A stretch of 64,000 nucleotides of DNA. Source: a virus. Taxonomy: Duplodnaviria > Caudoviricetes. The stretch spans positions 32,001-96,000 of IMG/VR virus record IMGVR_UViG_3300030330_006573. The stretch is one strand, 5' to 3'. A program made the translations under genes and the position numbers. Shown one piece after another: positions 1 to 64,000 of the stretch. Under the pieces are notes generated by a model. It was given only the letters and a program-made list of their open reading frames with translations. It was not told the DNA's origin and ran no database searches. Numbering within the stretch: position 1 is the stretch's first letter; each line of letters begins with the position of its first letter.

Positions 1-1041
1 AACATTGATATTTTCTTTCCCTAAATGGGGATCTTTTCCCTCAGGAGGTCTATTTCCTTCACCAATTAAATAAGAGTAATCTAAATCTAGATCATTTGAC
101 ATAGACCAATAAAGCGGAGTCACATAATTGGGGCTAAAAAATTCTAAAATTTTTGTTTTAGGCTTGCAGTAAGCTAGGTTAGCTAAACATGATCCATGCG
201 GGCAGACAATTTCTTTTGCATTATTGAACAAATTAGCTTGATCAAAGATATCGAAGTCTTCCATAGACACTTTTTTGAATCCTTTATTTTTCAAAAATTT
301 AAAAACCTCCTCCTCATTATTTACTCTTCGAGAAGAAGCTCTTTCTCTAGATATATAAATTTTTTCATAATGTTTTTTTTCTTTTTTTAAAAAAAATTTC
401 TTTAAAAAATCATAAATCCAATCTGAGAAAAAAATATTTTTGACTGGAATAGAAGGCACAATTAATTTCTCACATTCAATAACTTCATCTCTTTTGAGTA
501 TCAAAATTTTATCAATTGGAATATTTAAGTGATTAAGAGTTTTTGTGTGAAATTCTTGACCGATATTATTTGGTAAAATTATATTATCTACATTATCCCA
601 ATTTAGATTATATTTATTTAAAAGATCTATTCTTGGTAAAAGTTGAAACATCCAATGAAAAAAAACGGCGGAAGAATCAGAACACAAAAGAACACTTAAA
701 CCTTTGGCTTGATTTTTTTTTCTGAAACTTAATTTGTCTTGCTCATAATTAGTTGATTCTGATTTTATAAGCTCATTATTTTTTGTTAGCAATTTAATTG
801 ATCCCAATCTATTATATCCTAGAATTTTGCAATCTTCTAATTCGCACACATATTGATCATTCATAGAATATTCTCTTATATCAGATATATATTTTCTATA
901 TGACCAATGTATTTGCAAATCTAATGTTTTTGGTATATTCTTAAATTTTTTAATTGGACTATTTTTATAAAAATATTTTACTGGAATATTCCTATTTTCA
1001 CAGTATACAGATAAAGAATTTATTTCAGAATCTATTTTCAT
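1..1041 (-). CDS. Glycosyltransferase family 61 / DUF563-like protein (runs off left edge; missing from ORF track)
   Basis: Manual translation of both ends, which are in the same frame: ATG at 1041 overlapping the upstream TGA (ATGA), MKIDSEINS..., and C-terminal IVCPHGSCLANLAYCKPKTKILEFFSPNY matching the GT61 'HGAGLxN...vlEf' motif. Confidence 0.75.
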   Translation of the reverse strand, partial: MKIDSEINSLSVYCENRNIPVKYFYKNSPIKKFKNIPKTLDLQIHWSYRKYISDIREYSMNDQYVCELEDCKILGYNRLGSIKLLTKNNELIKSESTNYEQDKLSFRKKNQAKGLSVLLCSDSSAVFFHWMFQLLPRIDLLNKYNLNWDNVDNIILPNNIGQEFHTKTLNHLNIPIDKILILKRDEVIECEKLIVPSIPVKNIFFSDWIYDFLKKFFLKKEKKHYEKIYISRERASSRRVNNEEEVFKFLKNKGFKKVSMEDFDIFDQANLFNNAKEIVCPHGSCLANLAYCKPKTKILEFFSPNYVTPLYWSMSNDLDLDYSYLIGEGNRPPEGKDPHLGKENINV

Positions 1042-2636
1042 ACAAAAACCTCAAACCAATAACTTTTACTATTTAAATCGATATCATAATTAGTATAGAT
1101 ATCCTCAAGAACTTTTAGATTTACCTGGTCTTCATTACATGTGCGGCTTTCTTCAATTTTCAAAGATGCTTGTACATCATGCCAGAATGGGGGCTTGACT
1201 TTATTTTCTTCTCTTAGTTTGCCTGAACATAAATCTATTTTTCCATATGGCACTCTTAAAAAAACATTCATGAAATCGCTCAACACTAATTCTGGATTCC
1301 ATTGGTAAGAGTTCGCATGGGGATTGTAGTATAAATACCTTTCATCATCATGATATTTTGGATACCATTCTTCTACAAAGTATTCTAAAATATCCATCCT
1401 TCTATCCATTACTTCAGAAATGCCAATGCAAAATCTGTCAAAAATACCGCAGAAATGATTGTCATGAGAAGGAAAATATATACTGTAATCTTTTAATTTA
1501 TTAATGTCTGGAATTTCATTAAAATAATAAAGATCAGGTCTTGCCCAGATTACATAATCATATTCTTTGTTAAATTTATTTTCCGCATTAATTTTTAAAT
1601 TTCTAACTCTCAGCATAGATGACCATTGGTATATGTTTCCAGCCATTCCATTTCTTTGATGCCTATTTAAATTCTTATCGTAAGAAAAGTATTTTCTATC
1701 AGCTTTATCTTCTTCAAATTTAATATCAAAATTATTACAATACTTTAAGACTTTATTTAATAATTCTATATTTTCGGAATTGAGGCTTTGAGTTGGAAAG
1801 TGTCCGAAAAAGTCTGGAGGTTCGGGTAGTTTTGTTAATATATTTTTTATCAAAGACTCTGAGCCAGTGTTAAAATATCTAATTAATGAAGAAAGACAGA
1901 TGGCTACAGAAGATGGTTTTTTACTTAAATCTTGAAGTGATTTAGAATCTTGTGAGATTTCCAAATTTGATTCAGATTCATCATACCCAAATATACTTTT
2001 AACATACTCTAATTGAGCTTTCTTATTATCATTTCCCTCTATCCAATTTGCATGATGAACAATTATATCATCTGGGACTTTTAATTCAGAAACATCAGAG
2101 TATTTTTCTCCAGGATTCCAAACAACCTCTCTTGGGAATTTTTTCCACAATAAATTTATATTATCAGCATCTAAAACTTCCTGCATTACATATTGTTCGC
2201 CACCGCCTTTTTCATGCATTATAGACTTTAACTTTTTCGCTACCAAGCTAAAAAAGTATTCTGTTTTAGGTGAACATTTGCAAACAAAAAAACCAGAACA
2301 TATTTTACCCCTAAGATCGTTTTCTTGATAAATTATATCACACTCTCCGATCTCCTCTTCGAAGTAAGAGAATGATTTTTTCAAAAATTGTATATCAACA
2401 TCACAACAAACTATAATTTCGCCCATATTAGATGCGACTGCATTTTTCCAAGCTAATACTTTATTGTATTGAGTTTCCCTCCAACCTTCTTGTCTATATT
2501 CTCCAGATTGAGAAAGTTGTTTTTCAAAAAATACTTCGTTTATCTCATATTCTTTTTCGGCACTTGGTTTCAGGAACTCATCAAAAAATGACTTGTGTGA
2601 CGGAGTGTAAAAACAGAATAGCTTAGGTTTACTCAT
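1038..2636 (-). CDS. Two-domain glycosyltransferase-like protein (N-terminal nucleotide-diphospho-sugar transferase-like domain plus second GT-like domain)
   Basis: DxD motif CDVDIQF, ICSGFF, EQ, VHHANW typical of Nucleotid_trans/GT77-like enzymes; second domain with YDYVIWARPDL. Confidence 0.65.
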   Translation of the reverse strand: MSKPKLFCFYTPSHKSFFDEFLKPSAEKEYEINEVFFEKQLSQSGEYRQEGWRETQYNKVLAWKNAVASNMGEIIVCCDVDIQFLKKSFSYFEEEIGECDIIYQENDLRGKICSGFFVCKCSPKTEYFFSLVAKKLKSIMHEKGGGEQYVMQEVLDADNINLLWKKFPREVVWNPGEKYSDVSELKVPDDIIVHHANWIEGNDNKKAQLEYVKSIFGYDESESNLEISQDSKSLQDLSKKPSSVAICLSSLIRYFNTGSESLIKNILTKLPEPPDFFGHFPTQSLNSENIELLNKVLKYCNNFDIKFEEDKADRKYFSYDKNLNRHQRNGMAGNIYQWSSMLRVRNLKINAENKFNKEYDYVIWARPDLYYFNEIPDINKLKDYSIYFPSHDNHFCGIFDRFCIGISEVMDRRMDILEYFVEEWYPKYHDDERYLYYNPHANSYQWNPELVLSDFMNVFLRVPYGKIDLCSGKLREENKVKPPFWHDVQASLKIEESRTCNEDQVNLKVLEDIYTNYDIDLNSKSYWFEVFV

Positions 2637-2930
2637 TGATTTATAGTGGAGAGCTAAATTTCAAAAATATTAAAAAGTGTTTTTTTTTACTTGTTCAAGA
2701 AAACAACCTTTAGTTTCCATTTTTCTTTTTAAATCTTCAAAGTACCTTTTATGAACCAAAACACAGTAGTAACCGTTTTGATATGAAAAATCCTCAAAAT
2801 TTTCCGTGTATTCAAGGCATATATTTTTTAATGAATTGTTCAAAGCTAAGTGTATATATTATATAAGAATAGTAAACTAGTCTTTTAAGATTTCTAATGC
2901 AAATACCTCAAAAAAATAAAAAAAGCTAAA

Positions 2931-3221
2931 ATGAGAATGTTTATATATTTTTTTGTATTCCTGCTTTTTTCTTGCTCTGCGTCTAGAATTAATGATACTC
3001 CAAAAGATTATAAAAATAATATAACTACTAATTTTGAATCATATGATAGTGACAATGACGGAAAAATTGACAAGAAAGAATTTTCTCAAATCAAAGTTGA
3101 AAACAAAGAGTCAACTCAACCAATAACTGCTATGCTTTTAATAATTGGAAGCGTTGCATTTATGGTGATGGCTCCAAAAGTATTTTCTTTGATTAAGGAT
3201 GGATTATTCAATAAAGACTGA
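2931..3221 (+). CDS. Small lipoprotein with EF-hand loop and C-terminal transmembrane helix
   Basis: Hydrophobic N-terminus ending in lipobox LLFSC; DSDNDGKIDKKE canonical EF-hand; hydrophobic ITAMLLIIGSVAFMVMA. Confidence 0.6.
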   Translation: MRMFIYFFVFLLFSCSASRINDTPKDYKNNITTNFESYDSDNDGKIDKKEFSQIKVENKESTQPITAMLLIIGSVAFMVMAPKVFSLIKDGLFNKD

Positions 3222-3753
3222 ATATCACAAACTTAGATATAAGTGGAGAGAGTTAAATAAAGAACTCTCTAGCCTTAAGGCAATAGAAGAAACTGCAGCT
3301 AAAGAATTTCATGATGCATTAATGATTGAAGTAGAAAAATTCAATCTAAACAATCCTTTCTCCGAAAAAGAGAAAAAAGATGAAAAAATCAGCGAAATAT
3401 TTGAGGCAGATGAAACTAAGAAAATTTATAGAGAAGTCGCAATAAGATCTCACCCAGATAAAAATAAAGAAGGTGAAGATGTGTTTAAAAGCTTAGTTAG
3501 CTCGAAAAAGAACAATAGTCTAAATGGGCTACTTGATAGTGCTAAAGAAGTAAAATTAAAAATTAAAAATATATCTATTGAGCAAATAGAAAAAATAGAG
3601 GAGGAAATATATGACTTAGAAAAATCAATATCAAAAATAATAAATTCTATCCATTGGATGTGGTATCACGAAGATAACAGATCCAGAAACTTAATAATTA
3701 ACAATATTATAATTAATATAATAAATGAGCAGAAAAAAGAACAAAGTAAATGA
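3199..3753 (+). CDS. J-domain (DnaJ-like) coiled-coil protein
   Basis: KKIYREVAIRSHPDKN contains J-domain helix II and HPD motif. Confidence 0.65.
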   Translation: MDYSIKTEYHKLRYKWRELNKELSSLKAIEETAAKEFHDALMIEVEKFNLNNPFSEKEKKDEKISEIFEADETKKIYREVAIRSHPDKNKEGEDVFKSLVSSKKNNSLNGLLDSAKEVKLKIKNISIEQIEKIEEEIYDLEKSISKIINSIHWMWYHEDNRSRNLIINNIIINIINEQKKEQSK

Positions 3754-4453
3754 CGATATGTTTCACTCTGAAAGAATCGTTTTAAACAGTTTAGACTTAA
3801 CGACAAAACAAAAAAAACTTTTAAGTATAGGCTTAAATCCAGAAACAAAAGTAGTATTTATATCTGGCCCAGCTGGAAGCTCTAAGACATACATATCAGT
3901 ATATTCAGCATTAAGGCTTTTATCTCAACACGGAGAAAAAGATCTAATATATGTAAGGACAATAATAGAAAGTGCAGAAAAAGGATTAGGTGCATTACCT
4001 GGAGATTTGAGTGAAAAATTTAACCCTTATATGATACCGCTTGAAGAAAAACTTTATGAAATATTACCTAAGAATAATACTACAAAAAGAGATCTTTTCG
4101 AGTCTGGCAGAATAGATGCAATGCCAATAAATTTTTTAAGAGGAGTTGATTGGAAAAATAAAATTGTAATAATGGATGAAGCTCAAAATGCAACATTTAA
4201 AGAGTTAACAACTTTAATTACAAGGCTTGGAGAAAACTCTAAATTATTTATTTGCGGAGATTCAATGCAAAGTGATATTAATGGAAAAAGTGGATTCAGC
4301 GAAATGATGGACTTATTTTCCGATGAAGAAAGCCAAGAAAAAGGAATACACACTTTTCAATTTTTTGAAAGAGATATTAAAAGAAGTGAAATATTGAAAT
4401 ATATCATAAAGAAGCTAACAAAAGGGAAAAATGCAAGAAGGGCAAACAATTGA
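3725..4453 (+). CDS. phoH: PhoH-family ATPase
   Basis: GPAGSSKT, LGALPGD, FLRG, DEAQN, TRLGENSK, GDSMQSD are PhoH signatures. Confidence 0.92.
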   Translation: MSRKKNKVNDDMFHSERIVLNSLDLTTKQKKLLSIGLNPETKVVFISGPAGSSKTYISVYSALRLLSQHGEKDLIYVRTIIESAEKGLGALPGDLSEKFNPYMIPLEEKLYEILPKNNTTKRDLFESGRIDAMPINFLRGVDWKNKIVIMDEAQNATFKELTTLITRLGENSKLFICGDSMQSDINGKSGFSEMMDLFSDEESQEKGIHTFQFFERDIKRSEILKYIIKKLTKGKNARRANN

Positions 4454-4619
4454 AATTGATTGCTATGGAGTAAAAAAAAGAATAAGAATATTAAGAATTT
4501 TACCCTCAAATGGGGAGACTTTTGTTTCTGCTGTTTTGGAGGGAAATCAGTACGATATGTACAACTCTAGCATTTTAATTCCTATGGACTGGTTGAATAA
4601 ATTGGTACACGAAAAATAA
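4431..4619 (+). CDS. Hypothetical protein
   Basis: Co-oriented ORF overlapping end of phoH. Confidence 0.5.
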   Translation: MQEGQTIEIDCYGVKKRIRILRILPSNGETFVSAVLEGNQYDMYNSSILIPMDWLNKLVHEK

Positions 4620-4659
4620 TTTATTTTTATTTTTTTTGTTGTAAAGTTATTATATTTAA

Positions 4660-4995
4660 ATGGATTCGATTCTTTCAGCTATAATTACAGCAATAGCCAC
4701 ACTGTTTGCGGTTTGGTTAAATTCAACATTGACAAAGAAGAAAAAAATTAGATCAATTGAAAATGTTGAGAATTTAATAGAGCAAAAAAAGGTTAAAAAA
4801 ATAACAATATTCTTAGAAGAAGACGAAGAATTCAAATCTATTTCGGAAGCTTCTAGTAATAGAAAATTAAAACTTTGCAAAGGCAAAATAGCAATGGAAG
4901 TAGAGTTTTCAGAGATAGAAGACTTAAACATTAAAAATATGAACACAATAAAAGACTTTAACGAAACTGTGAGGGGGAAAATGCAATGCCTGTAA
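4660..4995 (+). CDS. Hypothetical protein with N-terminal membrane anchor
   Basis: Hydrophobic ILSAIITAIATLFAVWL followed by basic residues. Confidence 0.55.
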   Translation: MDSILSAIITAIATLFAVWLNSTLTKKKKIRSIENVENLIEQKKVKKITIFLEEDEEFKSISEASSNRKLKLCKGKIAMEVEFSEIEDLNIKNMNTIKDFNETVRGKMQCL

Positions 4996-5366
4996 TGTAC
5001 TGCCCAGAGTGTGGGTTTAAAAACCAATACACATTAAGTGTTCCAAATTTTTGCGGAGGGTGCGGGTCTCCCCTTGGCAATGCCAAGAACATTCATATTC
5101 CAACATCTAACGCTAGTATTTCAAGAAAAACAAGAAGGCAAGAAAAACCTGATTTAGATGATGATGAAACAGATATAAACGAAGTGCCCGACATACGAAA
5201 TCTTGAATATGAAGTGTCACAAGGAGGGCTTAATATCTTCAAGGGGGCTGATCTGCTAGGTCTAAATGATAGCGATTTAAGCGAGATACGTAAAGTTCAG
5301 TCGAGCAATAAGAGTAGTGGGTCGAAAAAGAAAACTAAAGTACGAAGACAGAAAAGAAGAAATTGA
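4986..5366 (+). CDS. Zinc-ribbon protein
   Basis: YCPECG...PNFCGGCG at N-terminus. Confidence 0.7.
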   Translation: MPVMYCPECGFKNQYTLSVPNFCGGCGSPLGNAKNIHIPTSNASISRKTRRQEKPDLDDDETDINEVPDIRNLEYEVSQGGLNIFKGADLLGLNDSDLSEIRKVQSSNKSSGSKKKTKVRRQKRRN

Positions 5367-6015
5367 TAACGAGATAAGGAAGCGAAGACCTAAGTGGAGG
5401 CTGGCTTCTTTAAATTGGATTGATTTTGACGATGTCTCTCAGATAATAAGGTTTCATATATTTAAAAAATGGGATCAGTGGGATCAAAAAAGACCACTAC
5501 TTCCTTGGATAAATAAAATAATAAGTAACCAGTTTAAAAATATATTAAGAAATTATTATCACAGCTTTGTAAAACCTTGTGTTGGTTGCCCATTGAATAC
5601 TTCTTATAACGGGGAAAATACATGCTCTTTCACTAAAAGCGGATTACAAGATTCAACATGCCCACTTTACAAAAAATGGGAAAAATCTAAAAAGTATGCA
5701 TGTAATGTTAAAATGCCAGTTTCGATGGAAGAAGTTAATTCGGAACAAAAAACGAATTTTGGAATATCAAGAGGTCTTGACAAGGATATAGAAAAATTTC
5801 ATAAATTAATGAAAAAAGAATTGAGCGAAAAAAATTATAATATTTATGAAATGCTATTTATATCAAAAATGACAGAAGAAGAAGTTGCATTAAAATTAGG
5901 ATATAAAACGAATGAAAAAAACAGAAAAGCTGGATACAAACAAATTAAGAATTTAAAAATAAAATTCAAGCAAATTGCAGACAGGCTTATAAATAAAAGA
6001 GATATTTTTTTATGA
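5317..6015 (+). CDS. Sigma-70-like phage transcription factor with Cys-rich insert
   Basis: Region-2-like DFDDVSQ...WDQKRPLLPWINKIISNQFKNILR; region-4-like LSEKNYNIYEMLFISKMTEEEVALKLG; CVGC...C...C insert; GTG start. Confidence 0.6.
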   Translation: MGRKRKLKYEDRKEEIDNEIRKRRPKWRLASLNWIDFDDVSQIIRFHIFKKWDQWDQKRPLLPWINKIISNQFKNILRNYYHSFVKPCVGCPLNTSYNGENTCSFTKSGLQDSTCPLYKKWEKSKKYACNVKMPVSMEEVNSEQKTNFGISRGLDKDIEKFHKLMKKELSEKNYNIYEMLFISKMTEEEVALKLGYKTNEKNRKAGYKQIKNLKIKFKQIADRLINKRDIFL

Positions 6016-7064
6016 AAAAACAATTAACAGAAGAGCAAAAGAAACTTATTGATTCAAACTATTTGCAAATTCCAGATGTAGATCAATTAACAAAAATAGT
6101 TTTTGAAGACGAGTCTTTGGACGGGAGGAATAAAGAAGGCAAATTAGTTGCATCATACATGATAGAAAGAGGCTACGGATATAAGACTAAAGTTCACAAA
6201 AAAGCCAAGAAAATAAAATTAAGCACAGAGCAAAAAGATTTAATAGTTGAGTATGCAAGGGACAAACTTAGCAGCCTGCAAATAGCTCAACTAATATTCC
6301 AAGACAGAGAAGTTAAAAACTTAAGTATGGAGCAAAGAGTAGTTGCTGATTTTTTGAAAGTAAATTCTCCAGACTATATTAGACCAGATAAAGAAGTAGA
6401 GAGAGTAGAATATAAGCCCCCAGAAACCATCGATAAAGTATTGAAAATGGTTAATGAATATTCTCATCAAGAACTAGATTTAAAGAAGCTTAAAAGATAC
6501 GAGAAGGAGTGTCTTGATACCACAAAAAAATATCTATCTTCACCAAGGTTTGTTCAACTTATGAATAATTACAATTGTGAAGACTCAAATTTATTTCAGG
6601 CTGAATATATAAGAGCTGTTTGGGATAAGCCAGATCTAACTGCAGATGAAATAAATCTATATATTAATGTATGTGTGGATTATGTAAACTTAAAAACTAT
6701 ACAAAGAAATATGGAAAAAATAAACCAAATGTTTGATGAAGTGGAAGATCAAACTGAAATGTCAGTCAAGCTGGCTGAAATATTAAAGGCGAAAAGTGCC
6801 GAATACCATCAGTGCGAGCAAAGGCAAGAGTCCTTGATTAAAAAGCTAAATGGGGATCGGTCTGCTAGAATGAAAAACAAGCAAGATAAGTTCGCATCTT
6901 TATTGAATTTAGTTCAATCTTTTCAGGAAGAAGAGGAGAGAAATAGGATGATTGAAATAGCAGAAAAACAAAAGTTATTAGTGGAGGATGAAGTGGATAA
7001 AATAGAAGATATGGAATCTTGGAAATCACGAGTTCTTGGATTAAGAAAGGAAGATGTATTATAA
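6012..7064 (+). CDS. Hypothetical protein (HTH plus coiled coil; possible terminase small subunit)
   Basis: HTH-like LSSLQIAQLIF; coiled-coil C-terminus; upstream of terL. Function uncertain. Confidence 0.45.
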   Translation: MKKQLTEEQKKLIDSNYLQIPDVDQLTKIVFEDESLDGRNKEGKLVASYMIERGYGYKTKVHKKAKKIKLSTEQKDLIVEYARDKLSSLQIAQLIFQDREVKNLSMEQRVVADFLKVNSPDYIRPDKEVERVEYKPPETIDKVLKMVNEYSHQELDLKKLKRYEKECLDTTKKYLSSPRFVQLMNNYNCEDSNLFQAEYIRAVWDKPDLTADEINLYINVCVDYVNLKTIQRNMEKINQMFDEVEDQTEMSVKLAEILKAKSAEYHQCEQRQESLIKKLNGDRSARMKNKQDKFASLLNLVQSFQEEEERNRMIEIAEKQKLLVEDEVDKIEDMESWKSRVLGLRKEDVL

Positions 7065-7423
7065 TGTACCAGTATAGAATCAAAGAAATAGTAAAAGTAG
7101 TAGACGGAGATACCGTTGATGTAATAATTGATTTAGGTTTTAATACCTTTATAAAATCAAGAGTTAGACTCTACGGAATAAACACACCAGAAACTCGTTT
7201 GCAAAAATCCATTGCAAGTGTTGAAGATAGGCACGAGGAGAAAAGAAAGGGGCTAGTCGCAAAAGAAAAAGTCAAAGAGATTTTATATAGTGCAAAGTCA
7301 ATAAAGCTTGATTCAAAAGGGTTAGGGAAGTATGGTAGAGCACTAGGAGTAATTACTATAGACGATAAGGAAGAGTCTTTAAATGATTTTTTATTGAACA
7401 ATGGATATGCCGTTAAAATGTAA
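7064..7423 (+). CDS. Thermonuclease (SNase-like) nuclease
   Basis: KVVDGDT, RVRLYGINTPE, GKYGRALG, LNDFLLNNGYA; start placed at ATG 7064 (TAATG overlap). Confidence 0.88.
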   Translation: MYQYRIKEIVKVVDGDTVDVIIDLGFNTFIKSRVRLYGINTPETRLQKSIASVEDRHEEKRKGLVAKEKVKEILYSAKSIKLDSKGLGKYGRALGVITIDDKEESLNDFLLNNGYAVKM

Positions 7424-8342
7424 AATTTGCGGAAAAGAATTTAAAAAAAATGCGGGACTACATATACATGTAGTTAGAGGTCATAAGGTCAGCCTTAAAG
7501 AATATTATAAAAAGTATTACCCTAAAAAAAGCAAACTTTTAAATAAGACAATACCTTTTAAAAATCCCGAAGACTACATGAATAGGGATTTTGTAAATAG
7601 AGCTGAATTAATGGACTGGTGCCAGGAGGAAAAGAAAGAAATCGTGGCTCCATATATTAAGAAATTAATAGAAAAAAGAAAGGTAGATAAAGATTTAAAT
7701 TATTCTTTGGGAGAGGTAGAATTAGAGCTGTGCGATTTCCCAAATATAGAATGCTATAAAAATACATTTGGTAGCTATATAAAATTTTGTAAAGATGTTG
7801 GATTAAAAAATCTTTTTAATAAAAATATACCAGATAATTTTTTTGATGATAATAGCTCTGATGATATGAAGATTTTTGTCGATACAAGAGAGCAAAAGCC
7901 AATAAAATTTAAAAATCAAGAAATGATGAAATTAGACTTCGGCGACTATACATGCGCTGGAGAGTGTTACGACTATACATACATAGACAGAAAAAGCGAA
8001 CAAGATTTGAAGGGTACTTTATCTGGAAATAATTTTGAAAGATTTAAAAAAGAATTAGATAGAGCTAGGGAGTTTAATTCTTATATATTTGTAGTGATTG
8101 AAAGCAGTATACAAAAAATAAAAAATAACAATAATTTTGGCCCACATAAACATAAACTACCTTATATATGGCACAATCTAAAAAAGCTGTCTCAAGACTA
8201 TAAGGACTGTTGTCAATTTATATTCGCAGAAAATAGAACTGGATTGAAAAAAATCATTCCCAAGATACTATTTCATGGTAAAGAAATTTGGAATGTAGAT
8301 CTTCAATATTTTATAAATAAAAGAATAAATGAAAGAAAATAA
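7401..8342 (+). CDS. C2H2 zinc finger plus ERCC4 (XPF/Mus81-type) nuclease
   Basis: CKICGKEF...LHIHVVRGH; VDTREQKP, LDFGDY, IDRKSEQDL (ERKxxxD variant). Confidence 0.75.
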   Translation: MDMPLKCKICGKEFKKNAGLHIHVVRGHKVSLKEYYKKYYPKKSKLLNKTIPFKNPEDYMNRDFVNRAELMDWCQEEKKEIVAPYIKKLIEKRKVDKDLNYSLGEVELELCDFPNIECYKNTFGSYIKFCKDVGLKNLFNKNIPDNFFDDNSSDDMKIFVDTREQKPIKFKNQEMMKLDFGDYTCAGECYDYTYIDRKSEQDLKGTLSGNNFERFKKELDRAREFNSYIFVVIESSIQKIKNNNNFGPHKHKLPYIWHNLKKLSQDYKDCCQFIFAENRTGLKKIIPKILFHGKEIWNVDLQYFINKRINERK

Positions 8343-8694
8343 AACATTATGGTCTTTAGACCTCGCTGTAACTATTAACGATTGCAATGAAGATTCGATA
8401 GATCAAGAATCTCTTATTAAATTTGGCAAAGAGATTGGAGAGAAGATAGATCCAGGAGCGGAGATAGTCGGAATAGTAAATCCTTTTGGCGATCATAACG
8501 AAGATATGAAAGGTTGGCGACTAATTCATGAAAACAAAAATTCATTAATCACTGGACACTTTATTTTAAAAACAAAGAAAGCTTATGTAAACATTCATAG
8601 CTGCATTGGATATAGACCTAGCGAAGCATTAGAAGTGATAAAAAACTTTTTTGGCAGCGATGAATTTGTTTGTCAAAAAATATTTAGAGAATGA
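8329..8694 (+). CDS. S-adenosylmethionine decarboxylase proenzyme-like protein (divergent)
   Basis: Size and pattern: DC near N-terminus, FG...G, NSLITGHF, AYVNIHSC, EVIKNFF as in prokaryotic/phage SpeD. Confidence 0.6.
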   Translation: MKENKTLWSLDLAVTINDCNEDSIDQESLIKFGKEIGEKIDPGAEIVGIVNPFGDHNEDMKGWRLIHENKNSLITGHFILKTKKAYVNIHSCIGYRPSEALEVIKNFFGSDEFVCQKIFRE

Positions 8695-10562
8695 CTTGGG
8701 AAGTTGGCGATCAGGGGCGAAAAGAGAAAGAAGATTTTAACAAAAAACTTCTAGAAAAAAAGGGCTTTATTGAAGAAGATGAAGCAAAAGTATTATTATA
8801 TAAATTTCTCAGAGAGAATATAACTTTTTCTACAAATTTAATTTCTGGAGTCGAGCTTTTTCCTTTCCAGCACATGGCTATTAAGGCGATGTTTGAAAGC
8901 GATTATACCTTGGGGATATGGTCTCGTGGTATGTCAAAATCTTTTACTACTGGAATATATGCTTTTCTTGATGCAATTTTAAATCAAGGTGTAGAAATAG
9001 GAATACTATCAAAGTCATTCAGGCAGTCCAAAATGATATTCAAAAAGATTGAGGATATTGCCGCTAAGCCAGAGGCTAGATTTTTGAGCCAGTGTATAAC
9101 TCACAAATCAAAAAGTAACGATGAATGGCTACTTGAAATAGGATCATCAAGAATAAGAGCTTTGCCATTGGGGGACGGATCAAAACTTAGAGGTTTCAGA
9201 TTCCACAGGATTATTATTGACGAGTTTTTACTTATGCCAGAGAGGATTTATAATGAGGTCATAGTTCCATTCTTGTCTGTTGTTGAAAATCCAGTGGAAA
9301 GAGAAAAAATGTATGATATTGAAACTAAGCTCATAAACGAAGGAAAGATGAAAGAAGAGGATAGGTATAAGTGGCCCAACAATAAACTTATTGCTCTATC
9401 TTCTGCCTCTTATAAATTTGAATATTTATACAAAGTATATGAAAAATTTGAGGCATTAATTTTAGGAAATATGAAAGAGGAGCAAGGAGATGCAACAAGA
9501 TGCATAATGCAGTTTAGTTATGACTGCGCCCCTAAGAAATTGTATGATGAAAATTTAATAGCTCAATCAAAAGCTACAATGAGCCAATCTCAATTTGATA
9601 GGGAGTTTGGTGCTATATTTACAGATGATAGCTCTGGGTATTTTAAAACATCAAGAATGGCTGCATGCACAATCGCTGACGGAGAAAAACCATCGGTTGA
9701 ATTATCAGGAGAATCTGATGCAAAATACATTATATCATTCGACCCCAGTTGGGCTGAGTCTGAAAGCTCTGACGACTTTGCGATGCAGGTTTTTAAATTA
9801 AATGATGAGACTAGTCAAGGCACCATGATTCATGGCTATGCTTTAGCTGGAACAAGCTTAAAAAGCCACATAGAGTATTTTCATTATCTATTGACTAACT
9901 TTAATGTAGTTGGGATTGTGGGAGACTACAATGGAGGGGTTCAGTTTATAAATGCATGTAATGAAAGTGGGTTATTTAAAAAGTCAAATATAAAAATAAA
10001 AATGCTTTCTCAAGATTTTGATAATCCAGAAACTTATTCTAAAGAATTATTATCGGCAAGAAACGAATATAATATTGAAGATAGAAAGTATTGCATTTTA
10101 AGAAAGCCTACAAGCCAGTGGATTAGAAGAGCGAATGAGTTGTTGCAAGCAAGCTTTGACCATAAAAAAATATGGTTCGCATCTCGTGCATTAGATGATG
10201 ACTATCATATTCAAATAAAGAAAAAAATTCCAATTAAAAAATTAAAGTTTTCTAATTTTGCAGAAATAGAAGAGAAAGAGTCTTACGGAGCAAAAATGAT
10301 AGATTTCGTAGAGCACCAACAGGACATGATAAGTCTAGCAAAAGCTCAATGCGCACTTATTCAAATAAAAACATCCCCTCAAGGCAATCAAACATTTGAT
10401 TTGCCTGATACTCTAAAAAGAACTACAGGAGCAAACAAAGCAAGAAAAGACTCATACTCTGCATTAGTTCTAGGGAATTGGATGATAAAGGTATACTATG
10501 ATATGATGGAAGCTCAAGTAAAAAAAGTAGACAACTCGTTTACCCCAATGTTTATAAAGTAA
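8691..10562 (+). CDS. terL: Terminase large subunit
   Basis: LFPFQ, Walker A-like SRGMSKS, LRG, Walker B IIIDEF, FDREFGAIF, RNase H-like ISFDP, RKDSYSAL; directly upstream of portal. Confidence 0.88.
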   Translation: MTWEVGDQGRKEKEDFNKKLLEKKGFIEEDEAKVLLYKFLRENITFSTNLISGVELFPFQHMAIKAMFESDYTLGIWSRGMSKSFTTGIYAFLDAILNQGVEIGILSKSFRQSKMIFKKIEDIAAKPEARFLSQCITHKSKSNDEWLLEIGSSRIRALPLGDGSKLRGFRFHRIIIDEFLLMPERIYNEVIVPFLSVVENPVEREKMYDIETKLINEGKMKEEDRYKWPNNKLIALSSASYKFEYLYKVYEKFEALILGNMKEEQGDATRCIMQFSYDCAPKKLYDENLIAQSKATMSQSQFDREFGAIFTDDSSGYFKTSRMAACTIADGEKPSVELSGESDAKYIISFDPSWAESESSDDFAMQVFKLNDETSQGTMIHGYALAGTSLKSHIEYFHYLLTNFNVVGIVGDYNGGVQFINACNESGLFKKSNIKIKMLSQDFDNPETYSKELLSARNEYNIEDRKYCILRKPTSQWIRRANELLQASFDHKKIWFASRALDDDYHIQIKKKIPIKKLKFSNFAEIEEKESYGAKMIDFVEHQQDMISLAKAQCALIQIKTSPQGNQTFDLPDTLKRTTGANKARKDSYSALVLGNWMIKVYYDMMEAQVKKVDNSFTPMFIK

Positions 10563-10599
10563 AGTTAAAAGTTAACTTTTAGACTTTTTGCCATCTTTT

Positions 10600-10610
10600 G
10601 TGTATAATAG
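10600..10610 (+). promoter_or_regulatory. Candidate late promoter GTGTATAATA (portal)
   Basis: GTGTA plus AT-rich motif recurs 14-35 nt before many structural gene starts. Confidence 0.55.
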
Positions 10611-10615
10611 TTTAG

Positions 10616-12634
10616 ATGAGCAAAAGAAAGTATAATAAGAAATCTCCGTATTGGGATAAATTTAATAAACCATTGGATCAAATGTCTGCATCTCTAAATC
10701 AACAAGAGATGAAGAACATCGAGCCAATATCAGCTGGTGAAAGTTTTTATGTTGCTTCGGCATCATCGGAAGGCTACTCAAGGGGAGGAAGTGGAACAAG
10801 CACGTCAAGAAGAAGAAACTCTGCATCTTCAAGATCTAAAAATTTTAGATTTTCAAATATCAGACAAGGAATGTTGCCGTTCCAAGTTTCTGCTGATGGA
10901 GTAAATGTAAGAGATGCGATAGAGCTATGTCAGAAAGCATATGCTAATGTTCCAGTTTTTAGAAATTCAATTGATATAATGGCGGAGCTTGCAAACTCTC
11001 CAATATATGTTGATGAAGGAAACGAAGCTTCTAGGAAATTCATAAAGAAATGGTTTACCAAAATAAATTTATGGGCTTTAAAAGATCAATACTTTAGAGA
11101 GTACTATAGATCTGGTAATATATTTTTATATAGAATTGATGGTAAATTTAATGCTGAAGATTTTGCAAAGTTAAATAAAATATATGGATCTAAATATATA
11201 GATGATGGAAAAATACCAATTAAGTATATATTATTAAATCCTTTTGATATAATTGCGACGAGAAGCACTAACTTTAAAATAAATTCTTATAAAAAGATTT
11301 TATCAGAGTATGAGATAGAAAGACTTCAAAATCCAAAAACAGAAGAAGATGAAGAAATTTTCAAAAGCCTTCCAAAAAAAGTAAGAGATAGAATAACGCA
11401 AGGTGGATGGAGTGGAAATGGTATAACAATGGATTTGGATGCAACTAAGCTTTCGCATTCATTTTACAAAAAACAAGATTACGAACCATTCGCAATTCCT
11501 TTTGGCTTTCCAGTTCTTGATGACATAAACTGGAAGATGGAGCTAAAGAAGGTAGATCAAGCAATAAGTAGAACAATTGAAAATGTCATTTTATTAATAA
11601 CAATGGGAACTGATCCCGAAAAAGGGGGAATCAATCCAAACAATCTTGCAGCGATGCAATCTCTATTTCAAAATGAGAGTGTTGGAAGAGTTCTAGTAGC
11701 TGACTATACAACTAAGGCTGAATTTATATTGCCTGATATAGGCAAAGTTATCGGGCCAGAAAAATACGAAATTGTAAATGAAGACATTAGGCAAGGCTTG
11801 CAAAATGTAATAGTTGGAGATGAAAAATATAAAAATACTCAAGTTAAAGCTGAGATATTCTTAGAAAGATTGAAAGAAGCAAGGCAATCTTTTATTCATA
11901 ATTTTTTACAGCCACAAATCAAAATGGTATGTAAACAAATGGGATTCAAGGTATATCCTACAGCTAAGTTTGAAGAGATAGATATTAAAGATGAACTGGC
12001 ACTGCAGAGAGTAGTTACAAGATTACTTGAGGTTGGAATACTAACTCCAGAGCAAGGCATTAATGCTATTAAGACTGGAATATATCCAAACCCAGAAGAA
12101 ATTGGCCCTGCACAAAGGGATTATATAGAACAAAGAAAAGATGGAATGTATAATCCGCTAGTGGGCGGAGTTCCAATGATAGACGAGGATGATGATGGAG
12201 TTATAGACGGGGCTCCCCCTCAAGCACCTGGAGGAGGAAAAAAAATAGGACAAAGAAAAGCTGGTCGCCCATATGGAACAAGAGGAATACCAAAGCAAGC
12301 CACAGCTTCTGATCTTTATTCAAGAAAAGAAATCCAGGCGATGGTTTACAAAATTGAAGACCTTGAAACACATCTTGAAAATAAAATGTTAGCTTCTGTA
12401 AAAAAGAAAAAGCTTAATGATAATCAAAAAAACTTAATTTCAGACTTATCTAAATCTATAGTCCTTGGAAAAGAGCAAAAGTCTTGGAAAAGGTTTGGCA
12501 CTTCCTGCATTAAGAATTTTGAAAAAATTTCAGAAATATCAATTATCCCAGAAATAGTGGAAATATCTGAGTCACATCAACTAGAGACTTATCCCGCAGC
12601 TTTATTGTATCATAGTAAAAAATCTGAAAAATAA
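10616..12634 (+). CDS. Portal protein
   Basis: Position after terL, size, AYANVPVFRNSIDIMAEL and REYYRSGNIFLYR portal-like motifs. Confidence 0.8.
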   Translation: MSKRKYNKKSPYWDKFNKPLDQMSASLNQQEMKNIEPISAGESFYVASASSEGYSRGGSGTSTSRRRNSASSRSKNFRFSNIRQGMLPFQVSADGVNVRDAIELCQKAYANVPVFRNSIDIMAELANSPIYVDEGNEASRKFIKKWFTKINLWALKDQYFREYYRSGNIFLYRIDGKFNAEDFAKLNKIYGSKYIDDGKIPIKYILLNPFDIIATRSTNFKINSYKKILSEYEIERLQNPKTEEDEEIFKSLPKKVRDRITQGGWSGNGITMDLDATKLSHSFYKKQDYEPFAIPFGFPVLDDINWKMELKKVDQAISRTIENVILLITMGTDPEKGGINPNNLAAMQSLFQNESVGRVLVADYTTKAEFILPDIGKVIGPEKYEIVNEDIRQGLQNVIVGDEKYKNTQVKAEIFLERLKEARQSFIHNFLQPQIKMVCKQMGFKVYPTAKFEEIDIKDELALQRVVTRLLEVGILTPEQGINAIKTGIYPNPEEIGPAQRDYIEQRKDGMYNPLVGGVPMIDEDDDGVIDGAPPQAPGGGKKIGQRKAGRPYGTRGIPKQATASDLYSRKEIQAMVYKIEDLETHLENKMLASVKKKKLNDNQKNLISDLSKSIVLGKEQKSWKRFGTSCIKNFEKISEISIIPEIVEISESHQLETYPAALLYHSKKSEK

Positions 12635-12659
12635 ATTTTTTTTTGTGTAAATATCTTTT

Positions 12660-14294
12660 ATGCAGAGGAATTTTAAATATAAAGCTTCGTTTTCTAGTGA
12701 GATAATTGCATCTTCAAATTTAAAAGATTCAAAAGAAATATCGGAAGCTTCCCTAGGAGAACTAGAGTCATTAGTACCAGAAAATATTGATTTAGATGCT
12801 AATGTAGACTTACTAGCAGTTGCTTTTAATGCTGCTGTAGTAAATAGATTTAATAGGAATCACGATGGAATAAATACAGAAACTGCATTAGCTGTATCTG
12901 ATTACTTTGTACATAAGCCCACAAATATAGAACATAAAAAAGAAAAGGTTGTTGGTCATGTAGTATCATCTGGTTTTTCAGAGTTTCAAACAAACAGGAT
13001 GATTTCAAAAGAGGAGGCTTATCAAAAAAACGGGCCTTTCAATATAGCATTAGCTGCTGTAGTTTATAAGACAGTAAATAAAGATTTTGCAAGGCTTGTA
13101 GAAGAATCTTCAAAAGAAGGTAGTGATATGCATAAAGTAATATCAGCAAGTTGGGAAATAGGATTTAATGATTTCTTGATTGCTGTTGGAAGTAAAAATT
13201 TAGAAGAAGCTGAAATTATAGATGATGAAAATCAAATAGGGGAAATGAAACAATACCTTAGAGCTTTTGGCGGAGAAGGTAAAACAAAAGACGGAAGTGA
13301 AATATATAGATTAGTTTCTGGGGATGTATATCCTTTGGGAATAGGTTTTACCTCAAACCCAGCAGCAGATGTAAAAGGCTTATACCTAAAGGAAGATGAT
13401 AAAAAAAAAGAAGAACTCGTAGCTCAAAACCTAGAGCAAGAAATAGAAAAAATAGAAGTTAACACAAAAGATTTTTTAAAAAAAATAAAAAATATTAAAA
13501 AAAATTCTTCACATATAGAAAAAATGCATGTAATTTCTGACAAAGCCCAAAATCAAAACATTAACATTATGGACATGAAAGATCTGATCAACGAACTCAA
13601 AGAGACTATCGAAGCTTCTGCTTCTGGTAAGTTTTCGGAAGAAGCTGTTGCAAATATTGCAAAAGTAGTTACTGAAGCCATTAAGGAAAGAAGTGATGCA
13701 TATGCGCAAGAAAAGGCTGAAATCGAAAAGCAAAACAAAGAAATCACCGAAGCTAAAGAAGCTGCCGACGAAAAGCTAAAAGCAATCGAAGAGCAGTTGG
13801 CTTCTTCTCAAGAAAAAATTTCTAGCCTTGAGGCTGAACAAAAAGCCGCTCAAGCACTTGATCTTTTTAATCGCAGAATGGAATCTCTTGATGAGGCTTA
13901 CGAACTTTCTGACGAAGACAGAAAGATCATCGCAGAAGATCTTAAGAATGTAGACGAGCAAGACGAATCTTTTGCAAGCTACGAAGAAAGACTCGCTATT
14001 ATATATAAGCACAAGAGTAAAGAGTTCTTGGCAGACCAAGAAAAAGCTTTTCAAGAAAAAGTTGAAGCAGCTGTACAAGAAAAAATTTCTGGTCAAACTT
14101 CTGAAGCTTCCGAAACAACTCAAGAAGTAGTTGAAGAAAAAGAAGAAGAAGTTGTAGAAGAAGCTCTTGATAGCGCTGAAGCTACCGATTCTGAAGTTAC
14201 TTCGAATAACGGAGAAACAACAGAAAAAGAAATTTCGCTTAGAGAAAAGTTTCAACAAGCGTTTACAAAAGACTCATTAACAATTAAATACTAA
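12660..14294 (+). CDS. Prohead protease - scaffold fusion
   Basis: N-terminal NRNHDGI...PTNIEH...VVG...SASWEIGF protease-like domain; acidic coiled-coil C-terminal half; precedes capsid genes. Confidence 0.72.
   Translation: MQRNFKYKASFSSEIIASSNLKDSKEISEASLGELESLVPENIDLDANVDLLAVAFNAAVVNRFNRNHDGINTETALAVSDYFVHKPTNIEHKKEKVVGHVVSSGFSEFQTNRMISKEEAYQKNGPFNIALAAVVYKTVNKDFARLVEESSKEGSDMHKVISASWEIGFNDFLIAVGSKNLEEAEIIDDENQIGEMKQYLRAFGGEGKTKDGSEIYRLVSGDVYPLGIGFTSNPAADVKGLYLKEDDKKKEELVAQNLEQEIEKIEVNTKDFLKKIKNIKKNSSHIEKMHVISDKAQNQNINIMDMKDLINELKETIEASASGKFSEEAVANIAKVVTEAIKERSDAYAQEKAEIEKQNKEITEAKEAADEKLKAIEEQLASSQEKISSLEAEQKAAQALDLFNRRMESLDEAYELSDEDRKIIAEDLKNVDEQDESFASYEERLAIIYKHKSKEFLADQEKAFQEKVEAAVQEKISGQTSEASETTQEVVEEKEEEVVEEALDSAEATDSEVTSNNGETTEKEISLREKFQQAFTKDSLTIKY
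13487..13536 (+). promoter_or_regulatory. Internal promoter (A-tract, TTCACAT-N14-TGTAATTT) upstream of in-frame ATG 13569
   Basis: Near-identical element with identical spacing upstream of the tail tube gene (21279-21326). Confidence 0.6.
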
Positions 14295-14301
14295 AATAAT
14301 C

Positions 14302-14976
14302 ATGGCACACAGACTATTACCTTTTAGACAGTACGACGAAAACGACGTTGTTAACTTGTTCGCCCTAGATGCGGACAGCTTAACCACCCAGCTCAAGGCT
14401 ATGTCCCCCAAAGATGACGGGATTAATGCAGACGGTGTTCTCGTAGGAGTAACCGCAGGAAACCTTGGTGGAGCAGGAAATGTTGGAGACCCAGACGTGG
14501 TTGACGTTTCCGAAGATAGCCGCTTTATGGCTTCCTACACCTCGCCAGTTGGAAGAAATCCTTATCCCACCAATCCTTTGAAGGTCGCACCTGGCTCTTC
14601 TGGAACTGCTGCTCTTGGAGTAACGCTTCGTCAAACTCTTAGTGTTGACGAAAATGGAGAGAGCCTTCTTTTTAACCCAATCAAGAAAGATGAGTTAAAT
14701 GCCGTTCTTTCTGGACAAACAGTTCCTGTTTTATCAAAAGGAGTTATTACTGTTTCCGCGAACGGAATGAGCGATACTGCCGAGAACACATTTGCCGTTG
14801 GTGGCGCTTTAGCTCAAGACGGAAACGGAAAGTTCTGTGATAAGCAAAGCTCCGACGTACAGGTTGGCTCGATCATGGGTACTGGATTCAGAGGAGGCAA
14901 TAAGGACTCTAACTTCGGAGGTATTAGAGCCGATTCTCTTTCTGGTAAATATTATCTCATTAAGCTTGATTGCTAA
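14302..14976 (+). CDS. Capsid decoration / cement protein
   Basis: Between scaffold and MCP; ALGVTL...VLSGQTVPVLSKG beta-tulip-like pattern; high-expression codon style. Confidence 0.6.
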   Translation: MAHRLLPFRQYDENDVVNLFALDADSLTTQLKAMSPKDDGINADGVLVGVTAGNLGGAGNVGDPDVVDVSEDSRFMASYTSPVGRNPYPTNPLKVAPGSSGTAALGVTLRQTLSVDENGESLLFNPIKKDELNAVLSGQTVPVLSKGVITVSANGMSDTAENTFAVGGALAQDGNGKFCDKQSSDVQVGSIMGTGFRGGNKDSNFGGIRADSLSGKYYLIKLDC

Positions 14977-15014
14977 AAGAAATTAAACATTAAACAAAGA
15001 AAGTTTTAAATACA

Positions 15015-16112
15015 ATGAATATTACATTAAAAAGAACTGAAGAGCAAGTAGAACTGGTAAAGGCTATGGCTTCTCGCAACAGAGACGTTGCTTATGAAGC
15101 TCAGCAAGCTTTAGCTGAATTTATCGGGCCAGTACTCGCTGAAGTAGTTGATAACGCTCCTACTCTGAGTAACTTGTTCACTGCCTTCCAATTCTCCGCT
15201 GATGACAATCCCAGCATCCCTCTGGATCTGTATCACGATGTCACAGACGAAGATTACATCAAGGTTTATAGCACGAACGCTCCTGGTGGATTGCCCTCCA
15301 GTCACGTAACTCCGACCCACAGCGAGTTGAAGCTTGCCACATACCGCCTCGAAAGTGCGGTTGATTTTGACAAGCGCTACGCTTCTCGTTCGAGGCTTGA
15401 CGTTGTTAGTAAGAGTTTGACAAGACTCGCTCAGGAAGTTCTCCTTCAACAGGAAAACTCTTCTGCCGCGCTTCTTTTCGGAACTATTTCCGACAACACA
15501 TCTAAGCTTCTTATGTCAAGCACGACTGCTGGACAGTTTAAGTTGGACGACTTCAACAGGATGCTCACCAAGATGAAGAGGAACAATCCTTCTTGGAGTG
15601 GTGGTACTCCTGAAAATAGCCGTGGCATGACTGATATCATGGTTTCGCCTGAGATTATTCAATCGCTTCGTGAGATGTCTTATAACCCAATCGAAACAAC
15701 CAGTTTGAATGTAGCGACAGACCCAGCTGGTGCTCCTCTTGGTGCGAGCATTACTGCTCCTGATAATATCAGGAATTCGCTCTTCAATCAAGCTGGACTT
15801 CCTCAGTTCTACGGAATCTCGATCATGGAATCTTACGAGCTTGGCTCTGGTCAAAAGTACACGCAGGTCGCTAACAGGCTTGGCTTGGTTGATGCGGCTG
15901 GTGGTACTCGTGATGACATTGCTATCGGACTTGATCGCAGTCGTGAATCGATGCTTCGCGCTGTTGCAGTTGACGCTGAGTCTGGAACGACTCTTACAGT
16001 CGCTGCCGATGATCAATACGTTGGTCGCGCTAAGAAGATCGGTTACTATGCCGAGCTTGAAGAAGGTCGTACCGTCATCAACGACGGAGCCATTCTTGCG
16101 ATTAAGGTCTAA
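15015..16112 (+). CDS. Major capsid protein (HK97-fold expected)
   Basis: 365 aa, position, biased codon usage, followed by strong terminator. Confidence 0.8.
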   Translation: MNITLKRTEEQVELVKAMASRNRDVAYEAQQALAEFIGPVLAEVVDNAPTLSNLFTAFQFSADDNPSIPLDLYHDVTDEDYIKVYSTNAPGGLPSSHVTPTHSELKLATYRLESAVDFDKRYASRSRLDVVSKSLTRLAQEVLLQQENSSAALLFGTISDNTSKLLMSSTTAGQFKLDDFNRMLTKMKRNNPSWSGGTPENSRGMTDIMVSPEIIQSLREMSYNPIETTSLNVATDPAGAPLGASITAPDNIRNSLFNQAGLPQFYGISIMESYELGSGQKYTQVANRLGLVDAAGGTRDDIAIGLDRSRESMLRAVAVDAESGTTLTVAADDQYVGRAKKIGYYAELEEGRTVINDGAILAIKV

Positions 16113-16134
16113 TAGATCTTCATCAGGTTTCTTT

Positions 16135-16164
16135 CAAAAAATCCACCTACGGGTGGATTTTTTG
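16135..16164 (+). terminator. Rho-independent terminator after major capsid gene
   Basis: CAAAAAATCCACC-TACG-GGTGGATTTTTTG hairpin with C(UACG)G tetraloop and T tract; A-tract makes it potentially bidirectional. Confidence 0.88.
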
Positions 16165-16220
16165 TTTCTAGAGTTTACAATAAAAGTGTATATTAATATT
16201 AATTAAGGAGGTTATTCATT

Positions 16221-16643
16221 ATGCCAAGAAAAAAAATTACAGCAAAAACTAGAACTACAGCTAAGAAAAAAACAGCTACTAAAGCCAAGGAGAAGGAAAT
16301 GCACTTTACTGATGGTAAAGCCGAAGATAAGCATAATATATCTATGGACATAGAAGAGCTGCTCAACCCACCTAAAAACCCTTTTGGGACAGCATCTATG
16401 GATGAGCTTGAGAATCAATTAAAAGACATGAATTTAAGGCAGATGCAAGAGCTTGCTGTAAAGGCTAGTGTTTTTCCGTCTGGCAATAAGACTTCTTTAA
16501 AAAACAAAATTAAAAAAGAATTTAGCTCTAAGTTTGGAACAAAAGATTCAAGTAAGAAATATAATCATTCAGTTGAACAACCTTTAGTTGATCCAGACTC
16601 AAATCTTGCTAAAGATATAATGGATATACTAAATGGTAAATGA
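16221..16643 (+). CDS. Hypothetical protein with basic histone-H1-like N-terminus
   Basis: MPRKKITAKTRTTAKKKTATKAK; AAGGAGG RBS upstream. Confidence 0.65.
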   Translation: MPRKKITAKTRTTAKKKTATKAKEKEMHFTDGKAEDKHNISMDIEELLNPPKNPFGTASMDELENQLKDMNLRQMQELAVKASVFPSGNKTSLKNKIKKEFSSKFGTKDSSKKYNHSVEQPLVDPDSNLAKDIMDILNGK

Positions 16644-17164
16644 ATTACCACTTTGATAGCTCTTTAAACGAAATTGGAAATCTTGCAACTGGAATTTTCA
16701 AGTTCGATTTTGATTCTAGCACAGGAGATATATCCGTAGGTTATATTTCTGGATGGCTTCATAATAATATTGGGGAGCTTAATGTATTAATTCATTCTTG
16801 CTACAGCGGAGGTAATCCAGGAATGCAAGTAGAAGAAAAAGCTATATACAGACAAGTCTTCTTGAAGAATTATTATACTAAACTTGGAAGGCAAGCCTTA
16901 ATGGGCGTTAGCACTAGTTCTTCAAGCTCAATATCAAGCGGATCTGGATCTATAGTTACATCCGAATGGACCGAACTAAGAGATGGAGATAGCTATATCA
17001 GAAGACAAGCCATGCTAGCCAGTCCAGCTACTAAAGTTACTGCATCTAGGACATACTCTACTTTTGCAGAAAATGCAGAATATAATTTAAAAGACTTGCT
17101 TCAAAGATACACCTCTTTTAGGGGCGGCCCAAGGCAGGTAGCTGGTAAAGACGCTCCAGCTTAA
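16640..17164 (+). CDS. Putative head-tail adaptor / neck protein
   Basis: Position after capsid genes and size; function inferred from synteny. Confidence 0.45.
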   Translation: MNYHFDSSLNEIGNLATGIFKFDFDSSTGDISVGYISGWLHNNIGELNVLIHSCYSGGNPGMQVEEKAIYRQVFLKNYYTKLGRQALMGVSTSSSSSISSGSGSIVTSEWTELRDGDSYIRRQAMLASPATKVTASRTYSTFAENAEYNLKDLLQRYTSFRGGPRQVAGKDAPA

Positions 17165-18169
17165 TTACTGACCCGCAAGGTCCATAAGATCGTTCATATT
17201 TAAAGAACCACCCTTTCTTTCGGCGGCTTGCTGCAATGTATCAGCACCCTTGGCTGCATTAGGATCAACACCCATATATTCATAATCTTCTTTTGTCGCA
17301 CCAACAATAGTACTATGCCCACCTTTATCTGCATGCTGATCCATAACTTCTTTTCCTTTCTTACTAGAGTGAGCATAGTCCATTAATGCCTGCGGATCTT
17401 TTTTTATTTTTTCTGGTATATTTTCGTTGTTATCAAAAATATTCTTAAATACTCTGGTAAATAAAATTAATTTTAATTGATTGTGCGTTAATTCACAAAC
17501 TGGCTTGCCAAAGAACTGGACCGTATCTTCACAAAAAGGCATATAAGGGAAGTAAAAATCCTCAAGAATCATTCTTTGAATATTTTCTTCTGAAAAGGAA
17601 TTGAATTGATTATTATGTATTTTTACAAAATAACTAATTTCAGTATAGGTTAACTCTTCATATTCTTTTTGGGTAAATAAAGGATTCTTGCACTCTTCGT
17701 CATTGAAAAAACTGCGACTTATATAATAATCATTCACTCTTTGCTTTGCATATTTTTCGCAAGTACTTCCTATAAGTTGATCTTTTTCATTAAGTTTTTC
17801 GTTTAATTTTTTTAATTCTGTATCGATTAATTTTTGCTGATTATCAATTTGAGATTTAAGAATAAGTTCGGATTTAGCTTTGGTTAAGTTTTCTATAAAA
17901 GCCGTTTGAGACTCAATAAACTTATCATCTTCTTTTGTCCAGGCGCCATCTTTTATTAAAGAATCTAACCTTTCCCTTTCTGTACTAAGACCTTTTGATT
18001 TAGACTTTTCAAAAAACCTCTCTTCTATCTCCTCGAGATCAACTTGATCATGAGTAGTTAAATGCTTTATATAAAGCACTTTATATTCTTCGGTTTCTTT
18101 TCTCGTGAAACCTTTTACTATGTCCCTAAACATCCTTCTGCATTGAGAAGGATGAATTTTATCAGACAT
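17165..18169 (-). CDS. Putative tail assembly chaperone (long form)
   Basis: Helical acidic protein, apparent paralog of 18162..18923 with extra C-terminal FFGKPVCELTHNQ region. Confidence 0.45.
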   Translation of the reverse strand: MSDKIHPSQCRRMFRDIVKGFTRKETEEYKVLYIKHLTTHDQVDLEEIEERFFEKSKSKGLSTERERLDSLIKDGAWTKEDDKFIESQTAFIENLTKAKSELILKSQIDNQQKLIDTELKKLNEKLNEKDQLIGSTCEKYAKQRVNDYYISRSFFNDEECKNPLFTQKEYEELTYTEISYFVKIHNNQFNSFSEENIQRMILEDFYFPYMPFCEDTVQFFGKPVCELTHNQLKLILFTRVFKNIFDNNENIPEKIKKDPQALMDYAHSSKKGKEVMDQHADKGGHSTIVGATKEDYEYMGVDPNAAKGADTLQQAAERKGGSLNMNDLMDLAGQ

Positions 18170-18923
18170 TACCAGAATCTATATCGTTACTAAGTTGATC
18201 GAAATCTTCTTGGGTAGCCCCAGAACTAAAATACCAAAAACTTAATATTGTAGTAATTTTATCTCTTACGAGATCAAAAATTTCGTGACCTTCCTCATCA
18301 ATTTCATAATACTGATCTATTTTTTGCTCAGTTTCTTCAGCATTAAAAAACGGAACAGGCTCGTCTTCTTCATCAATTCTATAGTAAGAAAGATTTACAA
18401 GATACCAAAGTAATACTTTATTTTGAGCCTTGCTGTCTGCTGTATGATTAAAGAGGGAAGAATAGCTTGTTTCCATATCGACTATCTCTTTTCTTTTTTC
18501 AGCTATTGCACCAAGATAACCACTTAAGGACTCTTCGTCTTTCTTTGTTTTCTTCGGCTTTGCAGAAAGTCTGCTAAATTTATTTTGTAAGTCTCCAAGC
18601 TCTGAATACATTCTCGTGAGATACTTGGCATCTTCCTCGCTAAGCAATCCTCCGCTATCACTATACTTTTTAGCAAGCATTGCTTTTGTCAAAATGCCAT
18701 TCTTGATGCACTTGCTCATTTCGATACTGTACTCCATATCAGCATCTTCAAGTTGCCTCCTGTTAGGCTCTTTAATAATGATTCTGTGAACAACAGGCTC
18801 CTTAACAGTCTTTGTTGTACTAACCGTTTCCTGCTCACCAGTCTCTTTATTCTTTCTTTTTCTCTCTACAGTCTTTTCGACTTCCTTTTCAATTTCTAGA
18901 TCAAAACTATATATTTCTTTCAT
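18162..18923 (-). CDS. Putative tail assembly chaperone (short form)
   Basis: IIIKEPNRRQ N-terminal pattern typical of tail chaperones; helical; lies inside morphogenesis region. Confidence 0.45.
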   Translation of the reverse strand: MKEIYSFDLEIEKEVEKTVERKRKNKETGEQETVSTTKTVKEPVVHRIIIKEPNRRQLEDADMEYSIEMSKCIKNGILTKAMLAKKYSDSGGLLSEEDAKYLTRMYSELGDLQNKFSRLSAKPKKTKKDEESLSGYLGAIAEKRKEIVDMETSYSSLFNHTADSKAQNKVLLWYLVNLSYYRIDEEDEPVPFFNAEETEQKIDQYYEIDEEGHEIFDLVRDKITTILSFWYFSSGATQEDFDQLSNDIDSGNV

Positions 18924-18938
18924 ACCTTATACCTTATA

Positions 18939-19226
18939 TTAACGTTTAAAATTTAAAATTACAGTAAATTTTTCTAAATCTTCGTTTTGTCCTCTTAAAG
19001 AGTCATTACCAAGATCTAGAACTCTTTTCCTTAGGAACTGCATTTTATTTCTATCAAAATAATTTGCTTGTTCTATAATATTCTCATGTTCAGGTAATGC
19101 TTTTTTTAGCTTAGCAAAGTTTATGTTATGATCATCATTTAAATCTTCTAATATAAATAAAAATGACTTAAACAAATTTTTAATATGTTTTTCATACCTG
19201 TCCTGAAGAATATCCTTACCTTCCAT
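18939..19226 (-). CDS. Hypothetical protein
   Basis: First gene of the inverted three-gene block; GTGTA motif upstream on minus strand. Confidence 0.65.
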   Translation of the reverse strand: MEGKDILQDRYEKHIKNLFKSFLFILEDLNDDHNINFAKLKKALPEHENIIEQANYFDRNKMQFLRKRVLDLGNDSLRGQNEDLEKFTVILNFKR

Positions 19227-19287
19227 ACCTTTACTTATAGTACACTTTAAAAAAACTATTTCAATAAAATAAGTGTATATTATTTAT

Positions 19288-19746
19288 ATGGCTAATTTAC
19301 TTTCAAATGCGCAAAAAACCGCTTATCAGAATGCATTCAACGATTTGCATGATACGTTTGCAAGAGATATATTTATATATAAAGAAGCTCAATCTACAAT
19401 TATTTCTACTAGTCCGAGCTACAATCCTATATATCAAGAAAACAATGCACAATCTAAAACAGTAAAAAGAAAAGTTATATCTGCATCTTTTAAGGCAAGA
19501 ATAACATATGATACTGACAGAAGTCAAAGCAACCTAACTTCCCCCGAGGTTGAGTCTCAATTAAAATTAAAGCTTCCAGACGGCTATGTTAGAATAAAAG
19601 TAGCTAAAGATGGATATGATTACCTTAAAGATGCAAAAAGGGTTGAATTTGATGGTAGAAAATTTTCAATAGAAAGTGATGTTAGACCTCATGGATTGTT
19701 TGAACCAACGCACTATACGTTCTTTCTGCTTCCAACTGAAGAGTAA
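19288..19746 (+). CDS. Putative head closure / head-tail joining protein
   Basis: Beta-rich with RVEFDGRKFSI gp16-like C-terminal strand; start placed at ATG 19288. Confidence 0.55.
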   Translation: MANLLSNAQKTAYQNAFNDLHDTFARDIFIYKEAQSTIISTSPSYNPIYQENNAQSKTVKRKVISASFKARITYDTDRSQSNLTSPEVESQLKLKLPDGYVRIKVAKDGYDYLKDAKRVEFDGRKFSIESDVRPHGLFEPTHYTFFLLPTEE

Positions 19747-20414
19747 TGGCTTTGCTACCAAAAGATGTTCAGGCTTCAATTAATTCTCAAATAGGGAAGG
19801 AAATTGGCCCTCAAATGGAGAAGATTACCAGAGAAAGGTTCGAGGTATTAAAATCAAATATGATTAGAGATTTTGATTCTCATCCAGTAACTCAAGAAAT
19901 AGAGTCTGGACCAAACTCATCGAATACAAGTGGGACATTATCTGGGTATGGAAATCTATTTACTTTTATAGGGTTTCCTTCTGGCTATGACCCCATATCT
20001 CCAATAAGAGAAAGGCTCATGGATTCAAGGTTAACTAAGTTAAACATAAAGAGGGGGGTTATTTCTTTCTTAACCACAGAGCCGACGAGGGAAGAGCTTT
20101 TTGCGATGACAAAATTTTCAAACTTTAGAAATGATTTTGAAGGCAGTAGAAGTTGGCTTGACGGAATAGAGACTGGAATTTCTGGACTGGGGTTTTACTT
20201 ATATAGGTCAGGGCAAGATATAGCAGGCTCAAGATCTGGACCAGCAATACAGTTAAGAGGGGGAAAAAAGTCTGGTTCTGCTTTTGGGGGTGGAGACACG
20301 GGGGGAGCTGCAAGCCCACAGAGAACTAGATATACTAGAACATCTTACATTTCAAGTATATTAAAACAATTTAAAAATGAAATTTTGAAATTAAATAGAG
20401 TAGTTGTACGATGA
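19746..20414 (+). CDS. Putative neck / tail completion protein
   Basis: Synteny between head closure and tail terminator genes. Confidence 0.45.
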   Translation: MALLPKDVQASINSQIGKEIGPQMEKITRERFEVLKSNMIRDFDSHPVTQEIESGPNSSNTSGTLSGYGNLFTFIGFPSGYDPISPIRERLMDSRLTKLNIKRGVISFLTTEPTREELFAMTKFSNFRNDFEGSRSWLDGIETGISGLGFYLYRSGQDIAGSRSGPAIQLRGGKKSGSAFGGGDTGGAASPQRTRYTRTSYISSILKQFKNEILKLNRVVVR

Positions 20415-21274
20415 AGATATCTTTTGGACACGAAGCGACAACAAGCTTCACACTATGGTTTGAGCATCACCTTCTAGAGCATGGTGAAGCATACAACAAC
20501 ATGACTGGAAATCTTTACTATATAGAGGACGAAAGACTTCCAGCAGGTTTTGAGAGATATAGCAGTCCTTACAAACAATGGGTTACAGAAAGTGGAGTAG
20601 GAAACGGAGCTTTCGTTCCTAATACATTATCTGGGGCTGGTGTAGCTGTTGATAAAAAAGACGCTACAAATGGATATTATATAGATTTTAATAATGGAGG
20701 CATAGTCGTTACTGGAAATGCGGCATCTTCAAATATGAATTGGAGCGGAGCGTTCTCACTAAAAGAATTTAATATATATAATACAAACCAAACGGAAGAG
20801 TCTTTGGTTATAGAAGGCAAATTTGATACAAATAGTAGATTTACCGTCCTAGAAAGTGGTATAGCTCCATATGATTTTGTAACCCCAGCGATATTTATAA
20901 ATAATGAATATATAGAAAATGAACCTTTTGCATTTGGAGGCGAGGACAAAACAGTATTGAATTTTAAATCCGTTGTGTTTGCTGAAAATCTATATCAACT
21001 CGACGGGGTTCTTTCTTTATTTGCAGATACTAGGAATGTAGCATTTTCTTCTGTAGACTTTGGCGCTCATCCCATAGATGAGTACGGAGATCTAAAAACA
21101 GGGAAATATTCCTATAATGAACTAGCAGAAGAATATAAAAGTGAGATATTTAACATAGAAAGAGTAAACACATCAAAAATAAGCGAAACAATAAGGAGTA
21201 CGGTGTCTCCCTCTTTATATGTAGGATTCTTGGATTTCGAGGTTACAAAGAATAGATTTCCTAGAGTTTGTTAA
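20411..21274 (+). CDS. Putative tail terminator
   Basis: Immediately upstream of tail tube; PAIFI...EPFAFGGED pattern. Confidence 0.5.
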   Translation: MKISFGHEATTSFTLWFEHHLLEHGEAYNNMTGNLYYIEDERLPAGFERYSSPYKQWVTESGVGNGAFVPNTLSGAGVAVDKKDATNGYYIDFNNGGIVVTGNAASSNMNWSGAFSLKEFNIYNTNQTEESLVIEGKFDTNSRFTVLESGIAPYDFVTPAIFINNEYIENEPFAFGGEDKTVLNFKSVVFAENLYQLDGVLSLFADTRNVAFSSVDFGAHPIDEYGDLKTGKYSYNELAEEYKSEIFNIERVNTSKISETIRSTVSPSLYVGFLDFEVTKNRFPRVC

Positions 21275-21278
21275 TTTT

Positions 21279-21326
21279 AAAAAATATTAAAAAAATATTC
21301 ACATTATTGACTCTTATCTGTAATTT
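21279..21326 (+). promoter_or_regulatory. Promoter of tail tube gene (A-tract, TTCACAT-N14-TGTAATTT)
   Basis: Intergenic; duplicate of element at 13487-13536. Confidence 0.6.
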
Positions 21327-21371
21327 AAAGTAAACAAACACCATTCTATTTAATTCTAACAAACCAAAGTC

Positions 21372-22964
21372 ATGGCAAGAAACAGAGTAATTTATCAAAG
21401 CGAAGCGCTATTTGTAAGCCCAAATGCAACTGGAGCACACTTCACATGCTCGGCAGTATTAACTGGAGGAGGGGTTCAGAACACCCTTGGATACGAGATG
21501 CACAGCATCTTGCCAGTAGGAGTAAGGGTAGATCCTATCTTGAATTTAAGAGACTCGACAGCTTCAACCGCTTCCGAAGCCAAAGTTGCTGCGAAATCTA
21601 ATCTTTCTAATGAAGATTTATTTAATATTAGTGGACAAGTATCTGCAACTGAGCCTTTTGCCTCGGTGCCAGTTGATTCGATTGATGTTAATGATACAGC
21701 CGCAATCCAGCATGGCGTATCGTATTTTACGAATTTAGCGAATTGGCAAACCTTTCAAAATAATAACGCTTCCACTGCGAAAGGTGATCGTGAGACGACA
21801 GGAGTATTTCTTCAGCCTGCAAGCGGAACTTATAACAACTTAATCCAACAGCTTCATAGAGTACAAAGTGCTAACTACAGCTTTACGATCAATCGTACTG
21901 ATGTTAACACTTTTGGTCAACTCGCAAGAATTGATGCTATTGCTCTTGAGCCGCCCACAGTTAATCTTGACTTTACATATTATCCAACAGATGGATTTAA
22001 TGAAAGAAATCTTGGGTTCTACGTTCAAGGTGCTGACGATAAGGGAGAAGGAATGGGAGCAGATGCATTGTCTGCCGCAAAGGGACATCTTCAAGATGAC
22101 TCTGCTGGTAGAAACTTCTTCATCCTGACAACTCCTGAAGGTACTGACGCTTTTAACACAACCCGTGATATTTCCGAAAGAAGTGTTATTGGTCTTGGAA
22201 ACGGATACCTTAGTGATTATACAATTGAAGCTTCTGTAGGATCAATTCCAACAGCCTCTGCTACTGTTGAGTTGTTTAATGCTAAATCAGACAAGGGAAC
22301 TACTGGAGTTGAAATTCCTGGAGTTACTCTTGATGATGGTAAGGCAATAACTGGTACTCAATTCTCCCTTGGTCAGCCCACAGGCATGAGAGGAGACTCT
22401 CAAGGAGCCGCACCATCCACTGGAGATGTTGGAGCAACAGCCTTGCGTCCTGGAGACATTACTCTTGAAATTCCCCAAGGACTTTCTATCTTTGCTGACG
22501 TTAGCGGAGACGGTGAAGTTCATATCCAAAACTTCAACCTTTCCTTGCCTCTATCAAGAAGCCCAATTGACAGATTGGGAACAAGATTCGCATTCTCTCG
22601 TGTGGTTGACTTCCCAGTTGTTGCTACCATGAGTATCAGCGCTCTGATCTCTGAAGTATCAACAGGAAACCTCGCAAACATCATTGATGATTGCGAAGAG
22701 AGAGATGTTAGAATTAGAATGAAGGCTAATCAATCTTGCGGAGTTGGAGAAGCAAGCGACTCTATGATCATCGACTTCAAAGGAGCTAGAATTGACAGTG
22801 AGTCGATCAGCTCTGATATCGGAAGCAATAAGTCTGTAGACCTTACATTCACCACTCAAATTGGTGGCCCAGAGGATACTGATCATGGTGTTCTGATTTC
22901 GGGAGCTAATAGATCAGTTATTACTGGTCACTTCGGAATGCCAGCTCTATCTGGACAGGCTTAG
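21372..22964 (+). CDS. Major tail (tube) protein
   Basis: Upstream of TMP, beta-rich with two tube-like halves (VQSANYSFTINRTDV; IQNFNLSLPLSRSPI), high-expression codon style, followed by terminator. Confidence 0.75.
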   Translation: MARNRVIYQSEALFVSPNATGAHFTCSAVLTGGGVQNTLGYEMHSILPVGVRVDPILNLRDSTASTASEAKVAAKSNLSNEDLFNISGQVSATEPFASVPVDSIDVNDTAAIQHGVSYFTNLANWQTFQNNNASTAKGDRETTGVFLQPASGTYNNLIQQLHRVQSANYSFTINRTDVNTFGQLARIDAIALEPPTVNLDFTYYPTDGFNERNLGFYVQGADDKGEGMGADALSAAKGHLQDDSAGRNFFILTTPEGTDAFNTTRDISERSVIGLGNGYLSDYTIEASVGSIPTASATVELFNAKSDKGTTGVEIPGVTLDDGKAITGTQFSLGQPTGMRGDSQGAAPSTGDVGATALRPGDITLEIPQGLSIFADVSGDGEVHIQNFNLSLPLSRSPIDRLGTRFAFSRVVDFPVVATMSISALISEVSTGNLANIIDDCEERDVRIRMKANQSCGVGEASDSMIIDFKGARIDSESISSDIGSNKSVDLTFTTQIGGPEDTDHGVLISGANRSVITGHFGMPALSGQA

Positions 22965-22997
22965 TAGGATAATTTTCCGCCGATCCACTATCAAATT

Positions 22998-23026
22998 AAC
23001 CCCCCATGAAAATGGGGGGTTTTTTT
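22998..23026 (+). terminator. Rho-independent terminator after tail tube gene
   Basis: AACCCCCCAT-GAAA-ATGGGGGGTT hairpin followed by T tract. Confidence 0.88.
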
Positions 23027-23074
23027 GTCTATGGACACTTTTTTGGTGTAATATTAAAAAAGGAATAAGGAAAA

Positions 23075-26000
23075 ATGCCAATCAGAGTTCAAACAGTTCA
23101 AACAGGACTAGAGAAGTCAATAAGAAACGCCGTTAAGAAGGTTAATGCTACTGGCGGTCTCTCTGTAAATATCAATGATAGGCAATTTACAAGACCTTTA
23201 GGTAAAATCACTGGCTCTGTCAGCGAATTTAATAAATCACTAGAAGCATCTAATGCTCGTGTTTTAGCTTTCGGAGCTTCAGTAGGAATAATACAAAGTG
23301 TTCAAAAAGCATTTGCTGGCTTAATTAGAGAAACTATAAATGTAGAAAAGAAGCTTGCTGACATAAATGTCGTTATGGGAATAACGAATCAGGAGCTAAA
23401 TAAATTTGGAGATGGGTTATTTAAGGTAGCTAGAAATACCGCACAAAGCTTTAATACAGTAGCTGTAGCTGCAACTGAATTAGCTAGGCAAGGTCTGTCA
23501 ATGGAAGAGACCTTGAAAAGGACAAATGACGCTCTTATCTTAACAAGGCTGACTGGACTTGATGCCGCAAATGCAGTAAGTGGTTTAACTGCTGCATTGA
23601 ACACATTTAATAAAGCTGGACTTGATTCAACCAAGATCTTGAGTAAAATGGCTGCTGTTGACGTTCAGTTTGCTGTTAGTACAGAAGACTTGATCGATGC
23701 TGTTTCTAGAGCTGGTGCTGTAGCCCAAGATGCAGGTGTTAGCTTTGACGAATTGCTAGGTGCTGTAACTGCAGCTCAGCAGCAGACGGCAAGAGGTGGT
23801 AAGGTAATAGGTAATAGTTTTAAAACTATCTTTACTAGGGTACAAAGAGGTAGTACCATAAAAAGGCTAGAAGAGCTTGGTATTGCAGTTAGAGATGTAA
23901 GGGGGCAAACTTTGCCAGCCATTCAAATTTTAACTAATTTATCAAAAACTTACGAAACTCTTGCAGATACCACAAAGGCTGCAGTTGCAGAACAGGTTGG
24001 TGGTGTTTTCCAAATAAACATTTTAAAAGCTGCAATTAAAGATTTGGGAGAGCAGAACAGTATACTTACAAGAGCTACAAGAATATCTAGCCAAGCTACA
24101 GATGAAGCGATAAAAAAGAATGAGTTACTAAATAAAACTTTATCAGCATTAACTTCTCAAGCCGCAACTAGTATACAGGAATTTGCTGCAACAGTTGGAG
24201 GTTTAGCATTTGAGGACAATTTAAGAGCTTACTTATCTTCTTTCCAAACTTTTGTAAATTTCTTAAATGATGGATTAAAGCAAGGAGAAGGATTTGGTTC
24301 TGATTTAGGTAGGGGTTTAATAAAAGGATTTGGAAATGTTATTTCTGGTCCAGGAATGGTTTTGGCGATAGGAATATTAGGAAAACTTTTATTTAAAACT
24401 TTTGCATTTTTAGGCGGATCAGTAAAGGAATTGCTTGGAATAGTTTCAGCTACAAAAACTCAAAGAGATATTCAAAAAACTATCGTTGGAGTTTTAGCGG
24501 AGAATTCAGCATTACAAAAGAAAATATTATCGCAAGAAGGAAATAGAGCAGCTCAAGAAAGAACAATACTTAGTATTTTACAGGCTCAAGCAAAAGAGCA
24601 AGCAAGAATAGCTGCGTCTGCAGCTGCGATAGCTCCAGCCGTAATGAGATCTGGATACAATGCACAATTAAGAAGGAGGAGTGCTGGACATATACCTAAC
24701 TATGTATCTGGCTCAGAGGCCAAGGCAGAAAAGGCAGGAGCCAGGTCTGGAGGATACTCTCCAGGTTCTGTAAAATCAATGAATATGCCTGGTCAGGGTA
24801 GAGTTGTATACAATTCTGCAGAAAAAGTTAAAAGTTTTCCTGGAATGGTACAGCCAGCAATAATGCCACCACCAAGAAGTAGGGCTGGGAAAAATTACCA
24901 AAAGGCATTTGCAAAAACTCATGGATTCAATCCTTATGCGAGTGGAGGATTCGTTCCTAATTTCGCAAGAAGAGTTTACTCTGGAGAAAGTCCGACCAAT
25001 ATAGCTAGAGCATTAATTCATGGAAAATCAACCGCAATGAATTTAAATGTTGGCGGAGGCAGAAGATTCAAAGATACATTTCATTCTTTTGGTCCAGCTA
25101 TGGCAACTGGAACTGAAATGAATGCCATAAGAGAAAGGATTTATAAACAATTTATTCAAAATAAAGGGAGCGACTTTAGAAATCAAGTAAATGATTCCCT
25201 GAGGCGTCTTGGCGGAGGTCCGAAAGAATGGGGGAATAGGGATGGTGATTTAATTTTTGGAATGGTATCTCAATTAAACTCTGCAAGAAAATCATCTAGA
25301 AAACTAGAACTTCCATATTCAAAAGGCTTTGTTCCAAATTTTGGAATGAGGTTAAATGCTAATAAGATCAAAAGTATAGTTCAAGGAAAAATACATTCTG
25401 ATAAGTTCGATGGAACTATAGGAATGTCAGAGCTAGATAAAATCATAACGAATGGACTATTTAAATCCATAAAATATCGACCTAAATCAGGAGATATTCA
25501 AGATCTTATATTTACAGGAGCAAGACATGGTGTGCATGCTCACAAAAAAGGAGCCAAACCACCAAAAGGATTTTCTTCTTGGGCTGACTTTGATAAAAAT
25601 TCACCACTAGGAAAATCTAGGGTAGTGCATGCTTCTTCAGCTGGTCAAGGAGCTGGGGGATACAGGAGATTGTATCTTGATAGAATTGATAGCTTAGTTT
25701 CGCAGGGAAAGCATTTAAAGGTTGATCCGAATATGGCAAACTTTGGATTCGTTCCAAATTATTCAGCTTTTCATTACGATAAGAATTTTCCTCTCTCAAT
25801 GCCACAAACAGGGGATCGAATAACATTCTTAAAAGCTTTAGAATTTATGCCTGAGCATAAATTGGCACAAGCCATGGATATGTTCCTAAGCAACACACAA
25901 GCTTTGGATATGAAAGGATCTTATCCAGGAATGCCAATAAAAGATTTTAAAAAGCATTTCGGCGGAAGTCTTAATTTAGACATGGGGATAGATTATTTAA

Positions 26001-29000
26001 GCGAAAAAAGAAAAAAAGAAATATTAAAGAATCCTGATGTAATGAAGTCTTTCTTTAGATATCTTACTGGAAAATCTTCGTCAATTGGAATAGAGGCTGC
26101 ATTGACGGGAGATGAGAGAAAACATTTCATGTCTAAATATGGAATGATTCCAAGAATGAAAAGTATTGATGATGGCCTTATTCCTGGGCAAAAAAAGAAA
26201 GATAGATTGAGTTTAATAAGAGAAGACTTTTTGAGGGCAGGAGAAGGTCCAGAAGGAGGAAAAAAAGGATCGGTAAGAGGTTATATTCAAGAAGCTTTTA
26301 AACAATCGAGGGGAAGCAAAAACTTCAACAAGCTTCTTGCTCAAAATCAAGCTATGGCACCTCCGCCCGTTCTTGGATTGCCTTTTAATCCAGACAGAGG
26401 AATTGCAAAAGCAAGACCGATAGGTGGCATTCTGGCTCAAATGTATATGCCGACATCATCATCCTTCAGAGGGGGAGGCGGATTGGGAGGCCCAGGTTCA
26501 TTTGGAGCCTTAAGCGGAAGATTTAGAGGGGATGATGTAATTACTCGCAGAGGTGTTGATGCTGGACTTCGTAATGTTCTTGAGTCATCGAATCGAGTTG
26601 CTGCAATTAGAGGTGGAGGCAGTATTAGGGATCTAATACCAGCAAAAAGAAATCAAATAGATATGGCAGCCATAGAAAGACTTATGGTCGAAGAGAAAAT
26701 GACTGCCACCCAAGCCTTTAGAGCATTGGGGCTTGACAGAGATCCAGCATACCAGTTAAAAGGATTTATTGGCGGACAAAAAATAAAAATACCAAAAACT
26801 GGGCTGGCAGCTCTTCCCACATTAGATAGCCTTCTAAAAATGAGAAGGTTTAGGTCAGGAGGGTTTGTTCCTAATTTCTCAAGACCGATGTCTAAAATAA
26901 GCACCAAAGTTTATGGAGAAAGAAATGATGCTTTAAACAAAGTAAGGTCAGTAGAGTTTATTTCAGATGTTGGAGGTAGGAGATTTACCAATGCAAGAAC
27001 AATAGAGATACCTGACCCAATTAAGCCGTTAGGGGACAAAATGGGATTACAGGTAATAAATGTAAATCCTGCGGATAAAACTTTAAGAGGCAAGGGTTAT
27101 GGAAAAGAATTATATACTTTCATGGCTGATTATGCGAGAAAGAAGGGATACTCTGGTCTTTATGGAGACATGGGAACTTCTCCTTCTGCGATGAGAGTTG
27201 TTGACAGTATAGCTAAAGGCGGAAAATTTAATGTTACTAAGAACAAAGATTTGAATTTAGTTAAAGATGATTTTCTTAGCGAAGGAGCTGCTTTTGCGAG
27301 CGATAGCTGGACTTACAGAATAGCTAACGGCGGACACATACCTAATTTTATTGGAATCAATCCAGCTTTTGCAAACTTTAATAAGATTATGGGCGGAATG
27401 TATTCTGCTAAAAAAGGAAGACATGGAGCTTTTGGAACAGAAGCAAGAAGCAAAATGGTCTTTAGTGAGAATAAGCAAATTAATGATTTAGCTCATATGG
27501 TATTAAAGGGTGAGTTAACTCTAAAGCAGATGACAGCAGCTGTTAGTGCATCTTCTAATGCTATGTTTAAAAATCCAAAAACTAAACAAGCTGGTATGGA
27601 TCTAATAGCAAGCTACTCAAATCTCATGGCTAATCAAAAGTACGCCAAGATGATGCCGCCTGACATGCTAAAATCAAAAGGCTTTATTCCGAACTTCAGC
27701 CTTATGTCTCCAAGAGCTAGTGGAGTTTTATCTAAAAACCCTCAATTTGCAAGTGCTGTAGGAAGTGCTATATCTAGAGAAGCTTCTTATGGTGTTACCC
27801 CAAAAGTCGTAGCCGCCCCATCTTTAAAAAGTCCCACAAACCCAGGGTTAGCTGTAGTCAATAAAGAGCAAGAGGGCGGAAAGCTTGCAAATGCGAGGAA
27901 GCTACATGGAGGACTCAATCCAAGACAAGGCGCTTCAGGCGGATTTATTCCGAATTATGCTCCAATAGATCCGTTAAAACTTTTGTCTATCATGAGTAGG
28001 TCAGAGCAAAACGTACAAAGCCTTGGTCTTAGATCTTTGCAGAATATACAACAGGCAGGAGCACGTAGTATTAATTTGTCTGGATTTTCACTTCCGCCTG
28101 CATTATTACAATCATTAGAGGATGTTCAAAAACAATTTGGGCATACTGCAAAAGCAGCAAATCAAGCAGCAGTTACTACAAAAATTTTAAATGGAACAGT
28201 TCGATCTCTTGCTGACAGAAAAATAGCGACACAAATATTAAGAAATGAAAGAGCTATGGAGTTGTCTAAAGGCGGAGGGGTCGCTGCTCAATTTACTAGA
28301 GGCGGCGTTCTTGATGAAGAGAGGCTAAGAAGAGACATAAATATAGCAAAGCAAACTGGAGACACTAGAACATTAAAGCAATTACAAGGTCTAGACAAAA
28401 GCTTAACTACTTTCGCAAGTAATAATTTGAGTACTGGTGCTGCAATGGGGCGTGAAGCTGGAAAGCAAATTTCTGCTGGAATTAAAAGCGATGCAAGGAG
28501 AGAAATATTTAAAGATACTAAGGGCTTCTCTAAAAGCCAAATGCAACAAAATTTATCAAAAGAATTTTTGAAAAGTGTAGGTGTTGTTGGTGCTGAAGAC
28601 ATGAACAAAAAGCAAGCCCAACAAGCTATGTCTTCATTTTTTAAAGCTGGTGGTGTAGATGCTAGAAATACATTTAGCTCTTTTGCTCAACAACAAGGAG
28701 TGAAATCCTCGGTTTCTTCTTTGGCAAAAGGAGGATTAGCTTCTGGCGAATTAAGGTCTTTAACTGGAGGAAATAATGCATCAAGATTTATTAGGGCAAT
28801 GAACCTGATAGAGCGAGGGGTAGCTGGAGGAGCCTCACAGAGATCAATAAAAGCAGCTGAACGATTAGCATTAAGAGAAGCAGCTAAAGCAACTGAAGGC
28901 AGAGGCGCACAAGCCACACAAAGATTGAATGCAAGCATAAATCAATTAGTTGATGAACAAAAAAGACAAAATCAAGCTGCATTGCAAGAAAGAAAAACTA

Positions 29001-32000
29001 AAAATTTAGAAGCAAGAAGGAATACAGCTCAGCAGCAGGGTAGATTTATGTCTAGTGCTTTTCTCTCAGGAAGAATGGGAGAAAGGGGTGGAGGAACTGG
29101 AGGGTTTGGATCAAGGATGGCGAATTTGGGTGGTAGATTTATGGGAGGTGCTAGCTCAAGTCTAACAAATTTCGCTTCAAGCATGAAGGGTTTTGGCGGA
29201 ATGACTGGTATGGCATTATCATTCGGACTACCAATGATTGGAGGAATGGTTGGGCCAACTACTCAAAGGATAGACAGAGCACAGTTTCAAGATGGACAAT
29301 TTAGAATAACCGATCAAGGCGGAAGAGAAAGAGCTGGATCAACATTAATGGGGGCAGGAATAGGCGCTTTATTTGGATTGCCTGGATTAATCGCAGGTGC
29401 AGCTGTAGGGTTTGCAGCTTCTGCATCAAAGATGACACTGTCCATACAAGAAATAATACAGCTTCAAGAAAAGCAATTAAAAATTACAAATAGAAATATT
29501 AATTCAGTTTCGACTCTTACATCTTTAAATGAAAGAAGAGCGGCAGCATTTGCATCAGGAGATCAAAATACAGTAAATCAAATTGATGTAGCAATTAATA
29601 GAGCATTATCTCAAGTTACTGATCCAGATATATTGGGAAAAATTCTAGTAGGTTCTCAAAGTAAGGCTGGGTTAGCAAAGGTGCAAGGATTATTGCAAGA
29701 TAGAATTTCTCAAGATCAAGCAGTTCAAAACTTTGGAGTAAATATTAGTCAAAATAATGCAGCGGGAGCGGCAACTTCCCTTGCTAATTTAATAGATCAA
29801 AGATTAAGGTCTGGAGAAATAACAGGAGGTAGGGATACTGTTCTAAAAACCTTAATGGATATAAGGACTAATCTTGAAAAAAGACAGGCATTAGGAACTG
29901 CAATGGGGATTGATGAACTTAATGAAATAAGGAGAACTTCTGAAGGAAAACAAGGAACAACATTAGCTCAGGGTGCGGCAGGTTTAGCTACTACGGGAAT
30001 AATTGCGACTGGCATAGGCATGATACCTCACCCGCTTGCCAGGGGTTTGACCATGTTTCAAAGGCTCATGACTGGCGCCGCTGTTGGTGTTGGGGCTGGT
30101 TCTTTAGTGAGAGAGGCTGAAACGCAAAGAGCTAAGACGCAGATCGAAAACTTAGGAGAAGATCCTCTTGCAGCAACAGATGCATTGGCAAGACTTAGGG
30201 ATGCAACAATAATTACTGAAAATCAATTTAAAGGTTTATCTGCAGCATTTAATGCTGGAGTTCTTTCTTTTGCCGAGTTAGAACAAACACTATTAAAACA
30301 AATTGAAAACTTCGAAAAGTTTCAGAAAAACCAAGAATCACTAGGTCAACAGACATTTAATCTCGAAAGATCATTTAAGAAAACTATTAAAGAATTAAAA
30401 CAAAGTTCTGAGCTTAGAAAGATAAACGAAGGATCTAGAATAAAAAGAGAATCTTCAATTTTAGATTTTTCTTCGAGATTTAATCCAGATACTCCCCAAC
30501 AAAGATTAGGCTTGGCAAGAAGAAGGTTAAATTTGTTTGATCAAGGCATAGATTTTAGAAGACGAAGCTTTAATGAAGATGAGGGAGCAGCATTATTACA
30601 ATCCACCAAACAAATTGGAAAACAACTGAATTTAACGCCGAATTTGACACTAGGTTTGATCGATACCGTTAGAGAAGGCGGGACTGACGCCTTGCAGAGA
30701 CTAGCTGACCAAAGGCGATTAACTGGGAGCATGGATGTTTTTGGCGGAAAAGACTCTATAGAAGGAAGGAGAAAATTATTTGAAGAACTTCAAGCTAACT
30801 TTAATGACAATACTGCTGCAGCAATGCAGGCAATAGGAGATAAAATTGGAACAGATGATCGAGAGACCATTGATCAATTAAGAGGTATTATTCAGAATGC
30901 TATGAACAACCCAGCTGCTCTAGAAAATATATTGTCGGGAGATGATCTTGGAACAATAAAATTCTCAAAAGAAATAACAGAACAAACCAGACTTCTACTT
31001 CAAGACATTTTAGATGGAACATCGGAAAGAAGGATTTTACTTGAAGCACAAATTTTAGCTGACAGAAAACAAGCCAGACTTTCTGAGGCAACTATTATAG
31101 TTCAAAAAAGGGTTAATGATTTGCTTTCAGAAAGAGCGTCAGCAACTGGGCTTCAAAATTTAAAAGATGCTGGAAAAAATCAAAGAGACAGAGCAGAAGG
31201 AATGAGAAAAATTTCTGGGTTTCAATTTGAAGCAACAGATACATTCAGGGGGTCAAGAACTGAAAAGAAAGAAAGAGGTAGGCAGTTACAATTACAAAAA
31301 CAAATATTTGAAGAAGAGTTAAAAATACAAGAAAGAGAAACAGCAACTAGATTAAAATCTGAAGCGAGAAAGTTATTAAGCGATCAAAAGCTTGTATTTG
31401 CACTAAATAAACTGGGAAATACGATAGAGGAAACAATCAGAAAAGCTACCGATCAACCCGCTACATCTACTACTGCTCCATCAGCAAGCAATAATGTAGT
31501 GACTACTAGTGGACCTGGCACACCAATTACAGCTGGAGCAACTGCGGCAAACAACAGAGTTATAGATCAATTTAACAAAAACATAGCAAAAAATAGAGCA
31601 GAATTGGACTCCTTAGAGAAAAAGCTAGGCACATTAAGAGGAGAGAGGCAAATGGCTCGCACTGGGATGACATTGAAAAGCGCCAATGTCCTTGAACAAA
31701 GAATGGTCAAACGAACACGGGTCCATGACCACACGGGACTCACCATAGATGCGGGCGAAAGTCGAGAGACTGATTTTGAAAGAGCAGAAAGATTGGCAGC
31801 AGCAGTTACAGTGGCATTAGCTCCCGACATGAATTTCACTGGCGGAGTAGATCCAGGACTAACTCAAGCCGCGCAACAGATCCAGGACACTCTTTTAGAA
31901 AGAGAAGATAGGAGGAGAAAATTATTCGAAAGAGGAAAGCATGATAAAGTAAGAGCGCATGATAAAAAATCAGTTGAAGTATTGGAAAAAATCATTAGTG

Positions 32001-34207
32001 GAATGATTGATGCAGCAAACATATCATTACAAAAAAAAGATTCTGAAATAAACGCAGTATCGACAGAAATAACAAATTTAAGTAAATTAATAGATAAAGA
32101 CATAGAAGGAATTCAAAAGGTTAGAAAAAATGTAGTTCAAACTGTAACTAATGTACCAGATGTATTAACAAAATTAAAAGATTTGTCTGGCATTACAATA
32201 GATAGTACCGATCAGGTAATAAATGCGATTAATGCATTAGGATTCTCAGCGACTGACGTAGACAAGCTACAATCTCAAATACATGATTTGAAGGGTAGTG
32301 GAGAATTGACCAAAGATCAATTAAATCTATTATCTCAATTAGAAGAAGCGATAATTAATGGCGCAGATGAAATAAGATCTTTTGCAGAAAAACAAAACTT
32401 TAAAATGTTTACAGATAAATTTGTGAACATTACAAAGAATTTACAATTTTTAGATGAATCCATGGGCACCTTTAGGGGGATGGAAGAGCTAAGAGAAATG
32501 GATACTAGACAGAGCGGGGCAAGCAGAGCTTTCAGGTCGATGCTTGAGCAGGACACTAAGCAAAAAAATCTTGAAACATTAATGGCAGACCCAACTGCCA
32601 CAAGATCGGAAATTGCTTCTGCTAAAATAGCAGCAAGATCTCAGACTATTGGAACAGTTCAACAGAGAGATGAGCTTAAAAAACTTGATCAAGAAAGAGA
32701 TCTTATTTTTAAGCAGGTTGCAGCATTAGGAAGAGACACAAATATAAGCGATGAAAAAAGAAATGAGGGGCTTGAGACTGCAAAGAAAAAACTAGAAGAA
32801 ATTAACGAATCAATGGTTCAAGTTGCTGAAAAAATGACAAGAACTACTCCTAGGGATCAAGGAATTTTTACAGAAATAGGAACAAATCTACCTATGGGTC
32901 TTGAAAAAGGGTTTGCTGATCTACAGTCGGAATCTGAGCAAATATATACAAGGCTTGGGGAGCAGTTGCCTTTCGCACTTAGAAATGGGTTAGTTGACGC
33001 AATGCAAGCGGCATTGGAAGGTGCTGATAACTTAGGTGATACATTAAAAGGAATAGGTATAGGATTCTTACAGATAATACAAAGAGCATTTCTTGAAAGT
33101 GCAGCGAGCAGAATAGTTGGCGTTATGGGTTTGAACTCTGGTGGAATGGTAACTGGAGGTAGCGGAGTCAGAGATGATGTGCCAGCAATGCTTACTGGTG
33201 GAGAATACGTCATAAAGAAAAGTTCCGTAGATAAGTATGGAATGGGATTTATGGATAAGTTGAACAGAGGAATGGTTCCAGGATATGCTGAAGGTGGAGC
33301 GGTTGATATGAATATCGGAGCACCAAGATCAGCTAAAAGAGAGTCTTTTGTTGATAAAAATAAATACGGAAATATAACTAGATACAAAGATCTAGAAAGT
33401 GAAATTGGAATAAATTCAAAACTTACTGGATTTGCTAGAGCTAATGATAGGAAAATACTGGAATATTTTAGGGAGCAAGAAAATCAATTCAGGGAAGACC
33501 TGGCTACAAAAGACCAAGAAAAACAAAGAGCAGAGACCAGGAAGAGAGTAAAAGAACAGCAGAAGAATGCATTAATAGGTGTTGTTGCTGGAATAGCTGG
33601 AGGTGCTTTGTTAAGTAAGGCTGTAGACTTGTATAAAGGAACTGACTTCGCCAAAAGACAGGCAGAAAAAAGAGCTGCAAAACAATTTAATAAACAATTT
33701 AATAGCGGAAAAGGATCATATACGAATAGAAGAGGAAGAACTGGATACGAAATAAGAGGACAAGAAAGAAGGCTTTTAAGGCAAGATATAGATAATTTCA
33801 AGGGTCAAGGAGCTACTGCTTCACAAATGAGGGAGTTTCTAAGTTCTCAGGATGTCCAATTTAGGATGGATAGAATTGGAGTGGATGATTACGAGGTAAC
33901 TCTTAACAGAGGCGGAAGAGTTCCAACAATGCTTACTGGCGGGGAATACATAATGAGCCCGAAAGCAGTAAGGAAGCATGGGTCTGCAATGATGAATAGT
34001 ATAAACAACGGAACCTATGCAGGAGGACAAGGTTCTGGACCTACAGTATCTCATGGAGATGTAAATATTTCTATAAATGTTGATAATAATGGTATGTCAT
34101 CAGAAGGCGGAAATCAATTGAATACAAAGGAATTTTCATCAAAGGTAAAGGCAGCAGTAATGCAGGTAATTAATCAAGAAAAGAGGGTTGGAGGATCATT
34201 AAGGTGA
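23075..34207 (+). CDS. Tape measure protein (3710 aa) with internal cargo-domain array
   Basis: N-terminal TP901-type TMP domain (ELARQGLS...GNSFKTIFTR), hydrophobic Gly/Ala helices, coiled coils, lambda gpH-like C-terminus (INISINVD...VMQVINQEKRVGGSLR); followed by tail tip genes. Confidence 0.9.
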   Translation: MPIRVQTVQTGLEKSIRNAVKKVNATGGLSVNINDRQFTRPLGKITGSVSEFNKSLEASNARVLAFGASVGIIQSVQKAFAGLIRETINVEKKLADINVVMGITNQELNKFGDGLFKVARNTAQSFNTVAVAATELARQGLSMEETLKRTNDALILTRLTGLDAANAVSGLTAALNTFNKAGLDSTKILSKMAAVDVQFAVSTEDLIDAVSRAGAVAQDAGVSFDELLGAVTAAQQQTARGGKVIGNSFKTIFTRVQRGSTIKRLEELGIAVRDVRGQTLPAIQILTNLSKTYETLADTTKAAVAEQVGGVFQINILKAAIKDLGEQNSILTRATRISSQATDEAIKKNELLNKTLSALTSQAATSIQEFAATVGGLAFEDNLRAYLSSFQTFVNFLNDGLKQGEGFGSDLGRGLIKGFGNVISGPGMVLAIGILGKLLFKTFAFLGGSVKELLGIVSATKTQRDIQKTIVGVLAENSALQKKILSQEGNRAAQERTILSILQAQAKEQARIAASAAAIAPAVMRSGYNAQLRRRSAGHIPNYVSGSEAKAEKAGARSGGYSPGSVKSMNMPGQGRVVYNSAEKVKSFPGMVQPAIMPPPRSRAGKNYQKAFAKTHGFNPYASGGFVPNFARRVYSGESPTNIARALIHGKSTAMNLNVGGGRRFKDTFHSFGPAMATGTEMNAIRERIYKQFIQNKGSDFRNQVNDSLRRLGGGPKEWGNRDGDLIFGMVSQLNSARKSSRKLELPYSKGFVPNFGMRLNANKIKSIVQGKIHSDKFDGTIGMSELDKIITNGLFKSIKYRPKSGDIQDLIFTGARHGVHAHKKGAKPPKGFSSWADFDKNSPLGKSRVVHASSAGQGAGGYRRLYLDRIDSLVSQGKHLKVDPNMANFGFVPNYSAFHYDKNFPLSMPQTGDRITFLKALEFMPEHKLAQAMDMFLSNTQALDMKGSYPGMPIKDFKKHFGGSLNLDMGIDYLSEKRKKEILKNPDVMKSFFRYLTGKSSSIGIEAALTGDERKHFMSKYGMIPRMKSIDDGLIPGQKKKDRLSLIREDFLRAGEGPEGGKKGSVRGYIQEAFKQSRGSKNFNKLLAQNQAMAPPPVLGLPFNPDRGIAKARPIGGILAQMYMPTSSSFRGGGGLGGPGSFGALSGRFRGDDVITRRGVDAGLRNVLESSNRVAAIRGGGSIRDLIPAKRNQIDMAAIERLMVEEKMTATQAFRALGLDRDPAYQLKGFIGGQKIKIPKTGLAALPTLDSLLKMRRFRSGGFVPNFSRPMSKISTKVYGERNDALNKVRSVEFISDVGGRRFTNARTIEIPDPIKPLGDKMGLQVINVNPADKTLRGKGYGKELYTFMADYARKKGYSGLYGDMGTSPSAMRVVDSIAKGGKFNVTKNKDLNLVKDDFLSEGAAFASDSWTYRIANGGHIPNFIGINPAFANFNKIMGGMYSAKKGRHGAFGTEARSKMVFSENKQINDLAHMVLKGELTLKQMTAAVSASSNAMFKNPKTKQAGMDLIASYSNLMANQKYAKMMPPDMLKSKGFIPNFSLMSPRASGVLSKNPQFASAVGSAISREASYGVTPKVVAAPSLKSPTNPGLAVVNKEQEGGKLANARKLHGGLNPRQGASGGFIPNYAPIDPLKLLSIMSRSEQNVQSLGLRSLQNIQQAGARSINLSGFSLPPALLQSLEDVQKQFGHTAKAANQAAVTTKILNGTVRSLADRKIATQILRNERAMELSKGGGVAAQFTRGGVLDEERLRRDINIAKQTGDTRTLKQLQGLDKSLTTFASNNLSTGAAMGREAGKQISAGIKSDARREIFKDTKGFSKSQMQQNLSKEFLKSVGVVGAEDMNKKQAQQAMSSFFKAGGVDARNTFSSFAQQQGVKSSVSSLAKGGLASGELRSLTGGNNASRFIRAMNLIERGVAGGASQRSIKAAERLALREAAKATEGRGAQATQRLNASINQLVDEQKRQNQAALQERKTKNLEARRNTAQQQGRFMSSAFLSGRMGERGGGTGGFGSRMANLGGRFMGGASSSLTNFASSMKGFGGMTGMALSFGLPMIGGMVGPTTQRIDRAQFQDGQFRITDQGGRERAGSTLMGAGIGALFGLPGLIAGAAVGFAASASKMTLSIQEIIQLQEKQLKITNRNINSVSTLTSLNERRAAAFASGDQNTVNQIDVAINRALSQVTDPDILGKILVGSQSKAGLAKVQGLLQDRISQDQAVQNFGVNISQNNAAGAATSLANLIDQRLRSGEITGGRDTVLKTLMDIRTNLEKRQALGTAMGIDELNEIRRTSEGKQGTTLAQGAAGLATTGIIATGIGMIPHPLARGLTMFQRLMTGAAVGVGAGSLVREAETQRAKTQIENLGEDPLAATDALARLRDATIITENQFKGLSAAFNAGVLSFAELEQTLLKQIENFEKFQKNQESLGQQTFNLERSFKKTIKELKQSSELRKINEGSRIKRESSILDFSSRFNPDTPQQRLGLARRRLNLFDQGIDFRRRSFNEDEGAALLQSTKQIGKQLNLTPNLTLGLIDTVREGGTDALQRLADQRRLTGSMDVFGGKDSIEGRRKLFEELQANFNDNTAAAMQAIGDKIGTDDRETIDQLRGIIQNAMNNPAALENILSGDDLGTIKFSKEITEQTRLLLQDILDGTSERRILLEAQILADRKQARLSEATIIVQKRVNDLLSERASATGLQNLKDAGKNQRDRAEGMRKISGFQFEATDTFRGSRTEKKERGRQLQLQKQIFEEELKIQERETATRLKSEARKLLSDQKLVFALNKLGNTIEETIRKATDQPATSTTAPSASNNVVTTSGPGTPITAGATAANNRVIDQFNKNIAKNRAELDSLEKKLGTLRGERQMARTGMTLKSANVLEQRMVKRTRVHDHTGLTIDAGESRETDFERAERLAAAVTVALAPDMNFTGGVDPGLTQAAQQIQDTLLEREDRRRKLFERGKHDKVRAHDKKSVEVLEKIISGMIDAANISLQKKDSEINAVSTEITNLSKLIDKDIEGIQKVRKNVVQTVTNVPDVLTKLKDLSGITIDSTDQVINAINALGFSATDVDKLQSQIHDLKGSGELTKDQLNLLSQLEEAIINGADEIRSFAEKQNFKMFTDKFVNITKNLQFLDESMGTFRGMEELREMDTRQSGASRAFRSMLEQDTKQKNLETLMADPTATRSEIASAKIAARSQTIGTVQQRDELKKLDQERDLIFKQVAALGRDTNISDEKRNEGLETAKKKLEEINESMVQVAEKMTRTTPRDQGIFTEIGTNLPMGLEKGFADLQSESEQIYTRLGEQLPFALRNGLVDAMQAALEGADNLGDTLKGIGIGFLQIIQRAFLESAASRIVGVMGLNSGGMVTGGSGVRDDVPAMLTGGEYVIKKSSVDKYGMGFMDKLNRGMVPGYAEGGAVDMNIGAPRSAKRESFVDKNKYGNITRYKDLESEIGINSKLTGFARANDRKILEYFREQENQFREDLATKDQEKQRAETRKRVKEQQKNALIGVVAGIAGGALLSKAVDLYKGTDFAKRQAEKRAAKQFNKQFNSGKGSYTNRRGRTGYEIRGQERRLLRQDIDNFKGQGATASQMREFLSSQDVQFRMDRIGVDDYEVTLNRGGRVPTMLTGGEYIMSPKAVRKHGSAMMNSINNGTYAGGQGSGPTVSHGDVNISINVDNNGMSSEGGNQLNTKEFSSKVKAAVMQVINQEKRVGGSLR
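24680..27958 (+). repeat. Eight dispersed in-frame copies of xxG[FH][VI]PN[FY] motif within TMP
   Basis: SAGHIPNY 24680, SGGFVPNF 24941, SKGFVPNF 25319, NFGFVPNY 25739, SGGFVPNF 26855, NGGHIPNF 27326, SKGFIPNF 27674, SGGFIPNY 27935. Confidence 0.92.
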
Positions 34208-34210
34208 TAG

Positions 34211-35038
34211 ATGAAAGATTTATTGTACAGTGAGGACAATAGCTTCTTTATAGATGGTCTTAAGATATCTGGAGTTCAATCTGTAAATGGAAGTTATAAC
34301 ATATCTAGCCAAGATAATGTTTTTCTTGGTTATGCAGGTGATCCAGAATTTATACAAAATGCGCCAGCGAGCGCATCTTTTTCTTTTGAAAGAGCATTAA
34401 TGTCTAGTGATGAGCCTATCACTAATTTAATAGCAGATACTGGATTTAATGGCGGAATAGAATATAACGGAAGAGTTTTAAACTTTACAAGCGGATATTT
34501 GGATTCTTATTCTGTAAACTTCTCTATAGACTCTTTACCTCAAAGCTCAATTAATATATCTGTTTACGGAGAGATGGGGCCTCATGTTTCCTCACAAACC
34601 CCAAAACCAAATCAAACGGAATTTATAATTCCAACGAGTAGCGGAATATCCCTAACTTGTGACGGAAGAGAGACTAATAGGGTTAGGAATTTTTCTTTTT
34701 CAATAAATCCGTCAAGAGAGCCTATTTATAAAATTGGTTCAATATTTCCATGCGAAGTTGCATTCATGACTCCAATAAGTAATTCATTTTCTGTAGAGAT
34801 AGATGTTGATGATTATGAAACTAGAAATTTGTATGATTATATAAGAACTGGAATACATACTAAAAATATAGAAGTTGTAGTAAAGGATCAATGTGATCAA
34901 TCAAAGAGTATCACTTATGATTTTAAAAAATTTAATTTAATTGGAGAAAACTTTTCAACAGATAGTGAGAATAATACAACAGTAAGGCTTGATTATGCAA
35001 TGAATTCTCATTCTCCGCCTCAAATAACATATACATGA
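34211..35038 (+). CDS. Minor tail protein, tube-fold-like
   Basis: ISGVQSVNGSYNI and RVRNFSFSINPSREPIYKIG echo motifs of the major tail protein. Confidence 0.55.
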   Translation: MKDLLYSEDNSFFIDGLKISGVQSVNGSYNISSQDNVFLGYAGDPEFIQNAPASASFSFERALMSSDEPITNLIADTGFNGGIEYNGRVLNFTSGYLDSYSVNFSIDSLPQSSINISVYGEMGPHVSSQTPKPNQTEFIIPTSSGISLTCDGRETNRVRNFSFSINPSREPIYKIGSIFPCEVAFMTPISNSFSVEIDVDDYETRNLYDYIRTGIHTKNIEVVVKDQCDQSKSITYDFKKFNLIGENFSTDSENNTTVRLDYAMNSHSPPQITYT

Positions 35039-35799
35039 GCAAGTATGTAAAATATAACGAATGTGAGGTAAAGATAAATGACGAAAACGTTTTTGCCTTA
35101 AATGCATCGCTTTCAGCAAGATCTAATTCTGATGCTAATATTCTTTATGGGGGAGCTGTAGATTCATACTCTTCAGCCGTAGAAAGCCAAGCAGAGGTAT
35201 CTTTCGAGTATTATATTACTGGTGAGATAGATAATATTAGAACATTAACGGGCGACATTTCTTGTTCTGGAGAGTTTGGAGGTATAAAATTTTCTGGAGC
35301 TTATCTAAATAATTATTCAGTTACAATAAGGCCATACTTGCCTATATCATTTAATGCATCTTTCGCCATTTTTAGTGGATATCAAGACACTCTTTCAACA
35401 GGTTCTTTTACTTCTGATTCACTAGAGCTTGCAAATGGAGCGCATACCTCGTTGACAAACATAACAAGTTCAAATGTAGGAATGGACAACCCTCAAGAGA
35501 TTAACTACTCGATAAATTGCCTTAGGCAAGGGAACTATGTTATAGGCGAAGAGTTTCCTCAAGATGTGAGGTTTGGAAGTGTAGAAAAAAAACTATCACT
35601 AAAAGGAGAGGATATCGGGCCTTTGATAAATTTTTCTGGAAAAGATTTTGCAAAAATAAGCATACAGCCAAGAACACACAATAACACATCAAGAGGTCAG
35701 TTAATTGAGTGCGAAGGAATAATTAACTCTCAATCATTGAATGTTTCTAAAAATGGAATGGTTAATGGAGATATTGAAATAATCGAAAGGGTTAGATAG
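35035..35799 (+). CDS. Minor tail protein, tube-fold-like
   Basis: Beta-rich; AYLNNYSVTI similar to GYLSDYTIEA in the tube; position after TMP. Confidence 0.5.
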   Translation: MSKYVKYNECEVKINDENVFALNASLSARSNSDANILYGGAVDSYSSAVESQAEVSFEYYITGEIDNIRTLTGDISCSGEFGGIKFSGAYLNNYSVTIRPYLPISFNASFAIFSGYQDTLSTGSFTSDSLELANGAHTSLTNITSSNVGMDNPQEINYSINCLRQGNYVIGEEFPQDVRFGSVEKKLSLKGEDIGPLINFSGKDFAKISIQPRTHNNTSRGQLIECEGIINSQSLNVSKNGMVNGDIEIIERVR

Positions 35800-36779
35800 T
35801 GAGTTGTAATTACACATTCAATAGCGGTAATTTTCATAATCTAGAAAAGGATTATTATAGTGAGGTTACAAATGCTGGTGGAGGAAAATATAATACTTAT
35901 GCAGACTTTGTTTCGGGATCAAAATCAGATGGAGTTTTAAGTGATTTTGAATATGAAACTCCTTTTAATTTTGTTCCTTCTTATGGATCTTCAGTAAGTA
36001 TAAATTTCATAAGCGAAATTATGGAATACGGAGATGGCTATGTAAGAAATGTGCCAAGGGGTCTAAATAGAATTTTGTTTTCAATGTCATTAGATTTTAA
36101 CGATAGATCAAATGACGAATCTGAAAATATTGTAGATTATATTTCTGAAAGGAAGGGGTCTAATAAATTTCCTTTTCAAATAAAACCAAAATCAAACTAC
36201 TCATCAAGCGAAAGTTATAAATCATTATATTCATTAAAACCTTATTTTGTTCAAGAATTTTTATGTCAACAAGCTCCAATTAATATTGTTTATACAGATA
36301 ACAACTCAATTAGTTTAGATTTTTTAAACGATGAATTTTCGGCATTAAATATAAAAAGTATTTTATATGTAGAATCAATGCCTGCGGAAGAAAAAAGTAT
36401 AATAGATGAGTATAGACAAAAATATGTTTTAGATATAGAACCGTCTGTTTCTTTATCTAGAGATATATCCTTGCGAAATCAATCTTTTCAAAATAATCAA
36501 TCAAAATCTTTTTTTGCTCCAGATGGAGAGAATATAAGAAAAGAAGCTTTAAGATTAAATTTTGAAAAAATAGATGATACTAAGTTATTAAAGCTTTTAT
36601 CATTTTTTATACATAAGCAAGCGGTTGAATCTTTTACTTTTACAGTCAAAAAACCTTCAGAGAGAACGGCGGAATTTATGTGTGACGCAATAGAACACAC
36701 CTATCTTTATAAAGGTGTCCACAGTCTCTCAGTCTCAATATATGAAGTCCCAGTTAAAAAGAGGTTTATTAAATGTTAA
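35799..36779 (+). CDS. Distal tail protein, lambda gpM-like (apparently tandem domains)
   Basis: PSYGSSV...YGDGYVRNVPRGLN...LDFNDR...FPF gpM-like motif; weaker second copy (PSVS...DGEN...LNFEKI...SFTF); GTG start. Confidence 0.65.
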   Translation: MSCNYTFNSGNFHNLEKDYYSEVTNAGGGKYNTYADFVSGSKSDGVLSDFEYETPFNFVPSYGSSVSINFISEIMEYGDGYVRNVPRGLNRILFSMSLDFNDRSNDESENIVDYISERKGSNKFPFQIKPKSNYSSSESYKSLYSLKPYFVQEFLCQQAPINIVYTDNNSISLDFLNDEFSALNIKSILYVESMPAEEKSIIDEYRQKYVLDIEPSVSLSRDISLRNQSFQNNQSKSFFAPDGENIRKEALRLNFEKIDDTKLLKLLSFFIHKQAVESFTFTVKKPSERTAEFMCDAIEHTYLYKGVHSLSVSIYEVPVKKRFIKC

Positions 36780-36807
36780 TTTTTCTTAATTAATTTATTA
36801 TAGTAGG

Positions 36808-37716
36808 GTGAGCTTTCAAAAAACAGAATGTATAAATAAGGAGTTGTTTTCTCAAAATTCTTCAGAGGAAATAGTGCTTTTTGAAATATCGAATATTGCA
36901 AACACATCTGATATAATAAGGTTTCATGGAGGCTCAAATGCGATAAAGGATTCGTTAGTCTTTGATTCATTGGAATATTTTTTTATACCAAATAGCATTG
37001 AGGGCTTAGAAGACAGAAATGACGGCTCTCTAGCTAGGCCAACATTAGATCTAATAAATATTGATGGATTCTTTAGCAAGTATATAATTGACAAAGATGA
37101 TCTAATAGGAGCAGACGTTAAAATAATAAGAACCTTTTTAAGGTTTTTAGATGCGGTTAATTTTTTAAACTACTCTTCTGATACTGAATTTTGGAATCAA
37201 ATGGGAGTAAACCCTGACCCAAATTCAAAACTAAAAGATCAAATTTTTATAATAAATCAAAAAATTACTGAAAATAAAAATTTAATTAAATATGAGTTGT
37301 CAAGCCCTTTAGATCTTGAAAATGTAAGTATTCCAAAAAGGCAAATTATAAATAATTATTGTGCATGGAAGTATAGAGGCAAAGGTTGCTTTTACTCTGG
37401 TGACCCAAAGGCAGATTCTAACAATGCCGTATTTACTGGAACTTTAAATAATAGGGGAGAATGGGTCGAAGGCATATCTTATTCAAAGAATGATTTTGTA
37501 TTTGTCTCTATAAAAGATGGAAATAAGACTAGGAAAGTGTTTTATGTTTGCATAACCGCTAACACTTCTGACGGAGATAATAAGCCAACTGTTAATTCAA
37601 AAGTTTGGGCTCAAGACTCTTGCTCTAAAAGCTTAAAGGGTTGCAAGCTTAGGTATACTGGAGAGAAAAACGATCACTTACCATTTGGTGGATTTCCAGG
37701 GAGTAGACTTTTTTAA
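36808..37716 (+). CDS. Minor tail protein L (lambda gpL-like, Fe-S cluster cysteines)
   Basis: RTFLRFLD, PKRQIINNYCAWKYRGKGCFY, DSCSKSLKGCKLR, LPFGGFPG. Confidence 0.9.
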   Translation: MSFQKTECINKELFSQNSSEEIVLFEISNIANTSDIIRFHGGSNAIKDSLVFDSLEYFFIPNSIEGLEDRNDGSLARPTLDLINIDGFFSKYIIDKDDLIGADVKIIRTFLRFLDAVNFLNYSSDTEFWNQMGVNPDPNSKLKDQIFIINQKITENKNLIKYELSSPLDLENVSIPKRQIINNYCAWKYRGKGCFYSGDPKADSNNAVFTGTLNNRGEWVEGISYSKNDFVFVSIKDGNKTRKVFYVCITANTSDGDNKPTVNSKVWAQDSCSKSLKGCKLRYTGEKNDHLPFGGFPGSRLF

Positions 37717-38099
37717 TGAAAAAAGAAATAGAAAGTATATGCAAAGAAGAGTCGCATAAAGAATCTTGTGGCTTTATACTAATGAGCGGAGATAAATTTG
37801 AAATTGTAAAATGTAATAATGTATCAACACATCCAGAATCGTCTTTTGAGATAAGTTATAAAGATTTAACAAAATATTTAATGAATCAAAAAATGGTAGC
37901 AATTTTTCATTCTCACATAAATACTGATGAGAAATTTTCGGAAAAAGATGTTAAAATATCAGAGGAATTAATGTTTCCATTTTGGGTATATAGCTCAAAA
38001 ACAAAAAAACATAATGTATATATTCCCAAAAATTTACATAACAAGAAAAACATAAAAAACTTTTGTAAAAAAGTACGCACTTACAAGTGTAATATTTAA
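37716..38099 (+). CDS. Tail assembly protein K-like, JAB/MPN metalloprotease domain only
   Basis: ESCGFI, FHSH, FSEKD (E...HxH...SxxD); ends without NlpC/P60 domain. Confidence 0.85.
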   Translation: MKKEIESICKEESHKESCGFILMSGDKFEIVKCNNVSTHPESSFEISYKDLTKYLMNQKMVAIFHSHINTDEKFSEKDVKISEELMFPFWVYSSKTKKHNVYIPKNLHNKKNIKNFCKKVRTYKCNI

Positions 38100-38111
38100 A
38101 GGGATAAGGTT

Positions 38112-38843
38112 ATGATAAAGGTATTTTTACATGGAAATCTAGGAAGAACTTTTGGAAGAAAGTGGGAGCTTGATGCGGAAACGCCAATAGAAGTATTTAA
38201 AGGCATAGATGCCAATGTAGATGGATTTATTAAATATTTAGCTCAAAAAGATAAAGAGGGAATAGCATACAGAATATTTTTTGATGAAAAGCCTATAAAA
38301 AATAAAGAGCTTGAGATCAATATTACAAAAAAAGAAAAGATGCATGTATTTCCAGTAGTAGCTGGATCTGATACTCAAATGGCCCAAGATATGAGAGCTT
38401 ATGGGGCATATGGAGTAGTTGGTGGATGGGGACTAAATTGGATTGGCGGATGGTTGTCAGGGTTCGATAATGCGTTTGCTCAATTGGGAGGAGCAGCTCT
38501 TAGTTTTATAGGAGATATATCTATGGAAGTAGGGGGAGCGCTTCTGGTACAAGGGTTGATTGGAGCACTTCAGGATGAGCCTGAAGAACCTAAGACTCCA
38601 GATGCTGCAAAAGGATTGGAATCAACAACATCTTTCACTTTTTCAAATCCAGCAAATAATGTTATTCAGGGAGCTAGAGTTCCAATAGGATACGGAAGGT
38701 TGAGGGTGGGGAGCCATGTTATATCATCATCTGTACTTAATACAAGACTGGTTAATTTTAATAAGATTGAAGTAGAGAAAAATACATCAACAACCCCAGG
38801 AGCACCAGATGAGGTAGCTGCGTTAGTAGTAGATAATACTTAA
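38112..38843 (+). CDS. Tail assembly protein I-like (ubiquitin-like N-terminus)
   Basis: VFLHGNLGRTFG, HVFPVVAG, Gly-rich hydrophobic segment, QGARVPIGYGRLRVGSHVIS. Confidence 0.88.
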   Translation: MIKVFLHGNLGRTFGRKWELDAETPIEVFKGIDANVDGFIKYLAQKDKEGIAYRIFFDEKPIKNKELEINITKKEKMHVFPVVAGSDTQMAQDMRAYGAYGVVGGWGLNWIGGWLSGFDNAFAQLGGAALSFIGDISMEVGGALLVQGLIGALQDEPEEPKTPDAAKGLESTTSFTFSNPANNVIQGARVPIGYGRLRVGSHVISSSVLNTRLVNFNKIEVEKNTSTTPGAPDEVAALVVDNT

Positions 38844-38846
38844 GAT

Positions 38847-41800
38847 ATGCCAGTTCAAATAAATGCTCATTCAAGCGGGATTACTCCAAGAATATTTTTT
38901 AGAGATGTAACTGGGGTATATTCTCCGTTACTAATAGACAAAGAAAAACTTGAGTCAAACTCTTTCTTTAAAGTAGTTGATTTAGTTTCAGAGGGTCCTA
39001 TAGAGGGGTTTGTAGATTATACTGGAAAACTCGTTTCTGGAACAGAAATATTAAAAGGCATTTATATAAATGACGTGCCAGTTATGACCACTGATCGTGG
39101 GGTTAATGATGGTCAGTTTAACTATAGAAATATATCTGTAGCATACAAAAATGGACTTAGCGGTCAATCTGGATTTTATACTGGTCAAACAGATAATTTT
39201 TATTGGCTTGAAGATTTTTCTTACACATCTAAGTCTCTATCAAAAGGGCAAGAATTATTTAATGCAAAAAGACTTGAGTCCACAACTGTTAATAAGTTTT
39301 ATATAGGCAATCACTCTGTTCTCGATGAAGATGTGGATTGGCTGGGTTTAACAGTTGGGATAAACTCTTGCTATTCCATAACTGATGACGGTTCTCAAAC
39401 TGGTAATGTAGGAAAGTTGCATATATGGGGAGACTTTACTGGAGTAACCCACAGAAGTCTTGAAGAAAGAACCGTAATTCCAGTACCAGACGACAGCATC
39501 AACGATCATAATGTTTTTGTTAGTGTTTCTGGGTTGGCTAATAATAAATACAGAGAAGATATCTTTTTAAAACTTAAAGATCTAGACGGCAAAAGGCCCA
39601 GAAAAATATATATAGAAAACTTAACAGAAGAAAGAGAAAACTTTAGGAACCATTTTTCAGCTAGTTTTGATGGCGTAACTGAGATTGTAGATTCAAATCT
39701 ATCTTACCCTAATTCAGCATATATAGGAATGGTACTTTCTGCGGAAAACTTAGGATCAATACCTACTAGAACATTTGATTTAAAATTAAAAAAAGTAAAA
39801 GTTCCTTCTAATTACGAGGACTTAGGAGAAGGTCCAGATGGGCCAATAAGAGAGAATAGACATGTAGGTACATGGAATGGTACATTTAAGAGTGAGCTAG
39901 AGTGGACAGATAATCCAGCATGGATTTTGTATGATTTAATTACAAATGATAGGTATGGACTAGGAGAGCACATAGAGGAAATAAAAATAGACAAATTCCA
40001 ATTGTATAAAATTGCAAAAATATGCGATGAATTGGTGAGCACTTCTAAAGCTGGGCAGTCGCAGAAGTTTGTGCAAGAAAGAAGGTATACTTGCAATCTT
40101 TATTTGGAAAACCAAATGGATGCATACAAAGCTATTAATGAAATAGCTTCTGTTTTTAGAGGCATTGCTTATTTCAACTCTAGTGAAATATTCATTTCTC
40201 AAAACAATTTAAAAGAATCTATATTTTCTTTCACAAATGATAGCGTTAAAGATGGAAGTTTTTCATATGCTGGAGCTGCTAAACAGGCAAGATTTACAGC
40301 AGTCAAAGTTGCATATAAAGACAAGGATGATTCATATTTGCCTAAGTATGAATATGTAGAAGATCCAGAAGGAATAATAAGATATGGCTTAATTGAAAAA
40401 GAACTTACTGCTGTAGGTTGTACCTCTAGGGATCAAGCCTTAAGGTTGGGAAGGTGGGTCTTGTTTACTTCAGCAAGAGAAGAAGAGACTGTTACATTCG
40501 TAACTGATGCAAGTGCTGAATACTTGCAACCAGGAGATGTCTTTACTGTTTCGGATAGTTTAAGAAATGGAATAAAAACTGGCGGAAGAATTAAAAATAT
40601 AGTAAATGACAAAAGTGCAGTAAATGAAAATTTCATATTGCTAGATCAACAACTTGATACTGGAAATTATAATTTTACAAGTATTAGTTTTTTGATACCT
40701 AGTCAAGACTATACAAGCACCTCATCAGACACTGACCAATTCAAGGAGTTTGTACATAGAAACGGAGTAAACATAGGTGCAGCCGACGATGGAGACAGGT
40801 CTTCTTTAGTTTCAATTCCAATCGATTCAGAATCGTCTAGTAATACTAGCTTAAATAATTATATAGAAAATACAAGCTCTGGAGCAAAGATATTAACAGA
40901 TGAGTTAGAAGATTTAATATTAAGAGAGGCTATATCTGGATCATTTATAAACGGATCTGCTGGACACAAAACATTCAATGATTATTTTTTGAATAGTGGA
41001 GTACTAAGGAATATAAGAGATGGCGCTGATAGATATACAAATACAGAAAAAATTAAAGAGGGTTTTGTATATATATTAAATGGTAGTGGAGATGGCGCAG
41101 GATGCTCTACATTACATTCAAAAGATTACTCTTTAATAAGAAAAAGCAAAGAGGAAGATGGGTCTTATAGCATAATAGGTGCGGAATATAGTTCTGGAAA
41201 ATTTGGAGATTCTGATAACCTTTCTACTGTATATACTGAAACTACATTTGATGCAGAACCCACTAATCAATCTAGGACAGCTATTGATGAGCCTGTTACT
41301 ACTGGAAGAAAGACTCCAGAAGATATTATTCCTCAGTTACCTATTTTCGGGTTTCCAGAAGAAAATACTGTAGATCTAATTGTAAGACCTTCGGGTTTTA
41401 TTAATACTCAAGGGCAATCTAGGTCAAAAGTATTTTATTATTTTCACAACACAGAAGAAAATGAGAGATATTATAATCCAGCATTTTCAAGTGATGCAAG
41501 GTATGAAATTAGAGTAAGAGAAGTAGATCCAACTTATTATGGAAATTTATTATCAACTCAAATATCTACAGAAAATGTTTTACAGTCAGGTCAGTATATA
41601 GTATCTGGACTTCAAGACTGCTCATCATATCAAGTTTTGTATGATATACCTGCTGGAGCATCAATAGATAATAAAGCTGAAATTGGAGGAAGGAATAAAA
41701 AACAATTATCTTTATCAAATTATCAAGACGGAGAATTTAGAGATGATGTAAAAGTAGTTAGGTCTAGAATAATGCAGGAAACTGGGTCGGTTGCCCTGAA

Positions 41801-44800
41801 TGGTTGCGAGGTATTTGGAATATCTTACGATAACTTAATTACTGGAAATGTTTTATCTGGAGAGTTTGAAGTATTAAATCCAAACTCGTTTTATGAACTA
41901 AGATGGAGCGAAGCTAATAACTTCGGAAGCAGTCCTGAAAAAATAATGTTCTTTAGAGGGGCGATTGACGATATACCACCAGGCCCATGCTCTAGCTTTC
42001 AGGTAAAAAGGATTTTTGATAATATTCATTTTAATTGGGACAATCCTACAGATATTGATTTTAGCCATGCAAGAATATATACTGGTCAAAAAGATGATAC
42101 TCCTCCACCTGACATAGATTCTTTTTTAATTAAATCTGATTCTAATTTTGCAGTACAACCTTTAGATCAAACAGACGGAAGAGGCTTGCCATTAGATCTC
42201 GCAGATGGAAATTTTCACATAAGGGCTGTAGATTTTGCTGGTAACACTGGGATTGCAATAGATTCTAATCAATTAACAATATCAAGCATAGGCAATGCAC
42301 CGTCTCTTCATTTGAGCGGAGATATAAAGGTAGGAACTGATGGCACTCAAAACTCTTATCTTGCAATTTTTTATTCTGGAGATTTTAATTTTGATGAAGA
42401 TTTTAAAGAATATCAAATTGAAGTAAGAAAAGACGGATCTAGTTTTGTTGAAAAATATTCTTTCCCAAGAGTGGATAATGACCCGCCAAGTTCTGGTAGG
42501 TTTGATTTCTTGGCTCAAGGAGGTTCTGTTTATAATGTTAGAGCAAGACACTCCGACATACAGGGAAATTTAAGCCCAGAAGCGAACGAAACTTTTACAG
42601 TTCCTTTCGATGAGACTGCTCCTGGTAGACCTACATGGGTAAGCTCAGATAAGAATGGAAGTAATTTATTTTTATCTTGGAACAATCCATCAGATTCTGA
42701 TTTAGATAGAATTTTATTGTATTCAGGAGACTCAAATTCAAGTGGGGATGCGGCAATTCATCAAGAATCGAGGTTTACTTCAGAAGTAATACCACTAAGG
42801 GATTTTGCTGGAAGCTCTGAGAGAGATTTATATTTCTGGTTGAGAGCTGTAGATACATCAAATAATACTGGAGAATTTAGTGTTGGTGATGGCGGAGCAC
42901 CTGATCACGGACAACAAATACTAGTTAGACCTCCTGATGTTCTTAGTAGGGACATAATAAGCTTTGTAAGCGGTATAGAAAATGATGAGAATGGAGACGG
43001 AGCATCTTCTGCATTTATAAATTATAAAATAGAAGATGATACAGATTTCACTCAGAATGTTTATAAGGTAGATATATCTAAAAATTCAAGCTTCAATCCG
43101 TTGGTCGCAAGTCATGTATCTAGTATAGAATATGGCGATTCTACCATGACTGGTAGTGGAAATTTTCCAGGGTTGTTATGCAATCAAGATTATTTTATAA
43201 GATTTAGAGTTCAATCCACAGATCACAGCTATAGTCCATATCAATTTCCTGTTGCATCTCTTTTTCCATTAAGAACTCCCAAAGATAGCACTTTACCTAA
43301 AAATCCCGATGCATTCACAATAACATCTGGACCTAAACAAAATTTCTTAGAATGGAATTGGGGCAATGGTATATCTAGGGATATAGATAGTATATTAGTA
43401 TATAAAACAGGAATACCTACGGGAAGACTTAACGAAACTTCTTCGCAAAATAAATACTGTTGGGAGATATCTGATATAAGTGGATATTTTGAAACTTACG
43501 AAGATGCATATTCTTACAAATTAAATCCTGGAACTGCATTCATAGACAATGATGTAGAAACTGGAATATTTTCTGGATTTGGAGTAGATTCATCAGATCA
43601 AAATCAAGAACCGAAACAAACAGTTTACTATCACTACTTACTTAAAACTGTAGATAGATCAAACAATACTGGGATAGGGTTTGTGTCTGGAATATCTTCT
43701 TCTCCACATTCAGATATTGCATCTTTAAATTATGGAGCAGCTGGTCATACTCAAGGATATGTGACTGGAGGAGGTATAGATGATAGTTATATTGAAAATG
43801 TTAGAGCTGGAAAGATTTTAACTGACAGAATTACATCTAATACATTTATTTTAGCAAATCCAAGTGGAAGGATAGTTAGCGATAATGTTTTTGCACTTGG
43901 AACTAGTGATCCAGATAACATGTTCGGTCTAGGAACTGGATTGTATATAGATCACAATAAGTTCAGAATAGGAGATCCAGGTCAGGGCGGACAAGGCATG
44001 TTCTTTACTGGAGATGCGGATGGAGATGGAAATACAGATACTCTTGAGATAAGAGGAGAGTTTAATGCTGGAACGATTACAATAGGAGAAAGCTCGACAC
44101 AACAGTTGAAGGTAACTTCGGAGGGGCAGCTTAGTATTGGAGATCAAAGTTTAAACGTGTCAGGTTATTTTACTGGAAATCTCGGAAACTCTGGAGATGC
44201 ATTACCTGTAAAACTTCAATTAAACTTAGATGAATATGCGACGCTCCCAAAATCTGAGTTTGCGGAGACCATTAGGAGAATAGATGAAGCTGCAGACGGA
44301 GGCGGATTTTTGGAAATAAATTACTGGGTAAGAGATGATTCAGAAGGAAACCCAGTATACACCCAAGAAGTAAGAGGGTTAACTCAAGGTCAATTTGAAT
44401 ACACGGAAAATCTTATTCCTCCTCCTACATTAAACTACGAAGCAATAGGAAGTAAGTCTAGGTTTGGTGAAGTATTTGTAAATAGTCCAGTGATAGGTCC
44501 GCCTGAATCACATACAGGAGCAGGTGTTTATACCACAGATCTACCTGCTTCAGAAAAACGCAAAAGAGATTGGTGGAGAATTGTAGATGTAAAATTCCTA
44601 GTAACAAAGGATGGTAGATTGTTTGCTCAAAATGCATCAATAGCTGGAACAGTAACAGCTAATAGCTTTGAGCCAAGGCAAACATTAATACTTGGGGATG
44701 AAACAAATCCTGGCGACTCTATAATTAAAAGTTTTATTTTTAATAATGCCGCATGTGGAGTCTCGCAACCTTCAGGGTTTGAGATAAGAGGGGATGGTAG

Positions 44801-45659
44801 GGCTACATTTAATAACCTCACAGTAACATCTGGAATTATTAGTGGGGTAAGCTTAGCGATAGGAAAATGTGACTCAGAAAATCATTTTAGAGCAGATTCT
44901 GAAGGAAACATTAGCATTGGTCCAAGCACAATTTTTGATAGTACATCAAATGATTTTCATGTAAGCAAAGAAGGAAAGCTTTATGCTGTTGATGCGGTAG
45001 TAAGCGGAACAATTAGCGGTAGTGCGGGTAGAATTGGAGGTCTTGAATTAACCGAGAATTACATAGCTACCGTAGGTAGGACTTCTCTGAGCGATACAGA
45101 TAATGGAATCTATCTTGATAAAGACGGAGATTTTTCAATAGCAAATGATGTTGGGAATATAATTGAATATAATGGGTCAAACGATTACATAACAGTAACA
45201 GGTCTACAAAGCAAATCATATAGCACAACAGAAAATTCAGACGGAGAAGGTCTGGGATTTTATATAAGAGGAAATACGAGCAGGGAAACATCTTATATAT
45301 CAAACTTTCTTACAGACTCTGCAAGTGCAAGCGGAATAGCGAAAAAAATAGACACTCAATTTTGTGGAGAAATTAAATTTCCAATAGGTGGAGATACTTA
45401 TTTCTTAATAAGTGGAAGCAGGGTAGATTATGATATAACTGCATTAGATTATGATGCTGATGTTGCCTTTACAACAAATGATGCTAGTGATCAACCCGTG
45501 TTTACAGCTAGAGAAGGCATAGGGGGAGGAACTATATCTGATGCCAATGGAATTTTTACATCGAGGAATCTTACGGAAGGAGGGGAATTGGTAGTAACTA
45601 TACCAGTCGCCTGTACTGCAACTGTAATGAGATTTAACATTGGACTAAAAAGAATTTAA
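38847..45659 (+). CDS. Tail tip / host specificity protein J-like with fibronectin-III domains
   Basis: DLVSEGPIEG, YPNSAY, WTDNPAWILYDLITNDRYGLG, GCTSRDQALRLGRW, LQPGD; repeated W.NP.D.D and RAVD..N FN3 motifs. Confidence 0.92.
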   Translation: MPVQINAHSSGITPRIFFRDVTGVYSPLLIDKEKLESNSFFKVVDLVSEGPIEGFVDYTGKLVSGTEILKGIYINDVPVMTTDRGVNDGQFNYRNISVAYKNGLSGQSGFYTGQTDNFYWLEDFSYTSKSLSKGQELFNAKRLESTTVNKFYIGNHSVLDEDVDWLGLTVGINSCYSITDDGSQTGNVGKLHIWGDFTGVTHRSLEERTVIPVPDDSINDHNVFVSVSGLANNKYREDIFLKLKDLDGKRPRKIYIENLTEERENFRNHFSASFDGVTEIVDSNLSYPNSAYIGMVLSAENLGSIPTRTFDLKLKKVKVPSNYEDLGEGPDGPIRENRHVGTWNGTFKSELEWTDNPAWILYDLITNDRYGLGEHIEEIKIDKFQLYKIAKICDELVSTSKAGQSQKFVQERRYTCNLYLENQMDAYKAINEIASVFRGIAYFNSSEIFISQNNLKESIFSFTNDSVKDGSFSYAGAAKQARFTAVKVAYKDKDDSYLPKYEYVEDPEGIIRYGLIEKELTAVGCTSRDQALRLGRWVLFTSAREEETVTFVTDASAEYLQPGDVFTVSDSLRNGIKTGGRIKNIVNDKSAVNENFILLDQQLDTGNYNFTSISFLIPSQDYTSTSSDTDQFKEFVHRNGVNIGAADDGDRSSLVSIPIDSESSSNTSLNNYIENTSSGAKILTDELEDLILREAISGSFINGSAGHKTFNDYFLNSGVLRNIRDGADRYTNTEKIKEGFVYILNGSGDGAGCSTLHSKDYSLIRKSKEEDGSYSIIGAEYSSGKFGDSDNLSTVYTETTFDAEPTNQSRTAIDEPVTTGRKTPEDIIPQLPIFGFPEENTVDLIVRPSGFINTQGQSRSKVFYYFHNTEENERYYNPAFSSDARYEIRVREVDPTYYGNLLSTQISTENVLQSGQYIVSGLQDCSSYQVLYDIPAGASIDNKAEIGGRNKKQLSLSNYQDGEFRDDVKVVRSRIMQETGSVALNGCEVFGISYDNLITGNVLSGEFEVLNPNSFYELRWSEANNFGSSPEKIMFFRGAIDDIPPGPCSSFQVKRIFDNIHFNWDNPTDIDFSHARIYTGQKDDTPPPDIDSFLIKSDSNFAVQPLDQTDGRGLPLDLADGNFHIRAVDFAGNTGIAIDSNQLTISSIGNAPSLHLSGDIKVGTDGTQNSYLAIFYSGDFNFDEDFKEYQIEVRKDGSSFVEKYSFPRVDNDPPSSGRFDFLAQGGSVYNVRARHSDIQGNLSPEANETFTVPFDETAPGRPTWVSSDKNGSNLFLSWNNPSDSDLDRILLYSGDSNSSGDAAIHQESRFTSEVIPLRDFAGSSERDLYFWLRAVDTSNNTGEFSVGDGGAPDHGQQILVRPPDVLSRDIISFVSGIENDENGDGASSAFINYKIEDDTDFTQNVYKVDISKNSSFNPLVASHVSSIEYGDSTMTGSGNFPGLLCNQDYFIRFRVQSTDHSYSPYQFPVASLFPLRTPKDSTLPKNPDAFTITSGPKQNFLEWNWGNGISRDIDSILVYKTGIPTGRLNETSSQNKYCWEISDISGYFETYEDAYSYKLNPGTAFIDNDVETGIFSGFGVDSSDQNQEPKQTVYYHYLLKTVDRSNNTGIGFVSGISSSPHSDIASLNYGAAGHTQGYVTGGGIDDSYIENVRAGKILTDRITSNTFILANPSGRIVSDNVFALGTSDPDNMFGLGTGLYIDHNKFRIGDPGQGGQGMFFTGDADGDGNTDTLEIRGEFNAGTITIGESSTQQLKVTSEGQLSIGDQSLNVSGYFTGNLGNSGDALPVKLQLNLDEYATLPKSEFAETIRRIDEAADGGGFLEINYWVRDDSEGNPVYTQEVRGLTQGQFEYTENLIPPPTLNYEAIGSKSRFGEVFVNSPVIGPPESHTGAGVYTTDLPASEKRKRDWWRIVDVKFLVTKDGRLFAQNASIAGTVTANSFEPRQTLILGDETNPGDSIIKSFIFNNAACGVSQPSGFEIRGDGRATFNNLTVTSGIISGVSLAIGKCDSENHFRADSEGNISIGPSTIFDSTSNDFHVSKEGKLYAVDAVVSGTISGSAGRIGGLELTENYIATVGRTSLSDTDNGIYLDKDGDFSIANDVGNIIEYNGSNDYITVTGLQSKSYSTTENSDGEGLGFYIRGNTSRETSYISNFLTDSASASGIAKKIDTQFCGEIKFPIGGDTYFLISGSRVDYDITALDYDADVAFTTNDASDQPVFTAREGIGGGTISDANGIFTSRNLTEGGELVVTIPVACTATVMRFNIGLKRI

Positions 45660-45673
45660 ATTTATAATATTTT

Positions 45674-45832
45674 ATGGATATATCAAAGTTGCAAGATATG
45701 GAAGTAAAAGCATTGTTGTATGACATGATGACTGACAGGGACAGGATAGATAATAATATAAAATTATTAAAATCTGAACTGGATCGAAGGGCAGCAGAAA
45801 AAGATAAGAAAAAAGACAAGAAAGAGGAATAA
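45674..45832 (+). CDS. Small coiled-coil protein (52 aa, below ORF-track cutoff)
   Basis: MDISKLQDMEVKALLYD...KKEE fills the gap, TAATG overlap with next gene. Confidence 0.6.
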   Translation: MDISKLQDMEVKALLYDMMTDRDRIDNNIKLLKSELDRRAAEKDKKKDKKEE

Positions 45833-47760
45833 TGCCTTTTGATCAAATTTATTGGAACTCTGGTGCGGCTTTTAGAGATACTGGAGAATCGGAAACTTCT
45901 GGAACAAAGGATTGCAGAATAGGAGAAACAGCAGATTCAGATCCAAATTCCACATTTTCTTTTTTGGGCAATAGGAGGACTCAAATTGTGAATATGGCTC
46001 AAAAGGTAGGCAGTTTGGGTGGTATACCAGCAACCAACAGGAGACACAGACATGCATTTCACCTTTTAGGAACAGGAGCAGGTGAAATCGGGGATCCTAA
46101 TAATGCAACTAATTACTCTGGGGGAGCTGTAAACAGTATGGTTAATGCAGACATTCCAGCAACAGCGCCAGTAGGTACTACTTTGTTTGATTGCCAAAAT
46201 AGAGAATCCGCGCATCACTCTGCAAATTATATTTTCCTAAATAATATAACTAATTTTTTCAATGGCATACATAGTAGTGATCCTATTTCCATAACTACGA
46301 CTGGCAAGCCTTACAAAGGTTGTTATTTAATACTTAAAAGAAAAAAGTTTTTTTACAATGAATTTCAAATAGGCACAGATCAAGGAACTATGCAAACTGC
46401 TGTGGATGATGTCGATGGTGGTACAATAAATGTTACTGATGCTGTAATAGACCCAAGGATGAGTCCTAGACTCGCAATATTTACTGGTTCAGTAGATATA
46501 AAAAGTATTAATATATATATTAATGGTGAACCTGTTTCAATAACAGGAGACACTGTGGTTGCAAATACTGATATGACTTGGACTGATAATACAAGTACAA
46601 TACAAACTCCAACCTGTGACATTTCTGGCACAACAATTACCTTAAATAATACTTTTCAAAATAATGGAGAGCATAGAAGATATTTCAATACAAATTTTCA
46701 GATAAGAATTGGAGGCACAGATTACAACATTACAAATGTAGCAAGCGCAAGTATAACTGTTGACTCTGCGCCAGGAGATGCAACTGGTTCGGATTTTTCA
46801 ATAGTTATGCCCAATGGTGCTCCAGCGGTGGGAGATGTTACTCATGTAGCAAACTCAGGATTGACAGCTGGGACTCAAAATACTGCAGCATGGAATGAGT
46901 TTTCATGGGGGATGTATAGTAATAAACACTTAGCTGGAACATCAACAGTTTTATTTGAAGATACAGACACTTATGGTGTAAAAACTAGACCAGATGATAT
47001 TGCAACAAGGTCTCCGTATTTCAGTAACATGGACGGTGAAAACTTTGCTGTTATAAATAATTCATTTTTCAATTTTAGCACAATAAGTATTGATGGTTCT
47101 CCTGGTGGTAATGCATATACTGTAAGTGCTGGCGCTGATAGGTATCTAACTATACCATCTGTTGGTTCGAAAGCAATATTTCCAAACTTTGGAAATAATT
47201 TAAACGGAACTATAGATGGAGTAACTGCTTGGCCCACTATTGTTAATCAGACTTTTAATGCGACTATAGCAGGATATGTGACAGATGCTTTTGGGTTCGC
47301 TAATCAGTATTCATATTGGGACGGTATGGTTCTTGCAAGTAGGGCTCATGGAGTTTCCAGTATCGATCCTGCTATCTCTACCATTACAAATGATCCAAAT
47401 TTAAATATAGATACCTTAAATGCGGGGGAAAGAAACTCTGCAAAGTATCCATACTCAAGGGGTAGATATGGATATCATGATATAGATTTAGATGGTGTAG
47501 GATTTAATACCTTAGACCCCTCCACTTTAGCGCAAGATGATGCCCATTGTTTTACGATATTAGATACGAATAGAATAATTACTCCAGGATCAACAATTGA
47601 GGTGACTATAGAATTAGCTGAAGGTGTAGATAATTCAATTAGAAAGCCCTGCAGTGGAACTGATTACTTTGCTCCAAAAACAGAAGGTAACGATGGGCTT
47701 CAATATGAGAGAAGACAAAGGGAAATTAATGAGTTTGAGCTTATTATTGTAGCTAAATAA
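45832..47760 (+). CDS. Putative virion tail-associated protein
   Basis: Thr/Asn/Gly/Ser-rich beta composition directly after gpJ-like gene. Confidence 0.55.
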   Translation: MPFDQIYWNSGAAFRDTGESETSGTKDCRIGETADSDPNSTFSFLGNRRTQIVNMAQKVGSLGGIPATNRRHRHAFHLLGTGAGEIGDPNNATNYSGGAVNSMVNADIPATAPVGTTLFDCQNRESAHHSANYIFLNNITNFFNGIHSSDPISITTTGKPYKGCYLILKRKKFFYNEFQIGTDQGTMQTAVDDVDGGTINVTDAVIDPRMSPRLAIFTGSVDIKSINIYINGEPVSITGDTVVANTDMTWTDNTSTIQTPTCDISGTTITLNNTFQNNGEHRRYFNTNFQIRIGGTDYNITNVASASITVDSAPGDATGSDFSIVMPNGAPAVGDVTHVANSGLTAGTQNTAAWNEFSWGMYSNKHLAGTSTVLFEDTDTYGVKTRPDDIATRSPYFSNMDGENFAVINNSFFNFSTISIDGSPGGNAYTVSAGADRYLTIPSVGSKAIFPNFGNNLNGTIDGVTAWPTIVNQTFNATIAGYVTDAFGFANQYSYWDGMVLASRAHGVSSIDPAISTITNDPNLNIDTLNAGERNSAKYPYSRGRYGYHDIDLDGVGFNTLDPSTLAQDDAHCFTILDTNRIITPGSTIEVTIELAEGVDNSIRKPCSGTDYFAPKTEGNDGLQYERRQREINEFELIIVAK

Positions 47761-47773
47761 ATAATTTTAAATG

Positions 47774-48883
47774 TTAAAGTGGGCATCTTAGCCCAAAAAA
47801 AGCTTCATAGATGTCGGTTATGCCATCACTATTCCATTCTGCACCCGCATCAGCATAAAGCCAATCCTGAAGTCGTGCAGTGGCTGTTATGTTGATTCCA
47901 GCTCGCAATCTATATTTAGTATCTCCACCTGTTAAGGTCATACTATTATAGTTATAATCAGTAAGTCCATACTCACTTCCCGCAGTTCCAAGATTGTTAC
48001 CACCCCTTGTCATTCCTCCACTTGAGGTTCCTAAACCACTTTGTGTTAAGGTCATTTGAACATTATTCTGTGCGGTATATTCTGTATATGCGGAAGCACC
48101 TACAAGTACATGGAGGCCAATAGAAAATCGGTCACTGAGAAAACTAACTCCTAGCTGTTCAATAGGAATATTGAGCGACCTTACCGTTGTAAATTTTCTA
48201 TTACTGTTTGCATCTTTCCAGTTATCCCACACGTCTTTTATTCTATCTCGTGAACCTTGTTCAAGTTGATCTTCAATTCCTGGAATTGCAGCAGCCATTG
48301 TTCCAGGATCGGTAAATGATTGTTCAAATCCATCGCTACCACGAAGAGTTATTTTTCTGTCTGGAGAGAGTGTGGTTTCTGTTTTACAAATTTGATAAAT
48401 CTTTTTTTGCTGAGTTACAGTAGCTAGACCTCCCAGGTAATAGCCATTTCTTCCGCCTCTGTTTGTTCTAGCTATAAACTTACTGTCATAGGGAAAAGAC
48501 CTTGGTCCGTCATAGGGGTTTGATGCAGGGCCAGGCATTCCTCCTCCTATACTTACTCCAGGGGCAGGCATTTGAGAGTTTCCAACAGCGGGATATATAT
48601 TTACATCCATCCTATCAATATTGACGTTTCCAGTGTTCTCAAGTTGTACCTTACCTTGGACATTAACATTTTGAGTTGGAATATGTGCTTTGTTTTGGCA
48701 TTTACTTGTCCTTGGAGGTATTGGTATCCTTGAAGTGACAGTGAATGGACCAACAGAGCTAGAGCCAAAAGTGCCTGTTCTTCGAGGGCAAACAGAATTT
48801 GATGCTGTTGAGGCTGTCCCCCCACACCTCTTCTTCTTAAAAGCGCTAAAATCTAAAGGTGGTATTTTATCGTCTACTGCCAT
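47774..48883 (-). CDS. Hypothetical protein, possible C-terminal outer-membrane beta-barrel-like domain
   Basis: Pro/Gly/Cys-rich N-terminus; alternating amphipathic strands near C-terminus. Confidence 0.55.
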   Translation of the reverse strand: MAVDDKIPPLDFSAFKKKRCGGTASTASNSVCPRRTGTFGSSSVGPFTVTSRIPIPPRTSKCQNKAHIPTQNVNVQGKVQLENTGNVNIDRMDVNIYPAVGNSQMPAPGVSIGGGMPGPASNPYDGPRSFPYDSKFIARTNRGGRNGYYLGGLATVTQQKKIYQICKTETTLSPDRKITLRGSDGFEQSFTDPGTMAAAIPGIEDQLEQGSRDRIKDVWDNWKDANSNRKFTTVRSLNIPIEQLGVSFLSDRFSIGLHVLVGASAYTEYTAQNNVQMTLTQSGLGTSSGGMTRGGNNLGTAGSEYGLTDYNYNSMTLTGGDTKYRLRAGINITATARLQDWLYADAGAEWNSDGITDIYEAFFGLRCPL

Positions 48884-48916
48884 TTTTTTTCTGTGTTAAA
48901 TTTTTTATATTTCCGC

Positions 48917-50014
48917 TTATTGCACACGTTGACATTTTTCTATAGTATGCGTAACTTCTGCTTCCTTGGTTTCTCTAAACTGGTCAAGATTGTCTTCGCA
49001 TACATCATTTTGTCGAGATATTGTTTCTGTTACGGTTTGTGTGCTGCATGTTACTGAGCAGAAATTATGTATGGAATGAATGCTAGGTCCGCATGGATAA
49101 GGTATAGCAATAGGACCAGCAGGCATTGCATAAGGACTAGAAGGGTGGCCAGCATTGAAAGAAGTATCTACTAAATGGGTACTTCTTCCTGGAGTCTTTA
49201 TAGGAACAGGTCTATATGCAGGATTTGTCAATTTTGGTTGTATGGAGCTATATCCTGGTTTTTTACCGATAATAAAAGTAATGGCTCTTTCAGCAGCATG
49301 CAGTTCAGAATCTTCTACATTTGCAGGGCCAGTGCCTTGACGTCTTCCAGGTCTCCAAGAGCCTGGGTTTGAAGGATTCGGGTAAGCCTGTGCAGCATGT
49401 GTCATAAAACTTGTTGTGGCGGAATTTTCAGAAGGTTGAATATTGTCGTTTTTTATACTAGAAAGGTGTTCATTTATTGTAAGAAATTTGTCAGGATTAT
49501 TTATGGCCTCATCATCATTAAAAAGTCCTAGATTTTGATTGGCTCTAAATATTCTTTGTTCGATTTGACCATCGTATACTCTAGATTGAAGCAATCTCCC
49601 ATTTCTTACATACATAACAAAAAATGGAACAGTTCTTGGATCACCTTTATATATTGTTTGAGTTGATGATGCAGAATAACTTTCTGCGCCAACAGTAGTT
49701 ATTGTTAAGCTTATCTGAATAAAACATACTTCTCCTTCAGAAACGTTTGAAATTTTTACAAGGAGTTCTTTTTCAGTTAGGCCAGTTAATACAGATTTTG
49801 TTGAAAAGCTATCTTCTCCATCCTCGAAATCTTTGTAATTTGAATCTAAAGAGCTTACTGTCCATGAATAGCTGCTTATGGGGTCTTCTATTGCTTTTAT
49901 AAAATTAAATCTAGGGGCAATAATCATGTTTGATCCATCTGTAATTTTATAAACAGAAGAGTCAACCATTAAAGGTTGTTCAAGTAAAGTGGTATTAGTT
50001 ATATATTGCCTCAT
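48917..50014 (-). CDS. Hypothetical protein (Ig-like N-terminus, Cys-containing C-terminus)
   Basis: YSWTV...ISLTITT PKD/Ig-like pattern; ATGA overlap with upstream gene. Confidence 0.55.
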   Translation of the reverse strand: MRQYITNTTLLEQPLMVDSSVYKITDGSNMIIAPRFNFIKAIEDPISSYSWTVSSLDSNYKDFEDGEDSFSTKSVLTGLTEKELLVKISNVSEGEVCFIQISLTITTVGAESYSASSTQTIYKGDPRTVPFFVMYVRNGRLLQSRVYDGQIEQRIFRANQNLGLFNDDEAINNPDKFLTINEHLSSIKNDNIQPSENSATTSFMTHAAQAYPNPSNPGSWRPGRRQGTGPANVEDSELHAAERAITFIIGKKPGYSSIQPKLTNPAYRPVPIKTPGRSTHLVDTSFNAGHPSSPYAMPAGPIAIPYPCGPSIHSIHNFCSVTCSTQTVTETISRQNDVCEDNLDQFRETKEAEVTHTIEKCQRVQ

Positions 50015-51750
50015 GAGTATCCATCAAATTCAACAATCCAACCTTTTCCGCTTAAACACTCTATGCCAGACAAAACGTAATCATCTATTAGGTTATTTCC
50101 AAACCCAGCAAAAGTAGATGATGGATCAGATTGATTTTTAATATTTAAATATCCTGAAATTTTTAAGGTATTTATTAGATTTGGCGCGTATTGAGAATAA
50201 ACACAAGTGTTAACCCAATTTAATACGCCAGTTCTATTTAAGTTATTTCCTTCTAGGTTTGCATATCTTAGTACTGGAGCTGCTATAGCTTGAATTTTAT
50301 CACCTTCAACCAGTAATCCAGAAGGAAGGTCTGGGAAGTATTTTACGGAATCATAAAAACCAGTCATTGGAGTATTATTTCCGCTTATTGCACAACCAGA
50401 AAGATTTAAAGTTTCAAGCTTTAAAAAACTAATGGGGTCTCTTGTATAAAACCAACCTAAATTTTCATTTTTAGATAAATCTATATGCTTACAAGTGGCT
50501 ATTGAGGCAGGTACTTCTCGCCCAATATAAAAAGATTTTAGAGAGGTATTTCCTGTTATGTGTATTTCGTCAAATGTAAAATTTTTATTGCCAGTGAAAT
50601 AATTAGGTGCTCCTAAATACCAATAGCCTTCTTCATTGTAAGATTTTCCGCATTTTAATGTAATCGGAGGTTCGGAAGTATTAAATTCAAATCCATGTAA
50701 TCGCATGGGGAAATTTTCTTCTCTATATCCAGTTACATAAGCATTAAAATTATCATTGTAACTTAGGTTGTTATACATATCTCCTGCATTATCTCCAGAG
50801 ATAAGAAATTCAACATTATTTATAAATTTTCTAAGCTCAATAAACCTAGGCCAACTTATGCAATCATGATTACTAATCCATGATATTTCACCAGTAATAC
50901 TATCACCAGCTCCAGAAAAAGGAGGTACGGCTAAGGGGTATTCATCAATGAAAGTATTGGTTTGTAGGTCTTTGCGGGAAAAATAAAGAACTGCATCGTA
51001 AACATCTGACTCTATCATCCCAGTCATGAAAAAAGGTACTGTATTTATCTGATTTCCAGTATTATAAAAACTGAGTATTTGAGTTGTAGGGCAATTTGAT
51101 AACCCTGCATGACCTGTAATAGCTCCGCTAATTACTGATGGATTTGATTGATCTATTATATTTAAAAACCCAGTTTCTCCATTTTGTTGACCATTAAATG
51201 TATAGGGTCCATAATTTGGATGATTTAAATCTCCAAAAGTTGAAACTTTAAATAAGCCAGTTCCTATATCATTATCTACGATGTATTGAACTTCATCCGC
51301 TGTTAAATGATAGTTAATAGGTCTTGTTGTTTTTAAAACTTGAGCTTCGCCAGTTTTGAATGTCAATTTATAATTGCCTGTAGAAAGAGCTTCATCTACT
51401 TGATAATGACCTGATACAAACTCTGATACAAAAGTTATACTATCTTCGTCGTATAGAACTTTTCCCCCAACATCAATATCTTGAAGGCCATCACGCATTC
51501 TCCCGTTTTCATAACTAACACCCTGTTCGCCTTCTCTCTTAAGATACCTTCTATCTATGGCGCTGTCAGGAATCCCATAATAGTTCATGAACTTATCAAT
51601 ATACTTATCAGGGTATTTATTAAACTCTCTAAATGTAAAGGGATCTGATGGACTATTCCATTCTTTTTGCCCTGGCACAATTACGGCTCCACCCAACTTC
51701 ATTTTCCCACGAAAAGAAGACTTAATTGACTTTCTTACATACCTACCCAT
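50011..51750 (-). CDS. Probable virion protein with LRR-like C-terminal region
   Basis: IDLSKNENL, LETLNLSGCAI, LRYANLEGNNL; GTGTA motif upstream; strong SG/TG bias. Confidence 0.6.
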   Translation of the reverse strand: MGRYVRKSIKSSFRGKMKLGGAVIVPGQKEWNSPSDPFTFREFNKYPDKYIDKFMNYYGIPDSAIDRRYLKREGEQGVSYENGRMRDGLQDIDVGGKVLYDEDSITFVSEFVSGHYQVDEALSTGNYKLTFKTGEAQVLKTTRPINYHLTADEVQYIVDNDIGTGLFKVSTFGDLNHPNYGPYTFNGQQNGETGFLNIIDQSNPSVISGAITGHAGLSNCPTTQILSFYNTGNQINTVPFFMTGMIESDVYDAVLYFSRKDLQTNTFIDEYPLAVPPFSGAGDSITGEISWISNHDCISWPRFIELRKFINNVEFLISGDNAGDMYNNLSYNDNFNAYVTGYREENFPMRLHGFEFNTSEPPITLKCGKSYNEEGYWYLGAPNYFTGNKNFTFDEIHITGNTSLKSFYIGREVPASIATCKHIDLSKNENLGWFYTRDPISFLKLETLNLSGCAISGNNTPMTGFYDSVKYFPDLPSGLLVEGDKIQAIAAPVLRYANLEGNNLNRTGVLNWVNTCVYSQYAPNLINTLKISGYLNIKNQSDPSSTFAGFGNNLIDDYVLSGIECLSGKGWIVEFDGYS

Positions 51751-51766
51751 TGCTTATAAACTATTT

Positions 51767-51791
51767 TACACTAATTCCTTAATTGTGTGTA
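51767..51791. promoter_or_regulatory. Back-to-back divergent GTGTA promoters
   Basis: TACAC (51767-71) and GTGTA (51787-91) serve the divergent genes starting at 51750 (-) and 51801 (+). Confidence 0.55.
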
Positions 51792-51800
51792 AATTTATTT

Positions 51801-52964
51801 ATGGCAAGTGTGATTAGATACGGTTCTGCGAGGTTGTATGCTTCTGTGGCTACATCACCTACTGTTTTAAGATCTTTAACACTTGTAAATGGAGTTGAGT
51901 TTGGATTCAATGTAAATAGATCAAATGTTAAATCTTTAGGTCATGATAAAATATTAAGTAAAAACATAACACCTCCAGAGCCAACAGTAAGTTTTTCTTA
52001 TTATTTATCTGATTTAGATAACGAAAGGTTATTTACTTTGCCAGTAACCAGTGTAGAATCAATAATGGGCGGAATTCCTTTATTCCAAAACCCTCAACCT
52101 ATTGATTTAGCTTTTGTTACCGATGAACAATCAAGAGATATAAATAGACTAGATGCATCAAAACATGATGATTTATCAGTATGCTTGATGACTAATGCTT
52201 ATTTGTCATCTTACTCATTTAGTCTGGATAGTTCTGGTTTTATAAATGCAAGGGTTTCCTTTACAGGGGACGATATGTTATTTAAAACTTTTAAAAATTT
52301 ATCAGAATATAGTGTTTTAGAAGAAGATTCTGAAGATAATTTATTAACAAATCAGAATTCGTTTATTATGAATGACGGTTCAGAGGAGTTGACGTCGAAT
52401 ATAGGTGGTGCAAATACACAAACGAAGGTAAGTGCTTTTAATTTTTCAGCCAATATACCTTACAGAAGGCTAGTAGATTTTGGGCAGATTTATCATAAGA
52501 AAAAAGTAGATCACCCGTTTCAAACAAGCATTTCAGTAAGAGCCTTTGCGGATAGCTTTCACGAGGGCAAAATATCCGATGTTCTTTGTTCAGATAAAAA
52601 GAATGATTTTATAATAACTAATAAAAGGTTAAATTGCGATGGAGATTTCGATGAAAAATCTGGATTTTTATTTAAAGGCGCACAATTAGTTTCGCAAAAT
52701 TACTCGCAAGGAACTTCTGGATTTTTAGAAACAGAACTAAATTTTTCTTTATGGACAAGTAGAAATTGTGGAATATATTTCACACAACATGTTACTACTA
52801 ATGATCTTTTAGCTGGAGAAAATAGTTCAGTAATTGACAATATCCTTCTAGAGGATGCAAGTGGAGGAAAGGGCAGAATATTGCTAGATACAATATTAGA
52901 CATGCTAACTTCAATAAAAGATTTCAAGAATGATGTTGCTTGCTCCCCATCTATGTTAAATTAG
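51801..52964 (+). CDS. Tail tube protein paralog
   Basis: FGFNVNRSNVKSLG...PPEPTVSFSYY...DNER aligns with tube YSFTINRTDVNTFG...EPPTVNLDFTYY...FNER; start placed at ATG 51801. Confidence 0.7.
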   Translation: MASVIRYGSARLYASVATSPTVLRSLTLVNGVEFGFNVNRSNVKSLGHDKILSKNITPPEPTVSFSYYLSDLDNERLFTLPVTSVESIMGGIPLFQNPQPIDLAFVTDEQSRDINRLDASKHDDLSVCLMTNAYLSSYSFSLDSSGFINARVSFTGDDMLFKTFKNLSEYSVLEEDSEDNLLTNQNSFIMNDGSEELTSNIGGANTQTKVSAFNFSANIPYRRLVDFGQIYHKKKVDHPFQTSISVRAFADSFHEGKISDVLCSDKKNDFIITNKRLNCDGDFDEKSGFLFKGAQLVSQNYSQGTSGFLETELNFSLWTSRNCGIYFTQHVTTNDLLAGENSSVIDNILLEDASGGKGRILLDTILDMLTSIKDFKNDVACSPSMLN

Positions 52965-52982
52965 TGTAATATAATTTGAAAG

Positions 52983-55298
52983 ATGGCTTCAGATAAAAAA
53001 ATATCAGACTTAAATCCGTATCCAGGGGATATAAAACCCACTGATAGTGATTTATTTATAACAGCAAGAGAGGATTTTTCAAATTTTAAAATACCTTTCT
53101 CTATACTATCTCAACATTCAGCAGAAAGGGCAAACTCTGCTTTTGTTACTGGCGATCAAACAATAGATGGGATTAAAACTTTTCAAGAGTTTATACTCGG
53201 AAATGTTAGCGGAAACCTTTCGGGTATAGCGAGACATGTTCAAGACGGCGTATATGTTACTGGTGATCAGGCGATAGATGGAATTAAAACATTTAATGAA
53301 TTTATTTTAGCAAATGTTAGCGGAAATTTGTCTGGGATAGCAAGACATGTTCAAGATGGAGTTTATACAACTGGAAATCAAACGATAGGCGGAGAAAAAA
53401 CTTTTCAGGAATTTATTCTTGGTAATGTTAGTGGCAATCTATCTGGAACTGCCAGAAAGGTACAAGATGGAGTTTATATTACTGGCGATCAAACGATTGG
53501 GGGAGTAAAAACATTTTCTGAATTTATAGATGGAAATGTCAGCGGTAATCTTTCTGGGACAGCTTTTGAAGTATTAAACGGAGTATATTTAACTGGTGAT
53601 CAAACCATTGGTGGAAATAAGTTATTCTCAAATCCAATAAGCGGAAATCTATCAGGAACAGCTAGGCATGTCCAAGATGGGGTGTATACAACTGGAAATC
53701 AAGATATTGGAGGAATAAAAACATTCAGTAATCCAATTGTTGGGGATTTATCTGGACTAGCCTCAGGGGTATTTAATGGAGTTTATATTACAGGAGATCA
53801 AACGATTGATGGAGAGAAAACGTTTTCTAAGTTTATTCTTGGAAATGTGAGCGGAAACTTATCTGGAACAGCTTTTGAAGTATTAAACGGAGTTTATACG
53901 ACAGGAGATCAAGATATAACTGGAATTAAAAATTTTACAGAAGAGCTTTTAGTTAGCGGAAGTAGAGTACTCACAGAATCTAATTTTGGAGGATCAATAC
54001 AAGATGTTGTATATCAAACTGGATCCCAAACAGTATCAGGAAATAAAACTTTTGAAGATTTAATAATTCCAATAGGAGGAATAAGATCTGACATTAGTAA
54101 AACAGCACTAGCTATAACAGACGGAAGAAACCCTGTATTATTTACTGGAGTTTCTGGATCTCTAAATCTAGCTTTTGAAAATGATGTCTACATTACTGGC
54201 GGAGTAGGTGGAGACAAAGCAAACTTACATGTTGAAGGAACAATTATAGCAGACCGAATAGACTCGTTAGATGAGATAGTTGGCGAAACTGGAGGTATGG
54301 TATTCACAGATGGTCGTGACCCAGCGCTATTCGAAGGGCCAGACAAGAGTTTAACATTAGCTTTCGAAAACGACGTTTATATTACTGGAGGCGTCGGAGG
54401 AGACAAAGCAAACCTACATGTTGAAGGAACTGTTATAGCTGACCGAATAGACTCTCTAGACGAAATAGTTGGCGAAACTGGAGGCATGATATTTACAGAT
54501 GGTCGTGACCCAGCACTATTTGAGGGTCCAGATAAGAGTCTAACATTAGCTTTCGAAAACGATGTTTACATTACTGGTGGAGTTGGGGGAGATAAGGCAA
54601 ACCTGCATGTTGAAGGAACTGTTATAGCAGACCGAATAGACTCTCTGGATGAAATCATCGGAGAATCTGGTGCAATGGTATTCACTGACGGTAGGGATCC
54701 AGCTTTATTTGAAGGCCCAGATAAAAGCTTAACAATGGCTTTTGAAAGCGGTGTTCACATAAGTGGAGAACAGGGACAACAAGCAGATTTAACTGTTAAT
54801 GGTCTAGGAACTTTTAGCGGATTAAGAGTATTAGGAGATTTCACTATAGACAATGAATTAATTAATGATTTTATTTATGTTCATTTTCAGCAAGATTTAA
54901 GTGCATCTCAAGACTTTTTCATACCTCTTCATATAGGAGAGGGGTCAACTATAGAAAATAATCAACCATTTGCAAGCCAAGGGCATACTATTTTAGCCCC
55001 TTATGATGGTAGGATAAAAAGTATATTATTTAGAGCAAGGGGTGGAGCTAGAGATCCAGGAAATACGACTTTTAAAATATGCACAGGACATAATGATAAT
55101 ATCGTAAACCCAGCAACAGATGTTTTCGATGTAGAAAGTGTGACAATAAATGGATGTGACCGAGAGAGTATTTACGAGTTTGATTTTTCAGATGCACAAC
55201 ATTTTAATCAAGGAACGGTTTTCCTTATAAAAGGAAGAGTCTCTAATGTTACAGATGCTCATGTAACTCTAACAGCACATGTAGAGTATACAACTTAA
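52983..55298 (+). CDS. Tail fibre / repeat-rich virion protein
   Basis: KKISDL N-terminal anchor; nine VYxTG[DN]QTIxGxKTF repeats and 63-aa repeats. Confidence 0.8.
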   Translation: MASDKKISDLNPYPGDIKPTDSDLFITAREDFSNFKIPFSILSQHSAERANSAFVTGDQTIDGIKTFQEFILGNVSGNLSGIARHVQDGVYVTGDQAIDGIKTFNEFILANVSGNLSGIARHVQDGVYTTGNQTIGGEKTFQEFILGNVSGNLSGTARKVQDGVYITGDQTIGGVKTFSEFIDGNVSGNLSGTAFEVLNGVYLTGDQTIGGNKLFSNPISGNLSGTARHVQDGVYTTGNQDIGGIKTFSNPIVGDLSGLASGVFNGVYITGDQTIDGEKTFSKFILGNVSGNLSGTAFEVLNGVYTTGDQDITGIKNFTEELLVSGSRVLTESNFGGSIQDVVYQTGSQTVSGNKTFEDLIIPIGGIRSDISKTALAITDGRNPVLFTGVSGSLNLAFENDVYITGGVGGDKANLHVEGTIIADRIDSLDEIVGETGGMVFTDGRDPALFEGPDKSLTLAFENDVYITGGVGGDKANLHVEGTVIADRIDSLDEIVGETGGMIFTDGRDPALFEGPDKSLTLAFENDVYITGGVGGDKANLHVEGTVIADRIDSLDEIIGESGAMVFTDGRDPALFEGPDKSLTMAFESGVHISGEQGQQADLTVNGLGTFSGLRVLGDFTIDNELINDFIYVHFQQDLSASQDFFIPLHIGEGSTIENNQPFASQGHTILAPYDGRIKSILFRARGGARDPGNTTFKICTGHNDNIVNPATDVFDVESVTINGCDRESIYEFDFSDAQHFNQGTVFLIKGRVSNVTDAHVTLTAHVEYTT
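53142..54053 (+). repeat. Coding tandem repeats, mostly 111 nt (37 aa) with shorter variants, nine TG[DNS]Q cores
   Basis: VY[VTIL]TG[DN]QTI[DG]G.KTF..FI.GNVSGNLSG.A..V.[DN]G. Confidence 0.9.
54114..54790 (+). repeat. Coding tandem repeats of 189 nt (63 aa), about 3.5 copies
   Basis: TDGR codons start at 54117, 54306, 54495, 54684; FTDGRDPALFEGPDKSLTLAFENDVYITGGVGGDKANLHVEGT. Confidence 0.92.
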
Positions 55299-55642
55299 GA
55301 ATCAAGTTTTTTATAAAAGATAAAAGATATTAAGGGCCAAGAAAATGCGCCGTATAATATTATCCAAGGCGTGCACTCAGTTATTAGGTGAATACAGAGT
55401 CCAGTGATCCAAGAAAGGTGAGTGGCTAGACACAATGGACACATTATTAATTCTCCAAGTGTCCCGCAATTTAAAGCAACATGTTGCTCCCAATCATCTC
55501 TAGTGTAAAATTTTTCTTTCTTTTTATTAAAGAAATTTTTTATATCATAAAAATGAACGGGAAGATTTGTATAATTCCAACATACAATTAAATTAGATAC
55601 AATTATAGCACCTAAAAAGTAATTAATTATCTCTTCTGTCAT
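55295..55642 (-). CDS. Small membrane protein with CxxC (DUF1360-like)
   Basis: Three hydrophobic segments; GELIMCPLCLATHLSW. Confidence 0.55.
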   Translation of the reverse strand: MTEEIINYFLGAIIVSNLIVCWNYTNLPVHFYDIKNFFNKKKEKFYTRDDWEQHVALNCGTLGELIMCPLCLATHLSWITGLCIHLITECTPWIILYGAFSWPLISFIFYKKLDS

Positions 55643-55851
55643 AATAAGCGAGCCTGTATTAATTTTTTATATTTACTAATTAAACCTTTTTTTCTGCAAG
55701 AAGAACATCCTTTGCCTTTATTTTTAAGTTCGGACTCATATTGATTCTTTAATTCGATGCAGTCCTTAAGCTCTTTTGCATTTTTGCAAAAATTAGTTCC
55801 TTGATTAGTAAAGAAAGAACCTATTATTTCATTTATTCTTTTTTCATTCAT
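55639..55851 (-). CDS. Small Cys-containing protein
   Basis: GCSSCRKK motif; overlapping start/stop with neighbours. Confidence 0.6.
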   Translation of the reverse strand: MNEKRINEIIGSFFTNQGTNFCKNAKELKDCIELKNQYESELKNKGKGCSSCRKKGLISKYKKLIQARLL

Positions 55852-56240
55852 TACAATTCAATTTTAATATTTTTGCTTTCTACTTTTTTACCCTTCAGCT
55901 CTTCTGGGTGCCTAGCTCCACCTCTTTTTTTAGCATAATCATCAAAATGTTTTTGTTTAATTGGATCGACACCGCCATTTTGATCCGCTCTTTTTTGGGA
56001 AAGTTCAGCGCTTCTATCTAAAAGGTCTCCATAAGTGCCCTTTTGCTTTCCAGTTTTTTCGACAAATTGCCTTGAGTCCCAAGGGTCAATATCGCTACCA
56101 GTTGTATTTAACTGAGAGGTTGTAAAAACTCTTTTCCACTCAATACCTTCATCGTCAATATATTTTTTATCATCATTCATGTGGAAGAATATCTCCTTAT
56201 ACTCTTCTTTTTCTGGATGTTTGAATATATACTCAGGCAT
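55851..56240 (-). CDS. Hypothetical protein (FmdB-like N-terminus lacking Cys)
   Basis: MPEYIFKHPE...WKRVF. Confidence 0.55.
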   Translation of the reverse strand: MPEYIFKHPEKEEYKEIFFHMNDDKKYIDDEGIEWKRVFTTSQLNTTGSDIDPWDSRQFVEKTGKQKGTYGDLLDRSAELSQKRADQNGGVDPIKQKHFDDYAKKRGGARHPEELKGKKVESKNIKIEL

Positions 56241-57321
56241 TTTGAATAATTGAAAGTATTGAATCTAAGGTATTTTTATAAGAAAACTTCTCTTTTAAAG
56301 ATACACCCTTTTTATTTTCTTTGTTGTAAAGTTCTTCAGATCTATCAAAGGCATTTAAAATATCTTCTTTGTTAAATGTGTTTATATTGCCTTGATTGAA
56401 TGGAGAATCTTTTTTGAAGAAAACTCCATCTTCAGATGTAGTTTCCCCAGAGGGTTTGACTAATATACTATTTTCTTCATTAGCCCAATCCTTGTGAGAT
56501 GTAGAATTTAAAACTATACTCCATTTACCCAAACATGTAGCATTGAAAGCTGGAAGATTCCATCCTTCTGCACCACTTAATCCAGACAAGTCAATATCTA
56601 TTGCATTTAAAAATTCATTAACTTCAGAATTAGTTTTCAATCTTGGAAGAAAATTTATGTTAGAGTATTTTTGTCCTTGAAGAGCATTACCTATTATAGA
56701 ATTCATCTGCTTTTCATTAAAAAACGGATTAACAACACAACATGTAAGCTGATAATCTGGATTATTGCCGTATTTTTCAGCCCATATTCTAATAATTTGT
56801 TCGGTATGCTTTCTTTTTTCCCATTTGCCCATCAATCCATAATGAATCTTGCCATCTAAATATTCTTTACCAGTATTAAAGAAATCTTCATCAAAACCAA
56901 GAGGTACATTATAAACATTTTCACAGTTAACATTTTCAAAGCATTCTTTAGCATGATTACTACTGAATATAACACCCTCTTGAAAATCAACTAAACTTTT
57001 CTCTGTGAAAGTTGGATTATCTAATTCATAAAATGAATAAAGAAAGTTTTTGTTACCTATGGACTCCTCGCTTCCATTGATGTGCCATATGGATAAACAA
57101 GGAATATCTTTTTTTAAAGTGGTGTACCTAGAATTAGTAGAGTTTTCTAGCCAACTTTTAAAATCTTCGTCCATTTTATCGTATGCAGAAAAATCAAAAT
57201 TATTTGAGATTGGAAAGATTGAAGCTTTTATATCTGACTTATATAATTCTCTGGCAATATTATATGAGACATTGCCAAACGAAAGATTATTAAAAGCAGC
57301 TTTAAAAATTATTTTATTCAT
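56233..57321 (-). CDS. Glycosyltransferase, GT-B fold (GT4-like)
   Basis: VPLGFD, MGKWEKRK, SGAEGWNLPAF; start placed at ATG 57321. Confidence 0.8.
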   Translation of the reverse strand: MNKIIFKAAFNNLSFGNVSYNIARELYKSDIKASIFPISNNFDFSAYDKMDEDFKSWLENSTNSRYTTLKKDIPCLSIWHINGSEESIGNKNFLYSFYELDNPTFTEKSLVDFQEGVIFSSNHAKECFENVNCENVYNVPLGFDEDFFNTGKEYLDGKIHYGLMGKWEKRKHTEQIIRIWAEKYGNNPDYQLTCCVVNPFFNEKQMNSIIGNALQGQKYSNINFLPRLKTNSEVNEFLNAIDIDLSGLSGAEGWNLPAFNATCLGKWSIVLNSTSHKDWANEENSILVKPSGETTSEDGVFFKKDSPFNQGNINTFNKEDILNAFDRSEELYNKENKKGVSLKEKFSYKNTLDSILSIIQNA

Positions 57322-57335
57322 TTTTATATTGTAAA

Positions 57336-57746
57336 TTACCAAGGGATATCTTCAAAATCTTCTTCAGATTGACTTTGAATGTCTTTTTCTATTTGGATAT
57401 CTTTGGACAAATCTTCTATTTGATCAACCTTAATTATTTTTTTGTCGTTTTTAACATTGATTATTTTAATAAAGTCTGCCGTGCAATAAGTCTTGCTTTG
57501 GTGGTTTCCAGATTTATCTTTCCATGAGTTAAATTTCAACTTACCTTCAACAAATACAAGCGATCCTTTGCTAAGGATTTTATTGCAGTTTTCAGCTATT
57601 CTATCCCAGGCTTCAATTTCAATCCATAAGGTTTCTTTATTTAATGTTATTCCAATTGAAAATGTAATTTTCTTCTTTCCGCTATCAAATACATTAAACT
57701 TTGGGTCTGAAGAAAGGTAGCCCATACCTAAGAACTTATTTATCAT
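57336..57746 (-). CDS. ssb: Single-stranded DNA-binding protein
   Basis: NKFLGMGYLSSDP, WIEIEAW, KGSLVFVEGKL, acidic tail EDIPW. Confidence 0.9.
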   Translation of the reverse strand: MINKFLGMGYLSSDPKFNVFDSGKKKITFSIGITLNKETLWIEIEAWDRIAENCNKILSKGSLVFVEGKLKFNSWKDKSGNHQSKTYCTADFIKIINVKNDKKIIKVDQIEDLSKDIQIEKDIQSQSEEDFEDIPW

Positions 57747-58320
57747 TTATCAATCCTTCTTTTATTTTGTTTATAAAATTGTTGTGAATATTTATGCACC
57801 CTTGGATGCTCATTCCAACATGTTTGCATACATTCTTCCAAGGCATTACCTTGTTTTTTTCTCCTTCAACATATCTTAGATTGAATATTTTTTCAACCCT
57901 AGAATCAGAATCTATCTTTGCCATAGAAAAAACTTTTCTTAAAACTTCTTGGTTAATCATATTTTTAAGATCAATAGGGTTAGATTCTATTGGTGCATTT
58001 ACTGTGGATTTATACATCAAATCTAAGTTGGACAAGACTCTTTTATTCTTTGTGTTAATATTTAAACACATCCACTTAGTCTTATTAGCTAAGTATGTAG
58101 AAAACTTGCTTTTTTTGTCGAAGTCGTACTCTTTGGCTGCATAAAAAATATGGTATTTGCATTCTCCAAACAATTCTTCTTTTAATGATGTGTTTGAGTC
58201 GGCTATATAAGAATTTACCATTTTGTAATAGATGTTTGAATGAAGACTCGCCAATCTATCTAAAGAAAATTCAACCTTAATTCCTTCTTGTATATTTTTT
58301 ACTAATATTAAATCATTCAT
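57736..58320 (-). CDS. Sigma-70-like factor (second)
   Basis: YDFDKKSKFSTYL region 2 motif; IFNLRY...WKNVCKHVGMSIQGCINIH region 4 HTH. Confidence 0.72.
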   Translation of the reverse strand: MNDLILVKNIQEGIKVEFSLDRLASLHSNIYYKMVNSYIADSNTSLKEELFGECKYHIFYAAKEYDFDKKSKFSTYLANKTKWMCLNINTKNKRVLSNLDLMYKSTVNAPIESNPIDLKNMINQEVLRKVFSMAKIDSDSRVEKIFNLRYVEGEKNKVMPWKNVCKHVGMSIQGCINIHNNFINKIKEGLINDK

Positions 58321-58856
58321 TTTATTTTATTTAAAAATTTTAAAACTAAATCCCTAGGTTCAGAGGAGTTAAAGTCGCAGAAGTTTTTCCAGTTAAAATG
58401 ATAGTCACACATTTTTTTAACTATTGGGTCATTCTCCTCTTCTTCTTTGTTGGGAGGTTTATTGCCATCTCTTTCTATATGAATACAAAATCCGCCTAAA
58501 TCTTTTATTTTAGATACTTCGTTGGGGAATCTAACATCTGTTATAAAATGATTATATTCATCCTTAAAACGACTTATCTCTTCTTCTATTTTATTTATCC
58601 AATATAAACCATTGGATACAGCTCTTTTTTGCATTCCGTATGCTACAAGAATTGGTCTTATTATTTTTTTATCTTCTATGTCGTCGCTAAAGGCACTAAT
58701 TCCAAAACTAGAAATCAAGAAATTATCAGTTTCTTTTTTTAATTCATCAGCGAATGCTAATCTAATATTAGATTTTTCATTAAAATAGAATTTTTCAGCA
58801 AAGTTAAAGAAAGAATCCTTTCCACTTCTAGCTAAACCACACAATCCAACTATCAT
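58317..58856 (-). CDS. Deoxynucleoside monophosphate kinase
   Basis: IVGLCGLARSGKDS P-loop, FADELK, ITDVRFPNE. Confidence 0.85.
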   Translation of the reverse strand: MIVGLCGLARSGKDSFFNFAEKFYFNEKSNIRLAFADELKKETDNFLISSFGISAFSDDIEDKKIIRPILVAYGMQKRAVSNGLYWINKIEEEISRFKDEYNHFITDVRFPNEVSKIKDLGGFCIHIERDGNKPPNKEEEENDPIVKKMCDYHFNWKNFCDFNSSEPRDLVLKFLNKIK

Positions 58857-59392
58857 TTTCCAGTACTTCCAAATCCGCCTTTACCTCTAGAGCTAGAACT
58901 GTGACCACTTATTTCCTCAATTCTAGGATGAATATGTTTTGAAAATATAACTTGAGCAATCCTATCGCCTTTTTGATAAATTTTTGAATTGTCTATGGCA
59001 AGAAGCATGTGCTTGCCATCTAATATTGTATAGTTTTCTGGTTGAGGTATATATTTAAATCTAATTTTTATAGTATCTCTATATCCAGAATCTATTACTC
59101 CAACTGAGTTGCATAAACTTAGATTGTATTTGCTTATACTAGATCTAGGAAAAAGTAAAGAATAGAAATCATAATCAGAATAATCATCTGAGCTTGGCTC
59201 TATGGAAACATTTGTTTCATATTCTATATAAGAAATATTTTTGAAAAAATACCCTTGGTATATTTCGCCCTTTATCTTTGGAGCACTAGCTGCGTAAATG
59301 TCATATCCTGCATCTCCAGAATGTTTTGGTAAATCAATTTTACCATCTTGAATGTTATCCAACCCTTTTAAAGAAATTTTTAATCGTTCCAT
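58853..59392 (-). CDS. dut: Trimeric dUTPase
   Basis: All five motifs: DAGYD, PRSS, GVIDSGYR, GDRIAQ, RGKGGFGSTG. Confidence 0.95.
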   Translation of the reverse strand: MERLKISLKGLDNIQDGKIDLPKHSGDAGYDIYAASAPKIKGEIYQGYFFKNISYIEYETNVSIEPSSDDYSDYDFYSLLFPRSSISKYNLSLCNSVGVIDSGYRDTIKIRFKYIPQPENYTILDGKHMLLAIDNSKIYQKGDRIAQVIFSKHIHPRIEEISGHSSSSRGKGGFGSTGK

Positions 59393-59721
59393 ATGTCACT
59401 CTTTGAGTCTCCATCTATTCCAGCTTTAATTATACTTGAGTATTGTTTTGATAAAGAATGCATTCCTGCATCAGCTAAAACTCTTGGTGTGTATAGTAGA
59501 TTTACTAAATCAGGATTTATAGCTTCATCGCAAGAGAGTTTGTTCATGTCGTAAACTACTATACTTTGAGCTAGGCATAAGTTTTTTCCAAAAATTACAT
59601 TAGCCTCCTCTAATGCAACTGCTGCCGCCTCCTTTTCGTCAGAAGCTAAAACAGACCCTTCCCAGTTAGCACACTGAACAAAGAAAAATTTTCCCGAATC
59701 ATCCTCCGTTTTCCTTATCAT
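59380..59721 (-). CDS. Hypothetical protein
   Basis: First gene of the minus-strand operon. Confidence 0.6.
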   Translation of the reverse strand: MIRKTEDDSGKFFFVQCANWEGSVLASDEKEAAAVALEEANVIFGKNLCLAQSIVVYDMNKLSCDEAINPDLVNLLYTPRVLADAGMHSLSKQYSSIIKAGIDGDSKSDIWND

Positions 59722-59860
59722 ACAAGACCTAAACTAAACGAAAACTGAAAAAATTCAACCCTTTTTATAAATTATTTAAGGAAAAATATAATTTATACCT
59801 TGATAAATTACTATAATATTATTTTTAATATATATATATTATTATATAAAGGAGGATTTT
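59722..59860. promoter_or_regulatory. Very AT-rich divergent intergenic region with GGAGG RBS
   Basis: Separates divergent operons; TATAAT-like sites; AAAGGAGG just before TTG start at 59861. Confidence 0.45.
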
Positions 59861-60727
59861 TTGGATTATTTCTTAGTAGATGACTCGGTTGAGGGTGTTG
59901 GTGGAACGATGCTAACCCTTGATGCTATAATCGAACCAAATCTAGAAAATGTATCTTTCATAAAAACTTCAGAATTTAGCTTAAAGGATGCCTTCAGGTC
60001 TAACTCGTTTTTTATATTCGGAAACATTATGGGTTTTTCGGCGAACTCTCTCGATGCAATAAAATATTGCATGGAAAACTCTCCTTTTGTTAAAATTGAA
60101 TTTGACTATGGGTATTGCAAAAACAGAGGTAGGATTCCTCACAAAATACTTAGCGGCACTGATTGCGATTGTCCTAAATCGCACTTGAGTGAGCTTTATG
60201 ATTTGATTAGATCAAAAAGTCTTCATATTTTCTATATGTCAAAAGGTCAAATGGAAATACATAACGAGGATCTGAAACCTATAAAAAAAGACCTTCAATC
60301 AATTCTTTCTTCTTGCTTTTTGAAATCCAACTTGTTACTATTTAATCAGTTGAAAATTAAAGAAAAAAATTCAAAGTATGCAATAATTGATGGCAACGGA
60401 GGTTGGCACAGCAAAGCTAAAGGAGTAGACCAAAGCATTGCTTATGCGGAAGAAAATAACTTTAACTACGACTTAATAAAAACAAACTCACATGTAGATT
60501 TACTGCATAAATTATCTGATTACAAGGCATTAATATCATTACCTATAATTCATGATACATGCCCAAGAATAACAATAGAAGCCAGATATATGGGACTTGA
60601 AGTAATCACTAATGACTTTTCACAACATATAACTGAAGATTGGTGGAAAGGTACTGATGAAGAAGCTTTATCATTCACATCTTCTAGGCCAGATTTCTTT
60701 TGGCAAAAAATAAAATGTTTAAACTAA
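59861..60727 (+). CDS. Glycosyltransferase-like protein (GT-B)
   Basis: GVGG N-terminal loop, KGVD, DTCPRITIEARYMGL. Confidence 0.6.
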   Translation: MDYFLVDDSVEGVGGTMLTLDAIIEPNLENVSFIKTSEFSLKDAFRSNSFFIFGNIMGFSANSLDAIKYCMENSPFVKIEFDYGYCKNRGRIPHKILSGTDCDCPKSHLSELYDLIRSKSLHIFYMSKGQMEIHNEDLKPIKKDLQSILSSCFLKSNLLLFNQLKIKEKNSKYAIIDGNGGWHSKAKGVDQSIAYAEENNFNYDLIKTNSHVDLLHKLSDYKALISLPIIHDTCPRITIEARYMGLEVITNDFSQHITEDWWKGTDEEALSFTSSRPDFFWQKIKCLN

Positions 60728-61443
60728 TAATACCTTGCTACGGAGATCAATCTGATAACTTAGATAATCTAGCTAAAAGTATAGACTCTCAAAAAACCGA
60801 TTTTGAAGTTGAATGTTTTTTTCTCGAAGACCAAATTTCTGAAGATTTTAGGCTGAAGCTGCAAAAGTTATGTGGAGTGCCTAATAACAAATTCTTAGTT
60901 GAAAATAATTCTGGCAAAAGACTTTTTGCCTTAAAAAATATTTGCAGATTTCTTGATTCTTTCGACTGGTCTAATGAGGAAGATGATTGCATTATAGGTC
61001 TAATAGATGGAGATGATTATTTATGGGGCAACGATTGTCTTCAAAATGTAAAAAATGAATACGACAAAGGTCATTCAGTCGTCTGGACTGGGAATGAGTG
61101 GGATAAGTTTGGCTTAAATCACTCTGGCCCTTACGAAGATAAAAATAAAGATCCATATACCCATCCTTGGGTGTCTAGCCACTTTAGAACTTTTAAACTT
61201 TCTGATTACTTTTCCATACCTAAGTCTAATTTTAAAAATAAAGATGGAGAATGGTTTGAGGCTTGTTATGACCAAGCTCTCATGCTTCCAATCCTTCATA
61301 ATATATTAAAATCTGGGGGGTCAACAAAATACATTGATAAAACCCACTACATATATCGTGGAAATGTTAAAGAGGAATCTATTTTCAGAGAGAAGCAATT
61401 GGAATATGAGTCATTCATAAGGACGAGAGGATATCTTAAATAA
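60715..61443 (+). CDS. Glycosyltransferase family 2
   Basis: LIIPCY, SIDSQ, IDGDDYL DxD, YIYR; start placed at ATG 60715. Confidence 0.8.
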   Translation: MFKLIIPCYGDQSDNLDNLAKSIDSQKTDFEVECFFLEDQISEDFRLKLQKLCGVPNNKFLVENNSGKRLFALKNICRFLDSFDWSNEEDDCIIGLIDGDDYLWGNDCLQNVKNEYDKGHSVVWTGNEWDKFGLNHSGPYEDKNKDPYTHPWVSSHFRTFKLSDYFSIPKSNFKNKDGEWFEACYDQALMLPILHNILKSGGSTKYIDKTHYIYRGNVKEESIFREKQLEYESFIRTRGYLK

Positions 61444-62348
61444 TGAATTTTTACATAGACAAAATTAATAAATCAAAAGGTCCGTTCATATTCTCCACTA
61501 GATTAAAGAATGAATTAGAAAAACAAGGTTTGACCTATGATGTAGATTCTGAAAATAGATTATGCATAATCACGGGAAAATACAAAGATGGAGCTAACAA
61601 CATACTTAGACTTGATGGACTTTACCTTGATTCTGGTCATAGGCTAGGCAACAGTGCTTCTAAAAATAAACCAATTTTTAAATGTTATAAAAAATTTGAC
61701 CACATAATTTTTCAATCTATTTATGCTAAAAAAGTATACGAAGCATTTACTGAGACAGAACGCCCTAACTCAATAATACTTAATGGAGTTTGCGATTTCT
61801 TTTTCGATGAAATTGAACCAGTAAAAAAACCAGAAGGCTTTGATAAGGTAGTCGTAGCTTCCAGCACATGGAGAAGACATAAAAGAATCCAAGAATGCAT
61901 TAATGCATTTAGAGACCCTAGGTTAAAAGATGTTGCATTAGTGATTTTAGGCGGCTTCAAAAATGTTGGATTAAAGAATGTATTTTCTCTCCCTAAAATC
62001 CCTTACAATGATTTGCCTAAATACTATCAAATGGGAGATGCCATGATACACCTTTGCTGGTTAGATTGCTGTCCTAATTCTGTAGTTGAAGGTCTAGCTA
62101 GTGGCTTACCTGTTGTATGCTCTCACAACGGAGGAACGAAAGAGCTAGTCAAAGATGACGGAATAGTTATCCAGTTAGAAGAAGATTATAAATACGGAAG
62201 TATGGTAAACCTTTATAACCCTCCTAAAGTTGACACAAATATTATAGTAGAAGCTATTTTGAAATCCCTAGACATGCCAAGAGTAAAAAATAGAGACGAC
62301 TTGAAAATGTCTAACGTTGCTTTATCATACAAAAAACTATTTAAATAA
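61443..62348 (+). CDS. Glycosyltransferase family 4
   Basis: ILNGV, RRHK, DCCPNSVVEGLASGLPVVCSHNGGTKELV. Confidence 0.88.
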   Translation: MNFYIDKINKSKGPFIFSTRLKNELEKQGLTYDVDSENRLCIITGKYKDGANNILRLDGLYLDSGHRLGNSASKNKPIFKCYKKFDHIIFQSIYAKKVYEAFTETERPNSIILNGVCDFFFDEIEPVKKPEGFDKVVVASSTWRRHKRIQECINAFRDPRLKDVALVILGGFKNVGLKNVFSLPKIPYNDLPKYYQMGDAMIHLCWLDCCPNSVVEGLASGLPVVCSHNGGTKELVKDDGIVIQLEEDYKYGSMVNLYNPPKVDTNIIVEAILKSLDMPRVKNRDDLKMSNVALSYKKLFK

Positions 62349-62350
62349 AA

Positions 62351-62962
62351 ATGAATGATTTAAAAGATTTTTTTAAAAATAAAACGGTAGCTATTGTCGG
62401 TAATGCCATGAACATATATAACAAAAATTACGGAGACTTAATCGACGATCATGATATCGTAGTAAGAATGAATCATGCACCAATGCAAAAACCCATAAAC
62501 GAAGGCAAAAAAACAACAATTATTGCTTTCTGCGGAGGAGGAACTGGTGCCAGGGGAGAAACTCATAATTTCAATGATCTTGCCAAAAAATTTAAAAACG
62601 CTGATATAAAAATATTAGCTTTGAACGAAAGCGGATTACTAAAAATTAGAGCAAGTAATAGATTATTAAATAATTGTTTTTTTGCTGGAGATTCCATAAA
62701 AACATATTGTAGATCTCAGACTGACGGAAAAAAACCTAGCTCTGGATGGCTGATGATGCATTATATAAATATTTGTGATAAGCCTAAATCTGTTTCTGTC
62801 TTTGGTTACGACTGGAAAAAAACTAGAAGCAATTGGCATCCAGAAGTAACAGAAAGAGATCGTGATGGAAATATTCTTTCTTCGCACACTCATCATTGGC
62901 AAAAAGAAGAAATATTATGTAAATCCATAATTAAAGAAAATAATTGGAAATTATATGAGTGA
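62351..62962 (+). CDS. GT29 (sialyltransferase)-like protein
   Basis: Sialylmotif-L-like VAIVGN...GDLIDDHDIVVRMN; S-like KPSSG...VFGYD; VS-like HHWQKE. Confidence 0.75.
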   Translation: MNDLKDFFKNKTVAIVGNAMNIYNKNYGDLIDDHDIVVRMNHAPMQKPINEGKKTTIIAFCGGGTGARGETHNFNDLAKKFKNADIKILALNESGLLKIRASNRLLNNCFFAGDSIKTYCRSQTDGKKPSSGWLMMHYINICDKPKSVSVFGYDWKKTRSNWHPEVTERDRDGNILSSHTHHWQKEEILCKSIIKENNWKLYE

Positions 62963-63527
62963 AATGAATTATTCAGATTATATATCTCTACAAAAAGAAA
63001 AGACTTGTGATCCTAGGAGAAGAAAAAAATGGCTAAATGAGGAATGGGAGCTAAAACTTTTTGGCTTTAATAAAATTTTTAAAAATAATTTAGACTACAT
63101 AGGTAAAAAATGCTTGTGCATAGGAGCTAGAACAGGCCAAGAAGTTCAAGCCTTATTAGATTTAGGAAAAGACGCTATAGGAATTGACATAGTTAAATGT
63201 GAACCTTTAGTTATCGAAGGAGACTTTCATGATTTGAGTTTCGAAGATTCTTCTTTTGATTTTGTTTTTTCAAATGTAGTTGACCATGCACTATATCCTG
63301 ATAAATTTTTTTCTGAAGCAAATAGAGTCTTAAAAAATAAAGGGTTTTCACTTTATCACCTTCAAGTAAAAAAACCTAATGATAAGTACGGAGTTTTTGA
63401 TATTAATGATGTCAATGATGATGTATTAAAATATAATGAAAATTCAGAAGTTATTAAACTTTCTGATATTTATTATCCAGAGTTCAATACTTTCAACAAA
63501 GAATTAGTTTTGCAGGTAAATAAATGA
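62955..63527 (+). CDS. Class I SAM-dependent methyltransferase
   Basis: CLCIGARTG, GIDI, GDFHDLSFEDSSFDFVFSN, EANRVLK. Confidence 0.88.
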   Translation: MSEMNYSDYISLQKEKTCDPRRRKKWLNEEWELKLFGFNKIFKNNLDYIGKKCLCIGARTGQEVQALLDLGKDAIGIDIVKCEPLVIEGDFHDLSFEDSSFDFVFSNVVDHALYPDKFFSEANRVLKNKGFSLYHLQVKKPNDKYGVFDINDVNDDVLKYNENSEVIKLSDIYYPEFNTFNKELVLQVNK

Positions 63528-64000
63528 CAGAGCCTAAAATACTTTTTTTACCTTCTTCTAGCTCTATAAGCACTGGCTCTTATAGAATTTGGATGAAAGA
63601 CTTGAGTCATTATTTATCTCAGATAAAAATCGATTCTAAAATTGGATCTAATTCTGATGTACCTGACCACAATGTAATCATATTAGGCAAAGGTAATTAT
63701 TCTGCATTAAAAAGCATAAAAAAACAAAACAAAAAAGTGGGACTAATAAATCCCGCAGGAGGTAAAAATTACAATGCTGATTTCATAATAGTGGGATCTC
63801 TTGAAGAAAGAGATAGCTTATCAATGAATAAAAATGTAATTTTATTCCCTTTGATCGAAAGACTTTTTCAAAACAAAAAAATAAAAGATCACCAAGATAA
63901 AAAAATTTTAAGACTATGCTTTCATGGTCATTACCCTCACTTATCTAAATTTGAACCTTTTTTAAAATCAGCATTAAACGAATTTTCCAAAGAGCAAGAA
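63524..64000 (+). CDS. Probable glycosyltransferase-like protein (runs off right edge; missing from ORF track)
   Basis: ATGA overlap; open frame MTEPKILFLPSSSSISTGSYRIW...LRLCFHGH to window end; cluster context. Confidence 0.55.
   Translation, partial: MTEPKILFLPSSSSISTGSYRIWMKDLSHYLSQIKIDSKIGSNSDVPDHNVIILGKGNYSALKSIKKQNKKVGLINPAGGKNYNADFIIVGSLEERDSLSMNKNVILFPLIERLFQNKKIKDHQDKKILRLCFHGHYPHLSKFEPFLKSALNEFSKEQE

Follow-up and report, generated by a model that had tools for sequence, protein, structure and literature searches.

The tape measure protein (TMP) of an uncultured marine phage (genome 179,985 bp) carries a passenger array of 1,091 aa, in which a short peptide motif recurs, between its conserved N-terminal domain and a tape of ~2,080 aa. 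What is this array made of, and does it serve the tail or the cell that the phage enters? Binning of one relative suggests Flavobacteriales as the host.

The tape measure protein

Within the window (the whole stretch of 64,000 nucleotides analysed here), a single ORF on the + strand (23075..34207) encodes a product of 3710 aa (P0001). The product matches Pfam PhageMin_Tail (E 3.6e-26), with PF10145 spanning aa 119-310, and PHROG TMP families at aa 1-540 and aa 3140-3420. Lambda-type tail-tip genes lie downstream (35799..45659, +): a minor tail protein gene, followed by L-, K-, I-, and J-like genes (phrog_14, phrog_18, phrog_30, phrog_32, phrog_31), with E values of 1.9e-58 for phrog_18 and 3.9e-126 for phrog_31, the central tail fibre J. 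Pfam, PHROG, and gene order agree that the product is the TMP of a siphovirus with a lambda-type tail tip. The initial annotation had likewise described a TMP with a standard N-terminal domain.

The N-terminal domain (aa 1-537; 23075..24685, +) is defined by PF10145 and by its identity in relatives, which is 72-82% in close relatives and 61% in P0032; for the tape the identity is 28-50%. A hydropathy scan places a hydrophobic segment in this domain (aa 421-448; 24335-24418, +). The tape region (aa 1629-3340; 27959..33094, +) is recognised from hydropathy and from its composition, which is low in proline and aromatics and rich in helix-formers, and it also contains a hydrophobic segment by hydropathy (aa 2088-2118; 29336-29428, +). 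The C-terminal region (33095..34207, +) matches PHROG TMP families and contains two VPxMLTGGEY[VI] elements, at aa 3369 and aa 3616, as well as a hydrophobic segment (aa 3498-3519, by hydropathy). The entire protein, including the domains of the array, has no cysteine; the content elsewhere is 1.58% for other ORFs and, for most tail proteins encoded nearby, 0.6-3.9%. Such a lack of cysteine is in keeping with passage through a narrow channel or an oxidising periplasm.

The motif and the linkers

The strict motif, G[FH][VI]PN[FY], occurs eight times in the TMP, compared with 0.0002 copies expected from composition in 3710 aa, and is absent outside the TMP ORF in a six-frame translation of the whole genome. 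The copies, all on the + strand, are spaced by 87, 126, 140, 372, 157, 116, and 87 aa. These spacings had been given exactly in the initial annotation, together with the same eight sites, whose residue numbers were 2 lower since an 'xx' prefix was counted. Copy 1 (GHIPNY, aa 538-543; 24686..24703), copy 2 (GFVPNF, aa 625-630; 24947..24964), copy 3 (GFVPNF, aa 751-756; 25325..25342), copy 4 (GFVPNY, aa 891-896; 25745..25762), and copy 5 (GFVPNF, aa 1263-1268; 26861..26878) are located in stretches of the AlphaFold2 models with pLDDT<50 (model residues 1-13, 96-106, 215-241, 361-385, and 226-238, respectively). Copy 6 (GHIPNF, aa 1420-1425; 27332..27349) is at the edge of such a stretch (model residues 391-424) and begins 2 residues past the last strand of a GNAT domain, and copy 7 (GFIPNF, aa 1536-1541; 27680..27697) is at the end of another (model residues 492-507). 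Copy 8 (GFIPNY, aa 1623-1628; 27941..27958) has a pLDDT of about 65. In all, 7/8 copies fall within or border on the low-confidence linkers that separate small, confidently folded domains, with the reservation that pLDDT at the junctions may be too low, as alignment rows were cut at the motifs before modelling.

Viral polyproteins share this layout, in which the flexible linkers that join folded domains contain a strongly conserved motif (6 to 9 residues here). The motif may accordingly be a proteolytic processing site, and the array a polyprotein cut by a phage or host protease, at tail maturation or after ejection, so that the domains are freed. Lambda gpH is matured by cleavage, which speaks for processing. 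In addition, polyvalent proteins have been proposed to release their domains through proteolysis (PMC5512222). However, viral polyproteins have protease sites, whereas here no protease domain is recognised in the TMP or in the 89 module representatives of relatives, and the carrier is a structural protein of a dsDNA phage virion. Moreover, we know of no protease specificity that the motif fits. We regard a processing site as a tentative possibility.

Across the family, the junction consensus is [AS]-x-G-[FHL]-[VI]-P-N-[FY], and no change of G, P, or N is seen in 350 distinct copies. All four bases occur at the wobble positions of the Gly and Pro codons and both possible bases at those of Phe, Asn, and Tyr, and the His copies are CAY. 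The DNA consensus initially proposed for the motif fits loosely, but fails at the His copies and at the Gly and Pro wobble positions. At the third position of the [VI] codon, T is found in 28/33 copies, versus 41-48% genome-wide and 49-54% before Pro. The DNA core common to the copies is at most ~12 nt and is poorly kept across the m3 junction that was compared. Because G, P, and N stay fixed and wobble sites other than the T of the [VI] codon do not, the motif appears to be under selection mainly as a peptide. Its role as a DNA microhomology for recombination, also proposed in the initial annotation, is only hinted at, by that T. A more extreme version, in which the motif is nothing but a DNA recombination signal and the peptide has no function, would explain both the T and the breakpoints at the motif (see below), but the varying wobble bases, the invariant residues, and the short, poorly kept core make it very improbable.

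At the peptide level, the copies read Ar-[VI]-P-N-Ar, and in some relatives exactly Y-I-P-N. The P1 domain of E. coli SurA binds the peptide WEYIPNV at micromolar affinity, with a preference for Ar-X-Ar-X-Pro (PMC11401910), and in HK97, injection depends on both the phage TMP and FkpA, a chaperone and PPIase of the periplasm (Cumby et al. 2015, as cited in a passage of PMC5099701). The motif could thus bind a host periplasmic parvulin/SurA-type chaperone, repeated binding acting as a ratchet that pulls the TMP, and then the DNA, from the tail. However, the likeness spans only 4 or 5 residues and was picked out from among many possible motifs, the SurA consensus lacks an equivalent of the first Gly and of the aromatic residue after Asn, and the E. 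coli data may not match the host of this phage or its chaperones. We consider such a ratchet improbable.

Modules of the array

Two bookend modules (m0 and m1) frame six variable modules, all encoded on the + strand. With the motifs removed, BLASTP detects no similarity among the modules of this phage (all E > 1), and in the AlphaFold2 models the segments are globular and unlike a tape helix; both properties had been anticipated in the initial annotation. Bookend m0 (aa 544-624; 24704..24946; pLDDT 72-84) and bookend m1 (aa 1542-1622; 27698..27940; pLDDT 85-93) are small alpha+beta domains related to each other only in the motif. M0 has 20 invariant columns and gives 119 BLASTP hits at >=70% coverage, one protein being matched twice, so that it is present in at least 118 of the 119 homologues. 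M1 gives 75 BLASTP hits, and its cluster has 89 members.

Module m7 (aa 631-750; 24965..25324; pLDDT 84-96) is all-helical. It has 15 homologues, every one in TMPs, and structural and language-model searches give no clear match to its fold. The 372-aa segment between copies 4 and 5 is split, as had been suspected, by a degenerate copy (GMIPRM, aa 1023-1028; 26141..26158), which coincides with a homology boundary: the part before it (4a, aa 897-1030) has 17 homologues at >=70% coverage, versus 6 for the part after it (4b, aa 1031-1268). Module m4a proper (aa 897-1022; 25763..26140; pLDDT 63-91) is mostly helical. Module m4b (aa 1029-1262; 26159..26860) is weakly conserved; from a shallow alignment, most of it is predicted to be disordered (pLDDT<50 at model residues 66-163), and it includes a short helical part and a segment rich in Gly. 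Module m21 (aa 1426-1535; 27350..27679), with only 2 homologues, is helical at low confidence (pLDDT 36-80, almost no alignment depth).

The remaining two modules resemble stand-alone folded domains, consistent with the earlier expectation of at least two such segments. Module m6 (aa 1269-1419; 26879..27331; pLDDT 86-96 over most of the domain) gives 111 Foldseek hits against the PDB at E<=1e-3, and among the matches listed almost all are GNAT folds (prob 1.00). In a VIA comparison, the best 50 rows are all GNATs (Z 8.6-10.1, 98-132 residues aligned). The sequence R-G-x-G-Y-G is invariant in 14 homologues, and in a profile search against the PDB the best five of six hits are GNATs aligned on motif A (E 0.13-0.62). 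As modelled, m6 is a GNAT fold with an intact R-x-x-G-x-G acetyl-CoA loop, and is predicted to be acetyltransferase-like.

Module m3 (aa 757-890; 25343..25744; pLDDT 83-95) is modelled as a WYL_2/Sm-like small beta-barrel. In BFVD it matches a phage protein of 93 aa labelled 'WYL domain containing protein' (E 6.8e-4, TMt 0.73, rmsd 3.2), the nearest ESM Atlas cluster is 58% PF10902 WYL_2, and VIA gives Z 4.5-5.6 against the WYL domains of PafBC, CapW, BrxR, and DriD. A Pfam search with the m3 sequence gave no match. The predicted fold resembles small phage WYL_2 barrels.

No stand-alone relatives of m3 and m6 were detected by sequence. The 34 hits of a profile search over 1.84 billion representatives are mostly giant proteins of 2,000-4,800 aa; eight are shorter (92-1078 aa) and fragment-like in appearance, and the short m6 hits are TMP fragments in 3/3 cases. 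Given that their relatives by sequence are in TMPs, m3 and m6 could be TMP-specific structural parts. The whole array may likewise serve assembly or structure: its modules might plug the lumen, act as spacers, or aid solubility or chaperone the protein in cis. The domains would then work in the producing cell or the tail with no action on the host, and the motif would dock the chain to the tube wall, a chaperone, or other TMP chains. Consistent with such a role, m0 and m1 are near-universal and highly conserved, the motif is confined to the TMP within the genome, and no G/GT chaperone genes are recognisable between the upstream 530-aa gene and the TMP gene. However, the conserved acetyl-CoA loop of the GNAT fold has no obvious structural use.

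Variation among related proteins

We examined 119 related giant TMPs of 342 hits, giving 120 proteins with the present one. The relatives contain 1 to 13 motif copies each, and the modules of the 120 proteins cluster into 89 families. Between the near-universal bookends, modules are gained, lost, duplicated, permuted, and exchanged across lineages, in orders including 0-7-3-4-6-21-1, 0-7-6-9-3-4-1, and 0-22-4-3-6, and 34 family pairs are found in both orders. Of the HSP ends, 46% lie no more than 5 aa from the centre of a motif, versus 5% at random. The variation in number, identity, and order of inner segments, with conserved flanks and breakpoints at the motif, is as predicted in the initial annotation, and a pattern of collinear, uniformly diverged, helical segments is clearly absent.

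The DNA homology block of m3 begins and ends at its flanking motifs. M3 is 86% identical in P0003, versus 33% for the tape; in P0007 and P0010 the identity is 56-58% for m3 and 49% for the tape. Judged from these sequences, m3 has been exchanged laterally between lineages.

The array is ~390-2064 aa long across the family (~600-2064 aa where its end is recognised), and in complete close relatives the sequence that follows it mostly measures 2000-2390 aa. The roughly fivefold range of array length, the reversed pairs, the swaps between lineages, and the steady tape length are not expected of an assembly or structural role, which we consider unlikely.

Discussion

The architecture of the array, the folds of its modules, the position of the motif in linkers, and the gain, loss, permutation, and exchange of cassettes at the motif are established here. 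Taken together, we read the array, with modest confidence, as swappable passenger cassettes carried in the tail and expelled into the host. The array would sit in the tail lumen like beads on a string and leave with the TMP ahead of the DNA, and the envelope or cytoplasm of the host would thereby receive ready-made accessory proteins, which might have anti-defence or host-takeover functions, as suggested in the initial annotation. The motif would act at the peptide level, as a signal for processing or for docking, and its recurrent coding sequence may also provide in-frame microhomology that eases cassette swaps. We favour this cargo reading because modules are shuffled and exchanged at the motif while the length of the tape is kept. 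Counted against it is the absence of stand-alone relatives of m3 and m6 detectable by sequence. In addition, a GNAT needs cytoplasmic acetyl-CoA, so the N-proximal part of a siphovirus TMP would have to reach the cytoplasm. A further point against cargo is the lumen of ~4 nm, which would have to hold about nine folded domains in three copies. The label 'effector' rests on very few annotated folds, because 86/89 module representatives have no Pfam family. The lack of cysteine speaks for cargo, as does the finding that stand-alone phage families, WYL_2 and a polynucleotide-kinase PHROG among them, are matched by a few modules of relatives.

Several known systems resemble parts of this arrangement. 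In T6SS Hcp rings and eCIS/PVC tubes, small effectors travel in a lumen of ~4 nm, which limits the size or folding state of the cargo. Those effectors are separate proteins loaded by signal peptides or Hcp binding, whereas the modules here are covalently part of the ruler protein. The T5 TMP, pb2, has a C-terminal peptidase. The TMP of mycobacteriophage TM4 has an Rpf-like motif (Piuri and Hatfull 2006, as cited in a passage of PMC5099701). Both thus carry a functional insert that is not part of the ruler and acts at infection, but these are single cell-wall hydrolase motifs or domains, in contrast to the up to ~12 exchangeable, unrelated domains with a dedicated delimiter in the present family. 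Sle1-type TMP-related effectors of actinobacterial contractile injection systems also have a TMP-derived scaffold with a functional domain that differs among relatives; they are packaged in the tail-like tube, and their domains have been exchanged experimentally (Nagakubo et al. 2026, PMC13277306). However, they belong to a bacterial contractile system, have one C-terminal domain each with no repeated delimiter described, and show no sequence relationship to the present protein.

The polyvalent proteins, giant polypeptides of phages and conjugative elements with GNATs among their listed classes (Iyer, Burroughs, Anand, de Souza, Aravind 2017, PMC5512222), likewise combine biochemically unrelated domains in one chain with fast domain turnover, and their predicted entry into the host alongside the DNA comes before any gene expression, as we infer here. 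They differ in that they are thought to be packaged in the head or delivered by a T4SS, whereas the carrier here is the TMP itself, and in that 36% have a zincin-like peptidase hub, whereas no peptidase is recognised here; an invariant linker peptide at every junction and two bookend domains distinguish the present array. Tape measure proteins are mentioned nowhere in that paper, and we found no published description of a motif-delimited cassette array in a TMP.

The array is a real, widespread, and apparently unpublished form of the polyvalent or cargo-carrying protein theme. If the cargo reading is true, the phage tail supplies the host cell with pre-formed proteins, in a set that can be changed.

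P0001 is the tape measure protein of a large siphovirus

The window covers bases 32001-96000 of an IMG/VR virus record, which is 179,985 bp long and is rated complete by CheckV. The tape measure protein (TMP) of the window, P0001, is encoded by a 3710-aa ORF at 23075-34207 on the plus strand. Residues 119-310 of P0001 match PF10145 (PhageMin_Tail) in Pfam with E 3.6e-26 and a score of 92.7 bits (cut-off 33.2). In addition, aa 1-540 are matched by 18 PHROG TMP families; further PHROG TMP matches lie at approximately aa 3140-3420, and aa 530-2600 are free of any PHROG match. A large terminase gene is located upstream, and a minor tail protein gene followed by L-, K-, I-, and J-like tail-tip genes is located two ORFs downstream (35799-45659). 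P0001 is therefore the TMP of a large siphovirus whose tail has a lambda-type tip.

The tape of P0001 contains 1.5% Pro and 48% Ala, Glu, Leu, Lys, Gln, and Arg, and hydrophobic segments are positioned at aa 421-448, 2088-2118, and 3498-3519 of the protein. At the C-terminus, in a region of PHROG TMP matches, two VPxMLTGGEY[VI] elements (33179-33250 and 33920-33990) flank a hydrophobic helix; one or two elements of this type are present in 100 of 120 relatives. The idea of a motif-like G-x-[VILM]-P-G-[FY] after the C-terminal VPxMLxxGE is abandoned, as the sequence is present in P0001 yet in only 4 of the 120 proteins.

The four ORFs upstream of the TMP gene (157, 222, 287, and 530 aa; 19273-22964) have no PHROG or Pfam match, and no chaperone pair of the G/GT type is recognisable among them. 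The 530-aa gene is conserved beside the TMP gene in relatives (534-584 aa). Directly 3′ of the TMP gene, ORF 34211-35038 has a weak, sub-threshold match to Phage_tube_2 (E 0.0012), which suggests a putative tube-like distal tail protein. The J-like central tail fibre (38847-45659) has 2270 aa, of which only the first ~620 match known J families. The GC content rises to 0.44 at 14001-16000, around putative capsid genes, and is 0.28-0.39 in most of the window.

A conserved motif delimits an array of small domains

Between the N-terminal TMP domain and the tape, the motif G[FH][VI]PN[FY] starts at aa 538, 625, 751, 891, 1263, 1420, 1536, and 1623 of P0001, and a degenerate copy (GMIPRM) lies at aa 1023. 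Composition predicts 0.0002 copies, and the TMP ORF is the sole ORF with the motif in a six-frame translation of the whole genome.

With aa 530-1640 as query we retrieve 342 giant TMPs (2,040-6,493 aa), of which the best 120 are examined here. The relatives originate in aquatic metagenomes, Tara among them, and one was binned with a Flavobacteriales MAG. The array matches no cultured phage in the INPHARED copy searched, where only the N-terminal TMP domain has relatives, at ~25% identity. A homologous TMP at 8424-20098 of one relative's locus (L006) is called as ~20 small ORFs in a pilon-polished ENA assembly, most likely owing to frameshift error and not to a genuinely split gene.

Nearly all of the best 120 TMPs contain the motif, in 1-13 copies, the first directly after the N-terminal domain. 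In all 350 distinct copies, the G, P, and N do not change. The strict set has F, H, or Y at position 2, where a relaxed pattern also often finds L; position 3 holds V or I, and position 6 holds F or Y. Ala or Ser is preferred both two residues before the motif Gly and straight after the motif. A chance origin is ruled out by the copy counts (350 distinct copies; a single ORF in the genome). An N-glycosylation sequon is rejected because there is no preference for Ser or Thr two positions after the motif Asn.

Modules are shuffled at the motif

We split the arrays at the motif and cluster the resulting 505 inner segments into 89 families, by which the modules are numbered. Essentially all proteins begin their array with family 0 (m0, ~87 aa), and most end it with family 1 (m1, 63-87 aa), so that the two form bookends. 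They are not related to each other, as hhalign aligns only the nine motif columns. The order in P0001 is 0-7-3-4-6-21-1. Relatives have orders such as 0-7-6-9-3-4-1, 0-7-7-3-4-11-9-1, 0-22-4-3-6, 0-3-12-6-1, and 0-33-3-43-6-11-44-7-18-45, and many TMPs of 2,000-2,500 aa have just 0-2-1 or 0-8-1. Both orders are seen for 34 family pairs (for example, 3 precedes 4 in 5 proteins and 4 precedes 3 in 11), and one family is present twice in each of four proteins. The motif-trimmed modules of P0001 have no similarity to each other. Array length ranges from ~390 to 2064 aa in the close clade (~600-2064 aa where the array end is recognised), and the part after the array is mostly 2000-2390 aa.

Breakpoints are also seen when no split is imposed. 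In whole-protein BLASTP, homology blocks start and stop at motifs. For 4,456 HSP ends in 52 multi-motif TMPs, 46% fall within 5 aa of a motif centre (5% at random) and 64% within 10 aa (10% at random). At the DNA level, a block of ~85% identity shared by m3 of the window and m3 of locus L003 begins just past the upstream motif and stops at the downstream motif, and its flanks are unrelated. Module identity also disagrees with backbone identity. P0007 and P0010 have the closest tapes (49%), and their m3 is 56-58% identical; P0003 combines a tape of 33% with an m3 of 86%, and P0006 a tape of 31% with an m4a of 83%. This disagreement indicates that modules have been exchanged between lineages.

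Two further observations concern array layout. In P0033, P0042, and P0041 there is a second internal bookend (a mid-array m1 or another m0), and these TMPs look as though each combined two arrays. The TMP of the relative L001 contains two pairs of identical 11-residue motif contexts (aa 878/2061 and 1013/2200), which suggest internal cassette duplication; self-BLAST of this protein gives no off-diagonal match and no internal duplication is seen.

The initial annotation had described a modular array delimited by this motif, and as a whole that observation is confirmed. Its motif positions, degenerate copy included, are exactly those found here. The 372-aa fourth segment, which it had suspected the degenerate motif of splitting, is indeed two units, 4a and 4b, that divide at this site. 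Inner segments vary among relatives in number, identity, and order, with breakpoints at the motif, as shuffling had been proposed to produce. We are nearly certain that the modular, shuffling domain array is real.

Predicted structures of the modules

We predict the array with AlphaFold2 in two parts, aa 530-1030 (mean pLDDT 75) and aa 1031-1640 (mean pLDDT 64), from input alignments (A7, A10) that were checked row by row. A whole-array alignment (A5) and several partial ones (A6, A9) are discarded, because MAFFT misaligned them by anchoring unrelated fragments on the shared motif. In our models, compact domains correspond to m0 (pLDDT 72-84), m7 (84-96), m3 (83-95), m4a (63-91), m6 (mostly 86-96), and m1 (85-93). 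The model of m4b is largely disordered, its alignment is shallow, and it is uninformative; the m21 model is likewise unreliable because its alignment is shallow. Motifs 1-5 lie within stretches of pLDDT<50 that separate the domains, motifs 6 and 7 border such stretches, and motif 8 is at ~65. The linkers are rich in Gly, Ser, and Pro. Their predicted disorder may be overstated, because the alignment rows are cut at the motifs.

The m6 module is in the GNAT superfamily. Foldseek returns 111 PDB matches at E<=1e-3 (probability score 1.00), including the ICL2 C-terminal domain, EctA, GCN5, and SpeG. The best 50 VIA rows are all GNATs (Z 8.6-10.1, rmsd mostly 2.6-4.5 Å, 98-132 residues aligned), and the alignments span model residues 240-390, the whole m6 module. 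The sequence R-G-K-G-Y-G of m6 fits motif A, (Q/R)-x-x-G-x-(G/A), the acetyl-CoA pyrophosphate loop, and the loop aligns with motif A of PDB GNATs. The R, G, G, Y, and G of this loop do not vary across 14 homologues (49-58% identity). The Pfam score for Acetyltransf_1 is below the gathering cut-off (14.1 bits against 20.7, E 0.057), and membership is therefore assigned by fold and motif A, not by sequence profile. The module has a predicted acetyltransferase fold.

The m3 module resembles WYL_2 (PF10902) Sm-like SH3 barrels in its predicted structure; the matches are of modest quality, and small barrels are a common fold. In BFVD, it matches a small stand-alone phage 'WYL domain containing protein' (E 6.8e-4, TMt 0.73, rmsd 3.2 Å, 108 columns). 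With an ESM Atlas cluster in which PF10902 makes up 58%, it has a TM of 0.54 over 101 residues, and VIA gives Z of 4.5-5.6 to the WYL domains of PafBC, CapW, BrxR, and DriD. None of 25 m3 homologues matches any Pfam family at E<=0.01. Another module family, in relatives, matches WYL_2 at E 4.1e-7. The earlier proposal that some segments resemble stand-alone folded domains thus holds for m6 by Foldseek and VIA, and for m3 by its likeness to small phage barrels in BFVD, the ESM Atlas, and VIA.

No fold is assigned to m7, m4a, m0, or m1. For the 501-residue model, Foldseek finds no PDB match at E<=1e-3, and for m7 the best score in the language-model atlas (0.82) is uninformative. The P0001 array has one identified enzyme fold (GNAT) and one barrel of a ligand- or nucleic-acid-binding type (WYL_2-like).

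By sequence, m6 and m3 are found only within TMPs. The three short m6 matches are TMP fragments. A search of 1.84 billion representatives with the m3 profile yields 34 proteins, mostly giant ones (2,000-4,800 aa), and the shorter ones look like fragments. Of the 89 module representatives, 86 have no Pfam family, the matches being confined to WYL_2, PGDYG, and Acetyltransf_1, and PHROGs match eight stand-alone phage families, including a polynucleotide kinase. A minority of modules is thus linked to free-standing phage genes.

Role of the motif

The motif had been proposed to act as a linker or cleavage signal, as a recombination microhomology, or both. The array has the layout of a polyprotein, with a short conserved motif in flexible predicted linkers between folded domains, although the alignment rows behind these linkers are cut at the motifs. 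However, Pfam recognises no protease or other peptidase family in P0001 or the 89 module representatives, of which several are unmodelled or unmatched. That the motif is a processing site is possible but doubtful.

Alternatively, the motif could be a docking site, that is, a short linear motif bound by a phage or host partner. The SurA P1 domain binds the ligand WEYIPNV and prefers Ar-X-Ar-X-Pro (PMC11401910), and Ar-[VI]-P-N-Ar of the motif resembles both. Injection by HK97 requires both its TMP and the periplasmic chaperone FkpA, as cited in PMC5099701. A complex prediction of the P1 domain of E. coli SurA, as a stand-in, with m0 and its motif scores 0.00; run without controls, it speaks neither for nor against binding. 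Overall, we hold docking to be a tentative option, on the improbable side. That the motif mediates contacts between chains or with the tube wall is unlikely.

In the coding sequence, the third base of the [VI] codon is T in 28 of 33 copies (ATT 15/18, GTT 13/15) in the window (for example, 24692-24694) and the relatives L001-L003. T-ending codons make up 41-48% of Val and Ile codons elsewhere and 49-54% before Pro. The bias may reflect a nucleotide-level constraint or a codon-context effect. Most other wobble positions vary, so the peptide is the main target of selection; the T bias hints at an additional nucleotide-level constraint. Of the microhomology proposal, only this hint stands, and a pure DNA signal is highly improbable.

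Discussion

P0001 contains no Cys in 3,710 residues, cargo included, and 109 of 121 family sequences (counting the window's own two copies) contain none. Cys averages 0.005% in the TMP homologues, 1.58% in other ORFs of the genome, and 0.6-3.9% in most neighbouring tail proteins. Cys avoidance fits passage across an oxidising periplasm or through a narrow channel, as for secreted or translocated proteins. That the array is injected cargo is plausible, with the case evenly poised.

We class the array as a variation on the theme of polyvalent, cargo-carrying proteins. The nearest concept is that of polyvalent proteins (PMC5512222), whose listed domains include GNATs. A zincin-like MPTase is present in ~36% of them and is not obligatory; Pfam recognises none in P0001 or the 89 representatives. 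TMPs are mentioned nowhere in that paper. Partial parallels exist in TMPs with a single lytic motif, in the Sle1 effectors of actinobacterial injection systems, which are related to TMPs (PMC13277306), and in T6SS or eCIS cargo loaded into the tube lumen. In full-text literature on the motif and on cargo-carrying or modular TMPs, we find no description of this architecture.

Tentatively, and with some reservation, we propose that a large clade of uncultured aquatic siphoviruses may use the TMP as an evolvable delivery platform. The linker peptide, universal in this clade, would serve both as a release or docking signal and as an in-frame junction for cassette exchange, and each phage would inject, before its DNA, a distinct mixture of ready-made effectors that lack cysteine. 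The ~90 module families from only 120 proteins, 86 of 89 without Pfam family, would then be a large untapped pool of host-takeover and anti-defence proteins.

If the array is delivered, it would represent a capsid-independent route of protein injection for non-contractile phages and would account for some TMPs being far longer than tail length requires. The delimiter peptide would then be a simple sequence rule by which hundreds of uncharacterised early-acting phage proteins could be harvested from metagenomes. Foreign domains could also be loaded into phage tails on the natural, modular scaffold that the array offers. Should the domains turn out to be structural, a ruler protein with a freely resizable insert of ~400-2,000 aa still challenges the simple rule that the number of residues sets tail length.
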